A stretch of DNA of 61,366 nucleotides, counting the filler. It is 8 parts of 8 records of this genome, joined end to end, with 100 filler letters (N's around TTAATTAATTAA, not from the genome) between each part and the next. Parts side by side here need not be neighbours in the genome. Positions count along the whole stretch, not along the records: positions 48,804 to 61,366 come from SRR31147125_8151; 7 more parts are not named here. One strand, written 5' to 3'. This document shows positions 1 to 61,366 of the stretch, piece by piece. How positions within the stretch are numbered: position 1 is the first letter of the stretch; each line of letters begins with the position of its first letter. A model generated the notes under the pieces. It worked only from the letters and a program-made list of their open reading frames with translations. It had not been told where the DNA came from and did no database searches. Both the position numbers and the translations under genes were made by a program.

Positions 1-21
1 ATACTGCACCACCGTGGAGCA

Positions 22-51
22 ATTATAACATAGAACACTATCTTGTGTAAA
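22..51 (-). promoter_or_regulatory. sigma-A promoter firing toward the left contig end
   Basis: Minus strand reads TTTACA-18nt-TATAAT with an extended TGn; the transcript continues ...GGTGGTGCAGTAT to the contig edge. Confidence 0.55.
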
Positions 52-157
52 GAAAGTGTAACATTTTATACATATATATATTTTTATCATCAAATAAGTC
101 TATTTAATGCTATAATATTTTTATTGAAAATTTTTGTGTAAGGTTTAGGGAGAAAAG

Positions 158-1342
158 ATGACAAACATTTTAAGCGAGCAGGTCATAGGCGTATTGCTTA
201 TGATATTTCAGGTTGCAGTAATTTTTATACTGCCGCAATTTTTCGTAATTCTATCAAAAAAATTTAAATTTTTTAGTTATTTAAGCCCGATTATATTGTG
301 TTATTTAGCAGGTATTATTTTAGTAAATATCCCATTTTTAAAATGGGATGCAGATTTTTCTACAACTATTTATGAAGTTAGTGTGCCAATAGCAATAGCT
401 TTAGTATTATTTTCAGTCGATATTGTTAAGTGGGTACATTTAGCAAAAGATACTACTAAATCTTTTATTTTAGTCATTGTTTCAGCCTTGATATCTTCAT
501 TAATAATGGGATTAATATTCGCAGACAAATTACCGGAAGGCTGGAAAATTTCCGGAATGTTAACAGGCTGTTATACAGGCGGTACGCCTAACCTGAATGC
601 TATTGGTCAAAGCCTTAAAATGACTTCTGAAAATATTGCTTTAGTAAATATGTGTGATATGCTATGCGGTGGAATCTATTTCTTACTGCTTGGCAGCGTA
701 TTAGTTAAGCTTTATCGCAAAATATTGCCAAAATTCGATATTTCGAAGGTTAAGAAAACCAACGAGCGTTCTATCCCTGCTTTAGAACCAATTTTTAAAG
801 ATGGTTTAAAAAAAGGATGGCTGAACATAGCCTTTGCAGTAGCAATAGCGGTTCTTGCAACAGGTGCAGCTGTCGGCATAGCAATGCTTTTAACCGGTGA
901 AATGGATATGCTTGTACTTATCCTGTCTGTAACGACCATTTCTATAGGCTTATCCTTTTGGAAAAAACTTAGAAACACAAAAGGTACAGCAGCCATGGGA
1001 CAATATGCAGTATATATCTTTTCCATTGCAATAGGCGGTACAGTTGATATTAAATTGTTTTTTCAATCCTCCCCTATTTTCTTAGCATTTACAGCATGTG
1101 TAATGCTTGGAGCACTTATAATTCACTTGATTCTCTGCATTATTTTCAAGGTGGATTCCGATACAGCATTAATCACTTCAACTGCCGGTGTGTACGGACC
1201 AGCATTCATAGCTCCAGTAGCAGAAGCTATGAAAAACCGATATGTCATTTTAAGCGGATTGATAACCGGTATATTCGGTTATGCTGTTGGCACTTATTTA
1301 GGTGTAGGTATTGGCTATCTGATAAAGATGTTGTTTTACTAA
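158..1342 (+). CDS. DUF819-family multi-pass membrane protein
   Basis: 394 aa with about 11 hydrophobic segments; GCYTGGTPNL and GVYGPAFI motifs typical of DUF819. Confidence 0.8.
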   Translation: MTNILSEQVIGVLLMIFQVAVIFILPQFFVILSKKFKFFSYLSPIILCYLAGIILVNIPFLKWDADFSTTIYEVSVPIAIALVLFSVDIVKWVHLAKDTTKSFILVIVSALISSLIMGLIFADKLPEGWKISGMLTGCYTGGTPNLNAIGQSLKMTSENIALVNMCDMLCGGIYFLLLGSVLVKLYRKILPKFDISKVKKTNERSIPALEPIFKDGLKKGWLNIAFAVAIAVLATGAAVGIAMLLTGEMDMLVLILSVTTISIGLSFWKKLRNTKGTAAMGQYAVYIFSIAIGGTVDIKLFFQSSPIFLAFTACVMLGALIIHLILCIIFKVDSDTALITSTAGVYGPAFIAPVAEAMKNRYVILSGLITGIFGYAVGTYLGVGIGYLIKMLFY

Positions 1343-1405
1343 TATCTACCGCAGGTAGATATTAAAACTATTGTTTATGAAATATAGCTTTCTATGACAC
1401 ATTAT

Positions 1406-1840
1406 TCACTTTAACATAAAGCAGAAGTGGGTTTCAGTTTCATTAATAACTTTAAAACCTAGTCTGTTATATAAGTTTATTGCTGATATATTTTCCTTAA
1501 AACAACCTAATGTAATAGTTTTGCTTTTCTCTTTTCCATAAGCGATAATGCTGTTTATAATATTGCTGCCAATTCCCAAACCTTGATATTCAGGAATTAT
1601 ATGAATTTCCGTTATATTAATCGCTTTATCGTTTTCCAGTGTTTCAATAAAGCCTGCACAGATTTCGTTTACAATAACTTTTTTAAAGTTACTAGGAATA
1701 AATGAAGTTTCAAAATCTCTAATTTGATACTCCTCATCCCATCCCCAAATTTTCTTTACAAAAGGAATTATAGAATTCTTTTTTATAGAGTAAATTAAAA
1801 GTTTGTCATCACCACTTACATTTTGCAAAATATATTTCAT
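1406..1840 (-). CDS. GNAT N-acetyltransferase
   Basis: IIPEYQGLGIGS acetyl-CoA motif and N..AINLYNRLGF. Confidence 0.9.
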   Translation of the reverse strand: MKYILQNVSGDDKLLIYSIKKNSIIPFVKKIWGWDEEYQIRDFETSFIPSNFKKVIVNEICAGFIETLENDKAINITEIHIIPEYQGLGIGSNIINSIIAYGKEKSKTITLGCFKENISAINLYNRLGFKVINETETHFCFMLK

Positions 1841-1879
1841 ACGTATCCACCTATTTAAAAAGTAACCATACAGCCGGAA

Positions 1880-2665
1880 CTAATATATCCCCGTCCCGCA
1901 AAATTCTATTGCTGTAATGCAGGTGTCTTCATATACATCACCTTCATAAACATCTAAAATAACAAACTTTATTCCTACCTGTTCAGACACCGACAAATCA
2001 ATATCGGAAATATCAAACTGCTGTATCCTTTTATCCTTTGATAAATTTAAAACACACCAGTTCTCTTCATCAACTAAAACCAATATTTCCTTCGGCATTG
2101 AATTATCCTCAAACACATCATCACTTTTTATATAGCCGTTTATTATCTCCAGTTTTGTTATTACAGCATCTGGTGCGTAATCCTGTGCCTTAATATAATA
2201 CAAAGCCCACTCTCCAATACCATAATCTGATGCCCCTTCGCACCACGCAGTATCTAAATCAAAATCATATAGATTACCAGCTTCATAAGTGTTGCCTTCC
2301 TGCGATGTTAAAAAGGTTGAACTGGTTGCATATTCCAAATCTACGGCATCCTGAAATCCATCTCCTGCCTTGTAATAATCATCCAGCATATAATGAGAAA
2401 TTTCAACAAACACTGGATCTATTCGCGGTACATCGGATAAGCCGTCTTCAATTTCAGTTGTTGGCGTAACTTGTGCAATTGCAGGCGTATCTGTCGTCTC
2501 TGATATCGGTGTCGCAGTAACCTCGCTAGTAGATTCAGGTACAGCTGTAGCAGGATCCGGCGTAAAAGTCGGCAGCAGTGTCGGCGTGTATTGAGGTACT
2601 ATAATCTCACAGCTGCTAATTAACAAAATTATTACTAAAGCAAAAACAATAACAAATTTCTTCAA
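1880..2665 (-). CDS. lipoprotein with Pro/Thr linker and discoidin-like/glycan-binding C-terminal domain
   Basis: Start placed at TTG after an AGGAG RBS; LISSC lipobox; TP-rich linker; DFDLDTAWCEG...GIGEW...NGY...DTCITAIEF. Confidence 0.65.
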   Translation of the reverse strand: MKKFVIVFALVIILLISSCEIIVPQYTPTLLPTFTPDPATAVPESTSEVTATPISETTDTPAIAQVTPTTEIEDGLSDVPRIDPVFVEISHYMLDDYYKAGDGFQDAVDLEYATSSTFLTSQEGNTYEAGNLYDFDLDTAWCEGASDYGIGEWALYYIKAQDYAPDAVITKLEIINGYIKSDDVFEDNSMPKEILVLVDEENWCVLNLSKDKRIQQFDISDIDLSVSEQVGIKFVILDVYEGDVYEDTCITAIEFCGTGIY

Positions 2666-2724
2666 AACAATTACTCCTCTCAATTTACTTCTCTTACTCT
2701 ACTATATTATATTCTATGCGCTTT

Positions 2725-3579
2725 TTATATATTTACTTTTTTTGAAAGCTTAGTTGCTGTAAAAATCAGCGGTACTAGGTACACTGCACTTATCCCAACA
2801 ATGAAATATCTTACTGTAGCAAATATTAATGTATCGGGGAATAATATCTTTAACCCCTCTTTAAATATCATAACTATGGCAAAACCCAGAATTATTTTTA
2901 TAATTTGTTTCCACCACTTTGCTTTTACATCAAATCGAATAAACTTATTTTCCAAAAAGAAAGCAAGTGGCAAGGCTATTAAAAGTCCCGTCATTTTATA
3001 ATACGTAGCATCTTTAAAGAAAAATAATCCGATAGCTGATAAAACAGCAAGAATAATCAATAAAATCACAGAGTTTTTCTTAAGTGCTTTTTCCATTATA
3101 AAATGTGCTGCTAATACGCCTAGGATACTTAGTACCAATGCCGCCAAAACATCCTGAGGCGTGTGAACGCCTAGATACACTCTAGAAAAGGCAATCGCCG
3201 CCATCATAAAATAGCATATTATAGTTATAAATACTTTTTTAAAAGAACGAGCCGCAGAAAACCACATTGTGCTGCCAACCTGCGTGTGTCCGCTGGGCAT
3301 AGATGAACCGATTGCTGTTTCTTTTCTTATAGGTACTATTCGTTCATCTTTTACCCATGGTCTTTCTACGTTGAAAATCAGTTTTAAAACAGAATTACTA
3401 GCGGAAGCTAATACAATAGATAAAATCATTTTATAGCCGTGTTCTCTGCTAATGCACCAGAATACAATGCACATTATAACAATTAATACCATTTCTTCTG
3501 CAGTAATTGTAATAAGTTCTACAATCTTATTTAGCAGCGGTGTTCTTAGCTCCTGAAGCTTTACCATAAATTCAAGCAT
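2725..3579 (-). CDS. PAP2-family membrane phosphatase
   Basis: K....RP, PSGH and SRVYLGVH..D motifs. Confidence 0.9.
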   Translation of the reverse strand: MLEFMVKLQELRTPLLNKIVELITITAEEMVLIVIMCIVFWCISREHGYKMILSIVLASASNSVLKLIFNVERPWVKDERIVPIRKETAIGSSMPSGHTQVGSTMWFSAARSFKKVFITIICYFMMAAIAFSRVYLGVHTPQDVLAALVLSILGVLAAHFIMEKALKKNSVILLIILAVLSAIGLFFFKDATYYKMTGLLIALPLAFFLENKFIRFDVKAKWWKQIIKIILGFAIVMIFKEGLKILFPDTLIFATVRYFIVGISAVYLVPLIFTATKLSKKVNI

Positions 3580-3715
3580 AATATACCTCTTTTACAAATT
3601 TTACTTATAAATATTATATAATAATTTTTTCTTCCAGTCTAATATAAACAGTAAAAAGCACCTAGCCAACAAACTAGATGCAAATTCACTTTATATTTTA
3701 TTAATTTTTTTATAG

Positions 3716-5002
3716 TTATTCAAATAAGTTTTCCCTGACTATTGCCTGCTCTCTTGCAGCGCCAACCCCCAGCATAACCACAGGAACTTGTATTAGTTCT
3801 TCAATACGCTTAATGTATTTTTGAGCATTAACAGGCAGTTCTTCATATTTTCTTATATGAGATATATCATCTCTCCAGCCTTCAAAAGTTTCATAAACCG
3901 GTTCGTAGCTGTCCAAATCTTCCCATTTCACTGGGAATACATCTGTTACAACGCCGTCTTTTTTATACCCTGTACAAATCTTCACTTCATCAAAGCCGCC
4001 TAGCGTATCCATTCTTGATACAGCTAAATGTGTAAGTCCATTAACCCGAGCAGAATATTTTAAAATAACCGCATCGAGCCATCCGCAGCGTCTAGGCCTG
4101 CCTGTGGTTGCTCCAAATTCATGACCTTTTGTGCGAATAGCTTCACCCATTTCTCCCTTTAATTCCGTTACAAATGGGCCGGCACCCACCCGTGTAGTAT
4201 ATGCTTTAGCAATACCTAAAACTTTGTCAATGCTCTTTGGCCCAATACCTGTGCCGATGCAGACGCCGCCTGATACGGGATGAGACGATGTAACATAAGG
4301 ATATGTACCCATGTTTAAATCCAATAAAGTGCCTTGTGCACCTTCAAATAATACATTTTCATTATTTTGGATTTCAGTATGCACTAGATTTGAAGCATCA
4401 ATAATATATTTTTTTATTATATTTGCATGCTCTTTATAGTCAGAGACCACTTTCTTAGCATCAAATGGCTCTTTGCCATAGAATTTTTCAAGCAGTCTGT
4501 TCTTCTTTTTACAGACTGATGTTATTTTCTTTTCAAGAATACTATCATCCAATAGATCACATATGCGGATACCTATACGCTCAGCTTTATCCATATATGC
4601 CGGTCCTATTCCTTTGTGAGTAGTTCCTATTGCATCATCGCCAAGTTCTTCTTCAAAAATTTTATCAAAAGCAATATGCCACGGCATTATAACCTGTGCC
4701 CTTGCACTGATTTTCAATCCTGAATAATCAATTCCGGCGTCACTAAGCATTTCCATCTCTTTTATTAGTGCTTCGGGGTTAATAACTACGCCGCTGCCTA
4801 TAATATTCATTTTACCTTTATAGAAAATACCTGAAGGAATTAAGTGAAGTTTATATGTTTTTCCTCCGGTTTCAACGGTGTGCCCTGCGTTATCGCCGCC
4901 CTGATAGCGTACTACTAGCTTTGCTTTCTCTGCCAGAAAGTCTACAAAGCGCCCTTTCCCTTCGTCGCCCCACTGAGTTCCAATTAATACTATTGATGAC
5001 AT
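3716..5002 (-). CDS. purA: adenylosuccinate synthetase
   Basis: QWGDEGKG, GGDNAGHT, EGAQG and TTGRPRRCGW motifs. Confidence 0.98.
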   Translation of the reverse strand: MSSIVLIGTQWGDEGKGRFVDFLAEKAKLVVRYQGGDNAGHTVETGGKTYKLHLIPSGIFYKGKMNIIGSGVVINPEALIKEMEMLSDAGIDYSGLKISARAQVIMPWHIAFDKIFEEELGDDAIGTTHKGIGPAYMDKAERIGIRICDLLDDSILEKKITSVCKKKNRLLEKFYGKEPFDAKKVVSDYKEHANIIKKYIIDASNLVHTEIQNNENVLFEGAQGTLLDLNMGTYPYVTSSHPVSGGVCIGTGIGPKSIDKVLGIAKAYTTRVGAGPFVTELKGEMGEAIRTKGHEFGATTGRPRRCGWLDAVILKYSARVNGLTHLAVSRMDTLGGFDEVKICTGYKKDGVVTDVFPVKWEDLDSYEPVYETFEGWRDDISHIRKYEELPVNAQKYIKRIEELIQVPVVMLGVGAAREQAIVRENLFE

Positions 5003-5058
5003 TATTATTCCTTCCGGCGCATAAAATGCACAGCTTCTATGAAAAAAATTCCCTCATC

Positions 5059-5087
5059 ATTTTAATAAAAAAGATTTTCAGTGTCAA
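5059..5087 (-). promoter_or_regulatory. sigma-A promoter of purA
   Basis: TTGACA-17nt-TAAAAT on the minus strand. Confidence 0.8.
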
Positions 5088-5100
5088 GGAATAAATGCGA

Positions 5101-5144
5101 AAAAGTCGAATATTTTTATTAATTTTCATAAAAATGTTCGATTA
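5101..5144. promoter_or_regulatory. paired inverted PurBoxes (Firmicute PurR operator)
   Basis: CGAAT...GTTCG with GAA(C/T)-N24-GTTC spacing, directly upstream of the purA -35. Confidence 0.75.
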
Positions 5145-5156
5145 ACGCTCGTGGTT

Positions 5157-5185
5157 AACACTTTTTTTACTTAAATCATATTATA
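5157..5185 (+). promoter_or_regulatory. sigma-K-like sporulation promoter
   Basis: AACA-16nt-CATATTATA matches MACM-N16-CATAnnnTA. Confidence 0.55.
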
Positions 5186-5253
5186 TTGTAAGTAATTGTG
5201 TATATGAATCATTGATTAGGTATATACGACTAAATAAAAGGAGGTTGTGGCAT

Positions 5254-5433
5254 ATGGGTAGAGGCTCATATAATTGTAACGATGGCAGCAGTTTGCTATT
5301 TTTCTTTTTGTTGCTTGTTGTAATATTCTGCAACTGCGATTATTTCAACGAAGACTCCGACAGCTTACTGTTCTTCTTCTTATTATTGGTTGTGCTATTT
5401 TGTGGCTACTGCAACAACGATCCTTGTTGCTGA
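5254..5433 (+). CDS. 59-aa Cys-rich small membrane protein with tandem SLLFFFLLLVV(I/L)FC repeat
   Basis: AAGGAGG RBS before ATG 5254; internal duplication with synonymous divergence; followed by a terminator. Confidence 0.75.
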   Translation: MGRGSYNCNDGSSLLFFFLLLVVIFCNCDYFNEDSDSLLFFFLLLVVLFCGYCNNDPCC

Positions 5434-5456
5434 CACCTTAATAGATAGTACTATCG

Positions 5457-5487
5457 AAAAAGGGCTATAGAATTCAATAGCCCTTTT
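5457..5487 (+). terminator. intrinsic (bidirectional) terminator
   Basis: AAAAGGGCTAT-loop-ATAGCCCTTTT. Confidence 0.8.
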
Positions 5488-5590
5488 AAACATAAATAAA
5501 TTTATCTAACCAGAATATATCTACCAGAAAGCAGATGTCTAAATAACAGTTTTTTTATGACACATTATGGGAAGAACGACTAAAGAAAGA

Positions 5591-5690
5591 NNNNNNNNNN
5601 NNNNNNNNNNNNNNNNNNNNNNNNNNNNNNNNNNTTAATTAATTAANNNNNNNNNNNNNNNNNNNNNNNNNNNNNNNNNNNNNNNNNNNN
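5591..5690. other. artificial contig linker
   Basis: N-run + TTAATTAATTAA (stops in all frames) + N-run. Confidence 0.99.
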
Positions 5691-7838
5691 GATGATGATG
5701 TTTGTTATGGTTACCCGATTGAAATTCGAAATGAATCATCACCGGGTTCGGTTCAGTTCGACTGGGATCTTGGCAACGGTGTAAACCGTAACGATGCCAC
5801 TGGTTTTACATACACCTGGCTCAATGAAACTGAAGGAAGAACCTACGATTTAAGTTTAACCGCAAGAAATTCACATGGATGTTCGCATACAAAAATACAA
5901 CCTATACAAATATTCCCACAGGTACGGGCAAGAATTGCTTTATCAGATTCATCGAATTGCCATCCATTGAATGCGAAATTCTTTAATATCTCTGAAAACG
6001 TTGACTCAAATGATAAATTCTACTGGGACTTTGGAAACAATAGTGGTACATCAAATTCTTTTGAACCGTACGATCGTGAATTTGTGAATGAAGGCCTTGC
6101 AGATAAAAACTATGATATTATTCTTCGTGCCGAAGAAAGAGACAATGGTTGTTTTGGGTACGATACCCTTCCGATTACCGTTCATGCAATTCCACAATCG
6201 TCTTTTGAATTGGTTAGTGGCAAAACAAAAGGTTGCCCGAACTTCCCTGTTGATATTCAAAACACAACCAATCCTGTGCAAGATTATGCAAATACCTACA
6301 TATACTTGTTCGACGATAATTCATCGCCCTACGTAACACTTAATAAAAATAATGTTACGCATGAATATGACAATGTAACTTCTGTCAATCAAAATTTTGA
6401 TTTAACATTGGTCACAACTTCATCAATGGGTTGTAGAGATTCGGCTTTTAAAACTTTAACTGTGCACCCAAGGGTAACAGCTAATTTTGAATCGATGGGA
6501 CCAACAGAAGCTTGCAGCCCATATATTCTTGAATTTGAAGACAGGAGTATTAACGAACATGTTTATGAGTGGAGCTTTGGAGACGGAAGCATTTCTTCTG
6601 ATGAATTCCCTTCAAACCGGTATGTAAACGAAAGCGATTCTATTCGAACATTCAATGTGTTGCTAAGAGCTGTTTCTGATTATCAATGCTGGGATACTGC
6701 CTCAACAGTGGTTACAATATACCCAAGCCCAACAGCAATGTTTTATGCAACGCCACATACCCAGTTTTATCCAAGTTCAACGGTAGAAATTGAGAACAAA
6801 ACAAAACTTGCCGATATATGGAATTATGATTGGGATTTTGACGACAATACAACGCACCAAACAAGTTATAATCCGGTTCCACATAATTACGGATATTGGG
6901 GTGACTACAATATAAAAATGAAGGTGTGGAATGACTACTGTATGGACTCGTTGGCACGAACAATAACCGTTTACCCAGCCTTGCCAATTGCCCGGTTCGA
7001 TTCATCGGTTCAGGGTTGTGTTCCATTAACAGTAACATTTGAAGACAATTCTATATACGGAAAAAAACACACATGGGATTTTGATGATGGAGAAACAATA
7101 ACCTCCGGCCCCGGAAATGATGAAGAAGCTCAACTTAACATTTGGGGAGAAGAGGTGAGCCATACTTTTACAAAACCCGGTTTATACAATGTAGTGTTAA
7201 CTGTTGAAGGCGATGGAGGAATCGATCAAACAAATAATATTGTGGAGGTTTATCCAAAACCAGATGTTAGTTTCGAAATAGCCCCAACAACAGTCATGCT
7301 CCCGGATGAAAAGATTCAGACGTTTAACAGCACCGTCGCAAAACCCGATTTTCAATGGTTATGGAATTTTGGTGATGGGGAAATGTCAACTAGCAAAGAA
7401 CCGGATCACCTGTATACAGAGCTTGGAAAATATGATATTTCATTAACTGTATGGACAGAAAACATGTGTGTCGATTCTCTTGTGCTGGAACAAATTGTTT
7501 CCGTTGAGGGTACTGGTATAATGGAGTTCCCGAATGCATTTGTCCCTTCTCTAAACGGACCAAGCGGAGGAAGTTATTCTATAAATCAGCCTACAACCAG
7601 TGTTTTCCATCCATACCACGACGGTGTTGTGGATTACAAGCTGGAAATCTATACTCGCTGGGGCGAACTCATCTATGTGAGCGAGGATGTTCAAATTGGT
7701 TGGGATGGATATATTAATGGATCGCTAGCTAAACAAGATGTATATGTTTGGCGGGTGAAAGGTACTTATACCAATGGTAATCCATTTGTAAAAGTTGGTG
7801 ATGTAACCCTGGTGGTATCTCCAAATCAATATGAGTAA
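5691..7838 (+). CDS. multi-PKD-domain surface protein with T9SS type-B (gliding-motility-associated) C-terminal domain, 5'-partial
   Basis: Frame open from the contig start; repeated WDFGDG/Y.V.L.V PKD motifs; C-terminal FPNAF.P...IYTRWGE...GWDG...VYVW...GDVTLV. Confidence 0.9.
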   Translation, partial: DDDVCYGYPIEIRNESSPGSVQFDWDLGNGVNRNDATGFTYTWLNETEGRTYDLSLTARNSHGCSHTKIQPIQIFPQVRARIALSDSSNCHPLNAKFFNISENVDSNDKFYWDFGNNSGTSNSFEPYDREFVNEGLADKNYDIILRAEERDNGCFGYDTLPITVHAIPQSSFELVSGKTKGCPNFPVDIQNTTNPVQDYANTYIYLFDDNSSPYVTLNKNNVTHEYDNVTSVNQNFDLTLVTTSSMGCRDSAFKTLTVHPRVTANFESMGPTEACSPYILEFEDRSINEHVYEWSFGDGSISSDEFPSNRYVNESDSIRTFNVLLRAVSDYQCWDTASTVVTIYPSPTAMFYATPHTQFYPSSTVEIENKTKLADIWNYDWDFDDNTTHQTSYNPVPHNYGYWGDYNIKMKVWNDYCMDSLARTITVYPALPIARFDSSVQGCVPLTVTFEDNSIYGKKHTWDFDDGETITSGPGNDEEAQLNIWGEEVSHTFTKPGLYNVVLTVEGDGGIDQTNNIVEVYPKPDVSFEIAPTTVMLPDEKIQTFNSTVAKPDFQWLWNFGDGEMSTSKEPDHLYTELGKYDISLTVWTENMCVDSLVLEQIVSVEGTGIMEFPNAFVPSLNGPSGGSYSINQPTTSVFHPYHDGVVDYKLEIYTRWGELIYVSEDVQIGWDGYINGSLAKQDVYVWRVKGTYTNGNPFVKVGDVTLVVSPNQYE

Positions 7839-7928
7839 CCAGATGTTAATTATTGTTAAAGATTGTTAATTAATTGGTTTTCAAGATTAAATTAAAATAA
7901 CTTGCTTTAAGTCTTAACACAGCCCATA

Positions 7929-8423
7929 ATGAATTACAAAATCTTATCATTATTCTTGATACTGATTAACACCTACTCATTACTTTTAGGTAATCCAACA
8001 GGAAGTAGCGATTGGTGGAGATTTTTAAATAAAAAATACCACTTTAATATTGAAAAGAACTTTGATATCTATAGTGATTCTGCGAATGGATATTCAATTA
8101 CCTACATGGATATAAAATTTGACAGTTACACAATTTCTCCCAATAACCGTAGTATTGAAAAAAACAAACTACATATCTCAAATGACTTTGTTATAAAATA
8201 CGAAAAGAAAGAAATCGTTGGAGATAAATCGATCTACACCAATGCTTTACTAATAAACAAAGGAGATGATGGGTATGATGCATGTAAAGCAAGCCACATA
8301 ACCGTAAACACAAAAACTAAAGAAATAACAGCAAAATCTTGTACTTTTTCCCGTTTATTTGACGATATATCCAATAAACTCAATCTGTCGGATAAAAAAG
8401 ATAAATATTCCCAATTAAATTAA
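7929..8423 (+). CDS. hypothetical secreted protein
   Basis: 164-aa ORF with an N-terminal signal-like segment. Confidence 0.6.
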   Translation: MNYKILSLFLILINTYSLLLGNPTGSSDWWRFLNKKYHFNIEKNFDIYSDSANGYSITYMDIKFDSYTISPNNRSIEKNKLHISNDFVIKYEKKEIVGDKSIYTNALLINKGDDGYDACKASHITVNTKTKEITAKSCTFSRLFDDISNKLNLSDKKDKYSQLN

Positions 8424-8470
8424 AGCTTGTTAAAATTTCTAAATAATTTTTCTGATTATCAGGATATTTA

Positions 8471-8478
8471 TATTTTTG
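8471..8478 (+). promoter_or_regulatory. Bacteroidota -7 promoter element
   Basis: TATTTTTG = TAnnTTTG, upstream of THX. Confidence 0.6.
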
Positions 8479-8539
8479 CACCCCGTTACAATAACCATTT
8501 AGAAATTAGATATACATTAATAATATAAAATACTTTAAC

Positions 8540-8659
8540 ATGGGTAAAGGAGATAGAAAAACAAAAAAAGGAAAACTTTTCAAAAAAAGTTATGGTGTTT
8601 CAAGACCAAGAAAAGCTAAAAACGCTTACACACCAGAAGCAGAAAAAACTGAAGAGTAA
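8540..8659 (+). CDS. thx: 30S ribosomal protein THX (bTHX), absent from the ORF track
   Basis: MGKGDRKTKKGKLFKKSYGVSRPRKAK..., 39 aa. Confidence 0.92.
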   Translation: MGKGDRKTKKGKLFKKSYGVSRPRKAKNAYTPEAEKTEE

Positions 8660-8665
8660 AATATA

Positions 8666-8691
8666 AAAAGGTTCCTAAATTGGAACCTTTT
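8666..8691. terminator. bidirectional terminator between THX and nitroreductase
   Basis: AAAAGGTTCC-loop-GGAACCTTTT. Confidence 0.85.
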
Positions 8692-8696
8692 GTTTT

Positions 8697-9266
8697 TTAA
8701 TCAATTATCAAATCCATTAATTTTCTTTTAGGCACATGATGAATCTTATCTTCATCTCGCCAATATTTTATATCATTATCTTCCTGAACATCTTCAACAA
8801 CTACTGTTTCTTTTGGCTTCCCCAAAGCAATAACATATAATATTTCGTATTTCTCTTCGATGTTAAGATTTTCTCTAAGCTGTCTTTTGTTTATTGAACC
8901 AAAAATGCACCCTCCATATCCTTTTTCAACAGCGCCCAAAAGAATACTTTGCATTGCAATTCCATCGTCGCAGAAAAAATTGGCAGATAAGGAACTATCG
9001 TTTAAAACAACCAAGTATGCAGATGGTCTTTCTCCTTCCTCCGGTCCATCCCAATCTTTCAAGTAACCCGCCCAAGCCAGGCAGGGAAATATTTTATTAT
9101 TCTTTTCTTTTTCATTAGAAATAATATACCGTAACGATTGCATGTTTTTTGCTGATGGAGACAATCTTGCTAAGTCAATTAGTGAGAGTAATAGTTCTTT
9201 AGATAAAACTTCTGTTTCATGGAACCTCCTGTAGCTTCTGTTCTTTAGTACTAAATCGTGTAACAT
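8697..9266 (-). CDS. nitroreductase family protein
   Basis: NRSYRRF, ARLSPSAKNMQ, GYGGC and ALGKP motifs. Confidence 0.92.
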   Translation of the reverse strand: MLHDLVLKNRSYRRFHETEVLSKELLLSLIDLARLSPSAKNMQSLRYIISNEKEKNNKIFPCLAWAGYLKDWDGPEEGERPSAYLVVLNDSSLSANFFCDDGIAMQSILLGAVEKGYGGCIFGSINKRQLRENLNIEEKYEILYVIALGKPKETVVVEDVQEDNDIKYWRDEDKIHHVPKRKLMDLIID

Positions 9267-9340
9267 AATTCTTTTTTGAAATAAATTTAGGCAATTTAAT
9301 TAGTAAACTTACTTGCTCTTAAAAACGAAAAATAATACTT

Positions 9341-10183
9341 ATGAGAAAAACAGTAATGTTCATTATATCGATTCTTAGTTTAATTCAACCAGCTTTCTCT
9401 CAAAATGCTGAAGAATTAATAAATAATATGTTAGAAGAAGAGTCGAAAATAAACACTTTAAAAATGACCATGGTCATGAATGAACGTGTTGGTGGTAAAA
9501 TGAAAGAGAAAAAAGGTGATTTTAAAATATCATATTCTCCTTTTAAACTTTATATGAAACAGCAATACCCGGAAGAAGGAATGGAAGTTCTTTTTGTGGA
9601 AAACAAAAACAACAATAAAGCATGGGTTAATACAAATGGAATTCCATGGGTTACCCTATCAATTAATCCTGATAGTAAAACCATGCGTAGAGGGTATCAT
9701 CACCCAATCTATAATTCCGGGTACCGGTATTTCTCAAATATTGTCAAATATCTTATTAACAAAAATCCAGGTTCGGTAAATAATGTAATTTCATACAACG
9801 GTAAAAAGACAATAAAAGGTTATCAGTGCCATCAGGTAATTTATACAAGTCCGAATTTTCGATATTTTGAATATGAGGTTAAAAAAGAAATATCACTTAC
9901 TCAACTTGCAGAAAAATTTCATGTTAACGATTATATGTTAATCGATAAAAATCCTGGCGTGGTAGATTTCGATGAAGTCAAGACTGGAAGAAAAATAAAA
10001 ATACCAAGCGATTATGGGAAAAAAGTAATCATAAACCTTGATGCTAAGAACCATTTACCCAGAAGCATGCATGTTTATGATGAAAAAGGACTTTACCAGG
10101 AATATTATTATACGAATGTAATTGTCAATCCTTATTTTTCAACAAAAGATTTTGATTCGAATAACGATAAATATAACTTTTAG
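9341..10183 (+). CDS. DUF1571-like secreted protein with LysM-like insert
   Basis: Signal peptide; PFKLY....P..G.EVL and HHPI..SG motifs; LysM-like Y.VKK..SL..LA.KF...N...G.KIKIP. Confidence 0.7.
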   Translation: MRKTVMFIISILSLIQPAFSQNAEELINNMLEEESKINTLKMTMVMNERVGGKMKEKKGDFKISYSPFKLYMKQQYPEEGMEVLFVENKNNNKAWVNTNGIPWVTLSINPDSKTMRRGYHHPIYNSGYRYFSNIVKYLINKNPGSVNNVISYNGKKTIKGYQCHQVIYTSPNFRYFEYEVKKEISLTQLAEKFHVNDYMLIDKNPGVVDFDEVKTGRKIKIPSDYGKKVIINLDAKNHLPRSMHVYDEKGLYQEYYYTNVIVNPYFSTKDFDSNNDKYNF

Positions 10184-10311
10184 TGTTAATATTACGTTAC
10201 ATCTTCCATTATTCAATTGATAAATAAAAAAGTTAGAATATTACAATTTTTATAATAAATCTTATAACTTTATAAGTAGTTTATTTTTTAGCACTTAAAT
10301 TAGTTAATAAC

Positions 10312-11285
10312 ATGGCGGGAAAGCATGTTAAATTTAGTCTCATAATAATACTTTTTTCTCTAAACCTCAATGCTCAATATCTAATTGAAGAAACCGAGAA
10401 AGATCGTATAGCTCAAAATAGTGTCAAAACAAAGATTGAATGGGAGCATTCTATTTCTGATGGAAAAGTGGACAACAATGGTTTAAAGACTTCTATCACA
10501 GCATTCGACAACGATGGCAATATATTATCAAAGTTATCATATCGATTTAATGGCGATACCTCTTCCCTTGAAAACAGCAAGTACGATTCTAAAGGCAACC
10601 TTATAGAATTTACAAAGTACGATGGAAGGAAAAAAGAATATACCGTTAAGAAGTATATAAAATACGATCCGAAAGGGAATAAAGTAAACGAAAAGGGTAT
10701 TCGCGGAAATGCCGGTGACTATTCAACGTATTATAAATATAGCAGCGATGGTCAATTAAGTGAAATATATTACTATAGCAACAATGCCATGGTTGAGAAA
10801 AGGGTTATTGAAAACACAGATGACTCAAGAACAATCTCAATCTTTAACGGTGCCAATCAGTTAAAAGGTAAAGTCAGCAAAAAATTTGACAGCAACCAAA
10901 ATGTACTTCAGGAAACAACGTTTAATACGGATGGCAGCATAAAAAAAGACTATAAATACAAATATGATAGTAAAGGTAATGTTACCGAGGAAGAACAACA
11001 CATGTATGGCAAATTGTATCTAAAGAAAAATTGACTTATGATAATTCAGGCAATCTCATTAAAGTTGCTCATGTAAAACCTGATGGCAAAACTTTCACAA
11101 ATAACATTTACAATTACGATTCTCGCGGATTGCTCGTTGAAGAAAGATGGTATAACGAGAGTAAAAATAAATACTCATCTAAAAAATACAAATACAGTAG
11201 CACAGGAAATCTTATAGAAGCAAACTGCTATTTTGCTCAATTTAACTCACAATACGTTTACAAATATCAGTACGAAAAGCACTAA
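10312..11285 (+). CDS. secreted YD/RHS-like repeat protein, split by a frameshift near 11030
   Basis: Recurrent YDSKGN/YD..GN repeats continue across ORFs 10312-11034 and 11031-11285; the break lies at an A-run. Confidence 0.7.
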
Positions 11286-11698
11286 GCACTAGCTAATTGT
11301 TTTAGCGCACTTACATTACTCAATATTAATATTTTATCCATCAATGCAATTAACTGTTTCGGAATTATTGGCTTTGCAATAAATCCATCGCAACCAAACT
11401 TTAAACATAATTCCTTCTCATAATTAAGTGCAGATGCCGTTTGAGCAATAACAGGAATATTTTGCCGGTATCTTTTAATCAGTTTTGTTGCATCCAGTCC
11501 ATTAAGCTTTGGTAATTTTATATCCATCAGAACAATGGATATTGATGGGTCATTCATACATCGAACAAATGCAGATACACCGTCAGATACATGTATTGTT
11601 TTTATATTAGATGACCTCAAAATAATATCAAAATACTTTTTGCTAATTTGATCATCTTCAACAATGAGGACAGTATGGTTAGACCAGTCTTTCTGCAT
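11282..11698 (-). CDS. single-domain response regulator (receiver)
   Basis: VLIVEDD, VLMDIKLP.LNG, IAQTA and KP motifs. Confidence 0.9.
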   Translation of the reverse strand: MQKDWSNHTVLIVEDDQISKKYFDIILRSSNIKTIHVSDGVSAFVRCMNDPSISIVLMDIKLPKLNGLDATKLIKRYRQNIPVIAQTASALNYEKELCLKFGCDGFIAKPIIPKQLIALMDKILILSNVSALKQLASA

Positions 11699-11810
11699 GA
11701 ATTCTTGCTAAAATACTTTTTTTTGACACACGAGAATAAGAATACAGATTCTCTTTACATGCAAATAAAAAAAATATATTTGTAATTATCAAAATCTTTA
11801 AAAGTGTTTT

Positions 11811-12046
11811 ATGAACATTTCTCCAAAACATATTCTCTTTGCAGTACTATTTACCTCTGCTTTTCATTCCGTATTTTCTCAAGAAATCAATTATACCGCA
11901 GGATTTAAAAGCATCCTCGACAATAGGGAATACTTCACAAAATACTCACCTCATTATACCGTATTCGGTTCATTAATAAATACTGGGTTAAATTTAAAAT
12001 CAGGAGATAACAATCTCGATGCGGGTGTTCAATATTTGTATCATTT
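11811..12046 (+). CDS. hypothetical outer-membrane protein, 3'-partial
   Basis: Signal peptide plus DNREY motif; runs into the linker. Confidence 0.55.
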
Positions 12047-12146
12047 NNNNNNNNNNNNNNNNNNNNNNNNNNNNNNNNNNNNNNNNNNNNTTAATTAATT
12101 AANNNNNNNNNNNNNNNNNNNNNNNNNNNNNNNNNNNNNNNNNNNN
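12047..12146. other. artificial contig linker
   Basis: N-run/TTAATTAATTAA/N-run. Confidence 0.99.
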
Positions 12147-12148
12147 CC

Positions 12149-15100
12149 TACACGGATACCGTAAAAATTACCGTTGATGAATATCCGGTAATTGACGATG
12201 CCACAATTGCGGATAACGACATTACACCTGTAAGCTGCAACGGTGGCAATGATGGAGCTATCAATATTCCACTAAGCAGAATTACTGGAGGAAATATTGC
12301 ACAAGCACAAATTGTAAACATTGTTTTAAGTGGAACTCCTACCCTTGATGATGTTTATTCATTTATTGTTAATGGAACTGTTTACAGTCATACCGTTGTT
12401 TTAAATGGATCAAGCAACCCGCAAACAAATGAAGAAGTTGCAGCCGATCTGGCAGCTGCAGTTTCCAGTTCAGCGGTTATTGTTTCTGTTTCAGGCGCAA
12501 CCATAACTTTAACAGCCCAAATTGCTGGCTCGCCATTTACAGTTTTTGCATCGACCGGAGCTTCAGCTGATGGGAAAATGACTACTCAGGTTATTCAGGA
12601 AAACCAGTTGCCAAACATTTACGAGTGGACCAAAGTAGGTGACCCTACCGTTGTTAGCACAAACCTAAGTTTAAGCAACCTTACTGGTGGATACTATCAG
12701 CTTGTTGTTAGCAATAATGTATGTACAGACACCGCAGTATTTGAAGTTGCAGAACCTGAAGCATTAGTGATAGAACTAGATACAACTTGCAACAACTCAA
12801 TTACTGCAAGAATTTCAGGAGGAAATGAAAATTACGAGGTAACATTGATAAAACCTGATGCAACAACCGAAGTAAAAAATACATCTGGCGATGTCACCTT
12901 CAGCAATCTAATTCGTGGTGAAACCTATACCATTGAAGTTCTTGATGACCCTTGCACACAGGTTTTCACAAAGATAGCTACCATCCCGTTGGGTCTTACT
13001 ATCGACGAAGACCTCATAACAGTTACCGATATTCAATGTGGAGGAACCGATGACGGAGCAATAACACTTGATCCGAATGCCATAAGCGGAGGCGTTGAAC
13101 CTTACAGCTATTCATGGAGCATTTTTGATGGTAGCATAAAAGTTCAAATTTCAACCGATAGGGATATTTCAGGCTTAGCACCTGACACTTATTATTTAGA
13201 TATAGAAGACAATCTTGGTTGTACTGCACAATACTCAACCACCATTAACAGCAAAGACCCAATTACAATAACCAACAGTGTGACGAACCCGGTACTTAAT
13301 TGCCCGGGAGATGCCGCAGCAAGTATTTTAATTAGTGTAACATCTGACCCGTCGAGTGTGCTTGAAATTAACTGGTTTAAGGATGGACTTGAATTGCCTG
13401 CCCTTCAAAACCAACTTGAAATAATTGATCTGGGAGCTGGGAAATATCATGTTGAAGTAGTTGATGTTAGTGTTGCTCCAATAATTTGTAAGGTTGCCGA
13501 TACAATTTTAATTGAAGAACCCGGTAGTTTTATAATTTCTGAAGCTGAATTATCAGCTCCTCCAGTATGTTTCGACGAACTCTACACGGGGAGCATCACC
13601 TACGAAGTTAATGGAGGTACGGAACCATACACTTATCAGCTAAATGACGGAGAAATAATTTCATTTGTCCCTGATGAAAATGGTTTTATTGAAATTGCCA
13701 ATCTAGATACCGGAGATCATGTTATTGTATTTTCTGAATTTTACAATTGCAAACCCGACACCTCCATAAACTTCAGGATTGAATCTCCTGAACCTATTGA
13801 GATAACTTACAATCCTGAAGACGACATTGTTGATATTGGCTGTAATCTAAAAGGAATTATTCAGGTAGATGTCACCGGTGGTACAGCTCCGTATTTTTAT
13901 TCATGGACGGGGCCAAGTAATTTTGCACAAAGCGGCACCGACCTAAACCGAATAACCGATTTGGAAGATATTGGGGTTTACACTTTGGTTGTGACCGACA
14001 TTAATCAATGTAAATCTGAAGAAATCAACATTGAACTTATTGAATTAACTACAGATTTCGAAGTTGTAGATGTAATACGAAATGGGGAATGTGCTTCAAA
14101 CAATGATGCCTCAATAGAATTGATGGTTTCTGATGATATTGTAGTTCCGTATACCGTTAGCTGGGAAAAATGGGACTTAACCGATCCTGGCGATCCTGAT
14201 TGTGTAACCGACTGTTATTCGTGGCAACCCTTGCCTACTGCAAGTGGTCAGCTATTTTTAAATAACCTTGGACCGGGTCAGTACCGGGTTACCATTGTGG
14301 ATGGAAGCAACTCGCTTTGCGACACTTATGTAAAAACGTTCACCTTGGCTAATTCATCCATCGAAATGTTTGAAGAAGCAGTTCGTTTACCCGATTGTGA
14401 AGACACAAACTTTGGGTATTCATTCCGAATGAAAGCTGAAAATTCACTTCGTTTTTATTTGAATGGAACTGAAATATCCCTGGCTAATGGAAATCTAATT
14501 TATGATTCATTTGAAGAACGGTACATTATTAAAAACCTGATTGCTGGAGAATATCTTCTAAGAGTGGTTGAACAGCTTCCTTCAGGAGAAGAAGGTTGTG
14601 AAATATTGCAGAACTTCACCATTGGCGATTTCACTGTTCTAAGCTACACCGGGGCAACATCGCATGAGCTAGATGTTTGTCAGCTTTCATACAATTTCAC
14701 CTTGGATACAACTCTCGTTGAAGGAGGCGTACCTTTTGAAGACTTGAGTGGCAATACCTATTACAATTATGAATGGACAGCCCCTGATAATTCTGTTGTC
14801 GAAGGTTTTAATCAAGTTCCGGTTTCCATTGGGATTTACCAATTGGTAATCAAAGATCAACGTGGTTGTTCCACAGATCCAATCCTCTTTAATTTCACCG
14901 TTAGTTATAATGAGATTGAAGTTTTTGAAGATATTCAAAATGTAAGTTGTGGTGGCGAAGTTAACGATGGAGCTATTCAAATAAACATACAGGGAGGTCG
15001 AGAGCCTTATAGCATTGCTTGGGATAAAGAAATTGTGAGCCCGACCAATGGAGAAACAACCTTCTCCCCTATTACAACAAACACGTTAAGTATTTCGGAT

Positions 15101-16039
15101 CTTTCATCAGGTCGATATCGCTTAACAGTACTGAGTAATTTTGATAATTGCGAAAGCGATAATCCGATAGTTCGTTATGAAGCAATTTACACCGTTCAGA
15201 AGGATGAAGCGGTAACCATACTTGACGGGCCTTACCTAAGCAAGGAACTCTGTGGTGGCACTCCGGGATTCCTTACCATTCAGGTAACCGAAATAAATAA
15301 TGGAAGTACAATTTTCTATTACGATGAAGAACTTGTGAATGCTGAATTTATTGGTGATGGAACCTATGAAATCTATGTTGATTCTCCAGTTTCAAATGCC
15401 ATTTTAAATGCAGTAAATGAAGCCGGATGCGGAACATTTGTAATTATTGAAGATGGAGTTGCGAACCCATCGTTCAGGTACGAGTCTGATGGCTTCCTTC
15501 AGTTTGGGATCACAGCGGTTGGTGAAGAAATTGAATTCATTAACACAACAACCGATGTTTACGACAGCCTTACCTGGGACTTTGGTGACGGTTCTGACAT
15601 ATTACCTTTATCAATTGACGAGGAAAAAATTGTTGATATAATTCATTATTATGAAACCGAAGGAGAGTTTGATGTAACACTTACGGTGTTTAACGAAGCT
15701 GGCTGCTCGAACGAAGTTCAAAATAAAATAACGATTGGAAAAGGTTACAATGTCATGTTCCCAACAGCATTTACACCTAATGGCGATGGAATTAATGATT
15801 ATTTTGAAGGTGGCTTTACAGGAATTGTTGCGTTTACGCTGAACATTTACGACATGTGGAATAACCTTATTTTTACAACATCACATGAAACGGCCAATCT
15901 CCCACCTCATTGGGGATGGAACGGAAAATTGGAGAATGGCACACCGTATAATAGTCAGGTGTTTAAATATATTTTCTACGGGGTTAGGCTCAACAATGAA
16001 GAAATAGTTGTAACGAATAATGCAATAATTATAAAATGA
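12149..16039 (+). CDS. SprB-repeat/PKD adhesin with T9SS type-B C-terminal domain, 5'-partial
   Basis: Frame open from the contig start; repeated C.G..DG.I....GG..PY.Y.W...L..G.Y; ends FPTAFTPNGDGINDYF...WNG. Confidence 0.9.
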   Translation, partial: YTDTVKITVDEYPVIDDATIADNDITPVSCNGGNDGAINIPLSRITGGNIAQAQIVNIVLSGTPTLDDVYSFIVNGTVYSHTVVLNGSSNPQTNEEVAADLAAAVSSSAVIVSVSGATITLTAQIAGSPFTVFASTGASADGKMTTQVIQENQLPNIYEWTKVGDPTVVSTNLSLSNLTGGYYQLVVSNNVCTDTAVFEVAEPEALVIELDTTCNNSITARISGGNENYEVTLIKPDATTEVKNTSGDVTFSNLIRGETYTIEVLDDPCTQVFTKIATIPLGLTIDEDLITVTDIQCGGTDDGAITLDPNAISGGVEPYSYSWSIFDGSIKVQISTDRDISGLAPDTYYLDIEDNLGCTAQYSTTINSKDPITITNSVTNPVLNCPGDAAASILISVTSDPSSVLEINWFKDGLELPALQNQLEIIDLGAGKYHVEVVDVSVAPIICKVADTILIEEPGSFIISEAELSAPPVCFDELYTGSITYEVNGGTEPYTYQLNDGEIISFVPDENGFIEIANLDTGDHVIVFSEFYNCKPDTSINFRIESPEPIEITYNPEDDIVDIGCNLKGIIQVDVTGGTAPYFYSWTGPSNFAQSGTDLNRITDLEDIGVYTLVVTDINQCKSEEINIELIELTTDFEVVDVIRNGECASNNDASIELMVSDDIVVPYTVSWEKWDLTDPGDPDCVTDCYSWQPLPTASGQLFLNNLGPGQYRVTIVDGSNSLCDTYVKTFTLANSSIEMFEEAVRLPDCEDTNFGYSFRMKAENSLRFYLNGTEISLANGNLIYDSFEERYIIKNLIAGEYLLRVVEQLPSGEEGCEILQNFTIGDFTVLSYTGATSHELDVCQLSYNFTLDTTLVEGGVPFEDLSGNTYYNYEWTAPDNSVVEGFNQVPVSIGIYQLVIKDQRGCSTDPILFNFTVSYNEIEVFEDIQNVSCGGEVNDGAIQINIQGGREPYSIAWDKEIVSPTNGETTFSPITTNTLSISDLSSGRYRLTVLSNFDNCESDNPIVRYEAIYTVQKDEAVTILDGPYLSKELCGGTPGFLTIQVTEINNGSTIFYYDEELVNAEFIGDGTYEIYVDSPVSNAILNAVNEAGCGTFVIIEDGVANPSFRYESDGFLQFGITAVGEEIEFINTTTDVYDSLTWDFGDGSDILPLSIDEEKIVDIIHYYETEGEFDVTLTVFNEAGCSNEVQNKITIGKGYNVMFPTAFTPNGDGINDYFEGGFTGIVAFTLNIYDMWNNLIFTTSHETANLPPHWGWNGKLENGTPYNSQVFKYIFYGVRLNNEEIVVTNNAIIIK

Positions 16040-17067
16040 TCGTGAAAAAACTATATATATTACTCTTTCTTATCTGCATGCTTTTTGGGACAAAGGCATC
16101 GTACAGCCAGGATGAGTTTATTCAAAACATGGATCAGATCCCTGCGTATATGAATCCTAGTTTTCATGCGTTCAATGAAGGAACCATGCTGGGGGTTGTG
16201 AATGAATTTTCAGGAAAATCTTTACTAAATGCTGTTGAAAACAGATATGCTTTCTTCAATAACTTCTTCTCCAATAACAACTTTGGCATTGGAATGGATA
16301 TCCTGTCGACTAAACTTCGTAATTCAGCCTATCAAAATACCAAGGTAAATTTAAGCTATATCTATCGTGTGCAGCTAAATCGATTCTGGATTTTTTATCC
16401 GGCAGTTACTGCTGGATATACCTCGGCATCGTTTATTTATAACAATATCATTTTTCATGATCAGAATGACATTCTAACTGGCAATGTAAGTAATTACACC
16501 ATTGACCCGGTTGTTCTTTCAGATCGTGTTAGCTCAGTTGATTTTGGTGTTTCATTTTTAGTTCATAACAGGAAAAACACACTTTTTGGAGTTTCAGCCA
16601 AGCACATTAATCGTCCAAAATTTTCATTCGTGAAAAATGATGAAGACAAAATTAATATGCTTATATCAACACAATTGGGCTATCAGTTCCATCTAAATAA
16701 ATACAACAGAAGAGGACTTTTGCCAAGATACAGCTACCTGTATTTATATAGCATGGCAACCAAGCAGGGAGATAAAATAAGGTTCGATTTTTACCAGCAG
16801 TTAATTATCAATGAATTTTCAATTGGTTTGAACCAGCATATCAATACTGCGCAAATTTATGACACAGGAGAATTGGGCATTAGCACCTCTTTGCACATTG
16901 AGGATATGCAACTTGGCCTAAACTATAAAATGCCGCTAAGCCCAAATGCAAAAAGATTTATTCCGAATGTTATGGAGATTTTTCTAACCTTTGATTTATC
17001 ATCCAGTCGCGGACGCAGAAACAGAAATTATAGCCGTTTCTACTCTCATCAATATCGGGTATTCTAA
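16036..17067 (+). CDS. PorP/SprF-family T9SS outer-membrane barrel
   Basis: Directly follows a type-B CTD gene; P.YMNPSF, Y.YR..L, DFGV and HINRP motifs. Confidence 0.85.
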   Translation: MIVKKLYILLFLICMLFGTKASYSQDEFIQNMDQIPAYMNPSFHAFNEGTMLGVVNEFSGKSLLNAVENRYAFFNNFFSNNNFGIGMDILSTKLRNSAYQNTKVNLSYIYRVQLNRFWIFYPAVTAGYTSASFIYNNIIFHDQNDILTGNVSNYTIDPVVLSDRVSSVDFGVSFLVHNRKNTLFGVSAKHINRPKFSFVKNDEDKINMLISTQLGYQFHLNKYNRRGLLPRYSYLYLYSMATKQGDKIRFDFYQQLIINEFSIGLNQHINTAQIYDTGELGISTSLHIEDMQLGLNYKMPLSPNAKRFIPNVMEIFLTFDLSSSRGRRNRNYSRFYSHQYRVF

Positions 17068-17884
17068 CTTAATTATTTCCTTTGCAAAATATTTTCTTTT
17101 TCCAGCCCCTACTAAACCCGTCCTAACAATATGATTATCAGACATCTCTAACGCAAGAAAAATCCGCAAAAATTCAGGTAGGGAAATTACCCAATTAGGG
17201 GTATTCTATTTAGAAGAAAGAGACAAATAATGATCTGATTCACTGTTGTTTTCAAGTTACAAACAGGCATTTGTTAACAACTCGACTTTAGGCAGAGATA
17301 CGATTTTTTGTACTTTTAATGTGCGGTGAGTGAATTAGATATTTTTAATTAAAAAATCTCTAATAGGTTGATTGAATTGCGATTCGTCAGGATTGATTGA
17401 ATTGGTAATTGTACAAGAGACTCAAATGAGTAAGATTAACCTAATAGGGGCAGTTTTTTTATGGGCAGTTTTCTTTTTGAAAACTCCACCCTAGTATTTG
17501 ATATTTTATCAAATACAGCTAAAAAAATCCCTAACGGTATAGATGGATTTAACGATGTTTCTGTCAATTTCTTTTTGAAAGGTGAAAGGAATAAATGTCT
17601 TTGTTTTAAGCAACCAGTTAAGAAGTAGCCAACAGATTTGTTGCAAGCGAAATTAACTACTTAGAAAGGGAATAATGGTATATTATTTACAACACTAAAG
17701 CAAAAAACAATTCTTTTTTCAATTCCTGATTTTCACATAATGAAATATGATATTTTTTTGGGCAGAAAGAATAGCATAAAATAAGTAACATAAAGACATT
17801 ATAGAAAAAAAGAGGGGTTACAGGATAAAGTATACTAGAGGGCACTATTATACTTTTAGATGGAGATGATCAAATCTCTTGAAT

Positions 17885-18436
17885 ATGGCAAAATGCAAAA
17901 AGAGATCATTTAAAACACTATTTAGTGTTTGTATTTTATTCGTGTGTACATTTTTTACTCATGCTAATGGTTTAGCTATTGAGGATATTCATCTGAAAAA
18001 TGGGCATTCCAAAAAAATTGGATATGCTTTAAGTTTAGGTGATATACCATTACATTATCCCAATACATTTAAGCCTCCACTCCCATCAGCAACAATTTCC
18101 GGGACTACAACTGTTTGCCAAAATGATACAGAACCTCAAATAACATTTACTGGATCAGCTGGTACTGCTCCTTATACCTTTACTTATAATATCAATGGAG
18201 GTGCAAATCAGACTGTAACCTCAACTGGAGATATTGCCTTAGTAAATGTATCGACTATTATTGATGGTACTTTTAGTTATAACTTAGTTAGTGTAGAAGA
18301 TGGCATTGGCGATACACAAATAATATCTGGGTCGGCTACAATTACGATTGAACCATTACCAACCGCTTCGGCTGACGGTACTCAAACTATTTGCTCAAAC
18401 AGTTCAGCAACAGTTTCAGGGGCTTCGGCTGCAAAT
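17885..18436 (+). CDS. large T9SS-type Ig-repeat surface protein, 3'-partial
   Basis: Signal peptide; P.ATISG...VCQ....P.ITFTG..GTAPYTFTY.ING. Confidence 0.7.
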
Positions 18437-18536
18437 NNNNNNNNNNNNNNNNNNNNNNNNNNNNNNNNNNNNNNNNNNNNTTAATTAATTAANNNNNNNN
18501 NNNNNNNNNNNNNNNNNNNNNNNNNNNNNNNNNNNN
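18437..18536. other. artificial contig linker
   Basis: N-run/TTAATTAATTAA/N-run. Confidence 0.99.
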
Positions 18537-18537
18537 A

Positions 18538-19122
18538 AAAAATGTTAATTTTAATAGACCAGTTGCTGCTTTTGGAACAAATAGCAGACGTGAATATAAA
18601 AAGTGGGATATAGATTATTTTACTAAATTAATAAATTTTTTAATTGAAAAATATGATATGCAGATAGTTTTGTACAATAGTCCAAATGAAAGAGAATATG
18701 CAGAATTAGTAAAATCGAAATTAATAAAAAAAGAGAATGTTTTTACTGATATTTACACTGAGAATATAAAAGATTTGGCAGCTTTATTAAAAAATTGTGA
18801 TATGTTTGTAGGAAATGAGGGAGGACCAAGACATATAGCTGAGGCTGTAGGAACCCCAACTTTTTCAATAGCTTACATTACACATAACGAAGAGGACTGG
18901 ATTTTAAATAGTAAAACATGGGGAATAACAAACAGAATGGTTCAGATAGATGACTACCTAAATTTATCTTCTAAAGAGTTTTCAGAGTTGAAAAACTCTA
19001 TTAAAAGAGATAGAGAAAAAGAGATGAGAGAGTTTAAAAAATTAAAACCAGATTTTGTTATAGAGCAAGTTGAAAAAATGCTAAAGGATTTAAGAGCAAA
19101 AAAGAGTTTAGGAGCGATATAG
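18538..19122 (+). CDS. GT9 (heptosyltransferase-like), 5'-partial
   Basis: K.W...F and FVGNEGGPRHIAEAVGTP motifs. Confidence 0.85.
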   Translation, partial: KNVNFNRPVAAFGTNSRREYKKWDIDYFTKLINFLIEKYDMQIVLYNSPNEREYAELVKSKLIKKENVFTDIYTENIKDLAALLKNCDMFVGNEGGPRHIAEAVGTPTFSIAYITHNEEDWILNSKTWGITNRMVQIDDYLNLSSKEFSELKNSIKRDREKEMREFKKLKPDFVIEQVEKMLKDLRAKKSLGAI

Positions 19123-19123
19123 C

Positions 19124-19771
19124 ATGGCTCAATTAAAAGAAAAAATAACTTATTTTGATGAAAGTTTCAAAGAGATTAATTTTCGAGAGATAATTGATAA
19201 ATCTGGAAAAATTTTGAAAGATACATCAAGAAGTTATGTAAAAGTTGTTGAAACAAAACAGGGAAAAATATTAGTAAAGAAACCTATAGAAAAAAATGAG
19301 CGTAAGTGGATAAAATTTTTAACTTTGTTTAGAAAAAGCGAAGCGATAAGAGTACTGGAAAGTATGAAGCTTCTAAATGATAATAAAATAAGAACAAACA
19401 AACCGTATATGTGTATAGAATATAAACAAAATGGTATGGTCGTTGATTCAATTATTTTATGTGAATACTTAGATGGTAATATAGTAAAAAAAGAGAATAG
19501 TGAAGAAGTGTTAAATTTAATTAAAGCTATACACAAGTTAGGTTATTTACATGGAGACACACAAATGAGAAATTTTTTGAGTACTGGAGATGAAGTTGTA
19601 ACAATAGATAGTACCTTAAAGCCAAAACTTTACGGAGCTGTATCGGAAAATTATGAATATATTGGTTTTGCTATTGATATAGAAGAAGCATATAATTACA
19701 TAGATAAAGAAAAGCTTTCATATAGATTGGCTGATTTTTTTATAAATTATTTAGAGCTAAGAGAAGATTAA
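19124..19771 (+). CDS. LPS core kinase (WaaY/RfaY-like, Kdo/WaaP family)
   Basis: IHKLGYLHGD...NF....ID kinase motifs in an LPS cluster. Confidence 0.8.
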   Translation: MAQLKEKITYFDESFKEINFREIIDKSGKILKDTSRSYVKVVETKQGKILVKKPIEKNERKWIKFLTLFRKSEAIRVLESMKLLNDNKIRTNKPYMCIEYKQNGMVVDSIILCEYLDGNIVKKENSEEVLNLIKAIHKLGYLHGDTQMRNFLSTGDEVVTIDSTLKPKLYGAVSENYEYIGFAIDIEEAYNYIDKEKLSYRLADFFINYLELRED

Positions 19772-19828
19772 AAACAAAATTAAAGAATAAAATTCGTGGA
19801 AATAAATAGAATTTGAAAGGGGAAATTA

Positions 19829-20920
19829 ATGAAGGTACCTTTTAGTATTTTAGAACCTCAATTTAAGAGATATCAAGATGAATATGAACAGAAGGCCATA
19901 GAAGTATTGAGAAGTGGTTGGTATATAATGGGGAAAGAGCTTGAAATGTTTGAAAAAGAGTATGCTGATTTTGTTGGCGCAAAATATTGTGTAGGGGTAG
20001 CTTCTGGTCTTGATGCAATTGTATTAGCCGTAAGGGCTCTTGGTATAACAAAAGGCGATGAAGTGATAGTACCTGCAAACACATTTATAGCAAGTGTGAT
20101 GGGAATAACAGCAAGTGGAGCAACTCCTATTTTTGTTGAGTGTGATGATTATCATACAATAGATGTAGAGAGAATAGAATCAGTGATAACAGAGAAAACT
20201 AAGGCTATTTTACCAGTTCATCTTTACGGACAGGTTTCTGAGATGAAAAAAATTATGGATATAGCTGAAAAATATAATTTATATGTAATAGAAGATTGCG
20301 CTCAGTCACATGGAGCAAAATATAAAGGGAAAGATAGTGGAACAATTGGTAAAATTGGTTGTTTCAGCTTTTATCCAGGTAAAAATCTAGGTGCATTTGG
20401 AGATGGCGGAGCAATAGTAACAAATGATGAAAAGCTTTATAAGCAAGTAAGAATGCTAAGAAATTATGGTAGTGAGAAGAAATATCATAATAAAGAAGTT
20501 GGTTATAATTCTAGACTTGATGAGATGCAGGCTGGATTATTAAGAGTAAAATTATCTCATTTAGAGGATTTAACATCTGAGAGAAGAAAAATAGCAGAGA
20601 CATATTTAAGTAAGATAAATAATAAAAAAATTAAATTGCCTAAATTAAGAAAAGAGTCAACTCATGTTTGGCATTTATTTGTGATAGAAGTAGAGGATAG
20701 AGAAAAGCTTAAAACTTACCTAGAAAAAAATGGCATTCAGTCAATGATTCATTACCCTATACCTCCACATCTATCAGAGGCTTACACTTATCTAAATATT
20801 CCGAAAGGTAGTTTTGAGAAAACTGAGACTTTAGCAGAAACTGTACTTAGTTTACCTCTTTATAATGGAATGCCAGAGGAACAATTAGAATATGTCATTG
20901 AGCTAATTAATAAATATTAA
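19829..20920 (+). CDS. fdtB: DegT/DnrJ sugar aminotransferase (FdtB-like)
   Basis: [23 protein letters not shown] and NSRLDE motifs; adjacent to FdtA. Confidence 0.88.
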
Positions 20921-20946
20921 ACTTAAAATTATATAGAGAAGGTGAA

Positions 20947-21369
20947 ATGATGGAAAGAGGAAAAATTCGTGTAGCCTATGTGAATCATATAGTGGATGGA
21001 ACTGCAGATTTGTGCTTTATGGAAAGAGATAGAATTATTGACTTTCCTATAGAAAGAGTTTATTACGTTCATAATATTAAGTCAGGAGAAAAGCGAGGTT
21101 TTCATTCGCATAAAAAGCTTCAACAGTTAATGTTTTGTCCTTATGGCTCAATTGAACTTGAACTTGATGATGGTGAAGAGAAGCAAACAGTGGTTTTAGA
21201 TAAACCTGAAAAAGTACTAATGTTAAAACCTGGAATATGGCGAGAGTTTTCAAGTAAAATAGATGGCTCTGTGTTGTGTGTGCTTGCTTCAGAGAAATAC
21301 TCTGAAGAGGACTATGTAAGGGATTATGACGAGTTTGTTGAAATGGTAGAAAAAGGGTATTGGAAATAA
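20947..21369 (+). CDS. fdtA: FdtA/QdtA-family cupin sugar 3,4-ketoisomerase
   Basis: F.IERVYY, RGFHSH and LAS..Y...DY.RDY motifs. Confidence 0.85.
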   Translation: MMERGKIRVAYVNHIVDGTADLCFMERDRIIDFPIERVYYVHNIKSGEKRGFHSHKKLQQLMFCPYGSIELELDDGEEKQTVVLDKPEKVLMLKPGIWREFSSKIDGSVLCVLASEKYSEEDYVRDYDEFVEMVEKGYWK

Positions 21370-21411
21370 AATTAAGAAAACAAAAAAATAAGAACAGTGA
21401 AAGGAGCACTT

Positions 21412-22573
21412 ATGAGATTATTATATGACTTATCGGCAACTCAATCTTCAGCAAGTGTAAAAAATCATGGTGGAGCAGAATACTCGATAAGAATATATAA
21501 AAAATTACTTGAAAGTGCTAATGAATCAGTAATTATAGATGCAGTATATGATGATAGAAATGAACTTTCAAAAGAAATATCAATACTTAATGAAAAGTAT
21601 AAAATTAATTTAAAAAACTTTCACTCAGTAGAGGAACTTGGAGAGATTATTAAATCTGAAGAATATGATAAGTTTTATTCGGGCTTGGGCTATGAATATC
21701 AAGATTTAAGTGTTCCAGAAAGTTGTCAACTGTTAATAACAATTCACGGTTTAAGATTTCTTGAAACAGTTGATGATGAGTATAAAGGGTATTTTGATGA
21801 AAGTGGCTTAAAATATAAATATAGAGCGTTTCGAGATAAACTAACAAAAAAAATGATAGAAGATATAAAAAAAGATTTTTACATTATAAAAACTTATTAG
21901 CTAAACTAAAAAGTAATGGTAAAATTATTGTTGTTTCTTCTCATACGAAAAATTCAATATTATCGTTTTTTGATGAAATTAAAAATGAAGATGTTGAAGT
22001 TTTTTATTCACCTGAAAAGATTTCTTCGAAATATGAAGGGGAAATTGAGAAAAAGAAATATTTTTGGTTTTAAGTGCAAATAGATGGGAAAAAAATTCTA
22101 TCAGAGCACTTCTTGCATTAGATGATTTTTTTAATAGAAAAGAGAATAAAGAGTTTAGAGCGGTGATACTAGGTAATGCACCAGACTCAATAAAAAAAGA
22201 ATTAAATAATATACAAAATTTTGAATTTAGAAATTATGTTAGTTCTTCTGATCTAGAAAGGCTTTATGCAGAAGCTTTTGCGTTATTTTATCCATCTCTA
22301 AATGAAGGTTTTGGTTACCCTCCTTTAGAAGCGATGAAATATGGAACACCAGTTATAACATCAGCAATAACATCAATTCCAGAAGTTTGTGGAGATGCTG
22401 CGATATACTTTAATCCTTATTCTATTAAAGAGATGAAAGCTAGATTACTTCAGTTGAGATATGGTAATTATGATGACTATGTAATGAGAAGTCTTGCTAG
22501 ATATGAATACATAAAAAATAAACAAGAAGAGGATTTAGAGAGATTGATAAAAATGTTAATAGATCAGTTGTAA
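21412..22573 (+). CDS. GT4 glycosyltransferase, split by two homopolymer frameshifts (~21875, ~22062)
   Basis: TIHGLR in the N-terminal part; the intervening frame encodes IIVVSSHTK.S; C-terminal EGFGYPPLEAM. Confidence 0.8.
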
Positions 22574-22607
22574 TATTGAATTATAACGCTTATTTGAAGG
22601 GGATAAA

Positions 22608-23585
22608 ATGAAATTAAGACAAAAAATTTTAAAAGCGGTAGGAAGAATACTTTTTGATCATAAAAAGAAGCAGAAACTGGAAATTAAAAACTTAGAAAAA
22701 ATAATTTTTATTCAAAATAGAAATAAAATAGGAGATATGTTAGTCTATACACATGTTTTTAGAGAGTTGAAAAATAAATACCCAAGTGTAGAGATAGACA
22801 TATTAGGTGGAAAAAGCAATACTGATATTTTGGATAATAATAAATATATCAATAAAGTATATAAAATGAAAAATATGTTTTCGATTTTTAAGGTGTTTAG
22901 AAAAGGTTATGATGTATGTTATTATCATACTGAGGAGAATCACCATATTTTTGATTTTTTAATATTGAATCTAATAGGAGCGAAAGTAAATATTGCTCGA
23001 AATAAAAATGAGTTTAACCTTATTGATATTTCTATTGACGGAGACTTTTCAGAATCAAGAGAGATTGATAAATTTAATGCATTATTAAATGTTTTAGAAA
23101 TAAATCCTAAACAAGAAAAATATGATATTTTTTTAACGGATTCGGAATTGTATAAAGCAAAACAGTATGTTGAAGAAGCAAAAATCAATATAGTATTTAA
23201 TAGATTCGGATCGAAACAAGGGAAAACTCTTAATACTTTTACTTCATTAGAATTAATAAAAATTATTTTAAAGACTGTTGAAAATGTTAATGTGATTTTA
23301 ATAGGTCATAGTTCGAAATTATTAGAGCTAGAGGAATTGAGAAATCAATTTGATGGTGAAATAAAAGAGAAAATAAAAACACCAGTTATAAACTCAATAA
23401 GAGAAAGCGCAGCATTGATTTCACTAGCAAACTTGGTAGTTACACCAGACACATCAATTGTTCATATAGCGTGTGCTTTTGAAAAAAAACTAATAGCTTT
23501 ATATAGAAAAAAATCTATTTTATGGGAACCGATAATAAGTGACGCATCAGTTATTTACTCGCAAAAGAAAGAAAAAAAGATGTAA
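22608..23585 (+). CDS. GT9 heptosyltransferase-like (C-terminus probably extends to ~23642 past an A-run frameshift)
   Basis: IGDM and VTPDTSIVHIACAF motifs. Confidence 0.85.
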   Translation: MKLRQKILKAVGRILFDHKKKQKLEIKNLEKIIFIQNRNKIGDMLVYTHVFRELKNKYPSVEIDILGGKSNTDILDNNKYINKVYKMKNMFSIFKVFRKGYDVCYYHTEENHHIFDFLILNLIGAKVNIARNKNEFNLIDISIDGDFSESREIDKFNALLNVLEINPKQEKYDIFLTDSELYKAKQYVEEAKINIVFNRFGSKQGKTLNTFTSLELIKIILKTVENVNVILIGHSSKLLELEELRNQFDGEIKEKIKTPVINSIRESAALISLANLVVTPDTSIVHIACAFEKKLIALYRKKSILWEPIISDASVIYSQKKEKKM

Positions 23586-23676
23586 ACTATATATCATTAG
23601 AAGAATTTGAGAGTGTTTTAAAAAAGAAATTGAGTGACTAGTATTATTACAACATTAAGTATAGAGGAATAAAAAT

Positions 23677-24413
23677 ATGTCTAAAATAAAATTTGAAAAA
23701 ATTAAATATAAAGAATGGGATATTATTTTTTTAAAAGAAGAAGAAGAAAATATTAAGTTAGCTAAAAAAATTATTGATAAAGAAAATATTGATATAATTA
23801 AAGAGTTAAAAAATGGAAAAAGAAGTTTTGTTGGAGTAACTGAATATAATGGAAAAAAATTGTAATGAAGCAACCACGAATGAAGCATGATGCATTTAGA
23901 ATGAAAATGATGACTTCCATTTTTGAAGGGGAAGCGTTTTCTTCATTTAAAAGTGTAAGTCAGTTAAGATATGAAGGTTTTGACAATATCTATAAACCTG
24001 TTTTATCGATGGAAATTAGAAAAAATGGGATGGTTCAGGACTCGTGGTTTTTATATTATTATGAAGAGGGAGAGATATGTACAACTGAAAAGAATGTACT
24101 TGATGTTTTAGAGGTTCTTTCTTTTTATCATAAATTAGGGCATAGACATTCGGATGCCTATATTGCAAACTTCATTGAAAATAAAGAAGGAAAAATAATA
24201 CTAATTGATTGTAGAGCTAAAAAGAACCTTTTTGGAAAAATAGGAGAATATTTGGATTTTGTTATGCTGAGTAAGGGAAGAGAAGAGAAAGAAATAACTT
24301 ATCCATTTAAAGATAAACTATTATTTAAATTATCAAAAAGAATATATTTCTTCCAAAAAGATTCAAGAAAAATCTTCAAAACAATAATAAGATTAGGAAA
24401 AAAGAAAAAATAG
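23677..24413 (+). CDS. second LPS core kinase (WaaY-like), split at an A7 run near 23855
   Basis: ORFs 23677-23865 and 23865-24413 join; H.LG..HSD....NF and IDC motifs. Confidence 0.75.
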
Positions 24414-24452
24414 ATTTGAGTTAATTTTATCAATATAAAGTGAGGGGTTAGT

Positions 24453-25469
24453 TTGAAAAAAATTCTGATATTTCATACCGCGTTTATTGGTGATGTTGTT
24501 TTATCGACACCGATGATTAAAAAAATAAAAACAGAATATTCTGATAGTGAGGTAGTATTTGTAACGACACCAGCGGGAAAAGCTATCCTTAAAAATAACC
24601 CTCATTTGAATGAGATAATAGCTTTTGATAAGCGTGGGAAAAATAAAGGGATATCAGGAGCCTTTAAATTTGCGATGCAACTAGAAAAATATAAATTTGA
24701 TATTGCTTATGTTCTACATAGATATTTAAGAAGCACACTAATAACTTATCTAGCAAAGATACCTGTTAGAATAGGTTTTTCTAATAGCGAAGGTAGGTTT
24801 ATATTAACTGAAAAATATGAACATAATAAATCTTTTCATGAAGTAGATAAGTTGCTATCTTTAGTTGTAAGAGATTTAAATTTTAATGATAAAAGTATTG
24901 AACTTTTTCCAAGTGAAAGTGAAAAAGAAAAAATAGATAAAATATTTAAAGATAATAAGCTAAGTGGTAAAAAAATAGTAACTATAGCAGCTGGTAGCAA
25001 ATGGAAAACAAAGATGTGGCCAACTGAAAATTTTAATAAAGTTATTGAAAATTTATCTAAAAATGATAATTATAGAATAATTCTGATAGGTGCCAAAGAT
25101 GAGCTTAAACTTGGAATAAAAGAAACTGATAAAACAGTTAATTTAATAAATAAAACTTCACTTCTTGAGCTTGCAGAGGTAATGAGAAGAAGTGATGTAG
25201 TCCTGACAAATGATAGTTCACCTATACATATTGCCAGTGCATTTGAAAAACCGTATATTTTTGCAATATTCGGTGCTACTGTTAGAGAGTTAGGCTTCTA
25301 CCCATGGAGTAAAAATAGTGAAATTATTGAGAATAAAGGTTTATATTGTAGACCTTGTGGTCTTCATGGGGGCAATAAATGTCCTGAGGGACATTTTAGG
25401 TGTATGACTGAGATAAAGGCAGAATATGTATATGATAAAATAAATGCAAAATTAAATAACCTTTCTTAA
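24453..25469 (+). CDS. waaF: LPS heptosyltransferase II-like GT9
   Basis: TAFIGDVVL, TNDSSPIHIA, FGAT and CRPCGLHG..CP.GHFRCM motifs. Confidence 0.85.
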   Translation: MKKILIFHTAFIGDVVLSTPMIKKIKTEYSDSEVVFVTTPAGKAILKNNPHLNEIIAFDKRGKNKGISGAFKFAMQLEKYKFDIAYVLHRYLRSTLITYLAKIPVRIGFSNSEGRFILTEKYEHNKSFHEVDKLLSLVVRDLNFNDKSIELFPSESEKEKIDKIFKDNKLSGKKIVTIAAGSKWKTKMWPTENFNKVIENLSKNDNYRIILIGAKDELKLGIKETDKTVNLINKTSLLELAEVMRRSDVVLTNDSSPIHIASAFEKPYIFAIFGATVRELGFYPWSKNSEIIENKGLYCRPCGLHGGNKCPEGHFRCMTEIKAEYVYDKINAKLNNLS

Positions 25470-25508
25470 TAGCTTAACAAAGTATAGATTTTGTAAGTTT
25501 TATGTGAG

Positions 25509-25608
25509 NNNNNNNNNNNNNNNNNNNNNNNNNNNNNNNNNNNNNNNNNNNNTTAATTAATTAANNNNNNNNNNNNNNNNNNNNNNNNNNNNNNNNNNNN
25601 NNNNNNNN
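25509..25608. other. artificial contig linker
   Basis: N-run/TTAATTAATTAA/N-run. Confidence 0.99.
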
Positions 25609-25867
25609 CTATTCCAAAATACGAAGTATCCGACAAAAATACACATTTCGACTTAGCTTCTGGGTTATCGTATGCTTTATCACCATCAATAACCACCTCT
25701 CCTCCATCCGACTTATATACACCAGTAATAAGTCTCATAAGAGTAGACTTTCCTGCACCGTTTGATCCAACAATACCAAAAATTCCGCCTTGTTCTATAT
25801 TCATGCTAAGGTTAATAAGTGCATGAGATTTGCCGAACTTTTTGGTAACGTTACTAACTTCAATCAT
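25609..25867 (-). CDS. ABC transporter ATP-binding protein (YtrB-like), 3'-partial
   Basis: Walker A GSNGAGKST. Confidence 0.9.
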
Positions 25868-25892
25868 ATATTTATCCTTTCCAATAAAGTTT

Positions 25893-26279
25893 TTATCCCA
25901 TTATAGGCTTTGTTTGTTTATCAAATGTTTTTTTAACAATACCCAAAATTTCATCATATGGCACTCCATAGATAGCTAGGTTAAAAACAGTTTCTTCGAG
26001 TAAATCTATATATTTATGTTTATCCTTTTTTATAAGGTTTTTTGCATCCGAAGATACAAAACGCCCCTTTCCAGCAACTGAATAGCATATGTTTTTTGCT
26101 TCAAGTTCGCTGTATGCTTTTTGTAGAGTGTTTGGGTTTATAGACAATTCATAAGAAAGCTTTCTCACAGATGGTAATAGCTCATTTTCTTTTAATACAT
26201 CCTGCATAATAAGCCTTTTATATTGCCTAACTATTTGTTCATAAATTGGTTCGTTCGATTGCTTATCGATTAACAACAA
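25893..26279 (-). CDS. GntR family regulator, YtrA subfamily
   Basis: PIYEQI...LPSVR.L...L.INPNT..KAY..LE...GKG.FV; TTG start after AAGGAGG. Confidence 0.9.
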   Translation of the reverse strand: MLLIDKQSNEPIYEQIVRQYKRLIMQDVLKENELLPSVRKLSYELSINPNTLQKAYSELEAKNICYSVAGKGRFVSSDAKNLIKKDKHKYIDLLEETVFNLAIYGVPYDEILGIVKKTFDKQTKPIMG

Positions 26280-26332
26280 CTTTAAACCTCCTTTCAAAGT
26301 TTGCTTTTATTTGTTATACAACACATATGCAT

Positions 26333-26382
26333 GTGTACTGTGTTATACAGTACACTATACTGCCGTTGGGTTTATTTGTCAA
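26333..26382 (-). promoter_or_regulatory. sigma-A promoter with overlapping YtrA-type palindromic operator
   Basis: TTGACA-17-TATAGT; palindrome GTGTACTGT-N5-ACAGTACAC at 26333-26355. Confidence 0.8.
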
Positions 26383-26585
26383 TACATTATTTTTTTCGCA
26401 AATAAAAACACGTAGCCAGACGTGTCAAAGTGTCGAAAAACCCCTTTGAGTGAGCAGACGTGTTTTTAATAACCGTTGCAAATTTCTAAATAACTTAATT
26501 TGCTAAACAATTCTTTTTCATATTTTTCTGATGCTAAACTTAGTATGGCAAATATATAACACCATATTTCTAAATAGTAGGCATC

Positions 26586-26620
26586 AAAAAACCAGAGCAC
26601 ATACTATACTCTGGCTTTTT
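26586..26620 (-). terminator. spoVG terminator
   Basis: Minus strand GCCAGAGTA...TGCTCTGGT-TTTT. Confidence 0.75.
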
Positions 26621-26648
26621 TCCACAAAAACAAATAATCTTTTAAAAC

Positions 26649-26927
26649 CTATTCACTATCGTCTTCGTAAGTTAGCATATATTCATCAAACGCCTTTAAA
26701 ACCGAAGTTTGAATCATTTCCCTTGTTTGAGCATTGATAGGATGAGCTATATCCTTAAATTCTCCATTTTGAAGCTTTCTACTTGGCATTGCTATAAAAT
26801 TACCATTTTTCCCTTCGATAATCTTAATGTCATGAACAACAAACATATTATCAAAAGTTACGGAAACAATTCCACACATCTTGCTCGTTTTACTTACTCT
26901 TCTAATGCTAACATCTGTTATTTCCAT
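26649..26927 (-). CDS. spoVG: septation/sporulation regulator SpoVG
   Basis: MEITDV.IR...[18 protein letters not shown]...[19 protein letters not shown]. Confidence 0.97.
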
Positions 26928-26979
26928 TAGGACACCTCCAAAGCTGTTAGTATAGTACAATATACCTACTTATATTATT

Positions 26980-27006
26980 ATTCTACAAGTTTGCCATATC
27001 TCCTTT
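26980..27006 (-). promoter_or_regulatory. sigma-H promoter of spoVG
   Basis: AAAGGAGAT-11nt-GTAGAAT matches the sigH consensus; spoVG is a classic sigH gene. Confidence 0.8.
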
Positions 27007-27204
27007 ATTTTTTATAAAAAATTTAAATAATATGCGCTATTTTGGTAAAATGTTTCTGTAAAGTTTATTTTCACCAATATTAGAAGCTTTAATGATTAAC
27101 ATAAAAAGTCAAAAATAATTATAATTATACAAAAATATTGCTTTTACTTATATACATATGGTAACATTTAAGTTGATAAAACATGATTTATAATAGAGGT
27201 TTTT

Positions 27205-28560
27205 ATGAAGTACACTAATATATCAAAAGACGAATTGATTTTGCTTGCTGAAGATAGTTTTAAAAAGAAAAACTACAACAAATGCTATTCTGTCTGTTCA
27301 GAACTATTAAAACAAAAAGCTCCATCTGTTGTTGTTTATATGCATTCTATTTGCTCATTAAATATTGCCCGAAAAAACGACGAATATTTGGATAGGCAAA
27401 CCGATAATACTCTTCTTGTTATGACAGCACTTAATAAGTTTTATACAAACAGCGTGGTTAAAAACGAAAAGATAAACTTTTATGTGTTAGATATCCTTCA
27501 AACACTTTTACTTTTAAACGTAGATTGTGCCATATATACAATTAAAAGCAAAAAACAGTTAAGATCAAAAAAGAGATTAGAAAATAGCCTTTTACTTTCT
27601 AAACAAAATTTAAATACACTTAAAAGCTTCAACTTCGAAAGTTTTGCGCTTACTTTTCCAAGCTCTATCATCAAGCTTAAAGACCTTGCAATGGATCAAA
27701 TTTTGGAATTTATTGATCTTAGCATATCTGGATCTTGGCAAGCTGTGGATGAATATAGATTGAAGCTCACAGATACTTATGAACAAATTGCTAGCTTTGG
27801 AAAAGCACTTAGAACAATTGGCGTTGATGGTGTTTTGCAAAAAGAGCAAGAAGAATACGAGTATGAGCTTGAAAGAAAAGAACGCGAAAAATATTCTAGC
27901 CAACAGGTAATCGAATATGACGAACAAGGCGATGATGTGGATGATTATTATATATATGATTCTTTGAAGGAAAAAAATAAAAAGAATATCATAACAAAAG
28001 ATGAAGACGATATTGATATAGAAGGCTCAAGCAATAGCAACGATGACTCCAATGATGATCCTTTAGATTCACTAAAGCAAGACTTAGGTATTTTTGATGA
28101 TTTAAAGCAAGAATCCAAAGAATTTATTCCGCCTCAAAATGATCCTGATATTAATAAAACATTAAGCGAAATAGAGCAACTCGAAAGTGAACTAAACGAT
28201 ATACAGCATTCAATTGATGAAAAAAACCAGCAACAAGACGTAGAAGACAACAACGAAGACACCTATGTAGAAGCCTCTGAAGATATGACTTACGCAGAAA
28301 AAACTTCTGAAAAAAAAGCTTCTAATGATAGTCTAATAGAAGCATCTGAATTTGAACTTGATGATAGCGATGTTGAAATTTCTGTTTCTGATGAGTTAAG
28401 TTATGAGGAGAAACAAGCTCTTAAAAAGAAAAAAACATTAATGGTTGATATTTCTATTGTTGTTGTTTCAACAATAATCACATTGCTTATTTTAACGCTT
28501 ATCATGATGCAGTTTAAGCCAGATTTTATCGAATGGCTTATCGATGCGGTTTTTAAATAG
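27205..28560 (+). CDS. hypothetical protein: helical N-terminus, long acidic low-complexity region, C-terminal membrane anchor
   Basis: 451-aa ORF, D/E-rich, single C-terminal hydrophobic helix. Confidence 0.7.
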   Translation: MKYTNISKDELILLAEDSFKKKNYNKCYSVCSELLKQKAPSVVVYMHSICSLNIARKNDEYLDRQTDNTLLVMTALNKFYTNSVVKNEKINFYVLDILQTLLLLNVDCAIYTIKSKKQLRSKKRLENSLLLSKQNLNTLKSFNFESFALTFPSSIIKLKDLAMDQILEFIDLSISGSWQAVDEYRLKLTDTYEQIASFGKALRTIGVDGVLQKEQEEYEYELERKEREKYSSQQVIEYDEQGDDVDDYYIYDSLKEKNKKNIITKDEDDIDIEGSSNSNDDSNDDPLDSLKQDLGIFDDLKQESKEFIPPQNDPDINKTLSEIEQLESELNDIQHSIDEKNQQQDVEDNNEDTYVEASEDMTYAEKTSEKKASNDSLIEASEFELDDSDVEISVSDELSYEEKQALKKKKTLMVDISIVVVSTIITLLILTLIMMQFKPDFIEWLIDAVFK

Positions 28561-29170
28561 TATGAAAAGCATAAAAAACAAACTATGCCTTATAGTAATG
28601 GCAGCAGGTGTTTCTAAAAGATACGGAAACGAGAATAAACTTTTAGAAAGTTTTAATGGTGAAAGATTAATCGATATTGTTGTCGATATTATACCAAATA
28701 ATTTTTTTGAAAGCATTATTGCCGTAACAAGCGACAATGACGTATCAAAGGCTTTTAAGGATAAAAACATAAAGACCATTACAAACCAAAACCCCGAAAG
28801 AGGAGCTGGAAGCACCATAAAGCTTGGGCTTAACTACAGCAACAACAATTGTGATGGATATATGTTTTTAGTATGCGACCAGCCTTTTTTATCTAAAAAA
28901 ACTATAACAGAGCTTGTAGATTTTTGGCATCAAAACACTTCAAGCATATGTGCTTTGGCACATGATACTAAAATGGGCAATCCTGTTATCTTCCCAGGCA
29001 GTTTGTTCAATCAATTATGCAAAATTTCTGATAACCAAAACGGCAAAGTTGTTATTGACAACAATAGAAGTTTACTAAAAAAATATGATATTAAAAACGC
29101 AATCGAACTATTTGATATCGATACTGTATCAGATTTAAAACAAGCAACCACGCATATAACCAAATTATAA
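28544..29170 (+). CDS. MocA/MobA-like nucleotidyltransferase
   Basis: MAAG.SKRYG..NKLL, CDQP, GNPVIF and DIDT motifs. Confidence 0.88.
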   Translation: MRFLNSMKSIKNKLCLIVMAAGVSKRYGNENKLLESFNGERLIDIVVDIIPNNFFESIIAVTSDNDVSKAFKDKNIKTITNQNPERGAGSTIKLGLNYSNNNCDGYMFLVCDQPFLSKKTITELVDFWHQNTSSICALAHDTKMGNPVIFPGSLFNQLCKISDNQNGKVVIDNNRSLLKKYDIKNAIELFDIDTVSDLKQATTHITKL

Positions 29171-29260
29171 ATACATTGCTATCTTTAACAAAAACACGCA
29201 TGCTGTAAGCATAATCATTTGATTTAACGACAGTAATATAGAATATATAAAAGCTGCCTT

Positions 29261-30259
29261 TCAGTAATCGTCAACAACCTTAACGCCTTTAAAATAATGC
29301 TTTAGTATTTCTACATAACTAAACCCTTGCTTCGCCATAGCGTTTGCTCCGTTTTGGCTCATACCCACACCATGACCAAACCCAATGCAGTTAAAAGTTA
29401 TTTTTTCTTCTTCTATGCTGATTGTAAAATTAGTAGAATTTAAATCAAAAGCCTTTCTTATCTTTGTTCCATCAAAGCTAACTCCAGCAATCGTAAGATC
29501 AGAAACTCTTCCTGTATCAGTCCTTGTAACCGCCAAAGCCGAATTGCTAATATTGTTTTTATCCATATCAAAGGATGAATCAATCTCTTTTAGTGTTTTT
29601 ATAAATTCATCAATGCTGTACGTCTCTTTTGAATAATAGTTTGAAGAATTCTGCTCACCTTCGCTTTTAACACTTACCAAATAAGGTCTTTGTGCACTAA
29701 AAACATTACCGCTATCCTCTGTCATACCACCAGCAGAAGCATGGTAAAAAACCTCTATCACATCACCAGAGTACACTGCAACTTCACCTTTGGTATCATA
29801 TACTGCTTTTTTAATCTTATTATAATTTTCTTCAAAATCCTGTCCCCAATTTTCTTTCATGCCATCTACATCAATATAAGCTTGGCAGTGAGCCGAGTTT
29901 GTGCAAACAACTGCTTTTCCATCGCACGCGCTGCATCCATTTTTTTGTGATTTATAGATAGTATATGTTCTAGCAGAAACCGCTTGAGCCTTAAGCGCCT
30001 CTAAATAAAACGATGCAGGCATCTCTGCAGCAACAACACCTACCAAGTATTCGTCTATGTCCATTTGTCTTATTAGGTCTTCTTTATGGAAAAAAACATC
30101 TACAGTAGAAATAGCAGAAACCTTTGTTCCAATATCCTTTTTAACCTTCGCTGGTTTTTTATCTGTTTTTATTATTAAAGCAAAACAAACAATAATGATG
30201 GCAAAGGTTATTATTATAAGCTTCTTCGCTTTATTTTTACTTACATAGTTAGGTATCAA
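29261..30259 (-). CDS. spoIID: stage II sporulation protein D (lytic transglycosylase)
   Basis: YL.GVVAAEMPASF..EALKAQAV.ARTY, HCQAY and GFGHGVGMSQ.GA motifs. Confidence 0.95.
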   Translation of the reverse strand: MIPNYVSKNKAKKLIIITFAIIIVCFALIIKTDKKPAKVKKDIGTKVSAISTVDVFFHKEDLIRQMDIDEYLVGVVAAEMPASFYLEALKAQAVSARTYTIYKSQKNGCSACDGKAVVCTNSAHCQAYIDVDGMKENWGQDFEENYNKIKKAVYDTKGEVAVYSGDVIEVFYHASAGGMTEDSGNVFSAQRPYLVSVKSEGEQNSSNYYSKETYSIDEFIKTLKEIDSSFDMDKNNISNSALAVTRTDTGRVSDLTIAGVSFDGTKIRKAFDLNSTNFTISIEEEKITFNCIGFGHGVGMSQNGANAMAKQGFSYVEILKHYFKGVKVVDDY

Positions 30260-30417
30260 AATCTATAGTTCCTTTTGAATTTAGATAATAATATAGTTAT
30301 TATAGTTTTTAAAGCAATATACTAAACAGCATGTTCAAAAATCGCTTGAATTAATTGCACTTGCTATGATAAAATGTGTTTACTAAATTTACAATTAATG
30401 AAATAGTGTGGTGCTTT

Positions 30418-31209
30418 ATGAAAGCTATTGGTAAATCGTCCGAGCTTATAAAACAAATTAGAAAAGCAAAGACCAAAAACTTGAAAGATAATATAGCATA
30501 CGTTGAGCAAATTGGCGTATTAGAAAAGTTTTTACAGTCTAAAATGATAGATATGTTTAAGGTTAAAGCCACAATAATTTGTGAGGAATTAATAGATAAT
30601 GAAAACACCAATTATATAAAAAATAAACTCATAGATATATCGCAAGATGCATACAGCGTATCCGTTTCTGTTTTCGATTCTATATGCGAAAAGAAAAACA
30701 ATGCAGGTGTATTTTGTTTGATAGAGTTTGTAGAATTGAGTGCCGAAAAATTTATAGCTTCTGGGTTTAAAAAAATTGCAGTGCTGGACGGGTTAGAAAC
30801 CCCTGGTAACATTGGCACTATCTTTAGAACTGCTGATGCTTGTGGGGTAGATGCTATTATTTGTACGGACCAAAGCACTATGGTCTATAGCAAAAAATGC
30901 ATATCCTCAAGCAGGGGAATGGTTTTTCATATTCCCTGTATTTCATTAGATTATAAAACCACTAAAGAACTATTAACTACAAATGATTATAGCCTATACC
31001 TATGTGAGCCGGATCAGGGAAGAGCGTATGATGAAATAGAATATGACCCAAATTGTGCTATTGTGTTTGGCAGTGAACGTTTTGGCATAAACGATGATTG
31101 GTTTAACACGCAGCATAAAAGAATATATATCCCAATGGTTGGAAGCATGACATCTTTAAACGTTGGTGTTGCAGCATCGCTGATAATGTATGCATGCATG
31201 AAGAAATAG
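30418..31209 (+). CDS. TrmH/SpoU RNA methyltransferase
   Basis: PGNIGTIFRTA, FGSE..G and IPM.G...SLNV motifs. Confidence 0.92.
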   Translation: MKAIGKSSELIKQIRKAKTKNLKDNIAYVEQIGVLEKFLQSKMIDMFKVKATIICEELIDNENTNYIKNKLIDISQDAYSVSVSVFDSICEKKNNAGVFCLIEFVELSAEKFIASGFKKIAVLDGLETPGNIGTIFRTADACGVDAIICTDQSTMVYSKKCISSSRGMVFHIPCISLDYKTTKELLTTNDYSLYLCEPDQGRAYDEIEYDPNCAIVFGSERFGINDDWFNTQHKRIYIPMVGSMTSLNVGVAASLIMYACMKK

Positions 31210-31229
31210 CAAAAGAAAGAATTAGCATT

Positions 31230-31724
31230 ATGGACATAAGAAAAGCATCTGTAGATGATTTGCCTGAGATTCAAAAATTATATAGTTATTATATTTTAAA
31301 CACATCATCGCTTTGGCAAATCGGTGATAGACCCTTAGAATATTATCAAGAATCCTATAAAAATCGCAAGGAAAAACATCCACTTTTTGTAGCCTACAAA
31401 GGCAATGAGTTTTTAGGTTTTTGTAGTTTAAATGAGTTTAGAAGCTCTAACGGTTATGACCGAATATGTGAAAACAGCATATATCTTAAACAAAGTGCTA
31501 TAGGAAAAGGCTACGGCAAGCTTATGATGCAAAAACTGATAGGTGAAGCTGTAAACTTAAAATATTATGCAATAACTGCATGGATAGATAGCTCTAATAA
31601 GAGCAGTATAGATTTTCATAAAAACTTTGATTTTAGTGAAGTAGGAACCATGAAAAACATTGGGTGTAAAGGAGATAAAAGAGGCAGCGTTACTATCCTG
31701 AAGCTCGATCTCCAAAGTGACTAG
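31230..31724 (+). CDS. GNAT acetyltransferase (YncA/Pat-like)
   Basis: E.SIY......GKGYG and N..SI.FH..F.F..VG motifs. Confidence 0.85.
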   Translation: MDIRKASVDDLPEIQKLYSYYILNTSSLWQIGDRPLEYYQESYKNRKEKHPLFVAYKGNEFLGFCSLNEFRSSNGYDRICENSIYLKQSAIGKGYGKLMMQKLIGEAVNLKYYAITAWIDSSNKSSIDFHKNFDFSEVGTMKNIGCKGDKRGSVTILKLDLQSD

Positions 31725-32158
31725 TCCAAAGTATATATAGGTTGGTTTGCCATACTATTAGATAATATTAGCAGAGTTTCTGTTGTACCATATTGCTGAA
31801 GGTGACCCACAAGATTTTCTAACTCTGGTACATCAGCAACCAAAACTTTAACAGAAAGAGTATATCTCCCTGTTACATGCTCATATCCAATTATATTTTT
31901 ATGTTGCGCTAAAATAGGCAAAAGCTTATCCTTTGCCTTTTTTTCCATACTAATAAGCACCCTTGCCATCAAAGCTTTGTTAAGTTTTTTTGCATTAACA
32001 ACAGCCTTATATCCTTCAATAACATCAGCACTTTCCATACGCTTTATTCTAGCAGTAACTGCTGGCGGAGTTAAGTGTACCATATCGGCAATTTGCTTGT
32101 TAGAAATTCTTGCATTTTTTTGTAGTATCGTAAGTATTGCGTGATCTATATCATCCAT
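31721..32158 (-). CDS. Lrp/AsnC family transcriptional regulator
   Basis: D.ID..IL..LQ.NARIS..IA..V.LT.PAV..RI.R.E...VI.GY. Confidence 0.92.
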   Translation of the reverse strand: MDDIDHAILTILQKNARISNKQIADMVHLTPPAVTARIKRMESADVIEGYKAVVNAKKLNKALMARVLISMEKKAKDKLLPILAQHKNIIGYEHVTGRYTLSVKVLVADVPELENLVGHLQQYGTTETLLILSNSMANQPIYTLD

Positions 32159-32312
32159 ATCGTCTCCCCAACTATTTCTAATCACTATATTCTATATTTT
32201 TTTATTGGTTTTTGCAAATTCTTTTTGTTATTTAAACTATGAACTTTTATAATTTGCTTTTCTTGCTGCGGTAAATAGTGCTTGTTAGTGAATACACTTT
32301 TATATAAATAAT

Positions 32313-32343
32313 CCCCACTGCGAAACATAGTTTCACAGTGGGG
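32313..32343 (-). terminator. terminator of the NlpC/P60 gene
   Basis: CCCCACTG.GAAAC...GTTTC.CAGTGGGG hairpin. Confidence 0.75.
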
Positions 32344-32366
32344 CTACTAAAAATAAAACCTATATC

Positions 32367-33584
32367 CTAATCTAAAACCCTACGACCCAATACAAAGTTG
32401 TCAGTAAAATAACCAGAAACGTTTGTTATTGTTATCTGTCTTTTTGAAGACGAAGCGTGAATAAGCTTTCCGTCTCCAATATATATACCTACGTGTGATA
32501 TAGCTGAGCTATATGATGATCTAAAAAACATCAAGTCACCTTTTTCAAGGTCTTTTATTCTACTTATTTTATCCCAACTATCTTGGGTTGAATAAGCAGA
32601 AGAGCTATATCTTGGAACATTCAGTCCACTGTTTTTCATAACATAATAAACAAAACCTGAGCAATCAAAAGACGTTGGTCCTTCGGAGCTTACCCTATAG
32701 GGCTTACCGATAAGATTTTTTGCAAAATCAATCATATCGTCTGCTTTATCATTTACCTTATCTGGCGTCAGTATAGGTTCGTCAGCTGCATCTTGCACAT
32801 CATCAGCACCATTGTTTTCACTTGCATTTTCAGAATAAAGCAGTGCTCTTGTATTCCTTCCAGCGACACCATCAGCAACCAATCCATTATCCTCTTGAAA
32901 ATCTCTTACAGCAGCAACTGTGATACTCCCATAATACCCTGTAGCAGCGGAATGCTTATAGTATCCAAGTGACTTTAATGTCTTTTGAACTTTAACGACA
33001 TCCTCGCCTCTGTCCTTCGGGTAAAGTGTAAAGTATTTAGCACTATCCGAAAATAGTTTTGCATATGTCTGTTTACCAACTATTCCGTCAACCATAAGCT
33101 TGTTTGTTGTTTGAAACCTCTTTACTGCAGAGCTAGTAACTGGACCATAATAACCAGTTACATTATCATAATCATAATACTCAAGCTCTTTTAGTCTTGC
33201 CTGTATTTTAGTGACTTCATCACCTTTATCCCCAACAAGATATTTATCCTTTGAGTTTGTATCTATTATCTGTCTATCACTTTCTATTTCTTCATAATCA
33301 TTTTTAAATAGCTCACCTCTTGTCTGAGGTCCAGCTTTTCCATCAACTTTTAATCCCTTATCCTTTTGAAAATCCAATACTGCAGCTTGAGTAAGTGTGC
33401 CATAGTATCCTGTTGCATTACAATTAAGATACCCAAGCTCTTTAAGTTTTAACTGTAGCTCTTTTACATATTCATCTTTATCGCCAATCGTAAGTATCTC
33501 GTTTCGCGATGCCGCCATTGCAATGTTTGGTATAACCATAATAAGCACCATAAATGCTGTAAAAATAGCTTTCTTAAACTTCAA
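32367..33584 (-). CDS. secreted cell-wall hydrolase: three PG_binding_1 domains plus NlpC/P60
   Basis: Three VK.LQ..L..LGY...TGYYG..T..AV..FQ....L.VDG..G..T repeats; FDCSG and HVGIY.G motifs. Confidence 0.92.
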   Translation of the reverse strand: MKFKKAIFTAFMVLIMVIPNIAMAASRNEILTIGDKDEYVKELQLKLKELGYLNCNATGYYGTLTQAAVLDFQKDKGLKVDGKAGPQTRGELFKNDYEEIESDRQIIDTNSKDKYLVGDKGDEVTKIQARLKELEYYDYDNVTGYYGPVTSSAVKRFQTTNKLMVDGIVGKQTYAKLFSDSAKYFTLYPKDRGEDVVKVQKTLKSLGYYKHSAATGYYGSITVAAVRDFQEDNGLVADGVAGRNTRALLYSENASENNGADDVQDAADEPILTPDKVNDKADDMIDFAKNLIGKPYRVSSEGPTSFDCSGFVYYVMKNSGLNVPRYSSSAYSTQDSWDKISRIKDLEKGDLMFFRSSYSSAISHVGIYIGDGKLIHASSSKRQITITNVSGYFTDNFVLGRRVLD

Positions 33585-33759
33585 ATTCTCACCCTTTCTT
33601 ATACACTAAATTTACTGGACTAGTAACAGAGGTTTCTGTCTATTCCAGCACATGATAAAACTAACCCTAATCTTCAACTAGAAATTTAATCTATCATGAT
33701 GTAAGCTTGAGTATATAGAAAACAAATTTTTTACTCAAACTGGATTAGAGGCTATTATA
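33585..33759 (-). promoter_or_regulatory. structured ~165-nt 5' leader with -10 TATAAT at 33754-33759
   Basis: Three hairpins plus an 8-bp pseudoknot pairing (see findings). Confidence 0.5.
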
Positions 33760-33786
33760 CTTGGTTATGTTTGATTAACTTAAAAT

Positions 33787-33803
33787 ATTACAAATATATT
33801 ACG
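33787..33803 (-). promoter_or_regulatory. WalR-like direct repeat
   Basis: CGTAAT-N5-TGTAAT, one mismatch to TGTWAH-N5-TGTWAH, just upstream of a poor -35. Confidence 0.55.
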
Positions 33804-33848
33804 TTTATTATAAAAATACAATTTATACGTAACAATTTATACCATAGC

Positions 33849-34325
33849 TTATATTTCTCTTTTATAACTAGTAACTTTAGCAATAATTGAACTGTGCACA
33901 GCGTCAATAGTATTGTACATCCGCATCTCACCTGCTTCTTTGTAAATTGTGTATTTCGGTTTTGTATTTATTTCTATAATATACATGTTGTAACTTTCAT
34001 CTAAACCTACATCAAAGCCCAACTCTTTTAGATTTGGGTATTTTATACTAAGAGCCTTTGCCATGTTAAAACAAGTCAAATTAATCTTGTATATCAGGTT
34101 TTGGCGTTTAGCTGGCGATACATTAAAGCTTTTTAATATATTTGACAATCTAACTCCTGTACCGCCACTGCTTTTATTTGTTATCATCTTTTTTTCAGCA
34201 GCAATCTTAGCAACAATTCCGTTTACATTCCAATTCCCATTAGTACGCTGTATGCTCACTCTAATATCCAATGGACTACCCTTATACTTTAAAAGCTCTA
34301 TGCCTTTTTGAAGAATAAACTTCTT
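33849..34325 (-). CDS. YheC/YheD-family ATP-grasp protein, 5'-partial
   Basis: FILQKGI.L....G.PLDIRV..QR, ELGFDVG.D and IIEINTKP motifs. Confidence 0.85.
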   Translation of the reverse strand, partial: KKFILQKGIELLKYKGSPLDIRVSIQRTNGNWNVNGIVAKIAAEKKMITNKSSGGTGVRLSNILKSFNVSPAKRQNLIYKINLTCFNMAKALSIKYPNLKELGFDVGLDESYNMYIIEINTKPKYTIYKEAGEMRMYNTIDAVHSSIIAKVTSYKREI

Positions 34326-34327
34326 TT

Positions 34328-34427
34328 NNNNNNNNNNNNNNNNNNNNNNNNNNNNNNNNNNNNNNNNNNNNTTAATTAATTAANNNNNNNNNNNNNNNNN
34401 NNNNNNNNNNNNNNNNNNNNNNNNNNN
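34328..34427. other. artificial contig linker
   Basis: N-run/TTAATTAATTAA/N-run. Confidence 0.99.
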
Positions 34428-35221
34428 CCTCCCCAATACAAAATAAGTAATGGTGTAAACGATATTAAAAATGTTGATATGTTTCTTGAACTTGATATCA
34501 AAATAGTACTTTTAACATTAAAGCCAATTAGACTATTTATCAAACGGAACAAACTATTTTTCTCGAACTCGTATGTAATGTAGGTTTTAATAAGTTTTAT
34601 ATTTTCATAATGTTCAACAAAAAAAGAAAGAACTTCAGAATCCTTCTCCCGAGATAGTTTTATAATTCGTTGAATTTTGGGCTGAAAATATATTGTATTA
34701 ATCAGAATAAATGGGATAGCTAGGATTGCAATCAAAAACAACTTATAATTCAGCCATAAAAGCGCAATTGTAATTCCAATAATGGTTAATGTATTATTGA
34801 CAAAACGCAGGACAGCTCCTGTAACAATACTTTGTATGACATTAATTTCATTGTTCATGCGGTGCAAGACATCGCCGGCTTTGTTTTTATCAAAAAAGTC
34901 CATTGGTAAGTGAATTAAATGCGTGAATAAATCCATTCGCATATCACGAACAATATAGTTACTTACCAAAGTGTAAAGGTAATCTGAGAAGAACATGATT
35001 ACAATACGAGCGATGTTAATTGCAAATAGTATAATAAGAATATTGACCAAGTATTTAAAATCTTTTGAAGGGAAAGCATTGTCTATAATCAATTTAAGAA
35101 TATATGGAGATGCGAGTCCCGCCACACTTCCAAGTATCATCATGATAAACAAAATTAATTCTTTCCCCCAATAGGGTTTTACATAAAAAAGAAAGTTAAA
35201 AACCATTTTCAAATTCTTCAT
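34428..35221 (-). CDS. ABC exporter (fused TMD-NBD type), 3'-partial
   Basis: ABC_membrane signature LF.HL..LP..FF.....GD...R. Confidence 0.85.
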
Positions 35222-35406
35222 GTGTTTATGATTATTTATATAAATTGGAAAGCGTTTATGAATGGGGCAAAATAAGAAGTATCTAATCTGGACTTTTTTG
35301 GAAGCTAATTAATCTTAATGCGTTATTCCCGAAGTAAAAAGAACTATTTGTCTTAAATATCATAAATCACTTGATTTAAAAACACTTATGATTGTTTAAA
35401 ACACTA

Positions 35407-36228
35407 TTAAGGATTTTTAATTTTGACAAGCTCTTTAAAAGTCTCATAATCAACCAAATTTAAAAATTCTCTTCTATTATTATCTAAGATATTATACTCA
35501 AAGAAAAGGTTGTCGAATTTCATATTTTTACCAATATCATATTTTTTTGTTAATATTCCTACTCCCCAATCAGAGTCAATACAACAAGAGTAAACCAAAG
35601 GACTGCAACGCCATTTTAAAAATGCTTTCCAAGTTGTTCCATTCCAATATCCTTCATTTGGAGTAAAGTATTCAGCTACTTCTCTCGCATGCCATTCGGT
35701 TGGCGGATTACAATCATGTAGAACTATGAATCCATCTTCTTTAATATAATTAAAGGCATTTGCAATATCCCTATCCACTTGTTCCGCATGATGTAGCCCA
35801 TCAATAAATATTACGTCAAATTTTATATCCTTTAATTGGATTTCGTTTTTAAATAATTTTTCAAAAAAGATATCACTTGTCATTTTAAAATCTACAGGAT
35901 TTGATTTATACTCAAATCCAGGATCAACGCCATATTTATTGCTCGCTTTGATATAATTAAAATTGTCTTCAGGGTCACGAACTCCTATTTCCAAATAATA
36001 GGTCTCATTTTGCTTTAAAGACAACAAAAAGTTAATAATATCAGTACGTTTAGGACGTTTTAAAACTTCAATATGACTTATTCTTTGAATCTTCATTAAA
36101 TAGGGATCATTATGAAGTTTTTTTCCTGCTTTGTAATACTCCCAATAATTAGGATCATCCCGAAATTTTCGTCCAATAACATAATATTTTATGGGTTTTA
36201 TATTCAATAGCGGATTTTTGATTCTCAC
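35407..36228 (-). CDS. class I SAM-dependent methyltransferase (Methyltransf_24-like)
   Basis: YLEIGV, DVIFIDGLH and G.IVLHDCNP motifs. Confidence 0.85.
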   Translation of the reverse strand: MRIKNPLLNIKPIKYYVIGRKFRDDPNYWEYYKAGKKLHNDPYLMKIQRISHIEVLKRPKRTDIINFLLSLKQNETYYLEIGVRDPEDNFNYIKASNKYGVDPGFEYKSNPVDFKMTSDIFFEKLFKNEIQLKDIKFDVIFIDGLHHAEQVDRDIANAFNYIKEDGFIVLHDCNPPTEWHAREVAEYFTPNEGYWNGTTWKAFLKWRCSPLVYSCCIDSDWGVGILTKKYDIGKNMKFDNLFFEYNILDNNRREFLNLVDYETFKELVKIKNP

Positions 36229-36276
36229 CGTTTAAAATATTTATGGTTCTACCAAATTGGGTTTTTCAATTAATCA

Positions 36277-37158
36277 TTAATGGTTCTTATCTGATTGAGT
36301 ATTTAAATGTGAAAAAATAGGAAGAATGGAGTAACTATTATCAGATTTTATATCTTCACGCTGATTAATTATTGAAATTGATGAAGCAAATACCTGAAGT
36401 TTATTAAACATCTGGTTTATCCATACATCTATAGCACCATATACTGGTAATTCATTTAGTAACATTTTTGCCCCAGAATATGATAAAACATATCCTGAAA
36501 GCCATAATAATCCCCTAATTGGGCGAAATAGATTCTTCGAAAAGTATTCTTTCTGAACTCCATGATCAACTTCCCAGAATGATAAATATAGCAAGTCAAA
36601 CTTAGGCTTGTTGTTTGAGTTTTTAGGCAACTCTCGCCAAATCTGATTCAATTTCGAGTCAAAATCATTTTCAAAAAAGATATCATCTTCGAGTACAAGC
36701 ACATATGATAATTTTTCAAATACAATTTTTTCCCAAATTTTGATATGCGAAAGAGCAACAGCAATTTCTTCTTTAGTTAAATTTAAAGTAATATTTTTTT
36801 CTTTTATCAATGATAAAAACCTCGGATCTGGATCAACATTATACTGGTCACTAAGATTATATGATTTAGAAATCTGAATAGTATTTAAGGTTGCTGCATC
36901 TAACTCTTTCGCATCAATCGCAGATATTCGATGCGAATAATCGAATAGAGTTTTATTTCCTTTTAACTTCTGAGAATTAGCTTCTATCTTGTATTGTTTC
37001 CATCTCTTGACCTGTCGATCTAGATTAATAATATAGATTGTTCCTATTTTGTCTTGGGTAGTGCCAAACACATTAGCTAATTGGTGTGCTTTCATTCTTC
37101 CTAAAAATTGATTGAATAAAAAGTAAATTCTAAGATTAAACCTTTTATGAAGCAACAT
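36277..37158 (-). CDS. GT25 glycosyltransferase
   Basis: IINLDRQ..RW, E.AVALSH..IW, LVLEDD and GY.LS..GA motifs. Confidence 0.85.
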   Translation of the reverse strand: MLLHKRFNLRIYFLFNQFLGRMKAHQLANVFGTTQDKIGTIYIINLDRQVKRWKQYKIEANSQKLKGNKTLFDYSHRISAIDAKELDAATLNTIQISKSYNLSDQYNVDPDPRFLSLIKEKNITLNLTKEEIAVALSHIKIWEKIVFEKLSYVLVLEDDIFFENDFDSKLNQIWRELPKNSNNKPKFDLLYLSFWEVDHGVQKEYFSKNLFRPIRGLLWLSGYVLSYSGAKMLLNELPVYGAIDVWINQMFNKLQVFASSISIINQREDIKSDNSYSILPIFSHLNTQSDKNH

Positions 37159-37374
37159 TGCATGATTTTATAACACTAAGCACCTCATTTAATGAAGGAA
37201 AGAAAGCAATAATCCATGTTTCAAAATTTCAATTATTGCTCTTGATATCATTCACTATTTTGTAGTCTGAGAAACTTAAACTCAAATTTATTATTAACAA
37301 AACATATTCCTAAATAAAAACTAATCGGCATTTCATTTTGGTATGATTTTAGATTATTATAAACTGAAGTGCTT

Positions 37375-38835
37375 TCAATTATTTAACACAGAATATTTTA
37401 ATTCATTGATTTTCAAAGAATTAAAATCTTCAAGGTTATCAATTAAGTTAAGATATTCTACGTAGATTCTTTCGATAGAAGATTTTGTAAATAATTCTGA
37501 TTTATATCTCCCGGTGTAACTAATACAATTTGTATAAATATTAATATCAAAAAACATATCAAACTTGTCAGTGTATTTTATATCAGAGTGTTTAATCCCT
37601 GGCGAAAGTGTATCCATTGAAATTTCGGTTTCATGACTAATTATATTTAGGATAATGGAACTAACACTTGGAAATGATACATCATTTTCATGTAATGCCA
37701 TACAAATGGGGTATGTTTTATGACGAAATGATTTTAACGCAGAAATACAAACATCTTTTAGGAATTCAAAAACTGTTTGATCCCCTTTAATTTTATGACG
37801 GATTAGTACTGTATCTACCATGCAGCCAATAACATTTTTGAGTTTTTCTTTATCTCTAAAATTTGTTAGCATTCCTATTATTATATCCTTCTCCCCTGTT
37901 AAAATAAAAATTGACAAGAAGTAGGTTGCCATGATTATTAGTGGTAATTTAATATTGGTTTTTATTGACATTATTTTCAATATTTTTAATCTCTTTTTAT
38001 CTACGATAAAACAAAATGAAGATGATGGCTCATCAGATAAACTAATAATATTACCCAAGAAATGTTTTTGAATACCTAATACAGTATCGGCTCCGGCAGA
38101 CTTTAACTCATTAATTATCTGTTCTTTATATGATGCGATCTTTATTCCCTTAGATGCAGAACATTTTGTTGTTAAGTTGATAGTGGGAATATTTCTTAAT
38201 AATTTTTCCCAAAACGCTTTTTGTTTTAAACCATTTCTGCCCTCTAATTCCTGATTTATTTCATTTAGATAATCTCCAAAAGGATATGAAATAGGCTGTG
38301 TAATAATTTTTTTGCATAAGCACTCTTTATAGATCATATTTAATTCCTTTTTCAAATACCTCATTGTTTCAGCATCACTTATTCGATGGGGAATGGTCAT
38401 AATTATATAGTATTCCTCTTTAGTTATTTTTACTATTCTAATAAGTAAATTAGGAAATTGATCAGGGTAGAATACTTTTTTTTCTTGATTCTCGATTAAT
38501 TCTTTGACAACCATATAAGGATTATTCGTTTTACTCATATCTTGAAATTCAATTTTTAACATGTTAGTCTTATATGGCCATACTTTTTGCATAATTTTGT
38601 TCTCTCTCATAACTAATGTCGTTCTTAAAACCTTATGTCTTTCGATAAGAATTTTAAAAGTCTTTCGCAAAGCTTCTATATCAATAAATTTAAGTTTGTT
38701 ACTTAAAGAACAGTTAATTGGCTTTAAATGGTTTTTAAAATATAAGTTTACGAGGAATTCATACTTCTGTAAAGAAGCTGCTTCGTAGTATTCGAATCTA
38801 TTATCATTTTCCATAAAAGTTTCAATTATTATCAA
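37375..38835 (-). CDS. stand-alone NRPS-type condensation-domain protein
   Basis: AS.LQ; L...F..LI.RH..LRT; active-site-like PHRISDAE; FW...L; DI.IG....R......IGC.VDT...R. Confidence 0.8.
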   Translation of the reverse strand: MIIIETFMENDNRFEYYEAASLQKYEFLVNLYFKNHLKPINCSLSNKLKFIDIEALRKTFKILIERHKVLRTTLVMRENKIMQKVWPYKTNMLKIEFQDMSKTNNPYMVVKELIENQEKKVFYPDQFPNLLIRIVKITKEEYYIIMTIPHRISDAETMRYLKKELNMIYKECLCKKIITQPISYPFGDYLNEINQELEGRNGLKQKAFWEKLLRNIPTINLTTKCSASKGIKIASYKEQIINELKSAGADTVLGIQKHFLGNIISLSDEPSSSFCFIVDKKRLKILKIMSIKTNIKLPLIIMATYFLSIFILTGEKDIIIGMLTNFRDKEKLKNVIGCMVDTVLIRHKIKGDQTVFEFLKDVCISALKSFRHKTYPICMALHENDVSFPSVSSIILNIISHETEISMDTLSPGIKHSDIKYTDKFDMFFDINIYTNCISYTGRYKSELFTKSSIERIYVEYLNLIDNLEDFNSLKINELKYSVLNN

Positions 38836-38951
38836 TACGTCTAGAATTATTTATTATCCCATTAATCAATATTGATAGTGCTTTGGAGTATCTCAAGATT
38901 TTTTCGAGGTACTTAAAATATTTACATTCAAAAATTATTTTTTTTAATCAA

Positions 38952-39764
38952 CTACCGTCCTAATGATTCACGAAATTCTCTAAATCTTGGTATTTTATTA
39001 CATGCCAGATTAAAATTTATTTTTTTACCAATTACTCTATTTTTCACATTCCACAATTCGTTCTCCTGGTGTATTACACAAATATTGGGGGCATAAACAA
39101 ATTTGCAACCATTTTTCCATAGTCTAAAAGCAAATTCAATATCCTCATATCCCCAATATCCATCAAAATCGGTATCAAACAGACCTACTTGTATTGCCTG
39201 CTTTTTTGAAAATGATGCATTACAAGTGTGAAAACAATTAAAGGGCATTGGATGACTCTCAAATTTATCAAATTCAGGTAACCTTCTATCTTTCAATTTT
39301 CCAGAATTTGAGATACTGATTACTTCTGGTAATTTATATAGATCTTCAAATTTGTTTTTATCAAAAAAATCCCTTTCAATATCTACAAATTTCCTCAAAC
39401 CAATCACAACCGTTGTATCTACCTGCTCTTTATGTTGTTCGAGATGGGACTTTATAAAATGCTGATTGGGTATACAATCTGCGTCAAGCACAATAATTGT
39501 ATCATATTTCGCTGCCCTTATACCTTTATTACGACATGTCGACATTCTTATTTTGTGACTTTTTTGTCCCCTGCTTACAAGTTTAATATCAATTTTTTTA
39601 CGAAATTCTTGAGTAATATTTGCTATGTTGTCAGAACTTCCATCATCACAGATAATTACTTCAAAAAGTTTATTAGAACATAATTGTTTGCTTAATCCGA
39701 ACAATGTTTGTTTTAATATTTGACTACAATTTAATGTTGGTATAACTACACTTGCTCTAGACAT
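38952..39764 (-). CDS. GT2 glycosyltransferase
   Basis: SVVIPT.N, DDGS, LDAD and WGYEDIE motifs. Confidence 0.92.
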   Translation of the reverse strand: MSRASVVIPTLNCSQILKQTLFGLSKQLCSNKLFEVIICDDGSSDNIANITQEFRKKIDIKLVSRGQKSHKIRMSTCRNKGIRAAKYDTIIVLDADCIPNQHFIKSHLEQHKEQVDTTVVIGLRKFVDIERDFFDKNKFEDLYKLPEVISISNSGKLKDRRLPEFDKFESHPMPFNCFHTCNASFSKKQAIQVGLFDTDFDGYWGYEDIEFAFRLWKNGCKFVYAPNICVIHQENELWNVKNRVIGKKINFNLACNKIPRFREFRESLGR

Positions 39765-40086
39765 AACTATTAATCATTTAATTATACATTAGCGTATTTT
39801 ACGACGCTATTAACAATTATTATTCTTTTTCGTAATGACATTGTACTCTTATATAAGATTGGCAAGATATGGATTGATAATTCCAGAATTATTGATTGAT
39901 CATATCTTTTAATCAATTGGCGATAAGAAAGCAACATTCATATTTCAATAACACAAACACCCCTAACTAACTATACTACGGCACAGTTATGGACGGTAGT
40001 ATCATATCTAGAATGAATGAATTCTAAAACACCTTAGAAAAATTCTTATATATCACATACAAAGAAGGACAGTGAAAAGCCCAATT

Positions 40087-41185
40087 TCATTTATCATAAA
40101 TTGAACAGGGATCTATGTGTATAGGTTCCTCTATTGGCTTTAAGTCTAAAATTGAATCAGGAATATATTCAATTATTCCTGATCTTATTAATGTCCTTAC
40201 TATATTATTAATATTACAATTCCAATATTCTGTAAAAAAAGGGAGTGGAACTATATCATTTTGATTAAGAAGCCACCTCGTTATGTCTAAATTTAAATCA
40301 CATAGAGACAGATTTTTGGATGTACCATCCATATAATTAATAGTCATAGTATGAGTTACTCTATCAAACGACTTTTCTTGTATCTGGTTACAGAGTACAG
40401 GAACTTCATGATAGCGTGTCTCCTGCATATGTAGATCCACATCTTGAAAACCAGTAAAACAATAGATTTTACTATCCTCTGATCGCGGGGCATAAACTTC
40501 AGATGCTTCCGACAGAAATCCACCCCACCAGGCAAAAGTACTATTAGACAGGATAATACGTTCGAAATTCATGAAAAACAAAAAATGCTCAATAGAAGAA
40601 CCACAATAATAAATTGGATCATATTTTGAGAAAAAACGATGAACATTTTCGTCAATGCCTATTCCAGTAATATAAACCTTTCCAATATTTGGCAAATTAT
40701 CAAGTATCTGACTATAAAATGTTAACGGTAATATCCAATTTAGTAAACCATAATCATCGCCTCTTCTCAAATTCACAAGTACATCATTAGATCTTATGTC
40801 AAATATTTTTTTGTTTTTTACAAGCAAACCATTTTTGTATTGAGTTTTTATATGGTGCGTAATAATCGAATCGTTGAAAAAATCCATTTAAAACAATCTT
40901 TCTTTGCGCTTTATCGTTAAGTATAGATCCAAGGTCAATAAATTGATTAACTAGTTCATTTTTCTCTGCTCCATATATTTCAATCGGAGAAAAATTTCTT
41001 ATACCATTTATTTGAAGGCTCAAGCCGAATAAACTTTGTGAAATATTCTCTAAATATGCATCATTGTTGATATCACGAATATTATAGCGGAGTTCATAAC
41101 CATGATGTTCCGCTATAATGCGCCCTAAAGCATATTGAAAAAGATTATTCCCTAAATGACCTGTAAAATTTACTGAAACAGACAT
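40087..41185 (-). CDS. GT11 (alpha-1,2-fucosyltransferase-like), split by an A-run frameshift near 40810
   Basis: G.LGNNLFQYA in ORF 40799-41185; LRRGDD and SNSTFAWWG in ORF 40087-40887. Confidence 0.8.
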
Positions 41186-41288
41186 ATGAAATTCAATTAA
41201 TAATATTATTTGAGCAAAAATTTAACATAATTTACACTAATTAATTTCTAACATGCATTCATTGGAAGAATAGCCAGCAAATTGTTCT

Positions 41289-41792
41289 TCAAGCATTTTC
41301 CTTCGCTAAAATGAATGTTCCTGAAGACATTGTTAAACTTAATGAATATTGAATAGACGGAATGTTAATACAGATTTGATTGTCGTTATTGAAATCTGAT
41401 TTTAGTATGCCTATTAGTCCTTTTAGCTATCTGTCAAGTATTTCAACCCTGCTTCCTTTTTCCAACCTAGATTCCACTTTCAAGTTAGAGAAATTAGTAG
41501 TAATTTTTTTTATTTTTTCAATTTCCTCGTCATTCAGAATTGCGGGAATACCACCAAAGGAAATCAAGCGTACAATCCTTGGATGTGACAAAACTTTATA
41601 AATTTTGGATCTTTCAAGTCGAATAAAAATGTAGTTTGGAAATAAAGGAACTTGAAGCTTTTTCTTACGGTCACTCCATTGCCTAATACTTTCAACCAGT
41701 GGAAGATACACAGTATATCCAAGTTTCGAAAAATGTTCAGTTATAGAATTTTCGGCTTTAGGATAAGTATAAAAAACAAACCATGATTTCAT
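41289..41792 (-). pseudogene. upxY: UpxY-family antiterminator (NusG paralog) interrupted by an in-frame TAG at 41427-41429
   Basis: WFVFYT.P.AE, YLPL....RQWSDRKK....PLFPNYIF; the KOW-domain sequence (LKGLIGIL...) continues in frame after the TAG to a TGA at 41289. Confidence 0.8.
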
Positions 41793-41807
41793 ATTAAAAC
41801 TGACACA

Positions 41808-41815
41808 GCTTCGCC
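41808..41815 (-). promoter_or_regulatory. ops-like pause/recruitment element
   Basis: GGCGAAGC about 15 nt upstream of the upxY ATG, resembling the ops GGCGGTAG / GCG-AGC mini-hairpin. Confidence 0.5.
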
Positions 41816-42724
41816 ATAGAAACTACCATTATTTAGTTATTTAAAAAATCAAATAAATATTTACAAAAGCCTTAGCAATCAAAAAATGAGAATAATTATT
41901 GACTGCTTGAGAGTTTAACTATATTTATTTCAATATCTTTATGCAGATTATTTAATCAGTTGTTTCCAAATACCATTCCTTTTTACAACATCTTATACAT
42001 TATGTAACATAACAAATTGATTATTAACAGAAAACGATTTCCCAAAATGTAACTTTTGTTTTACAAAGAAGATTTTTTCGTGCAAGGAATTACACAAAAT
42101 AAGAATATCATTACTCAAAGTTTGTATATTCTTCTCTACTATAAAACACAATATATCAACTTAATTAAGGAATTGTGTATTTTAAATTATTTATAATCCT
42201 ATAAATTCCAATAAATAAAAATCCACGTTTAGCTATACGTATAATCGCATCTTCACTTCTACTGTAAAAAACTTTGAAATCAAATTAATAAAAATTCCTT
42301 ATCAATTGTATTACATCTTAAGAAGAAACTATTTCTGTGAATGACTTTTAGTCATTTTTACTTTAAATTCATTTAATATGCTGTTTTTTTTAATCATTAC
42401 AGCTACTACACTTATTAAATTTCAAAAATTGAATGTTTAAAGTAATTCAAGAATGTTAAAGATATATGAAACAAAATTAAATATCTTATCATGTTATTTA
42501 TTACAATTTTTGTATCATTGTATAATGAAAACCATAAGAGACTTTACCGGTTTCAAAATTTCTTGACTTTAACTATTATCTGATTAAAATAGTCCTTTAT
42601 TGGGACAATTCAAAACAAAATTCCACCATTAATATAATATCTAATTGTTCACTTTAGTCATTTTAGTTCACAATTAAGTTCTAACAATTAGAATAAAAAC
42701 AAAGGAAACAATATCAAGAACCCC

Positions 42725-42824
42725 NNNNNNNNNNNNNNNNNNNNNNNNNNNNNNNNNNNNNNNNNNNNTTAATTAATTAANNNNNNNNNNNNNNNNNNNN
42801 NNNNNNNNNNNNNNNNNNNNNNNN
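42725..42824. other. artificial contig linker
   Basis: N-run/TTAATTAATTAA/N-run. Confidence 0.99.
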
Positions 42825-42930
42825 TGATTTTGTCTAACATTACCTGCTTTTTTAATAGGCTGCAAAGATAATGATTCAAATAGAAAGTTTGTTATTCAAT
42901 CTGAATTGAGTTGAATTGCACAAAGTTTCT

Positions 42931-45044
42931 TTAATATTCGACTAAAATAATATCAAACGAATTTAATTTAGGAAGATCAATTTGAAGTGTTTTCCCCTTT
43001 GTTTTAAAAGGAATTGATTTACCTGTTTGCAGACTTTTTACCGATTTAACAGTAGTATTCTGTTTACATTCAAAACTAAGGTTTCTAATGGGTATCGGTT
43101 TATTAAATCCATTTCCTAACTGGCCCGAATGATTTAATAATCCGTACCATTCGAAATTATTTTGCGAATCTACTTGCCGTGTTATTTCCACCAAAGGCGA
43201 AATGTCGGTTTGAATTTCAGGTTGATAATTAAGCAAATTTTTGATAGTGCTCATCACTATAGCAGCATGTCCGTAATGTCGTTTATGATGATATAACGAA
43301 CCTATTTTGAAAGTAAAAAAGGCTGTTTTTCCTTCTCCGAAATTATTGGCTATTAATCCCGGTATTTCTGTTACTTCGGTATAATACGTTTTTTCCGGAG
43401 GGCCAATCATTGCCGGTGGAATAAAGCCCAATAAACTTGTTGCTTCCGGTTTTGGTTGGCACAATAATCCGCGTTCCCAGGCATAAACAATATCAATTCC
43501 ATTAAAAACATTGTCTTTTAGCACTTGCTTATCTTTTTCGAAAATACGGTAATAAGTGCCTTGTTCTTTTTCGAATATTTTGTACTCTGACTGCACTCCC
43601 AACGAATTCAAACGTATTTTTTTCAATGGATTTCCTATTTCATCTTTTGTTGACGTAAAACCGGTAGCTAATAGTTTTCCTCCGTTTTTAACGTAGTTAT
43701 CAAGCAGTTTTACTTGTTCGTTGCTAAGTTTGTAAACATCTGGAAGTATAACCAGTTCGTAAGAATCTATTTCACGTGGAATGTCTTTGGTATTTATGCA
43801 CCAGTGTTCCATCACATCAAAAAGAATATGATTTTCAGTTAGCATTTCGAAAATACCATTGTATTCCTGTCCCGATTGCCTGTCGTGAAGCAGCAATACT
43901 TTATTGTTACTTTTGGTGTGATGCAGATATTTTTCGTTGCTTTTATGAAATTGAAAAACAGATTTTACATTTTCTAAAACCGTGCGGTCTTAAGGTTATC
44001 TAAACGACCAATGCAGTAAAAATCAAGACCTGCGCCGTTAATCATATTCTGAACTATACGGCGTTCTGTCAAAGCCATTGCGTCTGCCGAATGACGCGCC
44101 GGATACCCGTAAAAATGCACTGCCGCATTACTAACTTGCTTGTTTTTCCACGAGCCCAAAGCACTTTTCACATTGTGTGCCGATTGATATTCCCAGGGAA
44201 CAAAATTGTTGTACAGCGCCGCATGCGAGTTCGATTCGCGACGATAAAAATCGGTTCCGGCATGTGTATAAGTTGAAATGGCAATGTGGTTTCCGAATGA
44301 TTTAATTAAATCGTGAATACGATGAAATAACTCGTTTGATGTTTCGCTTTTAAATTTCTGATATTGCCTGAAAATAGGGTCGTTATTGTCTTCTTTTGTT
44401 GGTAATTCCAATCCTCCCGACCACTTTTTGAAACGTTCGCCACATGCATCGGCCTGGCAAATTCCATGGTAATTGTGGCTGTAATCGCGGGTTTGGTAAC
44501 CAATCATATTAAAAAAAACACCATCGAGCGGAAATTTAGTTAAGGCTTCGTCCAATATTTTCAGCGAATATTCCTGCTGGTAACCTCCATTTACACAAGT
44601 GTGTACCTGTCCGTTGTAATTTACAGTTTTGCCTTTCAGGTTTTTATACAGCCACTCAGGCTTTTTATATGCCAGTTGTTCGTTTAATTTGCTGAAATCG
44701 AAGCGGCCAATCACACGAATATCTTCATTGTGCAGGCGGCCAATTACTTCGTTTATTACGTCGAATTTCAGGTTTGGGTTTTGGTACTGAAATTCTAAAT
44801 CGGTGTAGTAATTGGCAACAATTCCACCAACATTTATCAGCACAGTATTCGCACCAATATCTTTTAAAGATTGAATGTAAATGTCCACATCAAAATCGGT
44901 AGCATCAATTTCGCGAAGGTTGGTTTGAATGATACGAAAAGGTTCATCGAGCCACCATTCTTCTTTGGGTTGTACCTGGGCAATGGAGGTAATTGCCAAC
45001 AGAATTATGATGAAAGAGCTGATTATTTTTTTTGATTTATTCAT
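42931..45044 (-). CDS. secreted GHL6-like glycoside hydrolase with GH42-type trimerization (GATase-like) domain, frameshifted near 43990
   Basis: Signal peptide from ATG 45044; RIIQTNLRE, RFDFSK, DGVFFNM; the second half has L..YV.NGGKL.ATG; restoring one base (CTT[G]AA) joins the ORFs. Confidence 0.75.
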
Positions 45045-45072
45045 GATTAAGGTTTTTGTTAGTCGTTTTTTT

Positions 45073-45133
45073 GGCCCCACCCGCTCTCCCAAAAGGGGAG
45101 GAGAAAGTCCCCCTTGGGGGGATTTAGGGGGTC
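45073..45133. repeat. GC-rich REP-like intergenic palindromic element
   Basis: CCCC..CTCCCAAAAGGGGAG..TCCCCCTTGGGGGGA..GGGGG nested inverted repeats in AT-rich DNA. Confidence 0.65.
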
Positions 45134-45160
45134 AATGTTGTGATGAGTATTTGCAAGGTT

Positions 45161-47305
45161 TTATTCTTCTTTTGCAATTTTAATATCATCGGCAACCCAG
45201 TCGGTAATTTTAATCCAATCAACATGTCCTACGCGGTTTGTCCAAAGTGGATTAATGTTTTGCTGCATCGATGTTTCTGTATATTTTTTCCAGGCTTCAA
45301 GCGCTTTTTCAAGCTCAGCAATTGCAGCATCATGGTATTTTTTATCTTTTGTATTGCGGTACAAAGCCACTTGTGTTGAACCGGCAATTTTATACGCATA
45401 ATATTTTCCCAAAAGTGCCATCGTTTTTATGTCGTGTAAAGTAACTTTCAGCTCTTTATTTTCGCCTGCATTCATCGACGACACAATTTCCAGAGCTTTA
45501 TCGGCATGAGTATGTAGTTTTTCCGATACTTCAAGAGGTGATTTTAGCTCGGCAACTTTACCTTTTTCAACAAAATTGGGAATAGACTGAAAGCCTGATT
45601 TTAAATGTGGAGGAAGATTTATAAAGCGATTTACATCGTGAAATCCGGTTTTATTTTGTGCGTATCCGGGGCGGCTTTTGCAACCTTCAATGTACCATTG
45701 AAAATCGAGCGATCCCCAGTGGAAACCTGTTGTGGTCGGGTAAATCATCGATGCTTCCTGCCAGGCCGTGAAAAGTTGTTGTGCATCAATTTCGGGAAAA
45801 TGGCTTTTTAGTATTTGTACAAAACGCTCGTTACCAAGTTTAGGATTGTAACCCAGTCGTCCCCACATCATAAAATGGTACCAGTGTTTTACAATTTCAA
45901 TTTGGCGTGGCGATTCTGCAAGTTCATCTTTCATGGTAAATTCGCGTCCCCAAATCCACTGGTCCGAGCCGTAATAAAATCCACGTGAAACATTGTGAGG
46001 AATGTTTTGAATAAACTCGCGTACAAAATCAGGTGCTCCCCAACGGTAATAATAATCATCGTCGTTTCGCAGTGTCCAAATGGTTTTCATTCCTTCAATA
46101 TCTTTCACAAAACCTTCGTGGTATGGTTGTTTTGTAGCACTCATAACATGTGCTTTTGCGTATTTGAAGCTAAAAATAAATTCTATATTTTCTTTATCGA
46201 TAAGTGGCTGAAATTTGCGGGCAATGTCTTGTGCTCCGGTTTGGTGCTGGCGGTGAACAAAAGTGAATTTACGGTTGGGCATTTCTTCGGCAGCATCCAT
46301 AACTCCCTTTGCATAAGTTTCAAAAGCCCAGTCTTCTTTTTCTTCAAATCCGGCTCCGTGCATATTTTCGCCTGTTGTAAGTCCAATTCCTGCCAAATCG
46401 GGATAGGTAACAAACATTTGCTTTACGCTTTTTCTGAAATAATCGCGCGTAATTTCATTGTCAATTTTATCGGTAATTCCATATTTTCCGTCGGTTCCAT
46501 TCACAAAAATATTCCAGGTAATAAAGTAGAAATCAACGTTACGGCTTTTTCCGTACGTCATTACTTTTTTCCAGAAATTAATCTTTTCTTCAATTGAAAT
46601 TTCTTTAACAATTTCAGGATTTGCCAATATTTCCGGAGCATCGAAGCCAACACCGTTTCCGTTGTAAAACTCTTTCCATTCAACGGTTGAACGATGTACA
46701 TCGGCCAGCGCCACATCTTCGTAACCGGGTACTTTTACCATCGATGGGAAAGGATGCAAACTCCACAACGAAATATAATTATAGCGGTAACGGGCCATGT
46801 TATCTATGTATTCTTTCCAAAAATCGAAAATCCACATTTCGCCAATATTTTTTTGGGCAGCGTCGCACGGGTCGGTGTAACTTGGTGTACGAACATCAAG
46901 CGGAATATTGTGTTTGGTACCGCGCAATTCCATGTGTGGTTCCTGTTTTGTGTTTTGTACTCTTTCAAGTCCAAAAATTTTAATCTGCTCGGCAAGTTCC
47001 AGTCCTCCATACAAAGCACCGGCGGCATTACTTGCCGAAATTTTAATCTGCTTGCCTTTTTCAAGGCTAAATCCTTCAGGTTTTATTCCATTTTCAGGAT
47101 TAACAATGAATACGATATCCGCATTTTCAGCATCAACTAATTCTGTTGAAATTGACTTTTCACTAAGTGCAGCCTTTATTTCTTCAACAGCAAATTCAAT
47201 TTGTGGATTGTCTTCGAAATAAATTTTTACACTTTGTTCTTTTGGTGAACACGCAAAAAGCACAAAAGTTAAAACAAGTAGTGAAGTAACAGGAAATGAT
47301 TTCAT
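45161..47305 (-). CDS. lipoprotein, putative glycoside hydrolase (GH20/GH67-like N-domain plus TIM barrel)
   Basis: LFAC lipobox; EGF.L....I.I.A....GA.YG; D.MARYRYN.ISLW. Confidence 0.65.
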   Translation of the reverse strand: MKSFPVTSLLVLTFVLFACSPKEQSVKIYFEDNPQIEFAVEEIKAALSEKSISTELVDAENADIVFIVNPENGIKPEGFSLEKGKQIKISASNAAGALYGGLELAEQIKIFGLERVQNTKQEPHMELRGTKHNIPLDVRTPSYTDPCDAAQKNIGEMWIFDFWKEYIDNMARYRYNYISLWSLHPFPSMVKVPGYEDVALADVHRSTVEWKEFYNGNGVGFDAPEILANPEIVKEISIEEKINFWKKVMTYGKSRNVDFYFITWNIFVNGTDGKYGITDKIDNEITRDYFRKSVKQMFVTYPDLAGIGLTTGENMHGAGFEEKEDWAFETYAKGVMDAAEEMPNRKFTFVHRQHQTGAQDIARKFQPLIDKENIEFIFSFKYAKAHVMSATKQPYHEGFVKDIEGMKTIWTLRNDDDYYYRWGAPDFVREFIQNIPHNVSRGFYYGSDQWIWGREFTMKDELAESPRQIEIVKHWYHFMMWGRLGYNPKLGNERFVQILKSHFPEIDAQQLFTAWQEASMIYPTTTGFHWGSLDFQWYIEGCKSRPGYAQNKTGFHDVNRFINLPPHLKSGFQSIPNFVEKGKVAELKSPLEVSEKLHTHADKALEIVSSMNAGENKELKVTLHDIKTMALLGKYYAYKIAGSTQVALYRNTKDKKYHDAAIAELEKALEAWKKYTETSMQQNINPLWTNRVGHVDWIKITDWVADDIKIAKEE

Positions 47306-47369
47306 AATGATTTAGTTTGTTTTTGTATACAATATACACCTTCGAAAATACGTAAAATTTTTCCAAATG

Positions 47370-47401
47370 AAAAGAGATAGCTTTATATAAACTACCTCTT
47401 T
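47370..47401 (-). terminator. terminator of the aldo/keto reductase gene
   Basis: Minus strand AAAGAGGTAGTTTA..TAAAGCTATCTCTTTT. Confidence 0.7.
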
Positions 47402-47422
47402 AATAAATCTGTGTTTTTGCTG

Positions 47423-48487
47423 TTATACACCTAAATCCCAACGTCTGAAGTAAAGTCCCTGTCGAACTATTGGAAGTGTTTTAAATTCTATTTCTTCCAT
47501 TTGTACTTGGGTAAGTGGTTGAAATTCAGATGCAATTTTTACATTTTCTTCAATTTGTTTAACATTGTCAACACCGATAATTGTAGTACTTACGGGTAAA
47601 CTCATATTGTAAGTTAAAGCTTCCTTTATTGAAACAGTTCCGGAAAGTGGAGTTCTGTTTCGGGCATCTTTTTGTTCTTCAAGTGGCGGAGGAGTCCAGC
47701 ACGAAAGCATCCGGCCACGGGTGGCAACTTTCATTCCAATAATGGCAATTCCCTGGCGCTGTGCTTCTGGCAGTAAATAATTTTTGAAGCTTAAATAATG
47801 TACATCTGCTGCATTTACAGCCATTAAAATCGAATCAAACGGATAACGTTTTATTGTTTCTAAAAGCACCACAGGTTCGTAGTGTCCGGTTATTCCAACA
47901 TGTCTTACCATTCCTTCCGATTTGGCTTTTTCCAGAGCTTTTATTGCACCACCTGGAGCGAAAATTTTATCCACCTGGTCCTGGGTTTTTACATTGTGAA
48001 GTTGCCAGGTATCTAAATGATCGGTTTGCAGGTTTTTTAAACTTTCTTCAAGCAAACGCATTGAACCGTCATAGGTGCGGTCGTGTGTTTTTGTTGCCAG
48101 CCACACTTCGCTTCGCCGGGATTTCATAACCCTGCCAATATTTAACTGGCTAACTCCCCTTCCGTACGAAGCTGCTGTATCAATATAATTAACTCCTAAA
48201 TCAATGGCCCGGTTAATTATTTTTTCCGACTCTTCTTCGCGGCCTTTTATTTCAATAGTTGCCTGCCCGCCAAGGCTAAAAACTCCAACTTTATAGCCGG
48301 TTTTTCCAAACGAACGGGTTGGCATTGCGCTGTATGTAACCGGATTAAACGGATTCTCGTCGTTCTTTTTTACAGGGATTGGTTTGTAAGTTTCGCCGGC
48401 AGCAAACGATTTGCCTACTGTAACCGAGGCCACTGTAGCCAGACCTGCACCAATAAAATTTCTTCTTTTAATATTTTTTTCAGCCAT
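47423..48487 (-). CDS. Tat-exported aldo/keto reductase
   Basis: KRRNFI twin-Arg signal; GVNYIDTA.SY, LATK and SL..LQTDHLD motifs. Confidence 0.9.
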   Translation of the reverse strand: MAEKNIKRRNFIGAGLATVASVTVGKSFAAGETYKPIPVKKNDENPFNPVTYSAMPTRSFGKTGYKVGVFSLGGQATIEIKGREEESEKIINRAIDLGVNYIDTAASYGRGVSQLNIGRVMKSRRSEVWLATKTHDRTYDGSMRLLEESLKNLQTDHLDTWQLHNVKTQDQVDKIFAPGGAIKALEKAKSEGMVRHVGITGHYEPVVLLETIKRYPFDSILMAVNAADVHYLSFKNYLLPEAQRQGIAIIGMKVATRGRMLSCWTPPPLEEQKDARNRTPLSGTVSIKEALTYNMSLPVSTTIIGVDNVKQIEENVKIASEFQPLTQVQMEEIEFKTLPIVRQGLYFRRWDLGV

Positions 48488-48679
48488 AATTATTAGGTTT
48501 TTTTAATTAGGTATTCTTTTAAAGAGATGTTTAATTATCAGAATACGTTTAAGCGATGAAAGTGTTTCGGCAAACGATTAAAGAATTACTAATAAGGCTG
48601 TAAAACACAGTAAAATGCACAAAATTTAATTTGATTTGTTGGGTATAAGGTTTTTGTATACTTTTGCAGCCTGAAAAAT

Positions 48680-48703
48680 GGTCCCGTAGTTCAACGGATA
48701 GAA
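48680..48703 (+). tRNA. 5' fragment of a tRNA (probably tRNA-Arg), truncated by the contig end
   Basis: GGTCCCGTAGTTCAACGGATAGAA acceptor/D-arm, preceded by a TACTTTTG -7 promoter at 48659-48666; anticodon not visible. Confidence 0.75.
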
Positions 48704-48803
48704 NNNNNNNNNNNNNNNNNNNNNNNNNNNNNNNNNNNNNNNNNNNNTTAATTAATTAANNNNNNNNNNNNNNNNNNNNNNNNNNNNNNNNNNNNNNNNN
48801 NNN
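48704..48803. other. artificial contig linker
   Basis: N-run/TTAATTAATTAA/N-run. Confidence 0.99.
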
Positions 48804-48805
48804 AA

Positions 48806-49084
48806 AAAATAAAATTGGTAATAATTACTGCCATTATAGTTTTGGTATCGGGTTTCTTAAACATAAATTATAGTAATGTAGGAAACGGTTATGATTCTTC
48901 TCTTAAGTTAGCAGATATAAAGGTTTTAGCCTCAGCCTTAGCTGAGGGAGGAGGATCTCAACTTTTATGTTATGATTCAATGTCATCGGATGGAACCGGT
49001 AATCTTACACATATAACTTATTGCGGTGATTGCAGTGCACATTTAGCCAGGAGTTGGCGCATAGAAAAGAAATGTAGTAAATAA
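48806..49084 (+). CDS. secreted precursor-like peptide 1 (NVEALA-like), 4-Cys core, start codon just off the contig
   Basis: KIKLVIITA... signal, pro-region LKLADIKVLASALAE, core GGGSQLLCY...CGDC...CSK. Confidence 0.75.
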   Translation, partial: KIKLVIITAIIVLVSGFLNINYSNVGNGYDSSLKLADIKVLASALAEGGGSQLLCYDSMSSDGTGNLTHITYCGDCSAHLARSWRIEKKCSK

Positions 49085-49105
49085 ATTATCAAGTAAGTTG
49101 ATTTT

Positions 49106-49143
49106 AATATTAGGTTAGGAAATATTTTTTCCTGCCTAATATT
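49106..49143 (+). terminator. stem-loop after precursor 1
   Basis: AATATTAGG..AGGA...TCCT.CCTAATATT. Confidence 0.6.
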
Positions 49144-49418
49144 TAGTTTTTTATCTTGTTGAGATAAAAACTATTTCTTTAAATGAACTTGTTTAAAGTT
49201 GGATTAAAAGTACATTGCCTGAACCATTGATTCTACTATGGAATTACAAAATTTGATACATGAAAGCAAGAAAATATTCTTGAAACCATTTAATGATCAA
49301 TGTATACTGATTTAACTTTTAACAACTTCATTATAATAACAAAGACGTTTTGCGAAAAATGCTTATTACTAAAACCTTAATCTCATCTATGATATTTTAA
49401 AAACTTTCAAAAATAAGA

Positions 49419-49459
49419 ATCTATTCCCTATTAAATTTGCAATTTAATAGGGAATAGAT
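49419..49459. repeat. perfect 19-bp inverted repeat with a 3-nt spacer
   Basis: ATCTATTCCCTATTAAATT-TGC-AATTTAATAGGGAATAGAT. Confidence 0.9.
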
Positions 49460-49514
49460 AAACAGATAGAACAATTTTTTTTACAAATAAGACAGATACT
49501 GCATATTTTAACAT

Positions 49515-50510
49515 ATGATTTTAAATAGAAAAATTATGATATCATTTATTAATTATAAAAACTTTAACAAGTTTTATGTTTGTTGCTTATTAGTGTTATG
49601 TATGAATTGTAGTAGTAATAATGATTCATTTGCTCCTGAGAAAATGGAATTGAAATCTGATATAAGTATATTAGAAGAAATAATTTCACCTGACTTTCTT
49701 ACACGAATTGATAATAAGTTGATTATTTCTAGTAGTCAGTCAGATACTACTTTACATGTATATTCACTACCTGATTTGAAACATTTGCATGGTACAGGAA
49801 AGAAAGGCAAAGGACCTGAAGAGATTCAACTATTTCCAATGTTTTGTGAATCATTAAATCGAGAACTTTATATTTGGGGATATAGTCCAGTTACAATTAA
49901 AAAATTTAATATAGATCAAAACGGAGAATTAAAATTCGTTGATTTAATTAAGTTACCCAATTATGAAGAGTTTAACTACATGCATATTTTAAATGACTCT
50001 CTATTTATTTACTATCTACCAGATCAACTAAAAATTGTCAAATTTGATTTAAAAAACAAAAAATATCTAGATGATATTCAAATGAAAAAAGACCCCCATA
50101 ATGAATCGTATTATTATAAAAATAGAGGTATTATCGCAGCAAATGATTCATTTTTAGTATTTAGTTATTTGTTTAAAAAACAGATTAACATTTATAGGAT
50201 AAATGATTTCAAATTACACAAAAAGATTATTGGAAATTATGAACATAGAGACCCAATTGTGGGGGATCCAAATGTTCCATTATATTATACAATAATTGTT
50301 GCAGGTGAGAATTTTTTATATGCTTTATGCAAGAATAATAACAGTAAAAATACAGTTATGGAGGTATATAATTACAATGGTTCATTTGTTAAAGAATTTA
50401 CATTTGACATTACCCCTGAATTATTTGCGGTCGACGAGGATAATAAAACGATATATGGATATGCATACAATAACAAATATGGTCAATGTTTATTGAGATA
50501 TAGATTTTGA
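49515..50510 (+). CDS. TolB-like 6-bladed beta-propeller lipoprotein (BF3164-like)
   Basis: Lipobox-like CMNC; GKKGKGPEE; V.NYNG...K......FAVDE....IY. Confidence 0.75.
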   Translation: MILNRKIMISFINYKNFNKFYVCCLLVLCMNCSSNNDSFAPEKMELKSDISILEEIISPDFLTRIDNKLIISSSQSDTTLHVYSLPDLKHLHGTGKKGKGPEEIQLFPMFCESLNRELYIWGYSPVTIKKFNIDQNGELKFVDLIKLPNYEEFNYMHILNDSLFIYYLPDQLKIVKFDLKNKKYLDDIQMKKDPHNESYYYKNRGIIAANDSFLVFSYLFKKQINIYRINDFKLHKKIIGNYEHRDPIVGDPNVPLYYTIIVAGENFLYALCKNNNSKNTVMEVYNYNGSFVKEFTFDITPELFAVDEDNKTIYGYAYNNKYGQCLLRYRF

Positions 50511-50773
50511 GACTAGATTTTTCTCAACTAGTGTTGTAATTTTTACATCCATGTAATATTGTTTTAACGCAATAAGCTTAAAATAAATTTATTAAAGTCA
50601 AAATAGCAAAAAAATATTATATTCTTATTTGAAAAAAGACACCCACAGCTATGGGAATAATCGTACTATTAATATTAAAATCTTTCAAAAGAAAAAAATC
50701 CCTATTATTAAAAATTTTTGAATATCAAATCACATCTTAATTTTTTACAAATTCACTAATTAATCTTACTGTA

Positions 50774-51367
50774 ATGATAAATAAAATTTATTTTATTGGT
50801 AAAATTGTTTTTCTAGACATTTTGTTAATTATTTTCATCTTTTCTTTTAACAGATGCACAAAGCATCAGCAAATAACTGAAGCTAAATCTATTGTAAAAG
50901 AGTGGGTAGGAAAAAAAATAAAGTTTCCAGATAATTTTTATTGTAACTTTTTAGGAAAGGATACTTCAAATTTATTGTGTGCTGATTTGATAGAGTCAGA
51001 GTTTAAAATATTATTGTATGCTGATTCAACTGGCTGTACAAATTGTAAATTGCAGTTGAGAGAATGGAACGATTTGATCAATGAAATAAATTCGATTAAA
51101 GGAAATGAACTTTCTTTTTTATTTTTCTTACAACCAAAAAACATAACAGAACTAAAGATGATACTGCAAGAGAATGATTTTCAACATCCTATTTTTATAG
51201 ACAAAAAAGGCGAAATAAATCAAATAAACAAGTTTAATAAGAAATCTGATTATCAATGTTTTTTGTTAAATAAAAATAATGAAGTATTAATGATTGGCAA
51301 CCCTGTTCATAACACGAAAATTTTGGAATTATATAAGAGAAAAGTAGGACTAATAACTACGGATTAA
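50774..51367 (+). CDS. thioredoxin-like CxxC protein (type found beside DUF1573 proteins)
   Basis: EW.GK.I.FP, KIL.Y.DSTGCTNCKL, CFLLNK.N.V..IGNP. Confidence 0.75.
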   Translation: MINKIYFIGKIVFLDILLIIFIFSFNRCTKHQQITEAKSIVKEWVGKKIKFPDNFYCNFLGKDTSNLLCADLIESEFKILLYADSTGCTNCKLQLREWNDLINEINSIKGNELSFLFFLQPKNITELKMILQENDFQHPIFIDKKGEINQINKFNKKSDYQCFLLNKNNEVLMIGNPVHNTKILELYKRKVGLITTD

Positions 51368-51620
51368 AATATCTGAAAAAGATTTTTACTTCAATTGAGC
51401 AGGCACCAAGCCCCGTACATTTGCAACGCGTGATAAAGAAACAAATGCACTATTGATATGTGATATAAAGATATCTAAGCTGGCTTGCTGCCAATCTTAT
51501 ATGAAAGATGAAAGATTTAGATCATGAAAAAAAAATATGAAAATATAACAATAATGATAAATTTGGTTCTGTTTGCATATTTGCGCGAAGGCCAGGCGTT
51601 GAAGACGCAAGCGAGGGACA

Positions 51621-51857
51621 CTTGGACAAAACACAAAAGCCGAAGAATCTTATTACTATGCCTGGAACATGATTCCCAGCCGGTTTTATCCTAAATACTT
51701 AATGGTAAAATTATATGATGAAACAGGGCAACGAAAAAAAGCTCTGGAAACGGCTAATGAACTTTTAAACAAAAAGATAAAAATACAATCCACTGCGATT
51801 GAGGAAATAAAGAATGAAATGAAAACAATAATCAAAAAGCACAAAGGCAATGTTTGA
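51621..51857 (+). pseudogene. C-terminal TPR remnant of a Bacteroidota O-antigen-ligase-family protein
   Basis: LGQNTKAEESY..A..MIPSRFYPKYL..KLY...G....A...A..LL.K..K..S...EI..EM; the membrane domain is missing upstream. Confidence 0.65.
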
Positions 51858-51886
51858 ATTTATCAAACAAGTGATTAAACAAAAGG

Positions 51887-51986
51887 AAAAAGGCAGGAAT
51901 AACCTTACAACCGTTTGCTACAAAAGTAAAGGTTACCCTGCCCAGCCCCTTTTTCAATTAAGAGAGGAGGAGAGGTGACAAAGATA
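51887..51986. ncRNA. conserved two-hairpin element, copy 1 (candidate minus-strand sRNA or cis-regulator)
   Basis: GGCAGG..TAACCTT...AAGGTTA.CCTGCC, then CCCCTTTT...GAGAGGAGG, then GTGACAAAGATA; homologous to 60785-60886. Confidence 0.6.
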
Positions 51987-52061
51987 TCTAGTTTTTTTGC
52001 TAAAACTACCTTTAGTTCAGTGGTAAATAATTCTATTTATAAACATTTTAAAATTTAAATC

Positions 52062-52385
52062 ATGAAAAAGAAAAACAAAATTTTAATCGGTTCATCTTTA
52101 ATTTTAGGAATATTCATATTCAATTTATTTGCAATGAGTAGTATCGCAGATATTGAAAAAACTAATATCAGCTTAAAACAATTGGTAACTTTAAGTACTG
52201 CGGAAGCTGAAAGTGAAACTTACAATTGCACCTCTGGTGGTATAGGGTCTTCATCGTGTTCAACTAGCGCCAGCGGAGGCGGTGGAGGGATAAATGGGGG
52301 AACCTCCTGTTCGGTGACATGTATATCAGGATATTATGCTTGTTGCAATAATTATTACAACAAATGTCAATGTCGAAAAAGTTAA
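52062..52385 (+). CDS. secreted precursor-like peptide 2 (NVEALA-like), 8-Cys Gly/Ser-rich core
   Basis: Signal peptide; ISLKQLVTLSTAEAE; CTSGGIGSSSCS...CSVTC..GYYACC.....CQC. Confidence 0.85.
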   Translation: MKKKNKILIGSSLILGIFIFNLFAMSSIADIEKTNISLKQLVTLSTAEAESETYNCTSGGIGSSSCSTSASGGGGGINGGTSCSVTCISGYYACCNNYYNKCQCRKS

Positions 52386-52413
52386 CATAAATAGTTGAGT
52401 CTATTCTTAATTA

Positions 52414-52452
52414 TTGCTATCTAAATACAAAAAAACAGTATTTAGGTAGCAA
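52414..52452 (+). terminator. stem-loop after precursor 2
   Basis: TTGCTATCTAAATAC-loop-GTATTTAGGTAGCAA, 15 bp with one G-U. Confidence 0.7.
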
Positions 52453-52472
52453 CATATAAACATATTTTCAAC

Positions 52473-53613
52473 ATGAATAAATATATTCACATTATTATTT
52501 CGGTATTTTTATTATATTCTTGTTCAACAAAAAAAAAGAGGTTAAGTGCCCAATACTAGAAATCCCTGAAAAGATAGAACCCGTAAATCTATCAAACATC
52601 ACAAAAAACTTCGAAACTATAAAACTTGAGACATCTGAAGACTGTATACTAGCTGAACTTAAATATATAAAATTCAATGAAAAATTAATATATATACAAG
52701 ACATTGTATTTAAAGGAATATATATTTATAATACTAAAGGTGAATTCGTCGGAAAATTCAATAAGGTAGGAAAGGGTGAAGGTGAATATCTTTCTATTGA
52801 TGACTTTATAATAGATGGAGAAAATAATTTACTTGAAATTTTGGATAGATTAAGTCGAAAAATCTTAATATACGATCTAAATAATTTTATTTTTTGGAAT
52901 CGTTTTCTCTCCCCGTTGATTTTATTTTCACCTTTTCAAAGGTTGGAGATGTATATTTTTTTCAGACGAACTCTGCCAGAAATATTATAGAAAATAAACC
53001 AACAAATAGTAGTATTATTTCATATAACAGAAAAGCTAAGAAAGCTTACCCTATTTTTGACAATCTGTTAGATGACAATGAAAATGCAACTTGGGAATTT
53101 AATGATGTTTTTACTGTTAGCGAAAGTGAAAAATTATATGCTTCATTTGCGTGGGATCATATCATTTACGAATCTAACCAGAATATAATGACTCCTTTTC
53201 TATATATTGATGCAGGAAATAAAAAATTCCCTAATGAAATAATAAATGGAAATTATGATAGAAAAATGGATTTTCTTAACTCAAATAGGGTCAGTGGCCG
53301 TTATCATTTTTTTAAATTACTCATGCAAAAAAATCAACAATATATAATAGCATACGGGAATAGTTATCCACCACAAATTCATTACATAATGAATTTAAAT
53401 AATAATAAAACATTAATCAACACTGATAATCTTATTAATGATTATTTCCCATTCAAGCATGAAAAAATTGAAATATTTATGGTAAGTAATGGCTCTATAA
53501 TTTCTGTTATTTATCCATTTAACACAGAACCTAATTCAGAGATAATTAAACATTTAAATGTAACTACAAATAGCAATCCTATAATTTTAAAATTTGGAAT
53601 AAATGAAAAGTAA
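52473..53613 (+). CDS. 6-bladed beta-propeller lipoprotein (DUF5128-like), two homopolymer frameshifts (~52533, ~52892)
   Basis: MNKYIHIIISVFLLYSC lipobox from ATG 52473; I.LETSEDC.L, G.G.GEY..I.DF; terminal NPII. Confidence 0.75.
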
Positions 53614-54210
53614 AACGCTTTTATATACTACACTAATTTTATTAGTTATTATTAATATGTTTCTAATAATAAAATTACTCAACCTAAAAAAGAAATTAAA
53701 GAGTTTCCTGGACTATTTCAACAAACTAGAATACAGAAAAATTTAATGGAAGAAGGTTTTTTTCAGTATATCGATTTTGCTAATATTGAAATAGATTATA
53801 ATGAACCGATTTACGATTTAAATGAGCAGAAATCTACTTTATATGATGTGTTAAAAGATACCAATACTTTGATATTATTCATATATACAGAATCGTGTAG
53901 TCCATGTATTGTAAAGAACATTAATGTAATAAAAAAAATTAGAAAAGAAAATGACTTAAACATTAAAATTCTTATAACTGGTTTGCAAGACTTTAGAGGT
54001 TTTAAATCATATATTAAAACTTATGAAATTGAAGATTATGCATTTATGCTAGAAGATGGTTTTGATGGATTTAATGTTAATCCAATAGTTTATTGTTTAA
54101 ACACAAGACAAATGGAAAGTAAATTTTATTTTGCACCAAATGAAAACTTATTATATCTGACAGAAGATTATTTAATAAGAATAAAAGAATATTTTAATTT
54201 GGCAAATTAG
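53603..54210 (+). CDS. membrane-anchored thioredoxin-like CxxC protein (frameshift near 53690)
   Basis: N-terminal TM from ATG 53603; L.....ESCSPC, P..Y and F.P.......T..Y. Confidence 0.6.
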
Positions 54211-54291
54211 TATTATTACCCGTTGGATCTCCCCTAATGATGCAAGCATTCCGCTAACGCTTAACTTAAGCAACTAAATTATTACTTCGAT

Positions 54292-55371
54292 ATGCAAAGA
54301 AAATTCTCAATATGTTTACTACTACTTTTGTCCTGTTCTTCTAATAAGAAACCGGAAGGAACAGGATTAGCAACAAAAAATCAATACAATAGCGAACAGA
54401 ATTTAGTAAGAACAGAAGTCCTAAAAACATCAAGCTTTAAGAACGAACTGGTTAGCAACGGCATTTTAAATTCTCCCCAAAAAGGAGTGTTAAAATTTTC
54501 TATTAATGGAGAATTGGATAAGTTAAATTTTAAAAATGGGGAAAGGGTAAAAGAAGGTCAATTAATAGCACAACTAAAACAAGATGAATTAAAGCAATCC
54601 CTGGAGCAGGCAAATATCTCACTGGCAAAAGCCAGGCTGGAGCTTCAGGATATGTTAATAGGTCAGAACTACAGCATGAACGATACAACAAAAATCCCCA
54701 AAGAAGTATATAATGTGCTAAAAATACGTTCAGGTTTTTTAGAAGCAGTAAACAATGTTAAGAAAGCCGAATTGAACTTAAATAACTCTGAGTTGAGGGC
54801 ACCGTTTAATGGTGTAATCGCAAATCTCAACTATAAAATATACGAACAGGTAAGTACTGGAGAAGAATTTTGCATGTTAATTGACAATTCTGTATTTGAA
54901 GTTAGTTTCTCTGTTTTGGAAACAGAATTAAAAAATGTATCGGTTGGCAAAGATTTAACTGTTGTACCTTTTTCTAATAACCAAGACAAATACGCTGGAA
55001 AAATAACAGAAATAAATCCTGTAATCGATGAAAATGGTCTTATTCAAGTAAAGGCAGCACTAAAAAACACGAAGGGTCTTATGGAAGGAATAAACGTAAA
55101 AGTGTTTGTTGAAACAGAAATTCCCAACCAATTGGTAGTCCCGCGTTCGGCTGTTGTATTAAGACAAAATCAAGAAGTTCTGTTTAAATATATTTCAGGA
55201 ACTGCATTTTGGACGTATGTAAAAGTACTTCATGAAAACAGTAACTCGTATGCTGTAATTGCCCATCCGGATAAAGAAGGGGCTTTAATGGCTGGTGATA
55301 CAATCATTGTTTCGGGGAATTTAAATTTGGCTCATGAGTCGAAGGTTGAGCTCAACAACAATATAAAATAA
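54292..55371 (+). CDS. RND efflux periplasmic adaptor (MFP) lipoprotein
   Basis: LSC lipobox; lipoyl half-motifs NG..V..GQ.IA and LRAPF.G.I; VVP.SAV. Confidence 0.9.
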   Translation: MQRKFSICLLLLLSCSSNKKPEGTGLATKNQYNSEQNLVRTEVLKTSSFKNELVSNGILNSPQKGVLKFSINGELDKLNFKNGERVKEGQLIAQLKQDELKQSLEQANISLAKARLELQDMLIGQNYSMNDTTKIPKEVYNVLKIRSGFLEAVNNVKKAELNLNNSELRAPFNGVIANLNYKIYEQVSTGEEFCMLIDNSVFEVSFSVLETELKNVSVGKDLTVVPFSNNQDKYAGKITEINPVIDENGLIQVKAALKNTKGLMEGINVKVFVETEIPNQLVVPRSAVVLRQNQEVLFKYISGTAFWTYVKVLHENSNSYAVIAHPDKEGALMAGDTIIVSGNLNLAHESKVELNNNIK

Positions 55372-55420
55372 AAGTATGTCCAAACAATGTCTACAAATTT
55401 TAGCAACAAACAAAAAGTGA

Positions 55421-57466
55421 ATGAATCTAAAAAAGATAATTTTTGAACTGAATAATAAATCCATTACAGCAATAATACTGTTCGCAATTCAATTGTTAAC
55501 TTCCTGCCACAAAAATGACAACAAACTTGAGCAAGCCCTTATGTCTGCAAGGGACAACAGAGGCGAATTGGAAAAAGTATTAGAACATTACAGTAAAAAC
55601 CCCAAAGACAGCTTAAAATATAGATCCGCGTGCTTTTTAATTGAAAACATGCCATATCATTATTCTTTTGATACAACATATCTGCAAAATTATCGTCCTG
55701 TTATTAAAACATTAGAATTTTTAAAGGCTAATGGTTTCTCAGAAGAAAAAATAAAAGACAAAGTAAACCCGTTCATGGACAGCCTAATATCGGTTTACCC
55801 CTTATCAAATATTTATTCGAAAACTAAGGACGATATTACCTCAATAAAATCTGAGTTTTTAATAGCAAATATTAACCATACTATTAATTTTTATAATTCA
55901 AACCCATTTAAAGACAGTATAGCATTTATTGATTTTCTCGAATTTGTTTTGCCATACCGAATTGAGGACGGGTATTGTTTAGAGGAATGGAGGAGATACT
56001 TCTCTACTAATTATTCTCAAAAAATCAATCAAAATTTTTCCTCTTTCCATGAACTTTGTGATTCTCTATTATATATTTTTAGTGATATTGAAATTGGTTG
56101 GCGTATTGCCCACCAGTTTCCTTATTTAAAACTCGATGATTATTTAAAATCAAAGACGGCACATTGTACGGAAAAGTGCTGGCTTAACAGTATGTTGCTT
56201 CGCTCATTTGGCATTCCAACAACGGTTGATTTTATACCTACCTCAAGGATTCACGAACTAGGGCATGAATGGAACGCAATTAAATTAAAACATGGTACAT
56301 TCCCTTTTGAACCATTTTGGGAAGATAATATTTGGTGTATAGGAGAATATTATACACGGAAAAAAGATGACCCTTTATTCGGTTCTTTTCAACCCCCAAA
56401 AATATATCGAAAAACTTTTAGCCCTAACTACTCAGAATTATTATTACATTCAATTAATTCTGGCGAAGAAATCCCAATGTTTTTTAGAAACCTGTTTCGA
56501 AAAGATGTTACAAAAGAATACTTTAATACATTCAAACTTGAAATCCCAATAATTATTAAAGATAAAAAACTTTCTTATGCCTATGCATGTGTAATGGGAA
56601 AAAACAAATGGGTAGCAATAGATTTTGGAAAAGTAGTAAGACATGGGAAAGTAATATTCAACTCATTGGGCTCCAAAAATGTTTATCTACCATCATTATA
56701 TAAAAATAACAACCTTATTCCTGCAGCTTATCCTGTTCTTCTAAAAGAAAACGGAGAAACGTTGATACTGCGCCCTGACACATCAGTCATAGAAACCATT
56801 GAGGTTTCATACGTTGCTTATCCACGTCCTCAACTAAATGAGTATAAGGATGGGTTAATTGGGACTGTAGTAGAGGTGGCAAATGATAAAAATTTCAACA
56901 ATAGTAAAATTCTATATTCTATTAATAGAATATGCGAACCAGGAACTCATCGTGTACCTATCCAAACTGAATCAAAATACCGTTATATAAGATTAATTAT
57001 CCCAAAAACGAAACTAAAATTAAATGAAATTACATTCTTCAGCAGGAATAATGGGGTGTTAAATGAAGTAAAAGGGGAATTGATAAGTTCTTTACCCAAA
57101 GACAATTCGTATTTAGAGAGACTTGCTGATGGGGATTTGCTTACTTCTTTCACCCCAAGACAACTTTGTAAAGAGCATTTACTATTGGACAGTATTTGGA
57201 TTGGTTTTGATTTTCAACACCCAATAAAAATAGATGCGTTTGAATTTTATTTTGCTTTTAATGCAAATATTAGGAAAAAAGGAGTGTATGAGCTTCTATA
57301 TTGGGATTTTGGTTGGAAATCATTAGGTATAAAAAAATCGAATTCAACTAGTCCCATTTCCTTTGACAATGTTCCCAAAAATGCATTGCTAAAAATAAAA
57401 ATCCATGACACAAATTCAAATAGCAGGATTTTTACTTATGAAAATGGCAAGCAATTTTGGTGGTAA
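55421..57466 (+). CDS. transglutaminase-like lipoprotein with C-terminal discoidin/F5-8-like domains
   Basis: LTSC lipobox; LE.AL..A..NR.ELEKVL.HY, FL..VLPYR, C...C......RS.GIP...DF.P......HEWN, YRYIR. Confidence 0.75.
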   Translation: MNLKKIIFELNNKSITAIILFAIQLLTSCHKNDNKLEQALMSARDNRGELEKVLEHYSKNPKDSLKYRSACFLIENMPYHYSFDTTYLQNYRPVIKTLEFLKANGFSEEKIKDKVNPFMDSLISVYPLSNIYSKTKDDITSIKSEFLIANINHTINFYNSNPFKDSIAFIDFLEFVLPYRIEDGYCLEEWRRYFSTNYSQKINQNFSSFHELCDSLLYIFSDIEIGWRIAHQFPYLKLDDYLKSKTAHCTEKCWLNSMLLRSFGIPTTVDFIPTSRIHELGHEWNAIKLKHGTFPFEPFWEDNIWCIGEYYTRKKDDPLFGSFQPPKIYRKTFSPNYSELLLHSINSGEEIPMFFRNLFRKDVTKEYFNTFKLEIPIIIKDKKLSYAYACVMGKNKWVAIDFGKVVRHGKVIFNSLGSKNVYLPSLYKNNNLIPAAYPVLLKENGETLILRPDTSVIETIEVSYVAYPRPQLNEYKDGLIGTVVEVANDKNFNNSKILYSINRICEPGTHRVPIQTESKYRYIRLIIPKTKLKLNEITFFSRNNGVLNEVKGELISSLPKDNSYLERLADGDLLTSFTPRQLCKEHLLLDSIWIGFDFQHPIKIDAFEFYFAFNANIRKKGVYELLYWDFGWKSLGIKKSNSTSPISFDNVPKNALLKIKIHDTNSNSRIFTYENGKQFWW

Positions 57467-57485
57467 TAATATGTAAGTCCTGAAA

Positions 57486-60400
57486 ATGATAAAATTCTTA
57501 ATCCATCGTCCCATCGCCGTCACCATGACATTCCTCGCCATCCTCGTGCTTGGGATAGTATCTTCCATGTACCTGCCCGTATCATTAATGCCTGATATTG
57601 ATATACCAAAAATTACGGTTCAGGTAAGCCAGAAAAATGTTTCGGCACGCGAACTGGAGAATACCATAACAAAGCCATTAAGGCAACAATTGATGCAGGT
57701 TGCCCATTTAAAAGACATTAAAAGTGAAAGTCGTGATGGAAGTGCAACAATAAAACTAGACTTTAATTATGGAGTTAATATTGATTTTGCATTCATTGAA
57801 GTAAATGAAAAGATTGACCGAGCAATGGCTGGTTTTCCAACTAGTGTTGAACGTCCTAAAGTGATTAAGGCTAGCGCTACGGATATCCCGGTTTTTTATT
57901 TGAATTTAACATTAAGAGAAGTCGGAAGTGGGAATCCCGACAGCTATCAGGAGGAAGATGGGAACTGGCAGAAGGGAAGCAGAAAATCAATTGGTAACAA
58001 GGACTGTAACGTACAACCCGAAACCCAAAACTCGAAACCAACATCAAGTGAACTCTTCCCTGTTCCGAATGCTTTTATTGAATTAAGCAATTTTGCCGAC
58101 CAGGTAATAAAAAAACGAATTGAACAACTCCCACAGGTAGCTTTAGCTGATATTAGCGGTAGGGTATTTACTGAAATACTTATAATCCCTAATAGAGAAA
58201 AACTACAAGCTGTTAGCATTACACTAGATGACATTAAAAATTCTTTAAACGAAAACAACATTAACCTGGGCAATCTGCTAATAAAAGACGGGCAATACCA
58301 ATATAACATTCGAATTGGTAATAAACTACAATCGAAGGATGATATTGCGAACATATTTATTAAAAAAGAGAACAGAATTTACCAATTAAAGGACATTGGT
58401 GACATAATCGAACATCCACAAAAACGAAAGGGCTTTGTTACATCTGACAACAAAGAAGCTATTACACTTGCTATAATCAAACAATCGGACGCACGAATGC
58501 GTGATTTGGAAAAAGAATTGCTCACATTAATTAAGCATTTAGTAATAGATTACCCTGATATCGATTTTACTATTTCACGCGACCAAACCCAGTTATTGGA
58601 TTACTCCATTCAAAACCTAAAACAAAGTTTAATGCTCGGGGCATTTCTGGCTTTTATCATTATGTTCTTTTTTCTGAAAGATTTTAAATCGCCGGTTTTA
58701 ATTGGAATCTCTATTCCTTCATCGCTCATCATTTCTCTATTGCTATTTCACATCTTTGGCTTATCCATTAATATAATTTCCTTATCCGGTCTGATTTTGG
58801 GTATTGGAATGATGATAGATAATTCCATAATTGTAATAGATAACATTACACAGTATAGAGAGCAAAAGTTAGATTTATCAGAATCTTGCATAATGGGAAC
58901 AAATGAAGTTTTTCGTCCTATGTTGAGTTCTGTACTAACCACATGTGCTGTATTTATCCCATTAATATTTTTAGGGGGAATTTCCGGGGCTTTGTTTTAC
59001 GATCAGGCCATAGCAGTAACCATTGGGCTTTTTGTATCACTTTTTGTATCCATTACATTATTACCTGTTTATTACCGTATTTTTTACAAAAACCATGATA
59101 CTAGTAATAACAACAAATTCTTAACAAGGCTGAACAAGCTTAATTATGCAAATCTGTATGAAAAAGGATTGCGATTTACGTTAAAAAAACAGGGACTGGC
59201 ATGGACTTTTATATTCTGCTTGTTATTGGGTTCTGTATTTCTTTTTAAACAACTTGACAAGAACAAATTTCCATCACTCACAAAAACAGAGATCTTACTG
59301 CAAATTGACTGGAACGAACGCATTACAATAGAAGAAAATAACAGAAGAATAGAAACATTACTTAAAAAACATAACAAAAATATATTACAAACAAACACCT
59401 ATATCGGCGAACAACAATTTTTGTTGGAACATAACATGCCAAACTCAAGCACGAATGCACTGGTGTATGTTAACACAACGGGACAAAAAGAGCTGAATCA
59501 TTTCACTCATAGTGTTAAACAATATTTACAAGAAAATTATGCTGAAGCCGCTTTTAGCTTTGAAGAAACGGGCAATGTATTTGATCTTATCTTTTCGGAC
59601 AATGAACCGCCACTCGAAATACGGCTTAAACCGACAAAAGATTATGGTCCTCATCAAAATGAGAAATTACAGCAAAGTATGGAGCAGTTAAGAAATGCCT
59701 TTCCTAATTACAACATCCCCGCCATTGCATGGCGGGAGCAAGTGGTTTTGAGCAGTAAACCCGAGTTATTAACGCTTTACCATGTTAATTTCCAGGATGT
59801 ATTTAATACCTTAAAAACAAGTTTTAGGCAAAACCAGGTAATGCTTCTTGCCGAAAACCAAGAATTTACACCTGTTGTATTGGGTGAAAAGCCAAAAAAC
59901 CTGAATGAAATAATCCAAACAACTTTTGTTGCAAACAAAGAAGGAGAATTAATCCGATTGAGTTCATTAATAAAACAAGAGAAAACAGAGGATTTAAAAT
60001 CCATTGTTTCAGGCAGAGAAGGTGAGTATTATCCAATTGCATTAACAATTGACGATAATTCTGTTCCGGAAGTTTCAGAGAATATAGACAATTATATACA
60101 ACAAAATCCTGACTATGAAGCACGATTAACAGGTTCATGGTATTCGAATAGAAAATTAATTAAAGAAATCGCACTTATCCTACTCATTTCGTTAATCCTA
60201 CTCTATTTTATTCTGGCGGCTCAATTTGAATCGCTTACTTTGCCCTTAATAGTTTTACTTGAGGTACCCATTGATATTTTTGGAGCTTTGTTATTTTTAA
60301 AAATATTTGGTTCAGATATCAACCTCATGGCTATGATTGGAATGGTTGTGATGAGTGGAATTATTATTAATGATTCCATCCTTAAAATTGATACCATTAA

Positions 60401-60656
60401 CAAAACCTTGACCGAGGGGAATAGCCTGATAAAATCAATCATCATAGCAGGCCAACGCAGGCTAAAACCTATATTGATGACCAGTCTGACTACCATACTG
60501 GCTCTTTTACCATTTTTATTTACCAAAGGCATGGGTTCTGATTTGCAACGACCTCTGGCATATAGTGTTATTGGTGGGATGATTGTTGGCACACTGGTGA
60601 GTTTGTATTTTGTGCCGTTGTGTTATTATTATTTGATGAGGAAAAAATTATTTTGA
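57486..60656 (+). CDS. RND efflux permease (AcrB/AcrD/AcrF family)
   Basis: LPVSLMPDIDIP, GMMIDNSI, RRLKPILMTSLTTI and GG.IVGT motifs. Confidence 0.95.
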   Translation: MIKFLIHRPIAVTMTFLAILVLGIVSSMYLPVSLMPDIDIPKITVQVSQKNVSARELENTITKPLRQQLMQVAHLKDIKSESRDGSATIKLDFNYGVNIDFAFIEVNEKIDRAMAGFPTSVERPKVIKASATDIPVFYLNLTLREVGSGNPDSYQEEDGNWQKGSRKSIGNKDCNVQPETQNSKPTSSELFPVPNAFIELSNFADQVIKKRIEQLPQVALADISGRVFTEILIIPNREKLQAVSITLDDIKNSLNENNINLGNLLIKDGQYQYNIRIGNKLQSKDDIANIFIKKENRIYQLKDIGDIIEHPQKRKGFVTSDNKEAITLAIIKQSDARMRDLEKELLTLIKHLVIDYPDIDFTISRDQTQLLDYSIQNLKQSLMLGAFLAFIIMFFFLKDFKSPVLIGISIPSSLIISLLLFHIFGLSINIISLSGLILGIGMMIDNSIIVIDNITQYREQKLDLSESCIMGTNEVFRPMLSSVLTTCAVFIPLIFLGGISGALFYDQAIAVTIGLFVSLFVSITLLPVYYRIFYKNHDTSNNNKFLTRLNKLNYANLYEKGLRFTLKKQGLAWTFIFCLLLGSVFLFKQLDKNKFPSLTKTEILLQIDWNERITIEENNRRIETLLKKHNKNILQTNTYIGEQQFLLEHNMPNSSTNALVYVNTTGQKELNHFTHSVKQYLQENYAEAAFSFEETGNVFDLIFSDNEPPLEIRLKPTKDYGPHQNEKLQQSMEQLRNAFPNYNIPAIAWREQVVLSSKPELLTLYHVNFQDVFNTLKTSFRQNQVMLLAENQEFTPVVLGEKPKNLNEIIQTTFVANKEGELIRLSSLIKQEKTEDLKSIVSGREGEYYPIALTIDDNSVPEVSENIDNYIQQNPDYEARLTGSWYSNRKLIKEIALILLISLILLYFILAAQFESLTLPLIVLLEVPIDIFGALLFLKIFGSDINLMAMIGMVVMSGIIINDSILKIDTINKTLTEGNSLIKSIIIAGQRRLKPILMTSLTTILALLPFLFTKGMGSDLQRPLAYSVIGGMIVGTLVSLYFVPLCYYYLMRKKLF

Positions 60657-60784
60657 AAACATCTAAATAAAAAATATACAATTATCCCGACACAATTAAA
60701 TAAAAAATTTATATAATTACAAATTATATATTTAGAATTTCTATGTATTATTGTTCAACAATCTTCACTACAATAAACCGAAAG

Positions 60785-60886
60785 AAAAAAGGCAGGATTA
60801 AACCTTCAACCACATTGCAAGAAAAAATGTTTAACCTGCCTGGCCTCTTTTCGCAATTTTGGAAAGGAGGTGATGTGACAAAGAAA
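60785..60886. ncRNA. conserved two-hairpin element, copy 2
   Basis: GGCAGG.TTAAAC...GTTTAACCTGCC, then CCTCTTTTC...GGAAAGGAGG, then GTGACAAAGA. Confidence 0.6.
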
Positions 60887-60978
60887 AATATTAAAAATAT
60901 ATGAATAATAATATTCTAACCCATGAAATGATATAATTGGGTATTTAAATATTTTATTAATCTTCAAACATTACCAAG

Positions 60979-61238
60979 ATGAAAAAAATAGCAATACTAA
61001 TTAGTGCCTTAACCATTGGAATTATTAGTATGGCCTTTAGTTTAAACACAAAGGAAATATTGAACGAAAGAAACACTATAAAAAATTTAGTGAAAAACTG
61101 CCAGGCAAACGCAGAATGCGAAATATCTGACTATACAGGGGATGCGAATTTAAATGCGACGACACAGAAAATGAAACCTGTACTTTCGAAGTAGGGCCTA
61201 TTAAACTTACATGCAGCGGAAAAGAAGTGGATTGCTAA
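60979..61238 (+). CDS. secreted precursor-like peptide 3, 6-Cys core revealed by correcting a G-run frameshift at 61138-61141
   Basis: MKKIAILISA... signal, TIKNLVKNCQANAE; the shifted frame reads CEFKCDDTENETCTFEVGPIKLTCSGKEVDC*. Confidence 0.7.
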
Positions 61239-61282
61239 AAAACACAGCTTTTAATGAACACAAATGAGTAAAATATAATAAT

Positions 61283-61366
61283 ATGAAAAAAAATATTATA
61301 ATAATTGCAACAGCATTATTTACAATTATGGGAGTTGTAAACAATTTAAATATTGGCACTCTTTTT
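61283..61366 (+). CDS. probable precursor-like peptide 4, 3'-partial
   Basis: MKKNIIIIATALFTIMGVVNNLNIGTL, same signal style as the other precursors, tandem to peptide 3. Confidence 0.5.
   Translation, partial: MKKNIIIIATALFTIMGVVNNLNIGTLF

Follow-up and report, generated by a model that had tools for sequence, protein, structure and literature searches.

A candidate locus for bacteriocin-like, disulfide-rich peptides in a divergent member of a conserved Bacteroidota gene system

Organization of the locus

The window, i.e., the whole stretch of 61,366 nucleotides that was analyzed, is made of eight contigs joined by N44-linker-N44 spacers, and the locus described here is confined to the last of them (positions 48,804–61,366, SRR31147125_8151), the source of which appears to be marine. 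It opens with a cassette in which a peptide gene is followed by the genes of a 6-bladed propeller lipoprotein and of a thioredoxin-like protein with a CxxC motif. A second such cassette comes next, and then the genes for a periplasmic adaptor (MFP), for a lipoprotein that combines a transglutaminase fold with a discoidin domain and for an RND permease, with another two peptide genes at the end (Table 1). The repetition of the cassette and the common orientation of the genes, both described in an earlier note on this DNA, were found again, with every listed gene on the plus strand and at about the positions given before.

Table 1. Features identified in the contig (positions along the window).
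Feature	Position	Strand	Description
pre1	48806–49084	+	Peptide precursor; 5′ end lost at contig start; hydrophobic N-terminus, leader end LASALAE, core with 4 Cys
Hairpin 3′ of pre1	49106–49143	+	z −4.87; 0/200 shuffles fold equally well
Perfect palindrome	49419–49459	.	19-nt arms around a 3-nt loop, 56 nt before prop1; z −8.44
prop1	49515–50510	+	Predicted 6-bladed NHL/TolB-like propeller lipoprotein, probably BF3164-type
trx1	50774–51367	+	Putative thioredoxin-fold lipoprotein with CxxC motif (CTNC); short form lacking a DUF1573 domain
Wzy_C/TPR 3′ remnant	51603–51857	+	O-antigen-ligase-like; local Wzy profile positions 526–600 of 603, E 8.9e-24
Two-hairpin leader element, copy 1	51878–51992	+	Conserved; upstream of pre2
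pre2	52062–52385	+	Peptide precursor; complete, 107 aa; signal peptide, leader end LSTAEAE, Gly/Ser-rich core with 8 Cys
Two adjacent hairpins 3′ of pre2	52390–52450	+	z −5.82; 0/200 shuffles fold equally well
prop2	52473–53613	+	DUF5128-type 6-bladed propeller lipoprotein; frame broken in record by homopolymer under-calls after 52528 and after 52889
trx2	53603–54210	+	Membrane-anchored CxxC (CSPC) thioredoxin-like protein; homopolymer under-call after 53685
MFP	54292–55371	+	RND periplasmic adaptor lipoprotein; TIGR01730 152.5 bits, cut-off 94.9
Transglutaminase-fold lipoprotein	55421–57466	+	Conserved N-terminal helical domain, C-terminal F5/8-type-C (discoidin) domain
RND permease	57486–60656	+	AcrB-type; ACR_tran PF00873 591.7 bits
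Two-hairpin leader element, copy 2	60777–60892	+	Conserved; upstream of pre3
pre3	60979–61238	+	Peptide precursor; leader end CQANAE; 6-Cys core in next frame in record, G-run 61138–61141
pre4	61283–61366	+	Peptide precursor; K-rich signal-like N-terminus; runs off contig end

Three of the genes (prop2, trx2 and pre3) are frameshifted in the record, prop2 and trx2 being each spread over two frames. A reads-based contig of run X1 covers this contig in full, with zero substitutions within the fitting span and the same structure at the Wzy_C/TPR remnant, although it is not independent because this run is a possible source of the record. The two differ by eight gaps, each one a length difference of one or two bases in a homopolymer run, among them an extra A after 52,528, T after 52,889, A after 53,685 and G after 61,137; the first three extra bases are also present in run X2, which comes from another study. 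Once these four bases were inserted by script, prop2 (380 aa), trx2 (202 aa) and pre3 (86 aa) became single ORFs, and the breaks are therefore errors of the record. Gene decay was rejected as their cause on the same grounds.

Peptide precursors

Three small ORFs had been considered complete. This holds for pre2, while pre1 is incomplete because the contig start cuts its 5′ end and no start codon is left, and pre3 carries the frameshift mentioned above. A fourth ORF with the same style of signal is indeed present at 61,283, truncated by the contig end. Similarly, the cores of four and eight Cys attributed to pre1 and pre2 stood, and the six of pre3 were missing from the recorded ORF, which stops at 61,194 with just two Cys, and reappeared after the G correction (seven Cys, six of them in the core). 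The longer X1 contig carries a piece resembling the pre3 core (61,140–61,213) 84 nt beyond the end of the record. Cys number was even in 35 of 47 non-redundant cores, which, like the eight invariant Cys of pre2 (see below), speaks for genuine, folded peptides.

None of the four window peptides matched the NVEALA family (PF14055, Pfam cut-off 27 bits) at E ≤ 0.1, which weighs against the reading proposed below. A local profile made from 27 related peptides reached pre3 (E 0.023) and pre4 (E 0.027) and gave no match to pre1 or pre2. For pre1, a pairwise comparison gave 34% identity over 83 aa (E 6e-12) with a peptide of locus L016 (17,220–17,492) that is itself a PF14055 match (3.3e-10), and its four Cys are invariant in an alignment of five sequences (A2) that includes NVEALA peptides. 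In the case of pre2 there were 99 representative relatives at E ≤ 1e-3 and 12 at E ≤ 1e-10, with the eight Cys invariant across 12 sequences. The eight small relatives scanned against PF14055 comprised two above the cut-off (P0075 and P0085; the two passing scores were 34.2 and 29.0 bits), three below it and three without match, and NVEALA leaders are present in relatives of pre2. The same 8-Cys module is also found as the C-terminal domain of proteins of 195–342 aa. Though below PF14055, pre1 and pre2 are thus related to NVEALA transitively, via bona fide members of the family.

As read from the sequences, the A-x-A site lies ca. 20 residues downstream of the hydrophobic segment. This is a long distance for a type I signal peptidase, and we counted it against the maturation that we propose below. 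The stem-loops reported to follow precursors 1 and 2 were both confirmed by shuffling, and there was no hairpin between pre3 and pre4 (z −0.22). Hairpins after peptide genes fit a high ratio of peptide to partner message. The two-hairpin leader element had no family in Rfam.

Propeller lipoproteins and CxxC proteins

The earlier assignment of both genes as 6-bladed propellers was supported, for prop1 by its model and for prop2 by its DUF5128 match. The AF2 model of prop1 is a 6-bladed NHL-type propeller (pLDDT 90.1), the top structural matches being Brat NHL (Z 21.0) and the DUF4221 protein BVU_1028 (Z 19.5). Since NHL, phytase and PAL structures all reach Z of 18–21, this is a generic fold, a point that we counted against our best reading. 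The score of prop1 against PF15869 (TolB_like) was 25.7 bits, below the cut-off of 29.2, and nearly all of its 73 homologues (up to 76% identical) carry PF15869, one of them being named “BF3164 family lipoprotein”. The N-terminal part of prop2 reached 97.8 bits with PF17170 (DUF5128, cut-off 22.9), and the corrected protein matches profile positions 7–342.

The proposed adjacency of peptides and propellers was counted over all 119 loci, and a propeller was found within 700 nt after 78 of 103 peptide ORFs. Conversely, there was a peptide upstream of 75 of the 108 propellers and none was detected upstream of the other 33; propeller arrays without upstream peptide were found in L003, L012, L019 and L124, and a prop1-like gene in L120 likewise lacks one. 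Co-variation of precursor and propeller, suggested in the earlier note as a check, was detected in that core type tracks propeller type (Mantel rho 0.17, 9 of 2000 permutations being equally high), and the gene directly before the closest prop1 relative encodes the peptide that ranks first of 27 in similarity to pre1. The co-variation is nevertheless modest and shared ancestry alone could give it. Cassette types are retained across distant genomes.

The CxxC motifs were also present as described. The trx1 protein matches a local profile with E 1.1e-52 and has C88, C91 and the cis-Pro P177 invariant in an alignment of 11 sequences (A5), the Pfam family Thioredoxin_8 giving just 15.2 bits against a cut-off of 27. 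Its five closest homologues (33–48% identical) run on into DUF1573 exactly where trx1 ends. Family support is weak for trx2 (local profile E 0.001), which has a faint match to MauD (E 0.078). DsbB was found in none of the five carrier genomes searched and VKOR in one. In anaerobes without DsbB or VKOR a CxxC oxidase would have no evident route of re-oxidation, which we also counted against the best reading, and the CxxC protein may be a reductase instead.

Transglutaminase-fold protein, pump and recurrence in other genomes

The Cys/His pair of the transglutaminase-like lipoprotein was supported by the invariance of Cys249 and His282 in 18 sequences, among which no third catalytic residue (Asp) was conserved after His282. 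Its Pfam matches are weak (16.4 and 18 bits, both under the cut-off; the former corresponds to PF01841, with a cut-off of 23). The core of the AF2 model (pLDDT 80.6) is similar to FXIII, TG2 and TG3 with Z of 9.0–9.4 over ca. 195 aligned residues, and to PNGase with Z of about 7. The window protein is at most ca. 30% identical to any relative found. The MFP and the AcrB-type permease already reported are clear, and a full-length comparison of the permease with its RND counterpart in a Parabacteroides locus (L008) gave 43% identity. Neither an outer-membrane factor (TolC) nor an S26 gene is located on the window contig, and Wzy_C is only a remnant there, all of which weighs against the best reading; OEP/TolC was confirmed in related loci (L020 and L008).

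The transglutaminase-like protein led to 39 species loci, many of them incomplete, whose gene content we compared. Co-oriented with this gene were peptides in 20, propellers in 22, CxxC proteins in 22, S26 in 17, Wzy_C/TPR in 25, MFP in 7 and RND in 8, and in two loci (L020 and L034) a peptide cassette sits between the MFP and RND genes. Across a class sample of 400 genomes, PF14055 was found in four, the transglutaminase profile in ten and both in three, two of which had the two genes 2–15 kb apart. This neighborhood analysis, which had been put forward earlier, indicates a conserved linked set of genes rather than a chance neighborhood, and the contig would be a marine, divergent representative of a system that is conserved in Bacteroidota.

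The reading in the earlier note passed over two components conserved in the system, the S26 signal-peptidase gene and the Wzy_C/TPR membrane protein, as well as the joining of contigs and the frameshifts of the record. Several S26 genes of ca. 300 aa adjoin loci on the same contigs, and are separate from the tandem pairs of longer S26 frames (ca. 315–500 aa) found elsewhere in the same genomes. The transglutaminase/Wzy_C pair was present in all six distant loci. In distant Bacteroidia its neighbors are an exporter of the MacB type (as in L122) accompanied by a small peptide rich in Gly and Ala, a radical SAM enzyme, or toxin genes of the Tox-MPTase2 kind. A small HTH protein was found in the Bacteroides cellulosilyticus locus. 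In the literature we found only expression changes of single locus genes of B. thetaiotaomicron and B. fragilis, and no paper on the peptide/propeller/CxxC/transglutaminase/pump system.

Proposed function

Our preferred reading, to which we give a probability of roughly one half, is that the locus matures, protects the cell against and exports bacteriocin-like disulfide peptides via the periplasm, the product being probably an antagonistic mini-protein of bacteriocin type. The system would consist of swappable cassettes (precursor, propeller lipoprotein and CxxC protein) plus a fixed set with the transglutaminase-fold lipoprotein, Wzy_C/TPR, the S26 peptidase and the MFP/RND/TolC pump. The N-terminal signal or anchor, as read from the sequence, would take the precursor into the periplasm through Sec, where the amphipathic leader would be cut after a small-x-small site (ALA, AEA and ANA here, the ALA of NVEALA elsewhere), likely by the system's own S26 signal peptidase, whose gene lies outside the window. 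The CxxC protein of the cassette would then form or shuffle the disulfides of the core. To judge from adjacency and co-variation, the propeller lipoprotein would bind its own peptide, most likely as immunity protein or escort, and, given that pump genes are interleaved with cassettes, the RND/MFP/TolC pump would clear the periplasm of the folded peptide or prevent its entry. Conserved accessories would be Wzy_C/TPR and the Cys-His protein with the transglutaminase fold, maybe acting in trimming of the pro-peptide or in a change of the envelope. The roles that the earlier note gave to the propellers (receptor or immunity), the CxxC proteins (oxidase), the transglutaminase fold (processing or cross-linking) and the RND pump (export) are likewise only putative. 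RND pumps are not known to secrete folded peptides, which counts against this reading.

All these steps taken together could form a peptide secretion route proper to Bacteroidota, a conjunction that we advance only tentatively and hold to be rather doubtful as a whole. In it, a dedicated S26 peptidase would release Sec-exported pre-pro-peptides, the CxxC lipoprotein of the cassette would oxidize them in hosts without DsbB and VKOR, the cassette's propeller would neutralize them as immunity lipoprotein, a dedicated RND/MFP/TolC pump would expel them, and whole cassettes would swap by recombination at a conserved site where the Wzy 3′ end meets the leader element. If true, Gram-negative bacteria would have a bacteriocin system of a new class, with gut and marine members alike.

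Other readings were weighed against the same data. By analogy with methylamine dehydrogenase, the small Cys-rich protein might never be released and be instead a stable subunit, together with the propeller lipoprotein, of a heteromeric envelope complex whose maturation would fall to the thioredoxin-like protein. The pump and the remaining genes would then have a different purpose. The strict, near one-to-one adjacency of peptides and propellers, their co-variation and the faint MauD match of trx2 suit such a complex, as do the conservation of every core type in the manner of a folded domain and the use of the 8-Cys module within larger proteins. Yet the cores differ wholly between cassettes of one locus, which would not be expected if they were a conserved catalytic subunit, release is suggested by the S26 peptidase linked to the system and by the pump genes interspersed among cassettes, and the 33 propellers without detected peptide would lack their partner; we consider this unlikely. 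Somewhat less probable still is a true RiPP pathway, in which the transglutaminase-fold enzyme, possibly with Wzy_C, would covalently modify the cores (isopeptide cross-links, or attachment or removal of lipid or glycan), the disulfides being secondary. The invariant Cys-His pair in the modelled fold, the PNGase-like matches and the lectin-type discoidin domain could be those of such an enzyme, which is moreover paired with the Wzy_C-type membrane protein in 25 of 39 loci and in the distant ones. However, the third catalytic residue is not conserved, there is a single enzyme per locus for many unrelated cores, and the O-glycosylation motif of Bacteroides is not enriched in the cores (two observed vs. 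4.7 in shuffles). The earlier note had called the locus “RiPP-like”, but no RiPP-class modifying enzyme (radical SAM, LanB/C/M, YcaO, ATP-grasp or similar) was found with Pfam and NCBIfam among the 14 ORF translations of the contig, and the term is therefore left with the disulfides and the leader as its whole basis.

We regard as improbable that the cores are secreted, pheromone-like signals with the propellers as receptors or processing partners. The precursors are small, putatively secreted, leader-bearing, followed by hairpins and present as several paralogues, as signals might be, and the HTH protein of B. cellulosilyticus would agree with it; but scans with Pfam and NCBIfam, which covered the window and, among relatives, the B. 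cellulosilyticus locus alone, revealed no sensor kinase or obvious signal-transduction gene, the propellers are lipoproteins without output domain, and the many variable cassettes per genome together with toxin-gene neighbors suit conflict better. The least probable reading, to which we attach very little weight, is a defense module in which pump, transglutaminase-like protein, Wzy_C and propellers would guard the cell against foreign peptides of the family, the peptide genes being secondary passengers. RND pumps are known for the efflux of toxic compounds, and the propeller genes without upstream peptide in the five loci named above would be expected of it. Against it, most propellers (75 of 108) have their own peptide gene directly upstream, and the peptide genes bear their own conserved leader element and hairpins.

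Comparison with known systems

Methylamine dehydrogenase (mau) clusters encode a disulfide-rich, cofactor-bearing and conserved light chain, a 7-bladed propeller heavy chain and MauD. The trio of small disulfide-rich protein, propeller and thioredoxin-like maturation factor is shared with the locus, which differs in having six blades and cores that are hypervariable between cassettes. Polymorphic toxin/immunity systems, which are defined by toxicity and by a conserved N-terminal delivery part, a variable C-terminal part and an adjacent cognate immunity gene, are analogous to the locus in gene architecture. Class II bacteriocin loci may carry their own thioredoxin-like protein (the PedC type of pediocin, and bacteroidetocin in Bacteroidales), and lipoproteins of the LanI type confer immunity. 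Common to these and the locus are the small leader-bearing Cys peptide, the dedicated (here putative) thiol-disulfide protein and the adjacent, putatively cognate lipoprotein. In contrast, the precursors here have a Sec-type hydrophobic N-terminus and immunity would be conferred by a 6-bladed propeller; a Pfam scan of the contig found no double-glycine ABC/C39 exporter.

The heat-stable enterotoxin of Escherichia coli is made as a pre-pro-peptide, exported by Sec, oxidized in the periplasm and expelled by a TolC-dependent tripartite pump. The pathway proposed here would share with it the signal, pro-region, Cys-rich core, periplasmic oxidation and outer-membrane pump. However, the protein families are unrelated, the oxidoreductase and signal peptidase would be dedicated instead of housekeeping, the pump is RND and not MacB, and there are in addition a propeller, a transglutaminase-fold protein and Wzy_C. 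Membership in RND efflux is indicated by the permease (591.7 bits) and the adaptor (152.5 bits), with the outer-membrane factor found in related loci and not on the contig.

The nearest known families in the databases are NVEALA peptides (PF14055) beside TolB_like (PF15869) or DUF5128 (PF17170) propellers in Bacteroidales. The order peptide–propeller–CxxC protein, the fixed partners and the hairpins after the peptide genes are the same. In contrast, the window peptides fall below PF14055 and their leaders end in A-x-A-E instead of NVEALA-x-x-E, and the locus is further set apart by its apparently marine source and by a transglutaminase-like protein only ca. 30% identical to its relatives.

Gene content of the contig

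The window consists of eight separate contigs whose seven joins are of the type N44-TTAATTAATTAA-N44; genes at the joins are cut, and a neighbourhood that runs across a join carries no meaning. The peptide locus coincides exactly with the last contig (48804-61366, 12,563 bases), where every gene lies on the + strand (Table), in agreement with the co-orientation described in the earlier note. The overall observation made there, i.e., a repeated cassette of peptide, propeller and CxxC genes beside a pump and a transglutaminase-like gene, is real but needs to be corrected for the contig joins, for frameshifts in the record and for pre1, the first peptide precursor, which had been taken as complete and is cut at its 5' end by the contig start. 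On the remaining seven contigs the genes are of kinds usual in Bacteroidota (type IX secretion cargo with CHU_C tails, SprB repeats, PorP/SprF, LPS-core glycosyltransferases), and no further cassette was found among them. The local profile gave no match to an S26 signal peptidase in the window. On another contig, an ORF with a lone NRPS-type condensation domain (37378-38835, - strand) is surrounded by glycosyltransferase, methyltransferase and ABC-transporter genes.

Table. Coordinates of the joins, genes and non-coding elements, and of the outside matches to the leader model
Feature	Position	Strand	Remarks
Join linkers	5591-5690, 12047-12146, 18437-18536, 25509-25608, 34328-34427, 42725-42824, 48704-48803		
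pre1 (peptide precursor)	48806-49084	+	5' end lost at contig start; 4 Cys
Perfect palindrome	49419-49459		19-nt arms, 3-nt loop; 56 nt upstream of prop1; z -8.44
prop1	49515-50510	+	Propeller lipoprotein
trx1	50774-51367	+	CTNC
Wzy_C/TPR remnant	51603-51857	+	Profile positions 526-600 of 603, E 8.9e-24
Two-hairpin leader element	51878-51992		~115 nt; upstream of pre2
pre2 (peptide precursor)	52062-52385	+	Full-length; 8 Cys
prop2	52473-53613	+	DUF5128, 97.8 bits
trx2	53603-54210	+	CSPC
MFP	54292-55371	+	TIGR01730, 152.5 bits
Transglutaminase-like lipoprotein	55421-57466	+	681 aa
RND permease	57486-60656	+	ACR_tran, 591.7 bits
Two-hairpin leader element	60777-60892		~115 nt; upstream of pre3
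pre3 (peptide precursor)	60979 onward	+	Frame broken in record
pre4 (peptide precursor)	61283 onward	+	3' part lost at contig end
Leader model match	L035:10123-10231	+	E 0.014
Leader model match	L001:12035-12144	+	E 0.12
Leader model match	L012:737-857	+	E 0.31

Frameshifts in the record

As recorded, both prop2 and trx2 change reading frame part-way, so that each occupies two frames, and the pre3 ORF stops at 61194 with only two Cys, its six-Cys core lying in the next frame. All these breaks fall within homopolymer runs. We compared the contig with Logan contigs from three public sequencing runs (X1, X2 and X3), excluding X2 and X3 joints with short sides (23 letters). One X1 contig of 23,204 bases, reaching 7.8 kb upstream and 2.9 kb downstream of the contig studied here, covers the whole stretch with zero substitutions within the fitting span; X1 is a possible source of the same DNA and is therefore not independent. 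It differs from the record by eight gaps over 12.5 kb, each a homopolymer length difference of one or two bases. Four of the differences fall in coding sequences and all four break ORFs (+A after 52528, +T after 52889, +A after 53685 and +G after 61137); X2, a marine metagenome from another study, shows the first three as well. Homopolymer lengths also differ at 51991, 60668 and 60848. With the four letters restored by script, prop2 becomes a single ORF of 380 aa that covers propeller profile positions 7-342, trx2 a single ORF of 202 aa whose N-terminus, judging from the ORF at 53603, is hydrophobic, and pre3 a single ORF of 86 aa with seven Cys, six of them in the core. Decay or phase variation as the origin of the frameshifts is ruled out by the read-based contigs that carry the extra homopolymer letters, and other apparent frameshifts in the contigs of the record may be the same artefact. 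The counts of four, eight and six Cys originally given for the cores are thus true of the organism, though not of the record as written.

Conservation of the gene linkage

Searching genome contigs with the transglutaminase-like protein retrieved 39 species loci (25-34% identity over long matches), and metagenomes yielded 80 more, mainly from redundant gut Bacteroides; neither source yielded a closer relative above ~30-34% over long matches. In the 39 loci, many of which end early, local profiles detected co-oriented genes for the Wzy_C/TPR protein in 25, the propeller and the CxxC protein in 22 each, the peptide in 20, the S26 signal peptidase in 17, RND in eight and MFP in seven. When all 119 loci are taken together, a propeller comes within 700 nt after 78 of 103 peptide ORFs, and 75 of the 108 propellers are preceded by a peptide. 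The linkage proposed from the window alone is strongly supported by these 39 loci and by the 78/103 peptide-propeller pairs. The locus of B. cellulosilyticus bears the Pfam names NVEALA, TolB_like, DUF1573 (on the CxxC protein), Peptidase_S26 and Wzy_C, and OEP/TolC was confirmed by Pfam in loci L020 and L008. The slot between the MFP and RND genes, occupied in the window by the transglutaminase-like gene, holds a peptide cassette in L020 and L034. The RND permease is 43% identical over its full length to that of a Parabacteroides locus, and the pump therefore represents a system-specific lineage. Compared with this orthologue, the window permease has a polar-rich insertion of ~40 residues at residues ~150-190.

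In a class sample of 401 genomes, PF14055 (the NVEALA profile) was found in five and the transglutaminase profile in 11, the centre genome being counted in both; with the centre excluded (400 genomes), three of the four PF14055 genomes fall among the ten with the transglutaminase profile. The two kinds of gene lie 2-15 kb apart on one contig in genomes G281 and G335. In B. thetaiotaomicron, expression tables show parts of the same kinds at BT0662-0669, namely an O-antigen ligase family protein, a 6-bladed propeller, signal peptidase I and an RND adaptor (PMC10434189); the passages concerned give the region without discussion of function. A literature search found no paper naming NVEALA peptides or BF3164/DUF5128 propellers, the B. 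thetaiotaomicron locus tags occurring only in one expression table, and combining transglutaminase-like, O-antigen ligase, Bacteroidetes and bacteriocin returned nothing relevant.

At five loci of distant Bacteroidia (L122, L123, L125, L126 and L127) the transglutaminase-like gene always stands beside Wzy_C, and NVEALA peptides are absent. The pair adjoins a small Gly/Ala-rich peptide, a MacB-type exporter and an adaptor in L122, a radical SAM enzyme and an M50-like peptidase in L123, and Sel1 proteins with type IX secretion tails together with Tox-MPTase2 toxin genes in L125-L127. These neighbours point to peptide handling and inter-bacterial conflict. Another locus, L124, contains the full system, with peptide leaders like those of the window and unlike NVEALA. 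In this locus a DDE transposase gene of opposite orientation interrupts the transglutaminase-like gene (L124:8186-11568, genome G223).

The peptides and the NVEALA family

PF14055 matched none of the four window peptides at E<=0.1, and a word-based homologue search with pre1 gave nothing at E<=0.01. However, pre1 aligns with a Bacteroides peptide that PF14055 recognizes at 3.3e-10 (34% identity over 83 aa, E 6e-12), and its four Cys are invariant in an alignment with four PF14055-type peptides. For pre2, a search of 1.84 billion representatives gave 99 relatives with E<=1e-3, of which 12 reach E<=1e-10, and the eight Cys of the core are invariant across twelve aligned sequences; among eight small pre2 relatives, PF14055 scored two above the cut-off and three below it and left three without a match. 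The profile search suggested in the earlier note therefore failed as such, while the homology of pre1 and pre2 to PF14055 members held, and this evidence ties the window peptides to the NVEALA family despite the missing match. The eight-Cys module also forms the C-terminal domain of some proteins 195-342 aa in length (P0091, P0094, P0101, P0105 and others). One of them, P0101, has a type IX secretion tail at 24 bits, below the cut-off.

The cores had been called unrelated, as they are between cassettes, and each core type is a conserved folded unit. The 47 non-redundant cores from related loci average 50 aa, with Cys making up 8.8% of residues; the Cys number is even in 35, Glu stands three residues past the leader motif in 30, and no enrichment of an O-glycosylation motif was found. 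The carrier genomes that were searched contain multiple gene copies of both NVEALA peptides and BF3164/DUF5128 propellers (B. cellulosilyticus has nine PF14055 matches over several contigs).

Partner proteins

The propeller prop1 has 73 homologues at up to 76% identity, one of them called 'BF3164 family lipoprotein', and at E<=1e-40 it was found in the centre genome only of the 401-genome class sample. Its predicted model is a confident 6-bladed NHL-type propeller whose best structural neighbours, Brat NHL (Z 21.0), Mei-P26 (Z 20.4) and DUF4221 (Z 19.5), comprise binding domains and one structural-genomics protein from Bacteroides. Enzymes (e.g., phytase and PAL) follow at scores only a little lower, and the fold therefore does not decide the role of prop1. 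The CxxC proteins keep both Cys and the cis-Pro without exception, and trx1 ends at the exact point where its five closest homologues run on into DUF1573. The transglutaminase-like protein (predicted model, pLDDT 80.6) has a core resembling factor XIII, TG2 and TG3 at Z 9.0-9.4, PNGase at ~Z 7 and a putative cysteine protease at Z 6.4. Its Cys249 and His282 do not vary, and no Asp is conserved after His282 in the alignment. Neither prop1 nor trx1 nor the transglutaminase-like protein had a meaningful match when searched by sequence against the PDB, and a literature search on TglA of S. pyogenes (PDB 9crn) found no paper.

Five carrier genomes each have several S26 matches. Frames of ~300 aa adjoin transglutaminase or NVEALA loci; longer ones (~315-500 aa) form tandem pairs elsewhere and look like housekeeping enzymes. 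DsbB was found in none of the five genomes and VKOR in one, a scarcity that fits with each cassette supplying its own thiol-disulfide protein. On the absence of DsbB/VKOR, the available passages of PMC6158253 were not pertinent.

Non-coding elements and cassette turnover

The stem-loops reported after the first two precursors were recovered as hairpins with z -4.87 (pre1) and -5.82 (pre2), equalled in both cases by none of 200 shuffles; folding against shuffles found none after pre3. A perfect palindrome sits inside the 430-nt gap between pre1 and prop1. The two copies of the leader element have a mean column identity of 77% (244-column alignment of the two upstream regions), and an Rfam scan of the contig gave only a chance CRISPR-DR match (E 0.86), the element being without a family. 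A covariance model built from both copies was searched against the related loci, and its three best outside matches lie on the + strand, 100-200 nt upstream of NVEALA-like ORFs. The sequence of the first helix varies between loci. The conserved 3' part, when read on the minus strand, contains what we take to be a Bacteroides-type -7 box in two of four copies, and hairpin 1 followed by a T-run is terminator-like; the element may therefore encode a small antisense RNA.

X1 contains a second copy of the junction between the Wzy 3' end and the leader start (51849-51902), 489 nt upstream of the contig start; pre1 may therefore be closely preceded by a third leader and an intact Wzy_C gene, and the remnant in the window need not mean a loss of Wzy. 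One X2 contig has the pre2-prop2-trx2 cassette at 99.6% identity (nine differing letters over 51957-54421), and a more diverged one joins 51986 to 54470, i.e., leader directly to MFP, without the cassette. It thus seems that gain and loss of cassettes take place between leader repeats. X2 depth over 51737-52155 is ~3x that of neighbouring bins, which is what a Wzy-3'/leader segment that is repeated or widely shared would be expected to show.

Proposed mechanism and alternatives

We favour, with a probability of about one half, a reasoned scheme in which bacteriocin-like peptides would enter by Sec, be cleaved by S26, acquire disulfides through the CxxC proteins and be exported by the RND pump, the propellers conferring immunity. 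The system-linked S26 would cut after a small-x-small site of the leader (ALA of NVEALA; ALA, AEA and ANA in the window). This candidate site lies ~20 residues beyond the hydrophobic segment, which is maybe why a dedicated S26 enzyme exists.

As alternatives, peptide and propeller could form a complex that is not secreted, the peptides could be signals, or the locus could be a true modification pathway or a defence module. The earlier note had proposed co-variation of precursors and propellers as a check. Within the loci, the two propellers closest to prop1 (E 1.6e-58 and 3e-56) both follow a pre1-type peptide (pattern C...CxxC...C), and the peptide of its nearest propeller is also the nearest core (rank 1 of 27). 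Propeller and core similarity are correlated over 28 representative pairs (Mantel rho 0.17; 9 of 2000 permutations as high). The correlation is thus present, but shared descent of whole cassettes could by itself explain it; it shows that cassettes travel as units and says nothing of binding between peptide and propeller.

Conserved core families such as the eight-Cys pre2 type lend themselves directly to synthesis and testing. Should the products of these loci be antagonistic disulfide mini-proteins, they would reveal how disulfide peptides are folded in anaerobes without DsbB or VKOR, and RND pumps would gain a secretory role. Models of gut and marine competition would then also have to include a large, diverse repertoire of weapons and immunity.

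Follow-up and report, generated by a model that had tools for sequence, protein, structure and literature searches.

A candidate family of small RNA genes encoded divergently from peptide-precursor genes in Bacteroidales

Few regulatory RNAs are, to our knowledge, known in Bacteroidota. In Firmicutes, C-rich sRNAs (RsaE/RoxS and the loops of RNAIII) mask Shine-Dalgarno (SD) motifs with a pyrimidine seed that is complementary to GGAGG, and in the RNAIII/agr system the sRNA is encoded back to back with a peptide-precursor operon, a layout like the one described here. Most mRNAs of Bacteroidota lack an SD motif, so that the usual target class of C-rich sRNAs is largely missing in this phylum. We know of no homology between the family described below and the C-rich sRNAs of Firmicutes.

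The closest layout appears to be that of the DonS-type cis-antisense sRNAs of Bacteroides PULs, which are 78-128 nt long and divergent from the susC homologues that they repress (PMC7366714). The RNAs predicted here resemble them in being paralogous short Bacteroidota RNAs of similar size that lie divergent from a cognate gene and carry their own predicted promoter and terminator. The defining neighbour differs, however, and the two are likened by layout alone: it is a peptide precursor in a RiPP- or bacteriocin-like cluster, and not susC. Among the neighbours of the family no susC was found; they comprised precursor ORFs and genes of the VKOR-thioredoxin, Wzy_C-TPR, LanC-like, DUF5128 and RND types. 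An earlier first-pass annotation of this DNA had pointed to the antisense sRNAs of Bacteroides PULs, and this comparison held for the layout, but not for the susC neighbour. GibS of Bacteroides thetaiotaomicron is encoded by one intergenic gene, its targets have been mapped, and its conserved single-stranded 5' seed pairs with mRNAs (PMC7366714). In the present family, too, conservation of the transcribed letters is highest at the 5' end, but this family is multi-copy and tied to one kind of locus.

The window, i.e. the whole stretch of DNA that was analysed (61,366 nucleotides, filler included), contains exactly two places that match the 24-nt pattern of the 5' end with at most three mismatches, compared with 0.00 expected from 100 shuffles. 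They lie at 51887-51986 and 60785-60886, exactly where the first-pass annotation had located two copies of a structured element, and the distances to the downstream ATGs, 75 and 92 nt, were also as it had given them. In a pairwise alignment of the two copies, columns 28-127 form a shared block, and the likeness ends at either edge. Both contain hairpin P1 (an A-run with GGCAGG...CCTGCC), hairpin P2 (a pyrimidine/purine stem whose last letters are AGGAGG) and GTGACAAAGA, all of which had been noticed before. The compensatory change reported for the inner part of P1 (TAACC/GGTTA versus TAAAC/GTTTA) is real in this alignment. The features of the two loci are as follows.

51974 to 51887, minus strand: copy 1, predicted sRNA of about 88 nt, from the predicted start to the end of the U5 tract (covariance model, fold)
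51979-51986, minus strand: copy 1, putative sigma-A -7 box TATCTTTG, an exact TAnnTTTG (sequence; family conservation)
51946-51969, minus strand: copy 1, hairpin P2 (fold, alignments)
51892-51942, minus strand: copy 1, P1, the long GC-clamped predicted terminator hairpin GGCAGG...CCTGCC (folds, family covariation)
51891-51887, minus strand: copy 1, U5 tract, 3' of P1 on the RNA strand (sequence)
52062-52385, plus strand: precursor 2, an ORF of 107 aa, 75 nt from copy 1 and divergent from the predicted sRNA promoter
60874 to 60785, minus strand: copy 2, predicted sRNA of about 90 nt, from the predicted start to the end of the U6 tract (covariance model, fold)
60879-60886, minus strand: copy 2, -7 box-like TTTCTTTG, with T for A at position 2 (sequence)
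60844-60870, minus strand: copy 2, hairpin P2, CCUCCUUUCC ... GAAAAGAGG (folds)
60791-60840, minus strand: copy 2, P1, predicted terminator hairpin (folds, family covariation)
60790-60785, minus strand: copy 2, U6 tract, 3' of P1 on the RNA strand (sequence)
60913-60952, listed on the plus strand: copy 2, second module (H3 and H4) in a weak version, between the predicted sRNA promoter and the precursor
60913-60926: copy 2, H3, a small hairpin within the second module
60929-60952: copy 2, H4, a hairpin with the loop TGAAATGATATAAT, within the second module
60979-61194, plus strand: precursor 3, an ORF of 71 aa, 92 nt from copy 2
from 61284, running off the window: a further small ORF, 3' of precursor 3

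Copy 1 matched the covariance model R1, the construction of which is described below, at 51883-51995 on the minus strand with 107.4 bits, and copy 2 matched it at 60782-60895, again on the minus strand, with 118.2 bits. The predicted transcript of copy 1 folded with -28.3 kcal/mol (z -3.15), a value that 0 of 200 shuffles equalled, and that of copy 2 folded with -26.9 kcal/mol (z -3.29), with one of 200 shuffles being as good. On the minus strand, copy 1 has the exact -7 box that had been claimed for it, reading TATCTTTG at 51986-51979. Copy 1 combines this perfect box with a variant 5' stretch, CUCUCCUCCUCUC, whereas copy 2 has a canonical 5' end and a box that is one base off, one of two imperfect boxes among the 53 copies analysed below. 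In P2 of copy 1, the pyrimidine 5' arm CUCCUCCUCUC, a variant of the family consensus CACCUCCUUUC, pairs with a purine 3' arm; the predicted RNA of copy 2 has the 5' end AUCACCUCCUUUCC.

The ORF of precursor 2 has a hydrophobic N-terminus and a Cys-rich C-terminus. No Pfam family matched 52062-52385, 60979-61194 or 48815-49084 at E <= 0.01, NVEALA included, and NCBIfam gave no relevant family for precursors 2 and 3 of the window, TIGR04149 also not being matched, so that the earlier description of these precursors as 'NVEALA-like' found no backing in either collection. The DNA 5' of precursor 1 (48815-49084) is masked with N's, and the count of two copies covers the unmasked DNA of the window.

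Relatives were collected with sequence patterns and with R1. A three-block pattern identified three true relatives and one chance match in 185,579 species genomes, and each of the three relatives precedes a small ORF whose start is hydrophobic and whose end is rich in Cys. The model R1 represents the minus strand and was built from five sequences, i.e. the two window copies and these three relatives. A looser pattern gave 29 loci in genomes, of which 26 were true, and 28 in metagenome contigs, of which 23 were true; in viral contigs the sole match was a chance match of 10 bits. When R1 was applied to four whole carrier genomes, 7, 1, 3 and 7 copies were found, eleven of which do not match the pattern. 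The resulting family comprises 84 distinct copies from Bacteroidales and Marinilabiliales-type genomes and metagenomes. The carrier taxa are Bacteroidales, Prolixibacteraceae, Marinilabiliaceae, Mariniphaga, Maribellus, Draconibacterium, Puteibacter, Rikenellaceae, Odoribacter and Lentimicrobiaceae. Cultured strains stand behind some of the loci, one of Puteibacter caeruleilacunae (L022, L030 and L147) and one of Draconibacterium mangrovi (L133). The pattern scans demanded TTTGTCAC..CCTCC..GGCAGG, and in half of the family, 42 of the 84 copies, the fixed state of these letters is therefore due to ascertainment. The other 42 copies fall outside the scan pattern; in these, the exact TAnnTTTG was present in 29 and the relaxed form TAnnTT[TC][GA] in 39, while ACCTCCTTTC was found in 20, CCTCC in 28, CTCC in 33 and the 11-mer in 10.

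Rfam 15 yielded 0 matches at the gathering score for the whole window. With E values of up to 10 around both copies, the matches were at chance level (CopA with 19 bits against a cut-off of 60 bits, and microRNA models), and nothing in Rfam 15 matched the element in four relatives. A description of such an RNA was also not found in the literature that was searched. Most likely, the element thus represents an RNA family without an earlier description in Rfam 15 or in that literature, in agreement with the first-pass suggestion of a new RNA.

The pairing of the predicted helices has been retained during divergence of the copies. For 53 copies, 90.2% of the cells were paired, and double-sided changes occurred in 12 of 21 pairs, compared with 4.8 +/- 1.3 in shuffled alignments, none of 500 of which reached the observed number. 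Shifting the 3' partners reduced pairing to 41-66%. In P1, 97.3% of the cells were paired and 10 of 13 pairs varied on both sides (reached by 0 of 500 shuffles), and the covariation first seen between the two window copies was accordingly present among their homologs. In P2, the pyrimidine arm is kept and the purine arm varies via changes from U-A to U-G. A set of copies that had been ascertained by protein homology gave a similar picture, with 88.7% of cells paired and 12 pairs changed on both sides; 0 of 500 shuffles reached the observed values on four measures and 6 of 500 on one.

At least five U were present within the 8 nt 3' of P1 on the RNA strand in 47 of 53 copies. Judged by its sequence, P1 together with this U tract is a predicted intrinsic terminator. 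A generic terminator scan reported 0 terminators because it was limited to loops of 3-8 nt, which excludes the longer and branched P1. The generic promoter scan used the sigma-70 consensus, which is not relevant here.

A promoter-like box lies at the other end of the element. TAnnTTTG was found at a fixed place on the RNA (minus) strand in 51 of the 53 copies, a set in half of which the scan patterns fixed TTTGTCAC, CCTCC and GGCAGG. TA and TTTG were kept and the two free positions varied, as expected for a Bacteroidota sigma-A -7 box: the spelling TATCTTTG occurred 45 times, the others being TATTTTTG, TAACTTTG, TAGCTTTG and TACCTTTG. On the plus strand, TAnnTTTG had no consistent place among the copies. 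The 7-12 nt that separate the box from the pyrimidine stretch are free to vary in their letters, which fits a transcription start at this position, and not an upstream ORF conserved on the opposite strand. A flavobacterial map of transcription start sites places the -7 box at -12 to -5 (PMC9723704). Because of this spacing, the predicted starts were set at 51974 and 60874, 5 nt past the G of the box.

The structural data point to the same strand. The plus-strand A-run 5' of P1 becomes, on the minus strand, the U tract 3' of P1. When the cells of the model alignment (53 copies) were counted, P1 contained 511 Watson-Crick, 36 G.U and 1 A.C cells, and P2 contained 246, 91 and 34, respectively; as a G.U pair on one strand is an A.C mismatch on the other, both helices are better on the minus strand, on which the model and the alignments were made, so that these counts lean that way, and the cells are not independent because the copies are related. 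Free folds, made independently of the model, gave a more stable minus strand in 36 of 43 copies, which again are related and not independent counts, with means of -29.1 versus -26.4 kcal/mol. Promoter box, U tract, wobble pairs and folding energy agree, and a functional RNA on the minus strand of the window is therefore the favoured prediction.

It is unlikely that the functional RNA is instead transcribed from the plus strand, as a structured 5' leader or an intergenic attenuator of the precursor mRNA. In such an RNA, a strong SD-like AAAGGAGGTGAT would be sequestered in P2, perhaps with a tiny upstream ORF starting from GTG or ATG, and GGAGGTGATGTGACAAAG, in which a GTG or ATG follows the SD-like run, does occur in many copies. 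The element also lies upstream of the precursor in the same orientation, and in 25 of 31 copies the sense strand gave the slightly better fold of H3/H4. An exact TAnnTTTG was present on the plus strand in only 2 of the 82 spacers between element and ATG, so that precursors generally lack a sigma-A box there and read-through from further upstream is possible. However, 36 G.U cells of P1 turn into A.C mismatches on the plus strand, versus 1 cell the other way. The best-kept letters, i.e. the A-run before P1 and the box TATCTTTG, would have no role on the plus strand, and neither hairpin is followed by a U tract there. The attenuator, which the first-pass annotation had listed as an alternative, is thus disfavoured by the strand evidence, while its other proposal, a self-contained minus-strand sRNA divergent from each precursor, gains from the -7 boxes, the U tails, the covariation of P1 and the wobble pairs. 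A sense upstream ORF was considered separately and rejected, as its start codon and frame are not kept in pattern-free copies (e.g. L072, L073, L076 and L081).

Nearly every copy is divergent from a small peptide-precursor gene, in clusters that are RiPP- or bacteriocin-like, and the precursor-like small ORFs lie 25-240 nt beyond the predicted sRNA promoter. The linkage was also quantified with an independent set of 80 loci, which were picked solely by homology to the C39-VKOR-thioredoxin protein, the gene of which precedes many copies. R1 matched in 40 of these at E <= 0.1. In 39 of the 40, the match was antisense and directly at the 3' end of the C39-VKOR-thioredoxin gene (36 of the 39 at E <= 0.01), and 31 sequences from the protein-picked loci were new. 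An ORF with a double-glycine leader follows in 36 of the 40 matched loci, e.g. the exact leader MKKLGKLSINPDKLMKNEELVNFKGG in L125, and an evident leader variant in two more. The association with precursor genes, which the first-pass annotation had seen at two loci, therefore holds in pattern-found and in protein-picked loci.

The 40 protein-picked loci without an R1 match were heterogeneous. Six had a flank of less than 100 nt, and four from Bacteroidales (L155, L160, L166 and L199) were recognised by eye as degenerate or long-insert versions. At L134 and L171 the RNA was absent. The rest were mostly from Chitinophagia, Cytophagia and Flavobacteriia, with protein identities of 25-31%. At the Chitinophagia loci, the same slot is occupied by an unrelated, covarying structured element, which borders on the upstream stop codon and whose hairpin-plus-U runs are again antisense.

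The gene upstream of the element on the precursor strand varies. It encoded a C39-VKOR-thioredoxin protein in seven cases, a Wzy_C + TPR protein, a LanC-like protein or a DUF5128 beta-propeller in two cases each, and a radical-SAM-like protein, a LytTR regulator, an HTH protein or a FecR protein in one case each. In the window, copy 1 follows the last 72 residues, all that is present, of a gene of the Wzy_C/TPR type and copy 2 an RND pump gene. This variation suggests that the RNA travels with the precursor and not with the upstream gene. Relative to the upstream stop codon, the end of the terminator ranged from -128 nt (before it) to +35 nt (after it), and P1 takes in the final codons of the gene at VKOR-thioredoxin loci.

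Two unrelated kinds of precursor accompany the family, ORFs with a double-glycine leader and ORFs with a signal-like N-terminus. TIGR04149 (GG_sam_targ_CFB, rSAM-modified RiPP precursors) matched 15 of 51 neighbouring ORFs at E <= 0.01, two of them above the cut-off of 25 bits. In whole genomes, six TIGR04149 matches were found, three of which abut an R1 match and one of which is within 3 kb of one; the other two are on contigs without an R1 match. These two, the imperfect box of copy 2 and the searches for a target described below, which yielded none, are among the points that count against the sRNA reading.

The element may also lack a dedicated RNA function altogether, P1 being the terminator of neighbouring genes, the conserved letters a DNA site (a promoter or operator in a regulatory region that the peptide cassette shares) and the short transcript a by-product; we regard this as quite unlikely. 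The most conserved parts do resemble a promoter and a terminator, the further palindromes H3 and H4 keep a constant distance to the box (in 35 of 37 cases, 20-39 nt from the edge of the R1 match), and genes for LytTR and HTH regulators adjoin some copies. However, no minus-strand gene needs the terminator, and P1 would be a poor terminator for a plus-strand gene because its U tract is on the wrong side. Furthermore, P2 and the pyrimidine stretch are inside the predicted transcript and outside the promoter, and the pairing of P2 has been kept via one-sided changes from U-A to U-G.

We consider it probable that each copy is instead a self-contained minus-strand sRNA gene, equipped with a promoter and a terminator of its own. 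The comparison of sequences established the family, its strand, the putative promoter box and terminator, the covariation and the linkage to precursors; from these we infer transcription, its start site and the function. A Bacteroidota sigma-A promoter (TAnnTTTG) would fire away from the peptide gene. The predicted transcript would have about 75-160 nt in the family (88 and 90 nt in the window) and begin with a short pyrimidine stretch of the consensus CACCUCCUUUCU, part of which would pair with a purine run of the GAAAGG type to form P2. P1, the long GC-clamped hairpin, and its U tract would end the transcript. The sRNA gene would thereby span exactly the gap between the upstream maturation or export gene and the gene for the small secreted Cys-rich peptide.

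Antisense control of the cassette appears to be the most likely mechanism, a ranking that we hold tentatively. The RNA would be fully complementary to a read-through transcript from the upstream gene into the precursor, and pairing would cut, destabilise or block this read-through, thereby separating expression of the precursor from expression of the enzymes. In this antisense pairing, the first contact would be made by the conserved 5' stretch. Such read-through is likely because the U tract of P1 is on the wrong side to stop transcription of the upstream gene. Antisense control was ranked first because the predicted RNA spans the intergenic gap with its terminator abutting or overlapping the upstream stop codon, because, outside the two spacers noted above, the precursor lacks its own sigma-A box, and because the unrelated element in the same slot of Chitinophagia also has antisense hairpin-plus-U runs. 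The conservation of the 5' stretch argues against a purely cis role and suggests a seed for pairing in trans, with paralogous cassettes or with SD-bearing mRNAs; that the stretch additionally acts in this way is possible, with considerable doubt.

If the family is real, it would be a new RNA family with clear boundaries in a poorly charted phylum, and it would add an RNA-level layer of control to RiPP- and bacteriocin-like loci. Also, an R1 match would then predict an easily missed small peptide gene about 25-240 nt away on the opposite strand.

The 5' stretch also has a likeness to 16S rRNA. Its consensus, CACCUCCUUUCU, given as (A)UCACCUCCUUUCU, is identical letter for letter to the 3' end of the 16S rRNA of relatives. 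The 16S genes of the carriers G003 and G005 end with ...GGAACACCTCCTTTCT, 12 nt of which, the anti-SD tail, coincide with the consensus of the sRNA. In contrast to the 16S tail, the stretch is located at the 5' end of the predicted RNA, and according to the fold it is in part single-stranded and in part the 5' arm of P2. The likeness is a property of the consensus and is not invariant, as among the 42 pattern-free copies CCTCC was found in 28 and the 11-mer in 10. In the genome G003, the exact complement GAAAGGAGGTG occurred at 10 sites, namely three 16S genes, three sRNA loci and four unremarkable sites, and a scan of the window for SD-like runs yielded nothing coherent.

In Bacteroidota, the anti-SD is hidden by bS21, bS18 and bS6, and the few SD-bearing mRNAs encode such ribosomal proteins (PMC7797042). 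That the consensus 5' end matches the anti-SD tail offers a concrete, testable link to the question of why Bacteroidota keep a hidden anti-SD. It is very unlikely that the RNA acts as a mimic of the 16S 3' tail that titrates SD-bearing mRNAs or tail-binding proteins. Were this true, the output of secreted Cys-rich peptides would be coupled to a change in the type of ribosome made.

Two other pairing partners of the 5' stretch were considered and rejected. One was the K-G-G codons of the leader, for which GGAGG was found in 11, GGTGG in 9 and GG(G/C)GG in 4 of 24 cases; it was rejected because complementarity is not kept, this mix being judged, by inspection and not by computation, not to exceed the ordinary interchange of glycine codons. 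The other was a kissing interaction with the loop of H4 (UCCUUUC/GAAAGGA), for which 7 bp are possible. The loop reads GAAATGA in 12 of the 33 H4 regions for which a loop was listed (of 36 distinct regions), and the RNA has no matching change, which leaves the interaction unsupported.

A mobile, MITE-like repeat or an invertible promoter in the OFF orientation is highly improbable: genomes do contain 1-7 copies, and the promoter does point away from the sole nearby gene without a promoter of its own, but the box faces P2/P1 in 84 of 84 distinct copies at a constant position relative to the precursor, where mixed orientations would be expected of an invertible promoter, and a mobile repeat is at odds with the overlap of the element with the last codons of VKOR-thioredoxin genes, with an abrupt end of the likeness and no terminal inverted repeats in the alignments, with loops that diverge greatly while pairing is kept, as in an old element under constraint, and with the lone viral-contig match being the chance match mentioned above.

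The H4 motif of the second module was also counted in whole genomes. Compared with a reversed control, it showed a modest excess (55 versus 35, 35 versus 18, 75 versus 41, and 37 versus 29 sites), and one of the eight sites that were inspected, L096, is a real cassette.

A second conserved module, composed of the two hairpins H3 and H4, was found between the promoter of the predicted minus-strand sRNA and the start codon of the peptide precursor. Its position in the window is as follows:

60913-60952: two-hairpin module (H3, then H4), flanked by the predicted promoter and the start codon of the precursor

The module is more distinct in several of the collected loci (L018, L033, L051, L060, L075, L076, and others) than in the window. 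H3 is a small hairpin of 5-6 bp and is directly followed by H4, which has a covarying stem of 5 bp (157 of 180 cells are Watson-Crick pairs) and a loop of 13 nt with the conserved sequence TGAAA(G/T)GATAnAn. A strict motif search identified the H4 module in 37 of the 84 distinct sRNA copies, and in 35 of these 37 modules the distance to the RNA was fixed. The pair counts favoured neither strand (six G.U versus five A.C cells), and the fold of the sense strand, i.e. the precursor strand, was slightly better in 25 of 31 cases. At the locus L134, H4 was retained without the sRNA.

The locus L096 (G003:C1 around 2456097), in the genome of an sRNA carrier, likewise contains a hairpin of the H4 type, next to an ORF that resembles a precursor and a divergent TACCTTTG box. 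The RNA-like sequence downstream differs from the sRNA family, and a search with R1, the covariance model of that family, gave no match there. This layout, with an RNA-like sequence undetected by R1, hints at additional, more distantly related members of the sRNA family.

Nine loci of the Chitinophagia type (L181, L182, L183, L185, L189, L192, L193, L196, and L201) contain a different structured element, which is about 120-150 nt long, GC-rich, covarying, and unrelated to the sRNA family. It had no match in Rfam. The element occupies the same slot as the sRNA, between the stop codon of the C39-VKOR-thioredoxin gene and the next small ORF, and its antisense strand bears hairpin-plus-U runs that abut the upstream stop codon. 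The precursor ORFs that follow have a different leader; the ORF of L181, for example, begins with MESKKMSLANIQGKLSRAEMKNIMAG. The element may be a functional analogue of the sRNA.

In L027 and L022, the sRNA element is preceded by a Wzy_C-TPR protein. Of this protein, no more than the C-terminal 72 residues were recognisable upstream of sRNA copy 1, at 51627-51842 in the window (tblastn, 60% identity). The gene upstream of copy 1 appears either to be reduced to a 3' remnant or to differ in its N-terminal part. Downstream of precursor 3, a further ORF was found:

61284-61366: small ORF with a hydrophobic start, beginning 90 nt past precursor 3 and running off the window

Tandem precursors behind a single RNA copy are also present in L029 and L009.

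Two further features were noted, one in the window and one in the metagenome locus L051, where group II intron domains lie near the precursor:

5237-5433: small ORF with its ATG near 5254, preceded by AAAGGAGGT 9 nt before the ATG
L051 146-436, minus strand: matches to the group II intron domain families RF02001 (134 bits) and RF01998 (52 bits)

AAAGGAGGT is a strong Shine-Dalgarno-like run, which is unusual for the phylum, and the ORF product is Cys-rich with two repeated hydrophobic segments. Immediately before precursor 1 (48815-49084), the window contains masked stretches (N) at 48704-48803, which adjoin an apparent partial tRNA gene; more X/N stretches occur near 25553-25867.
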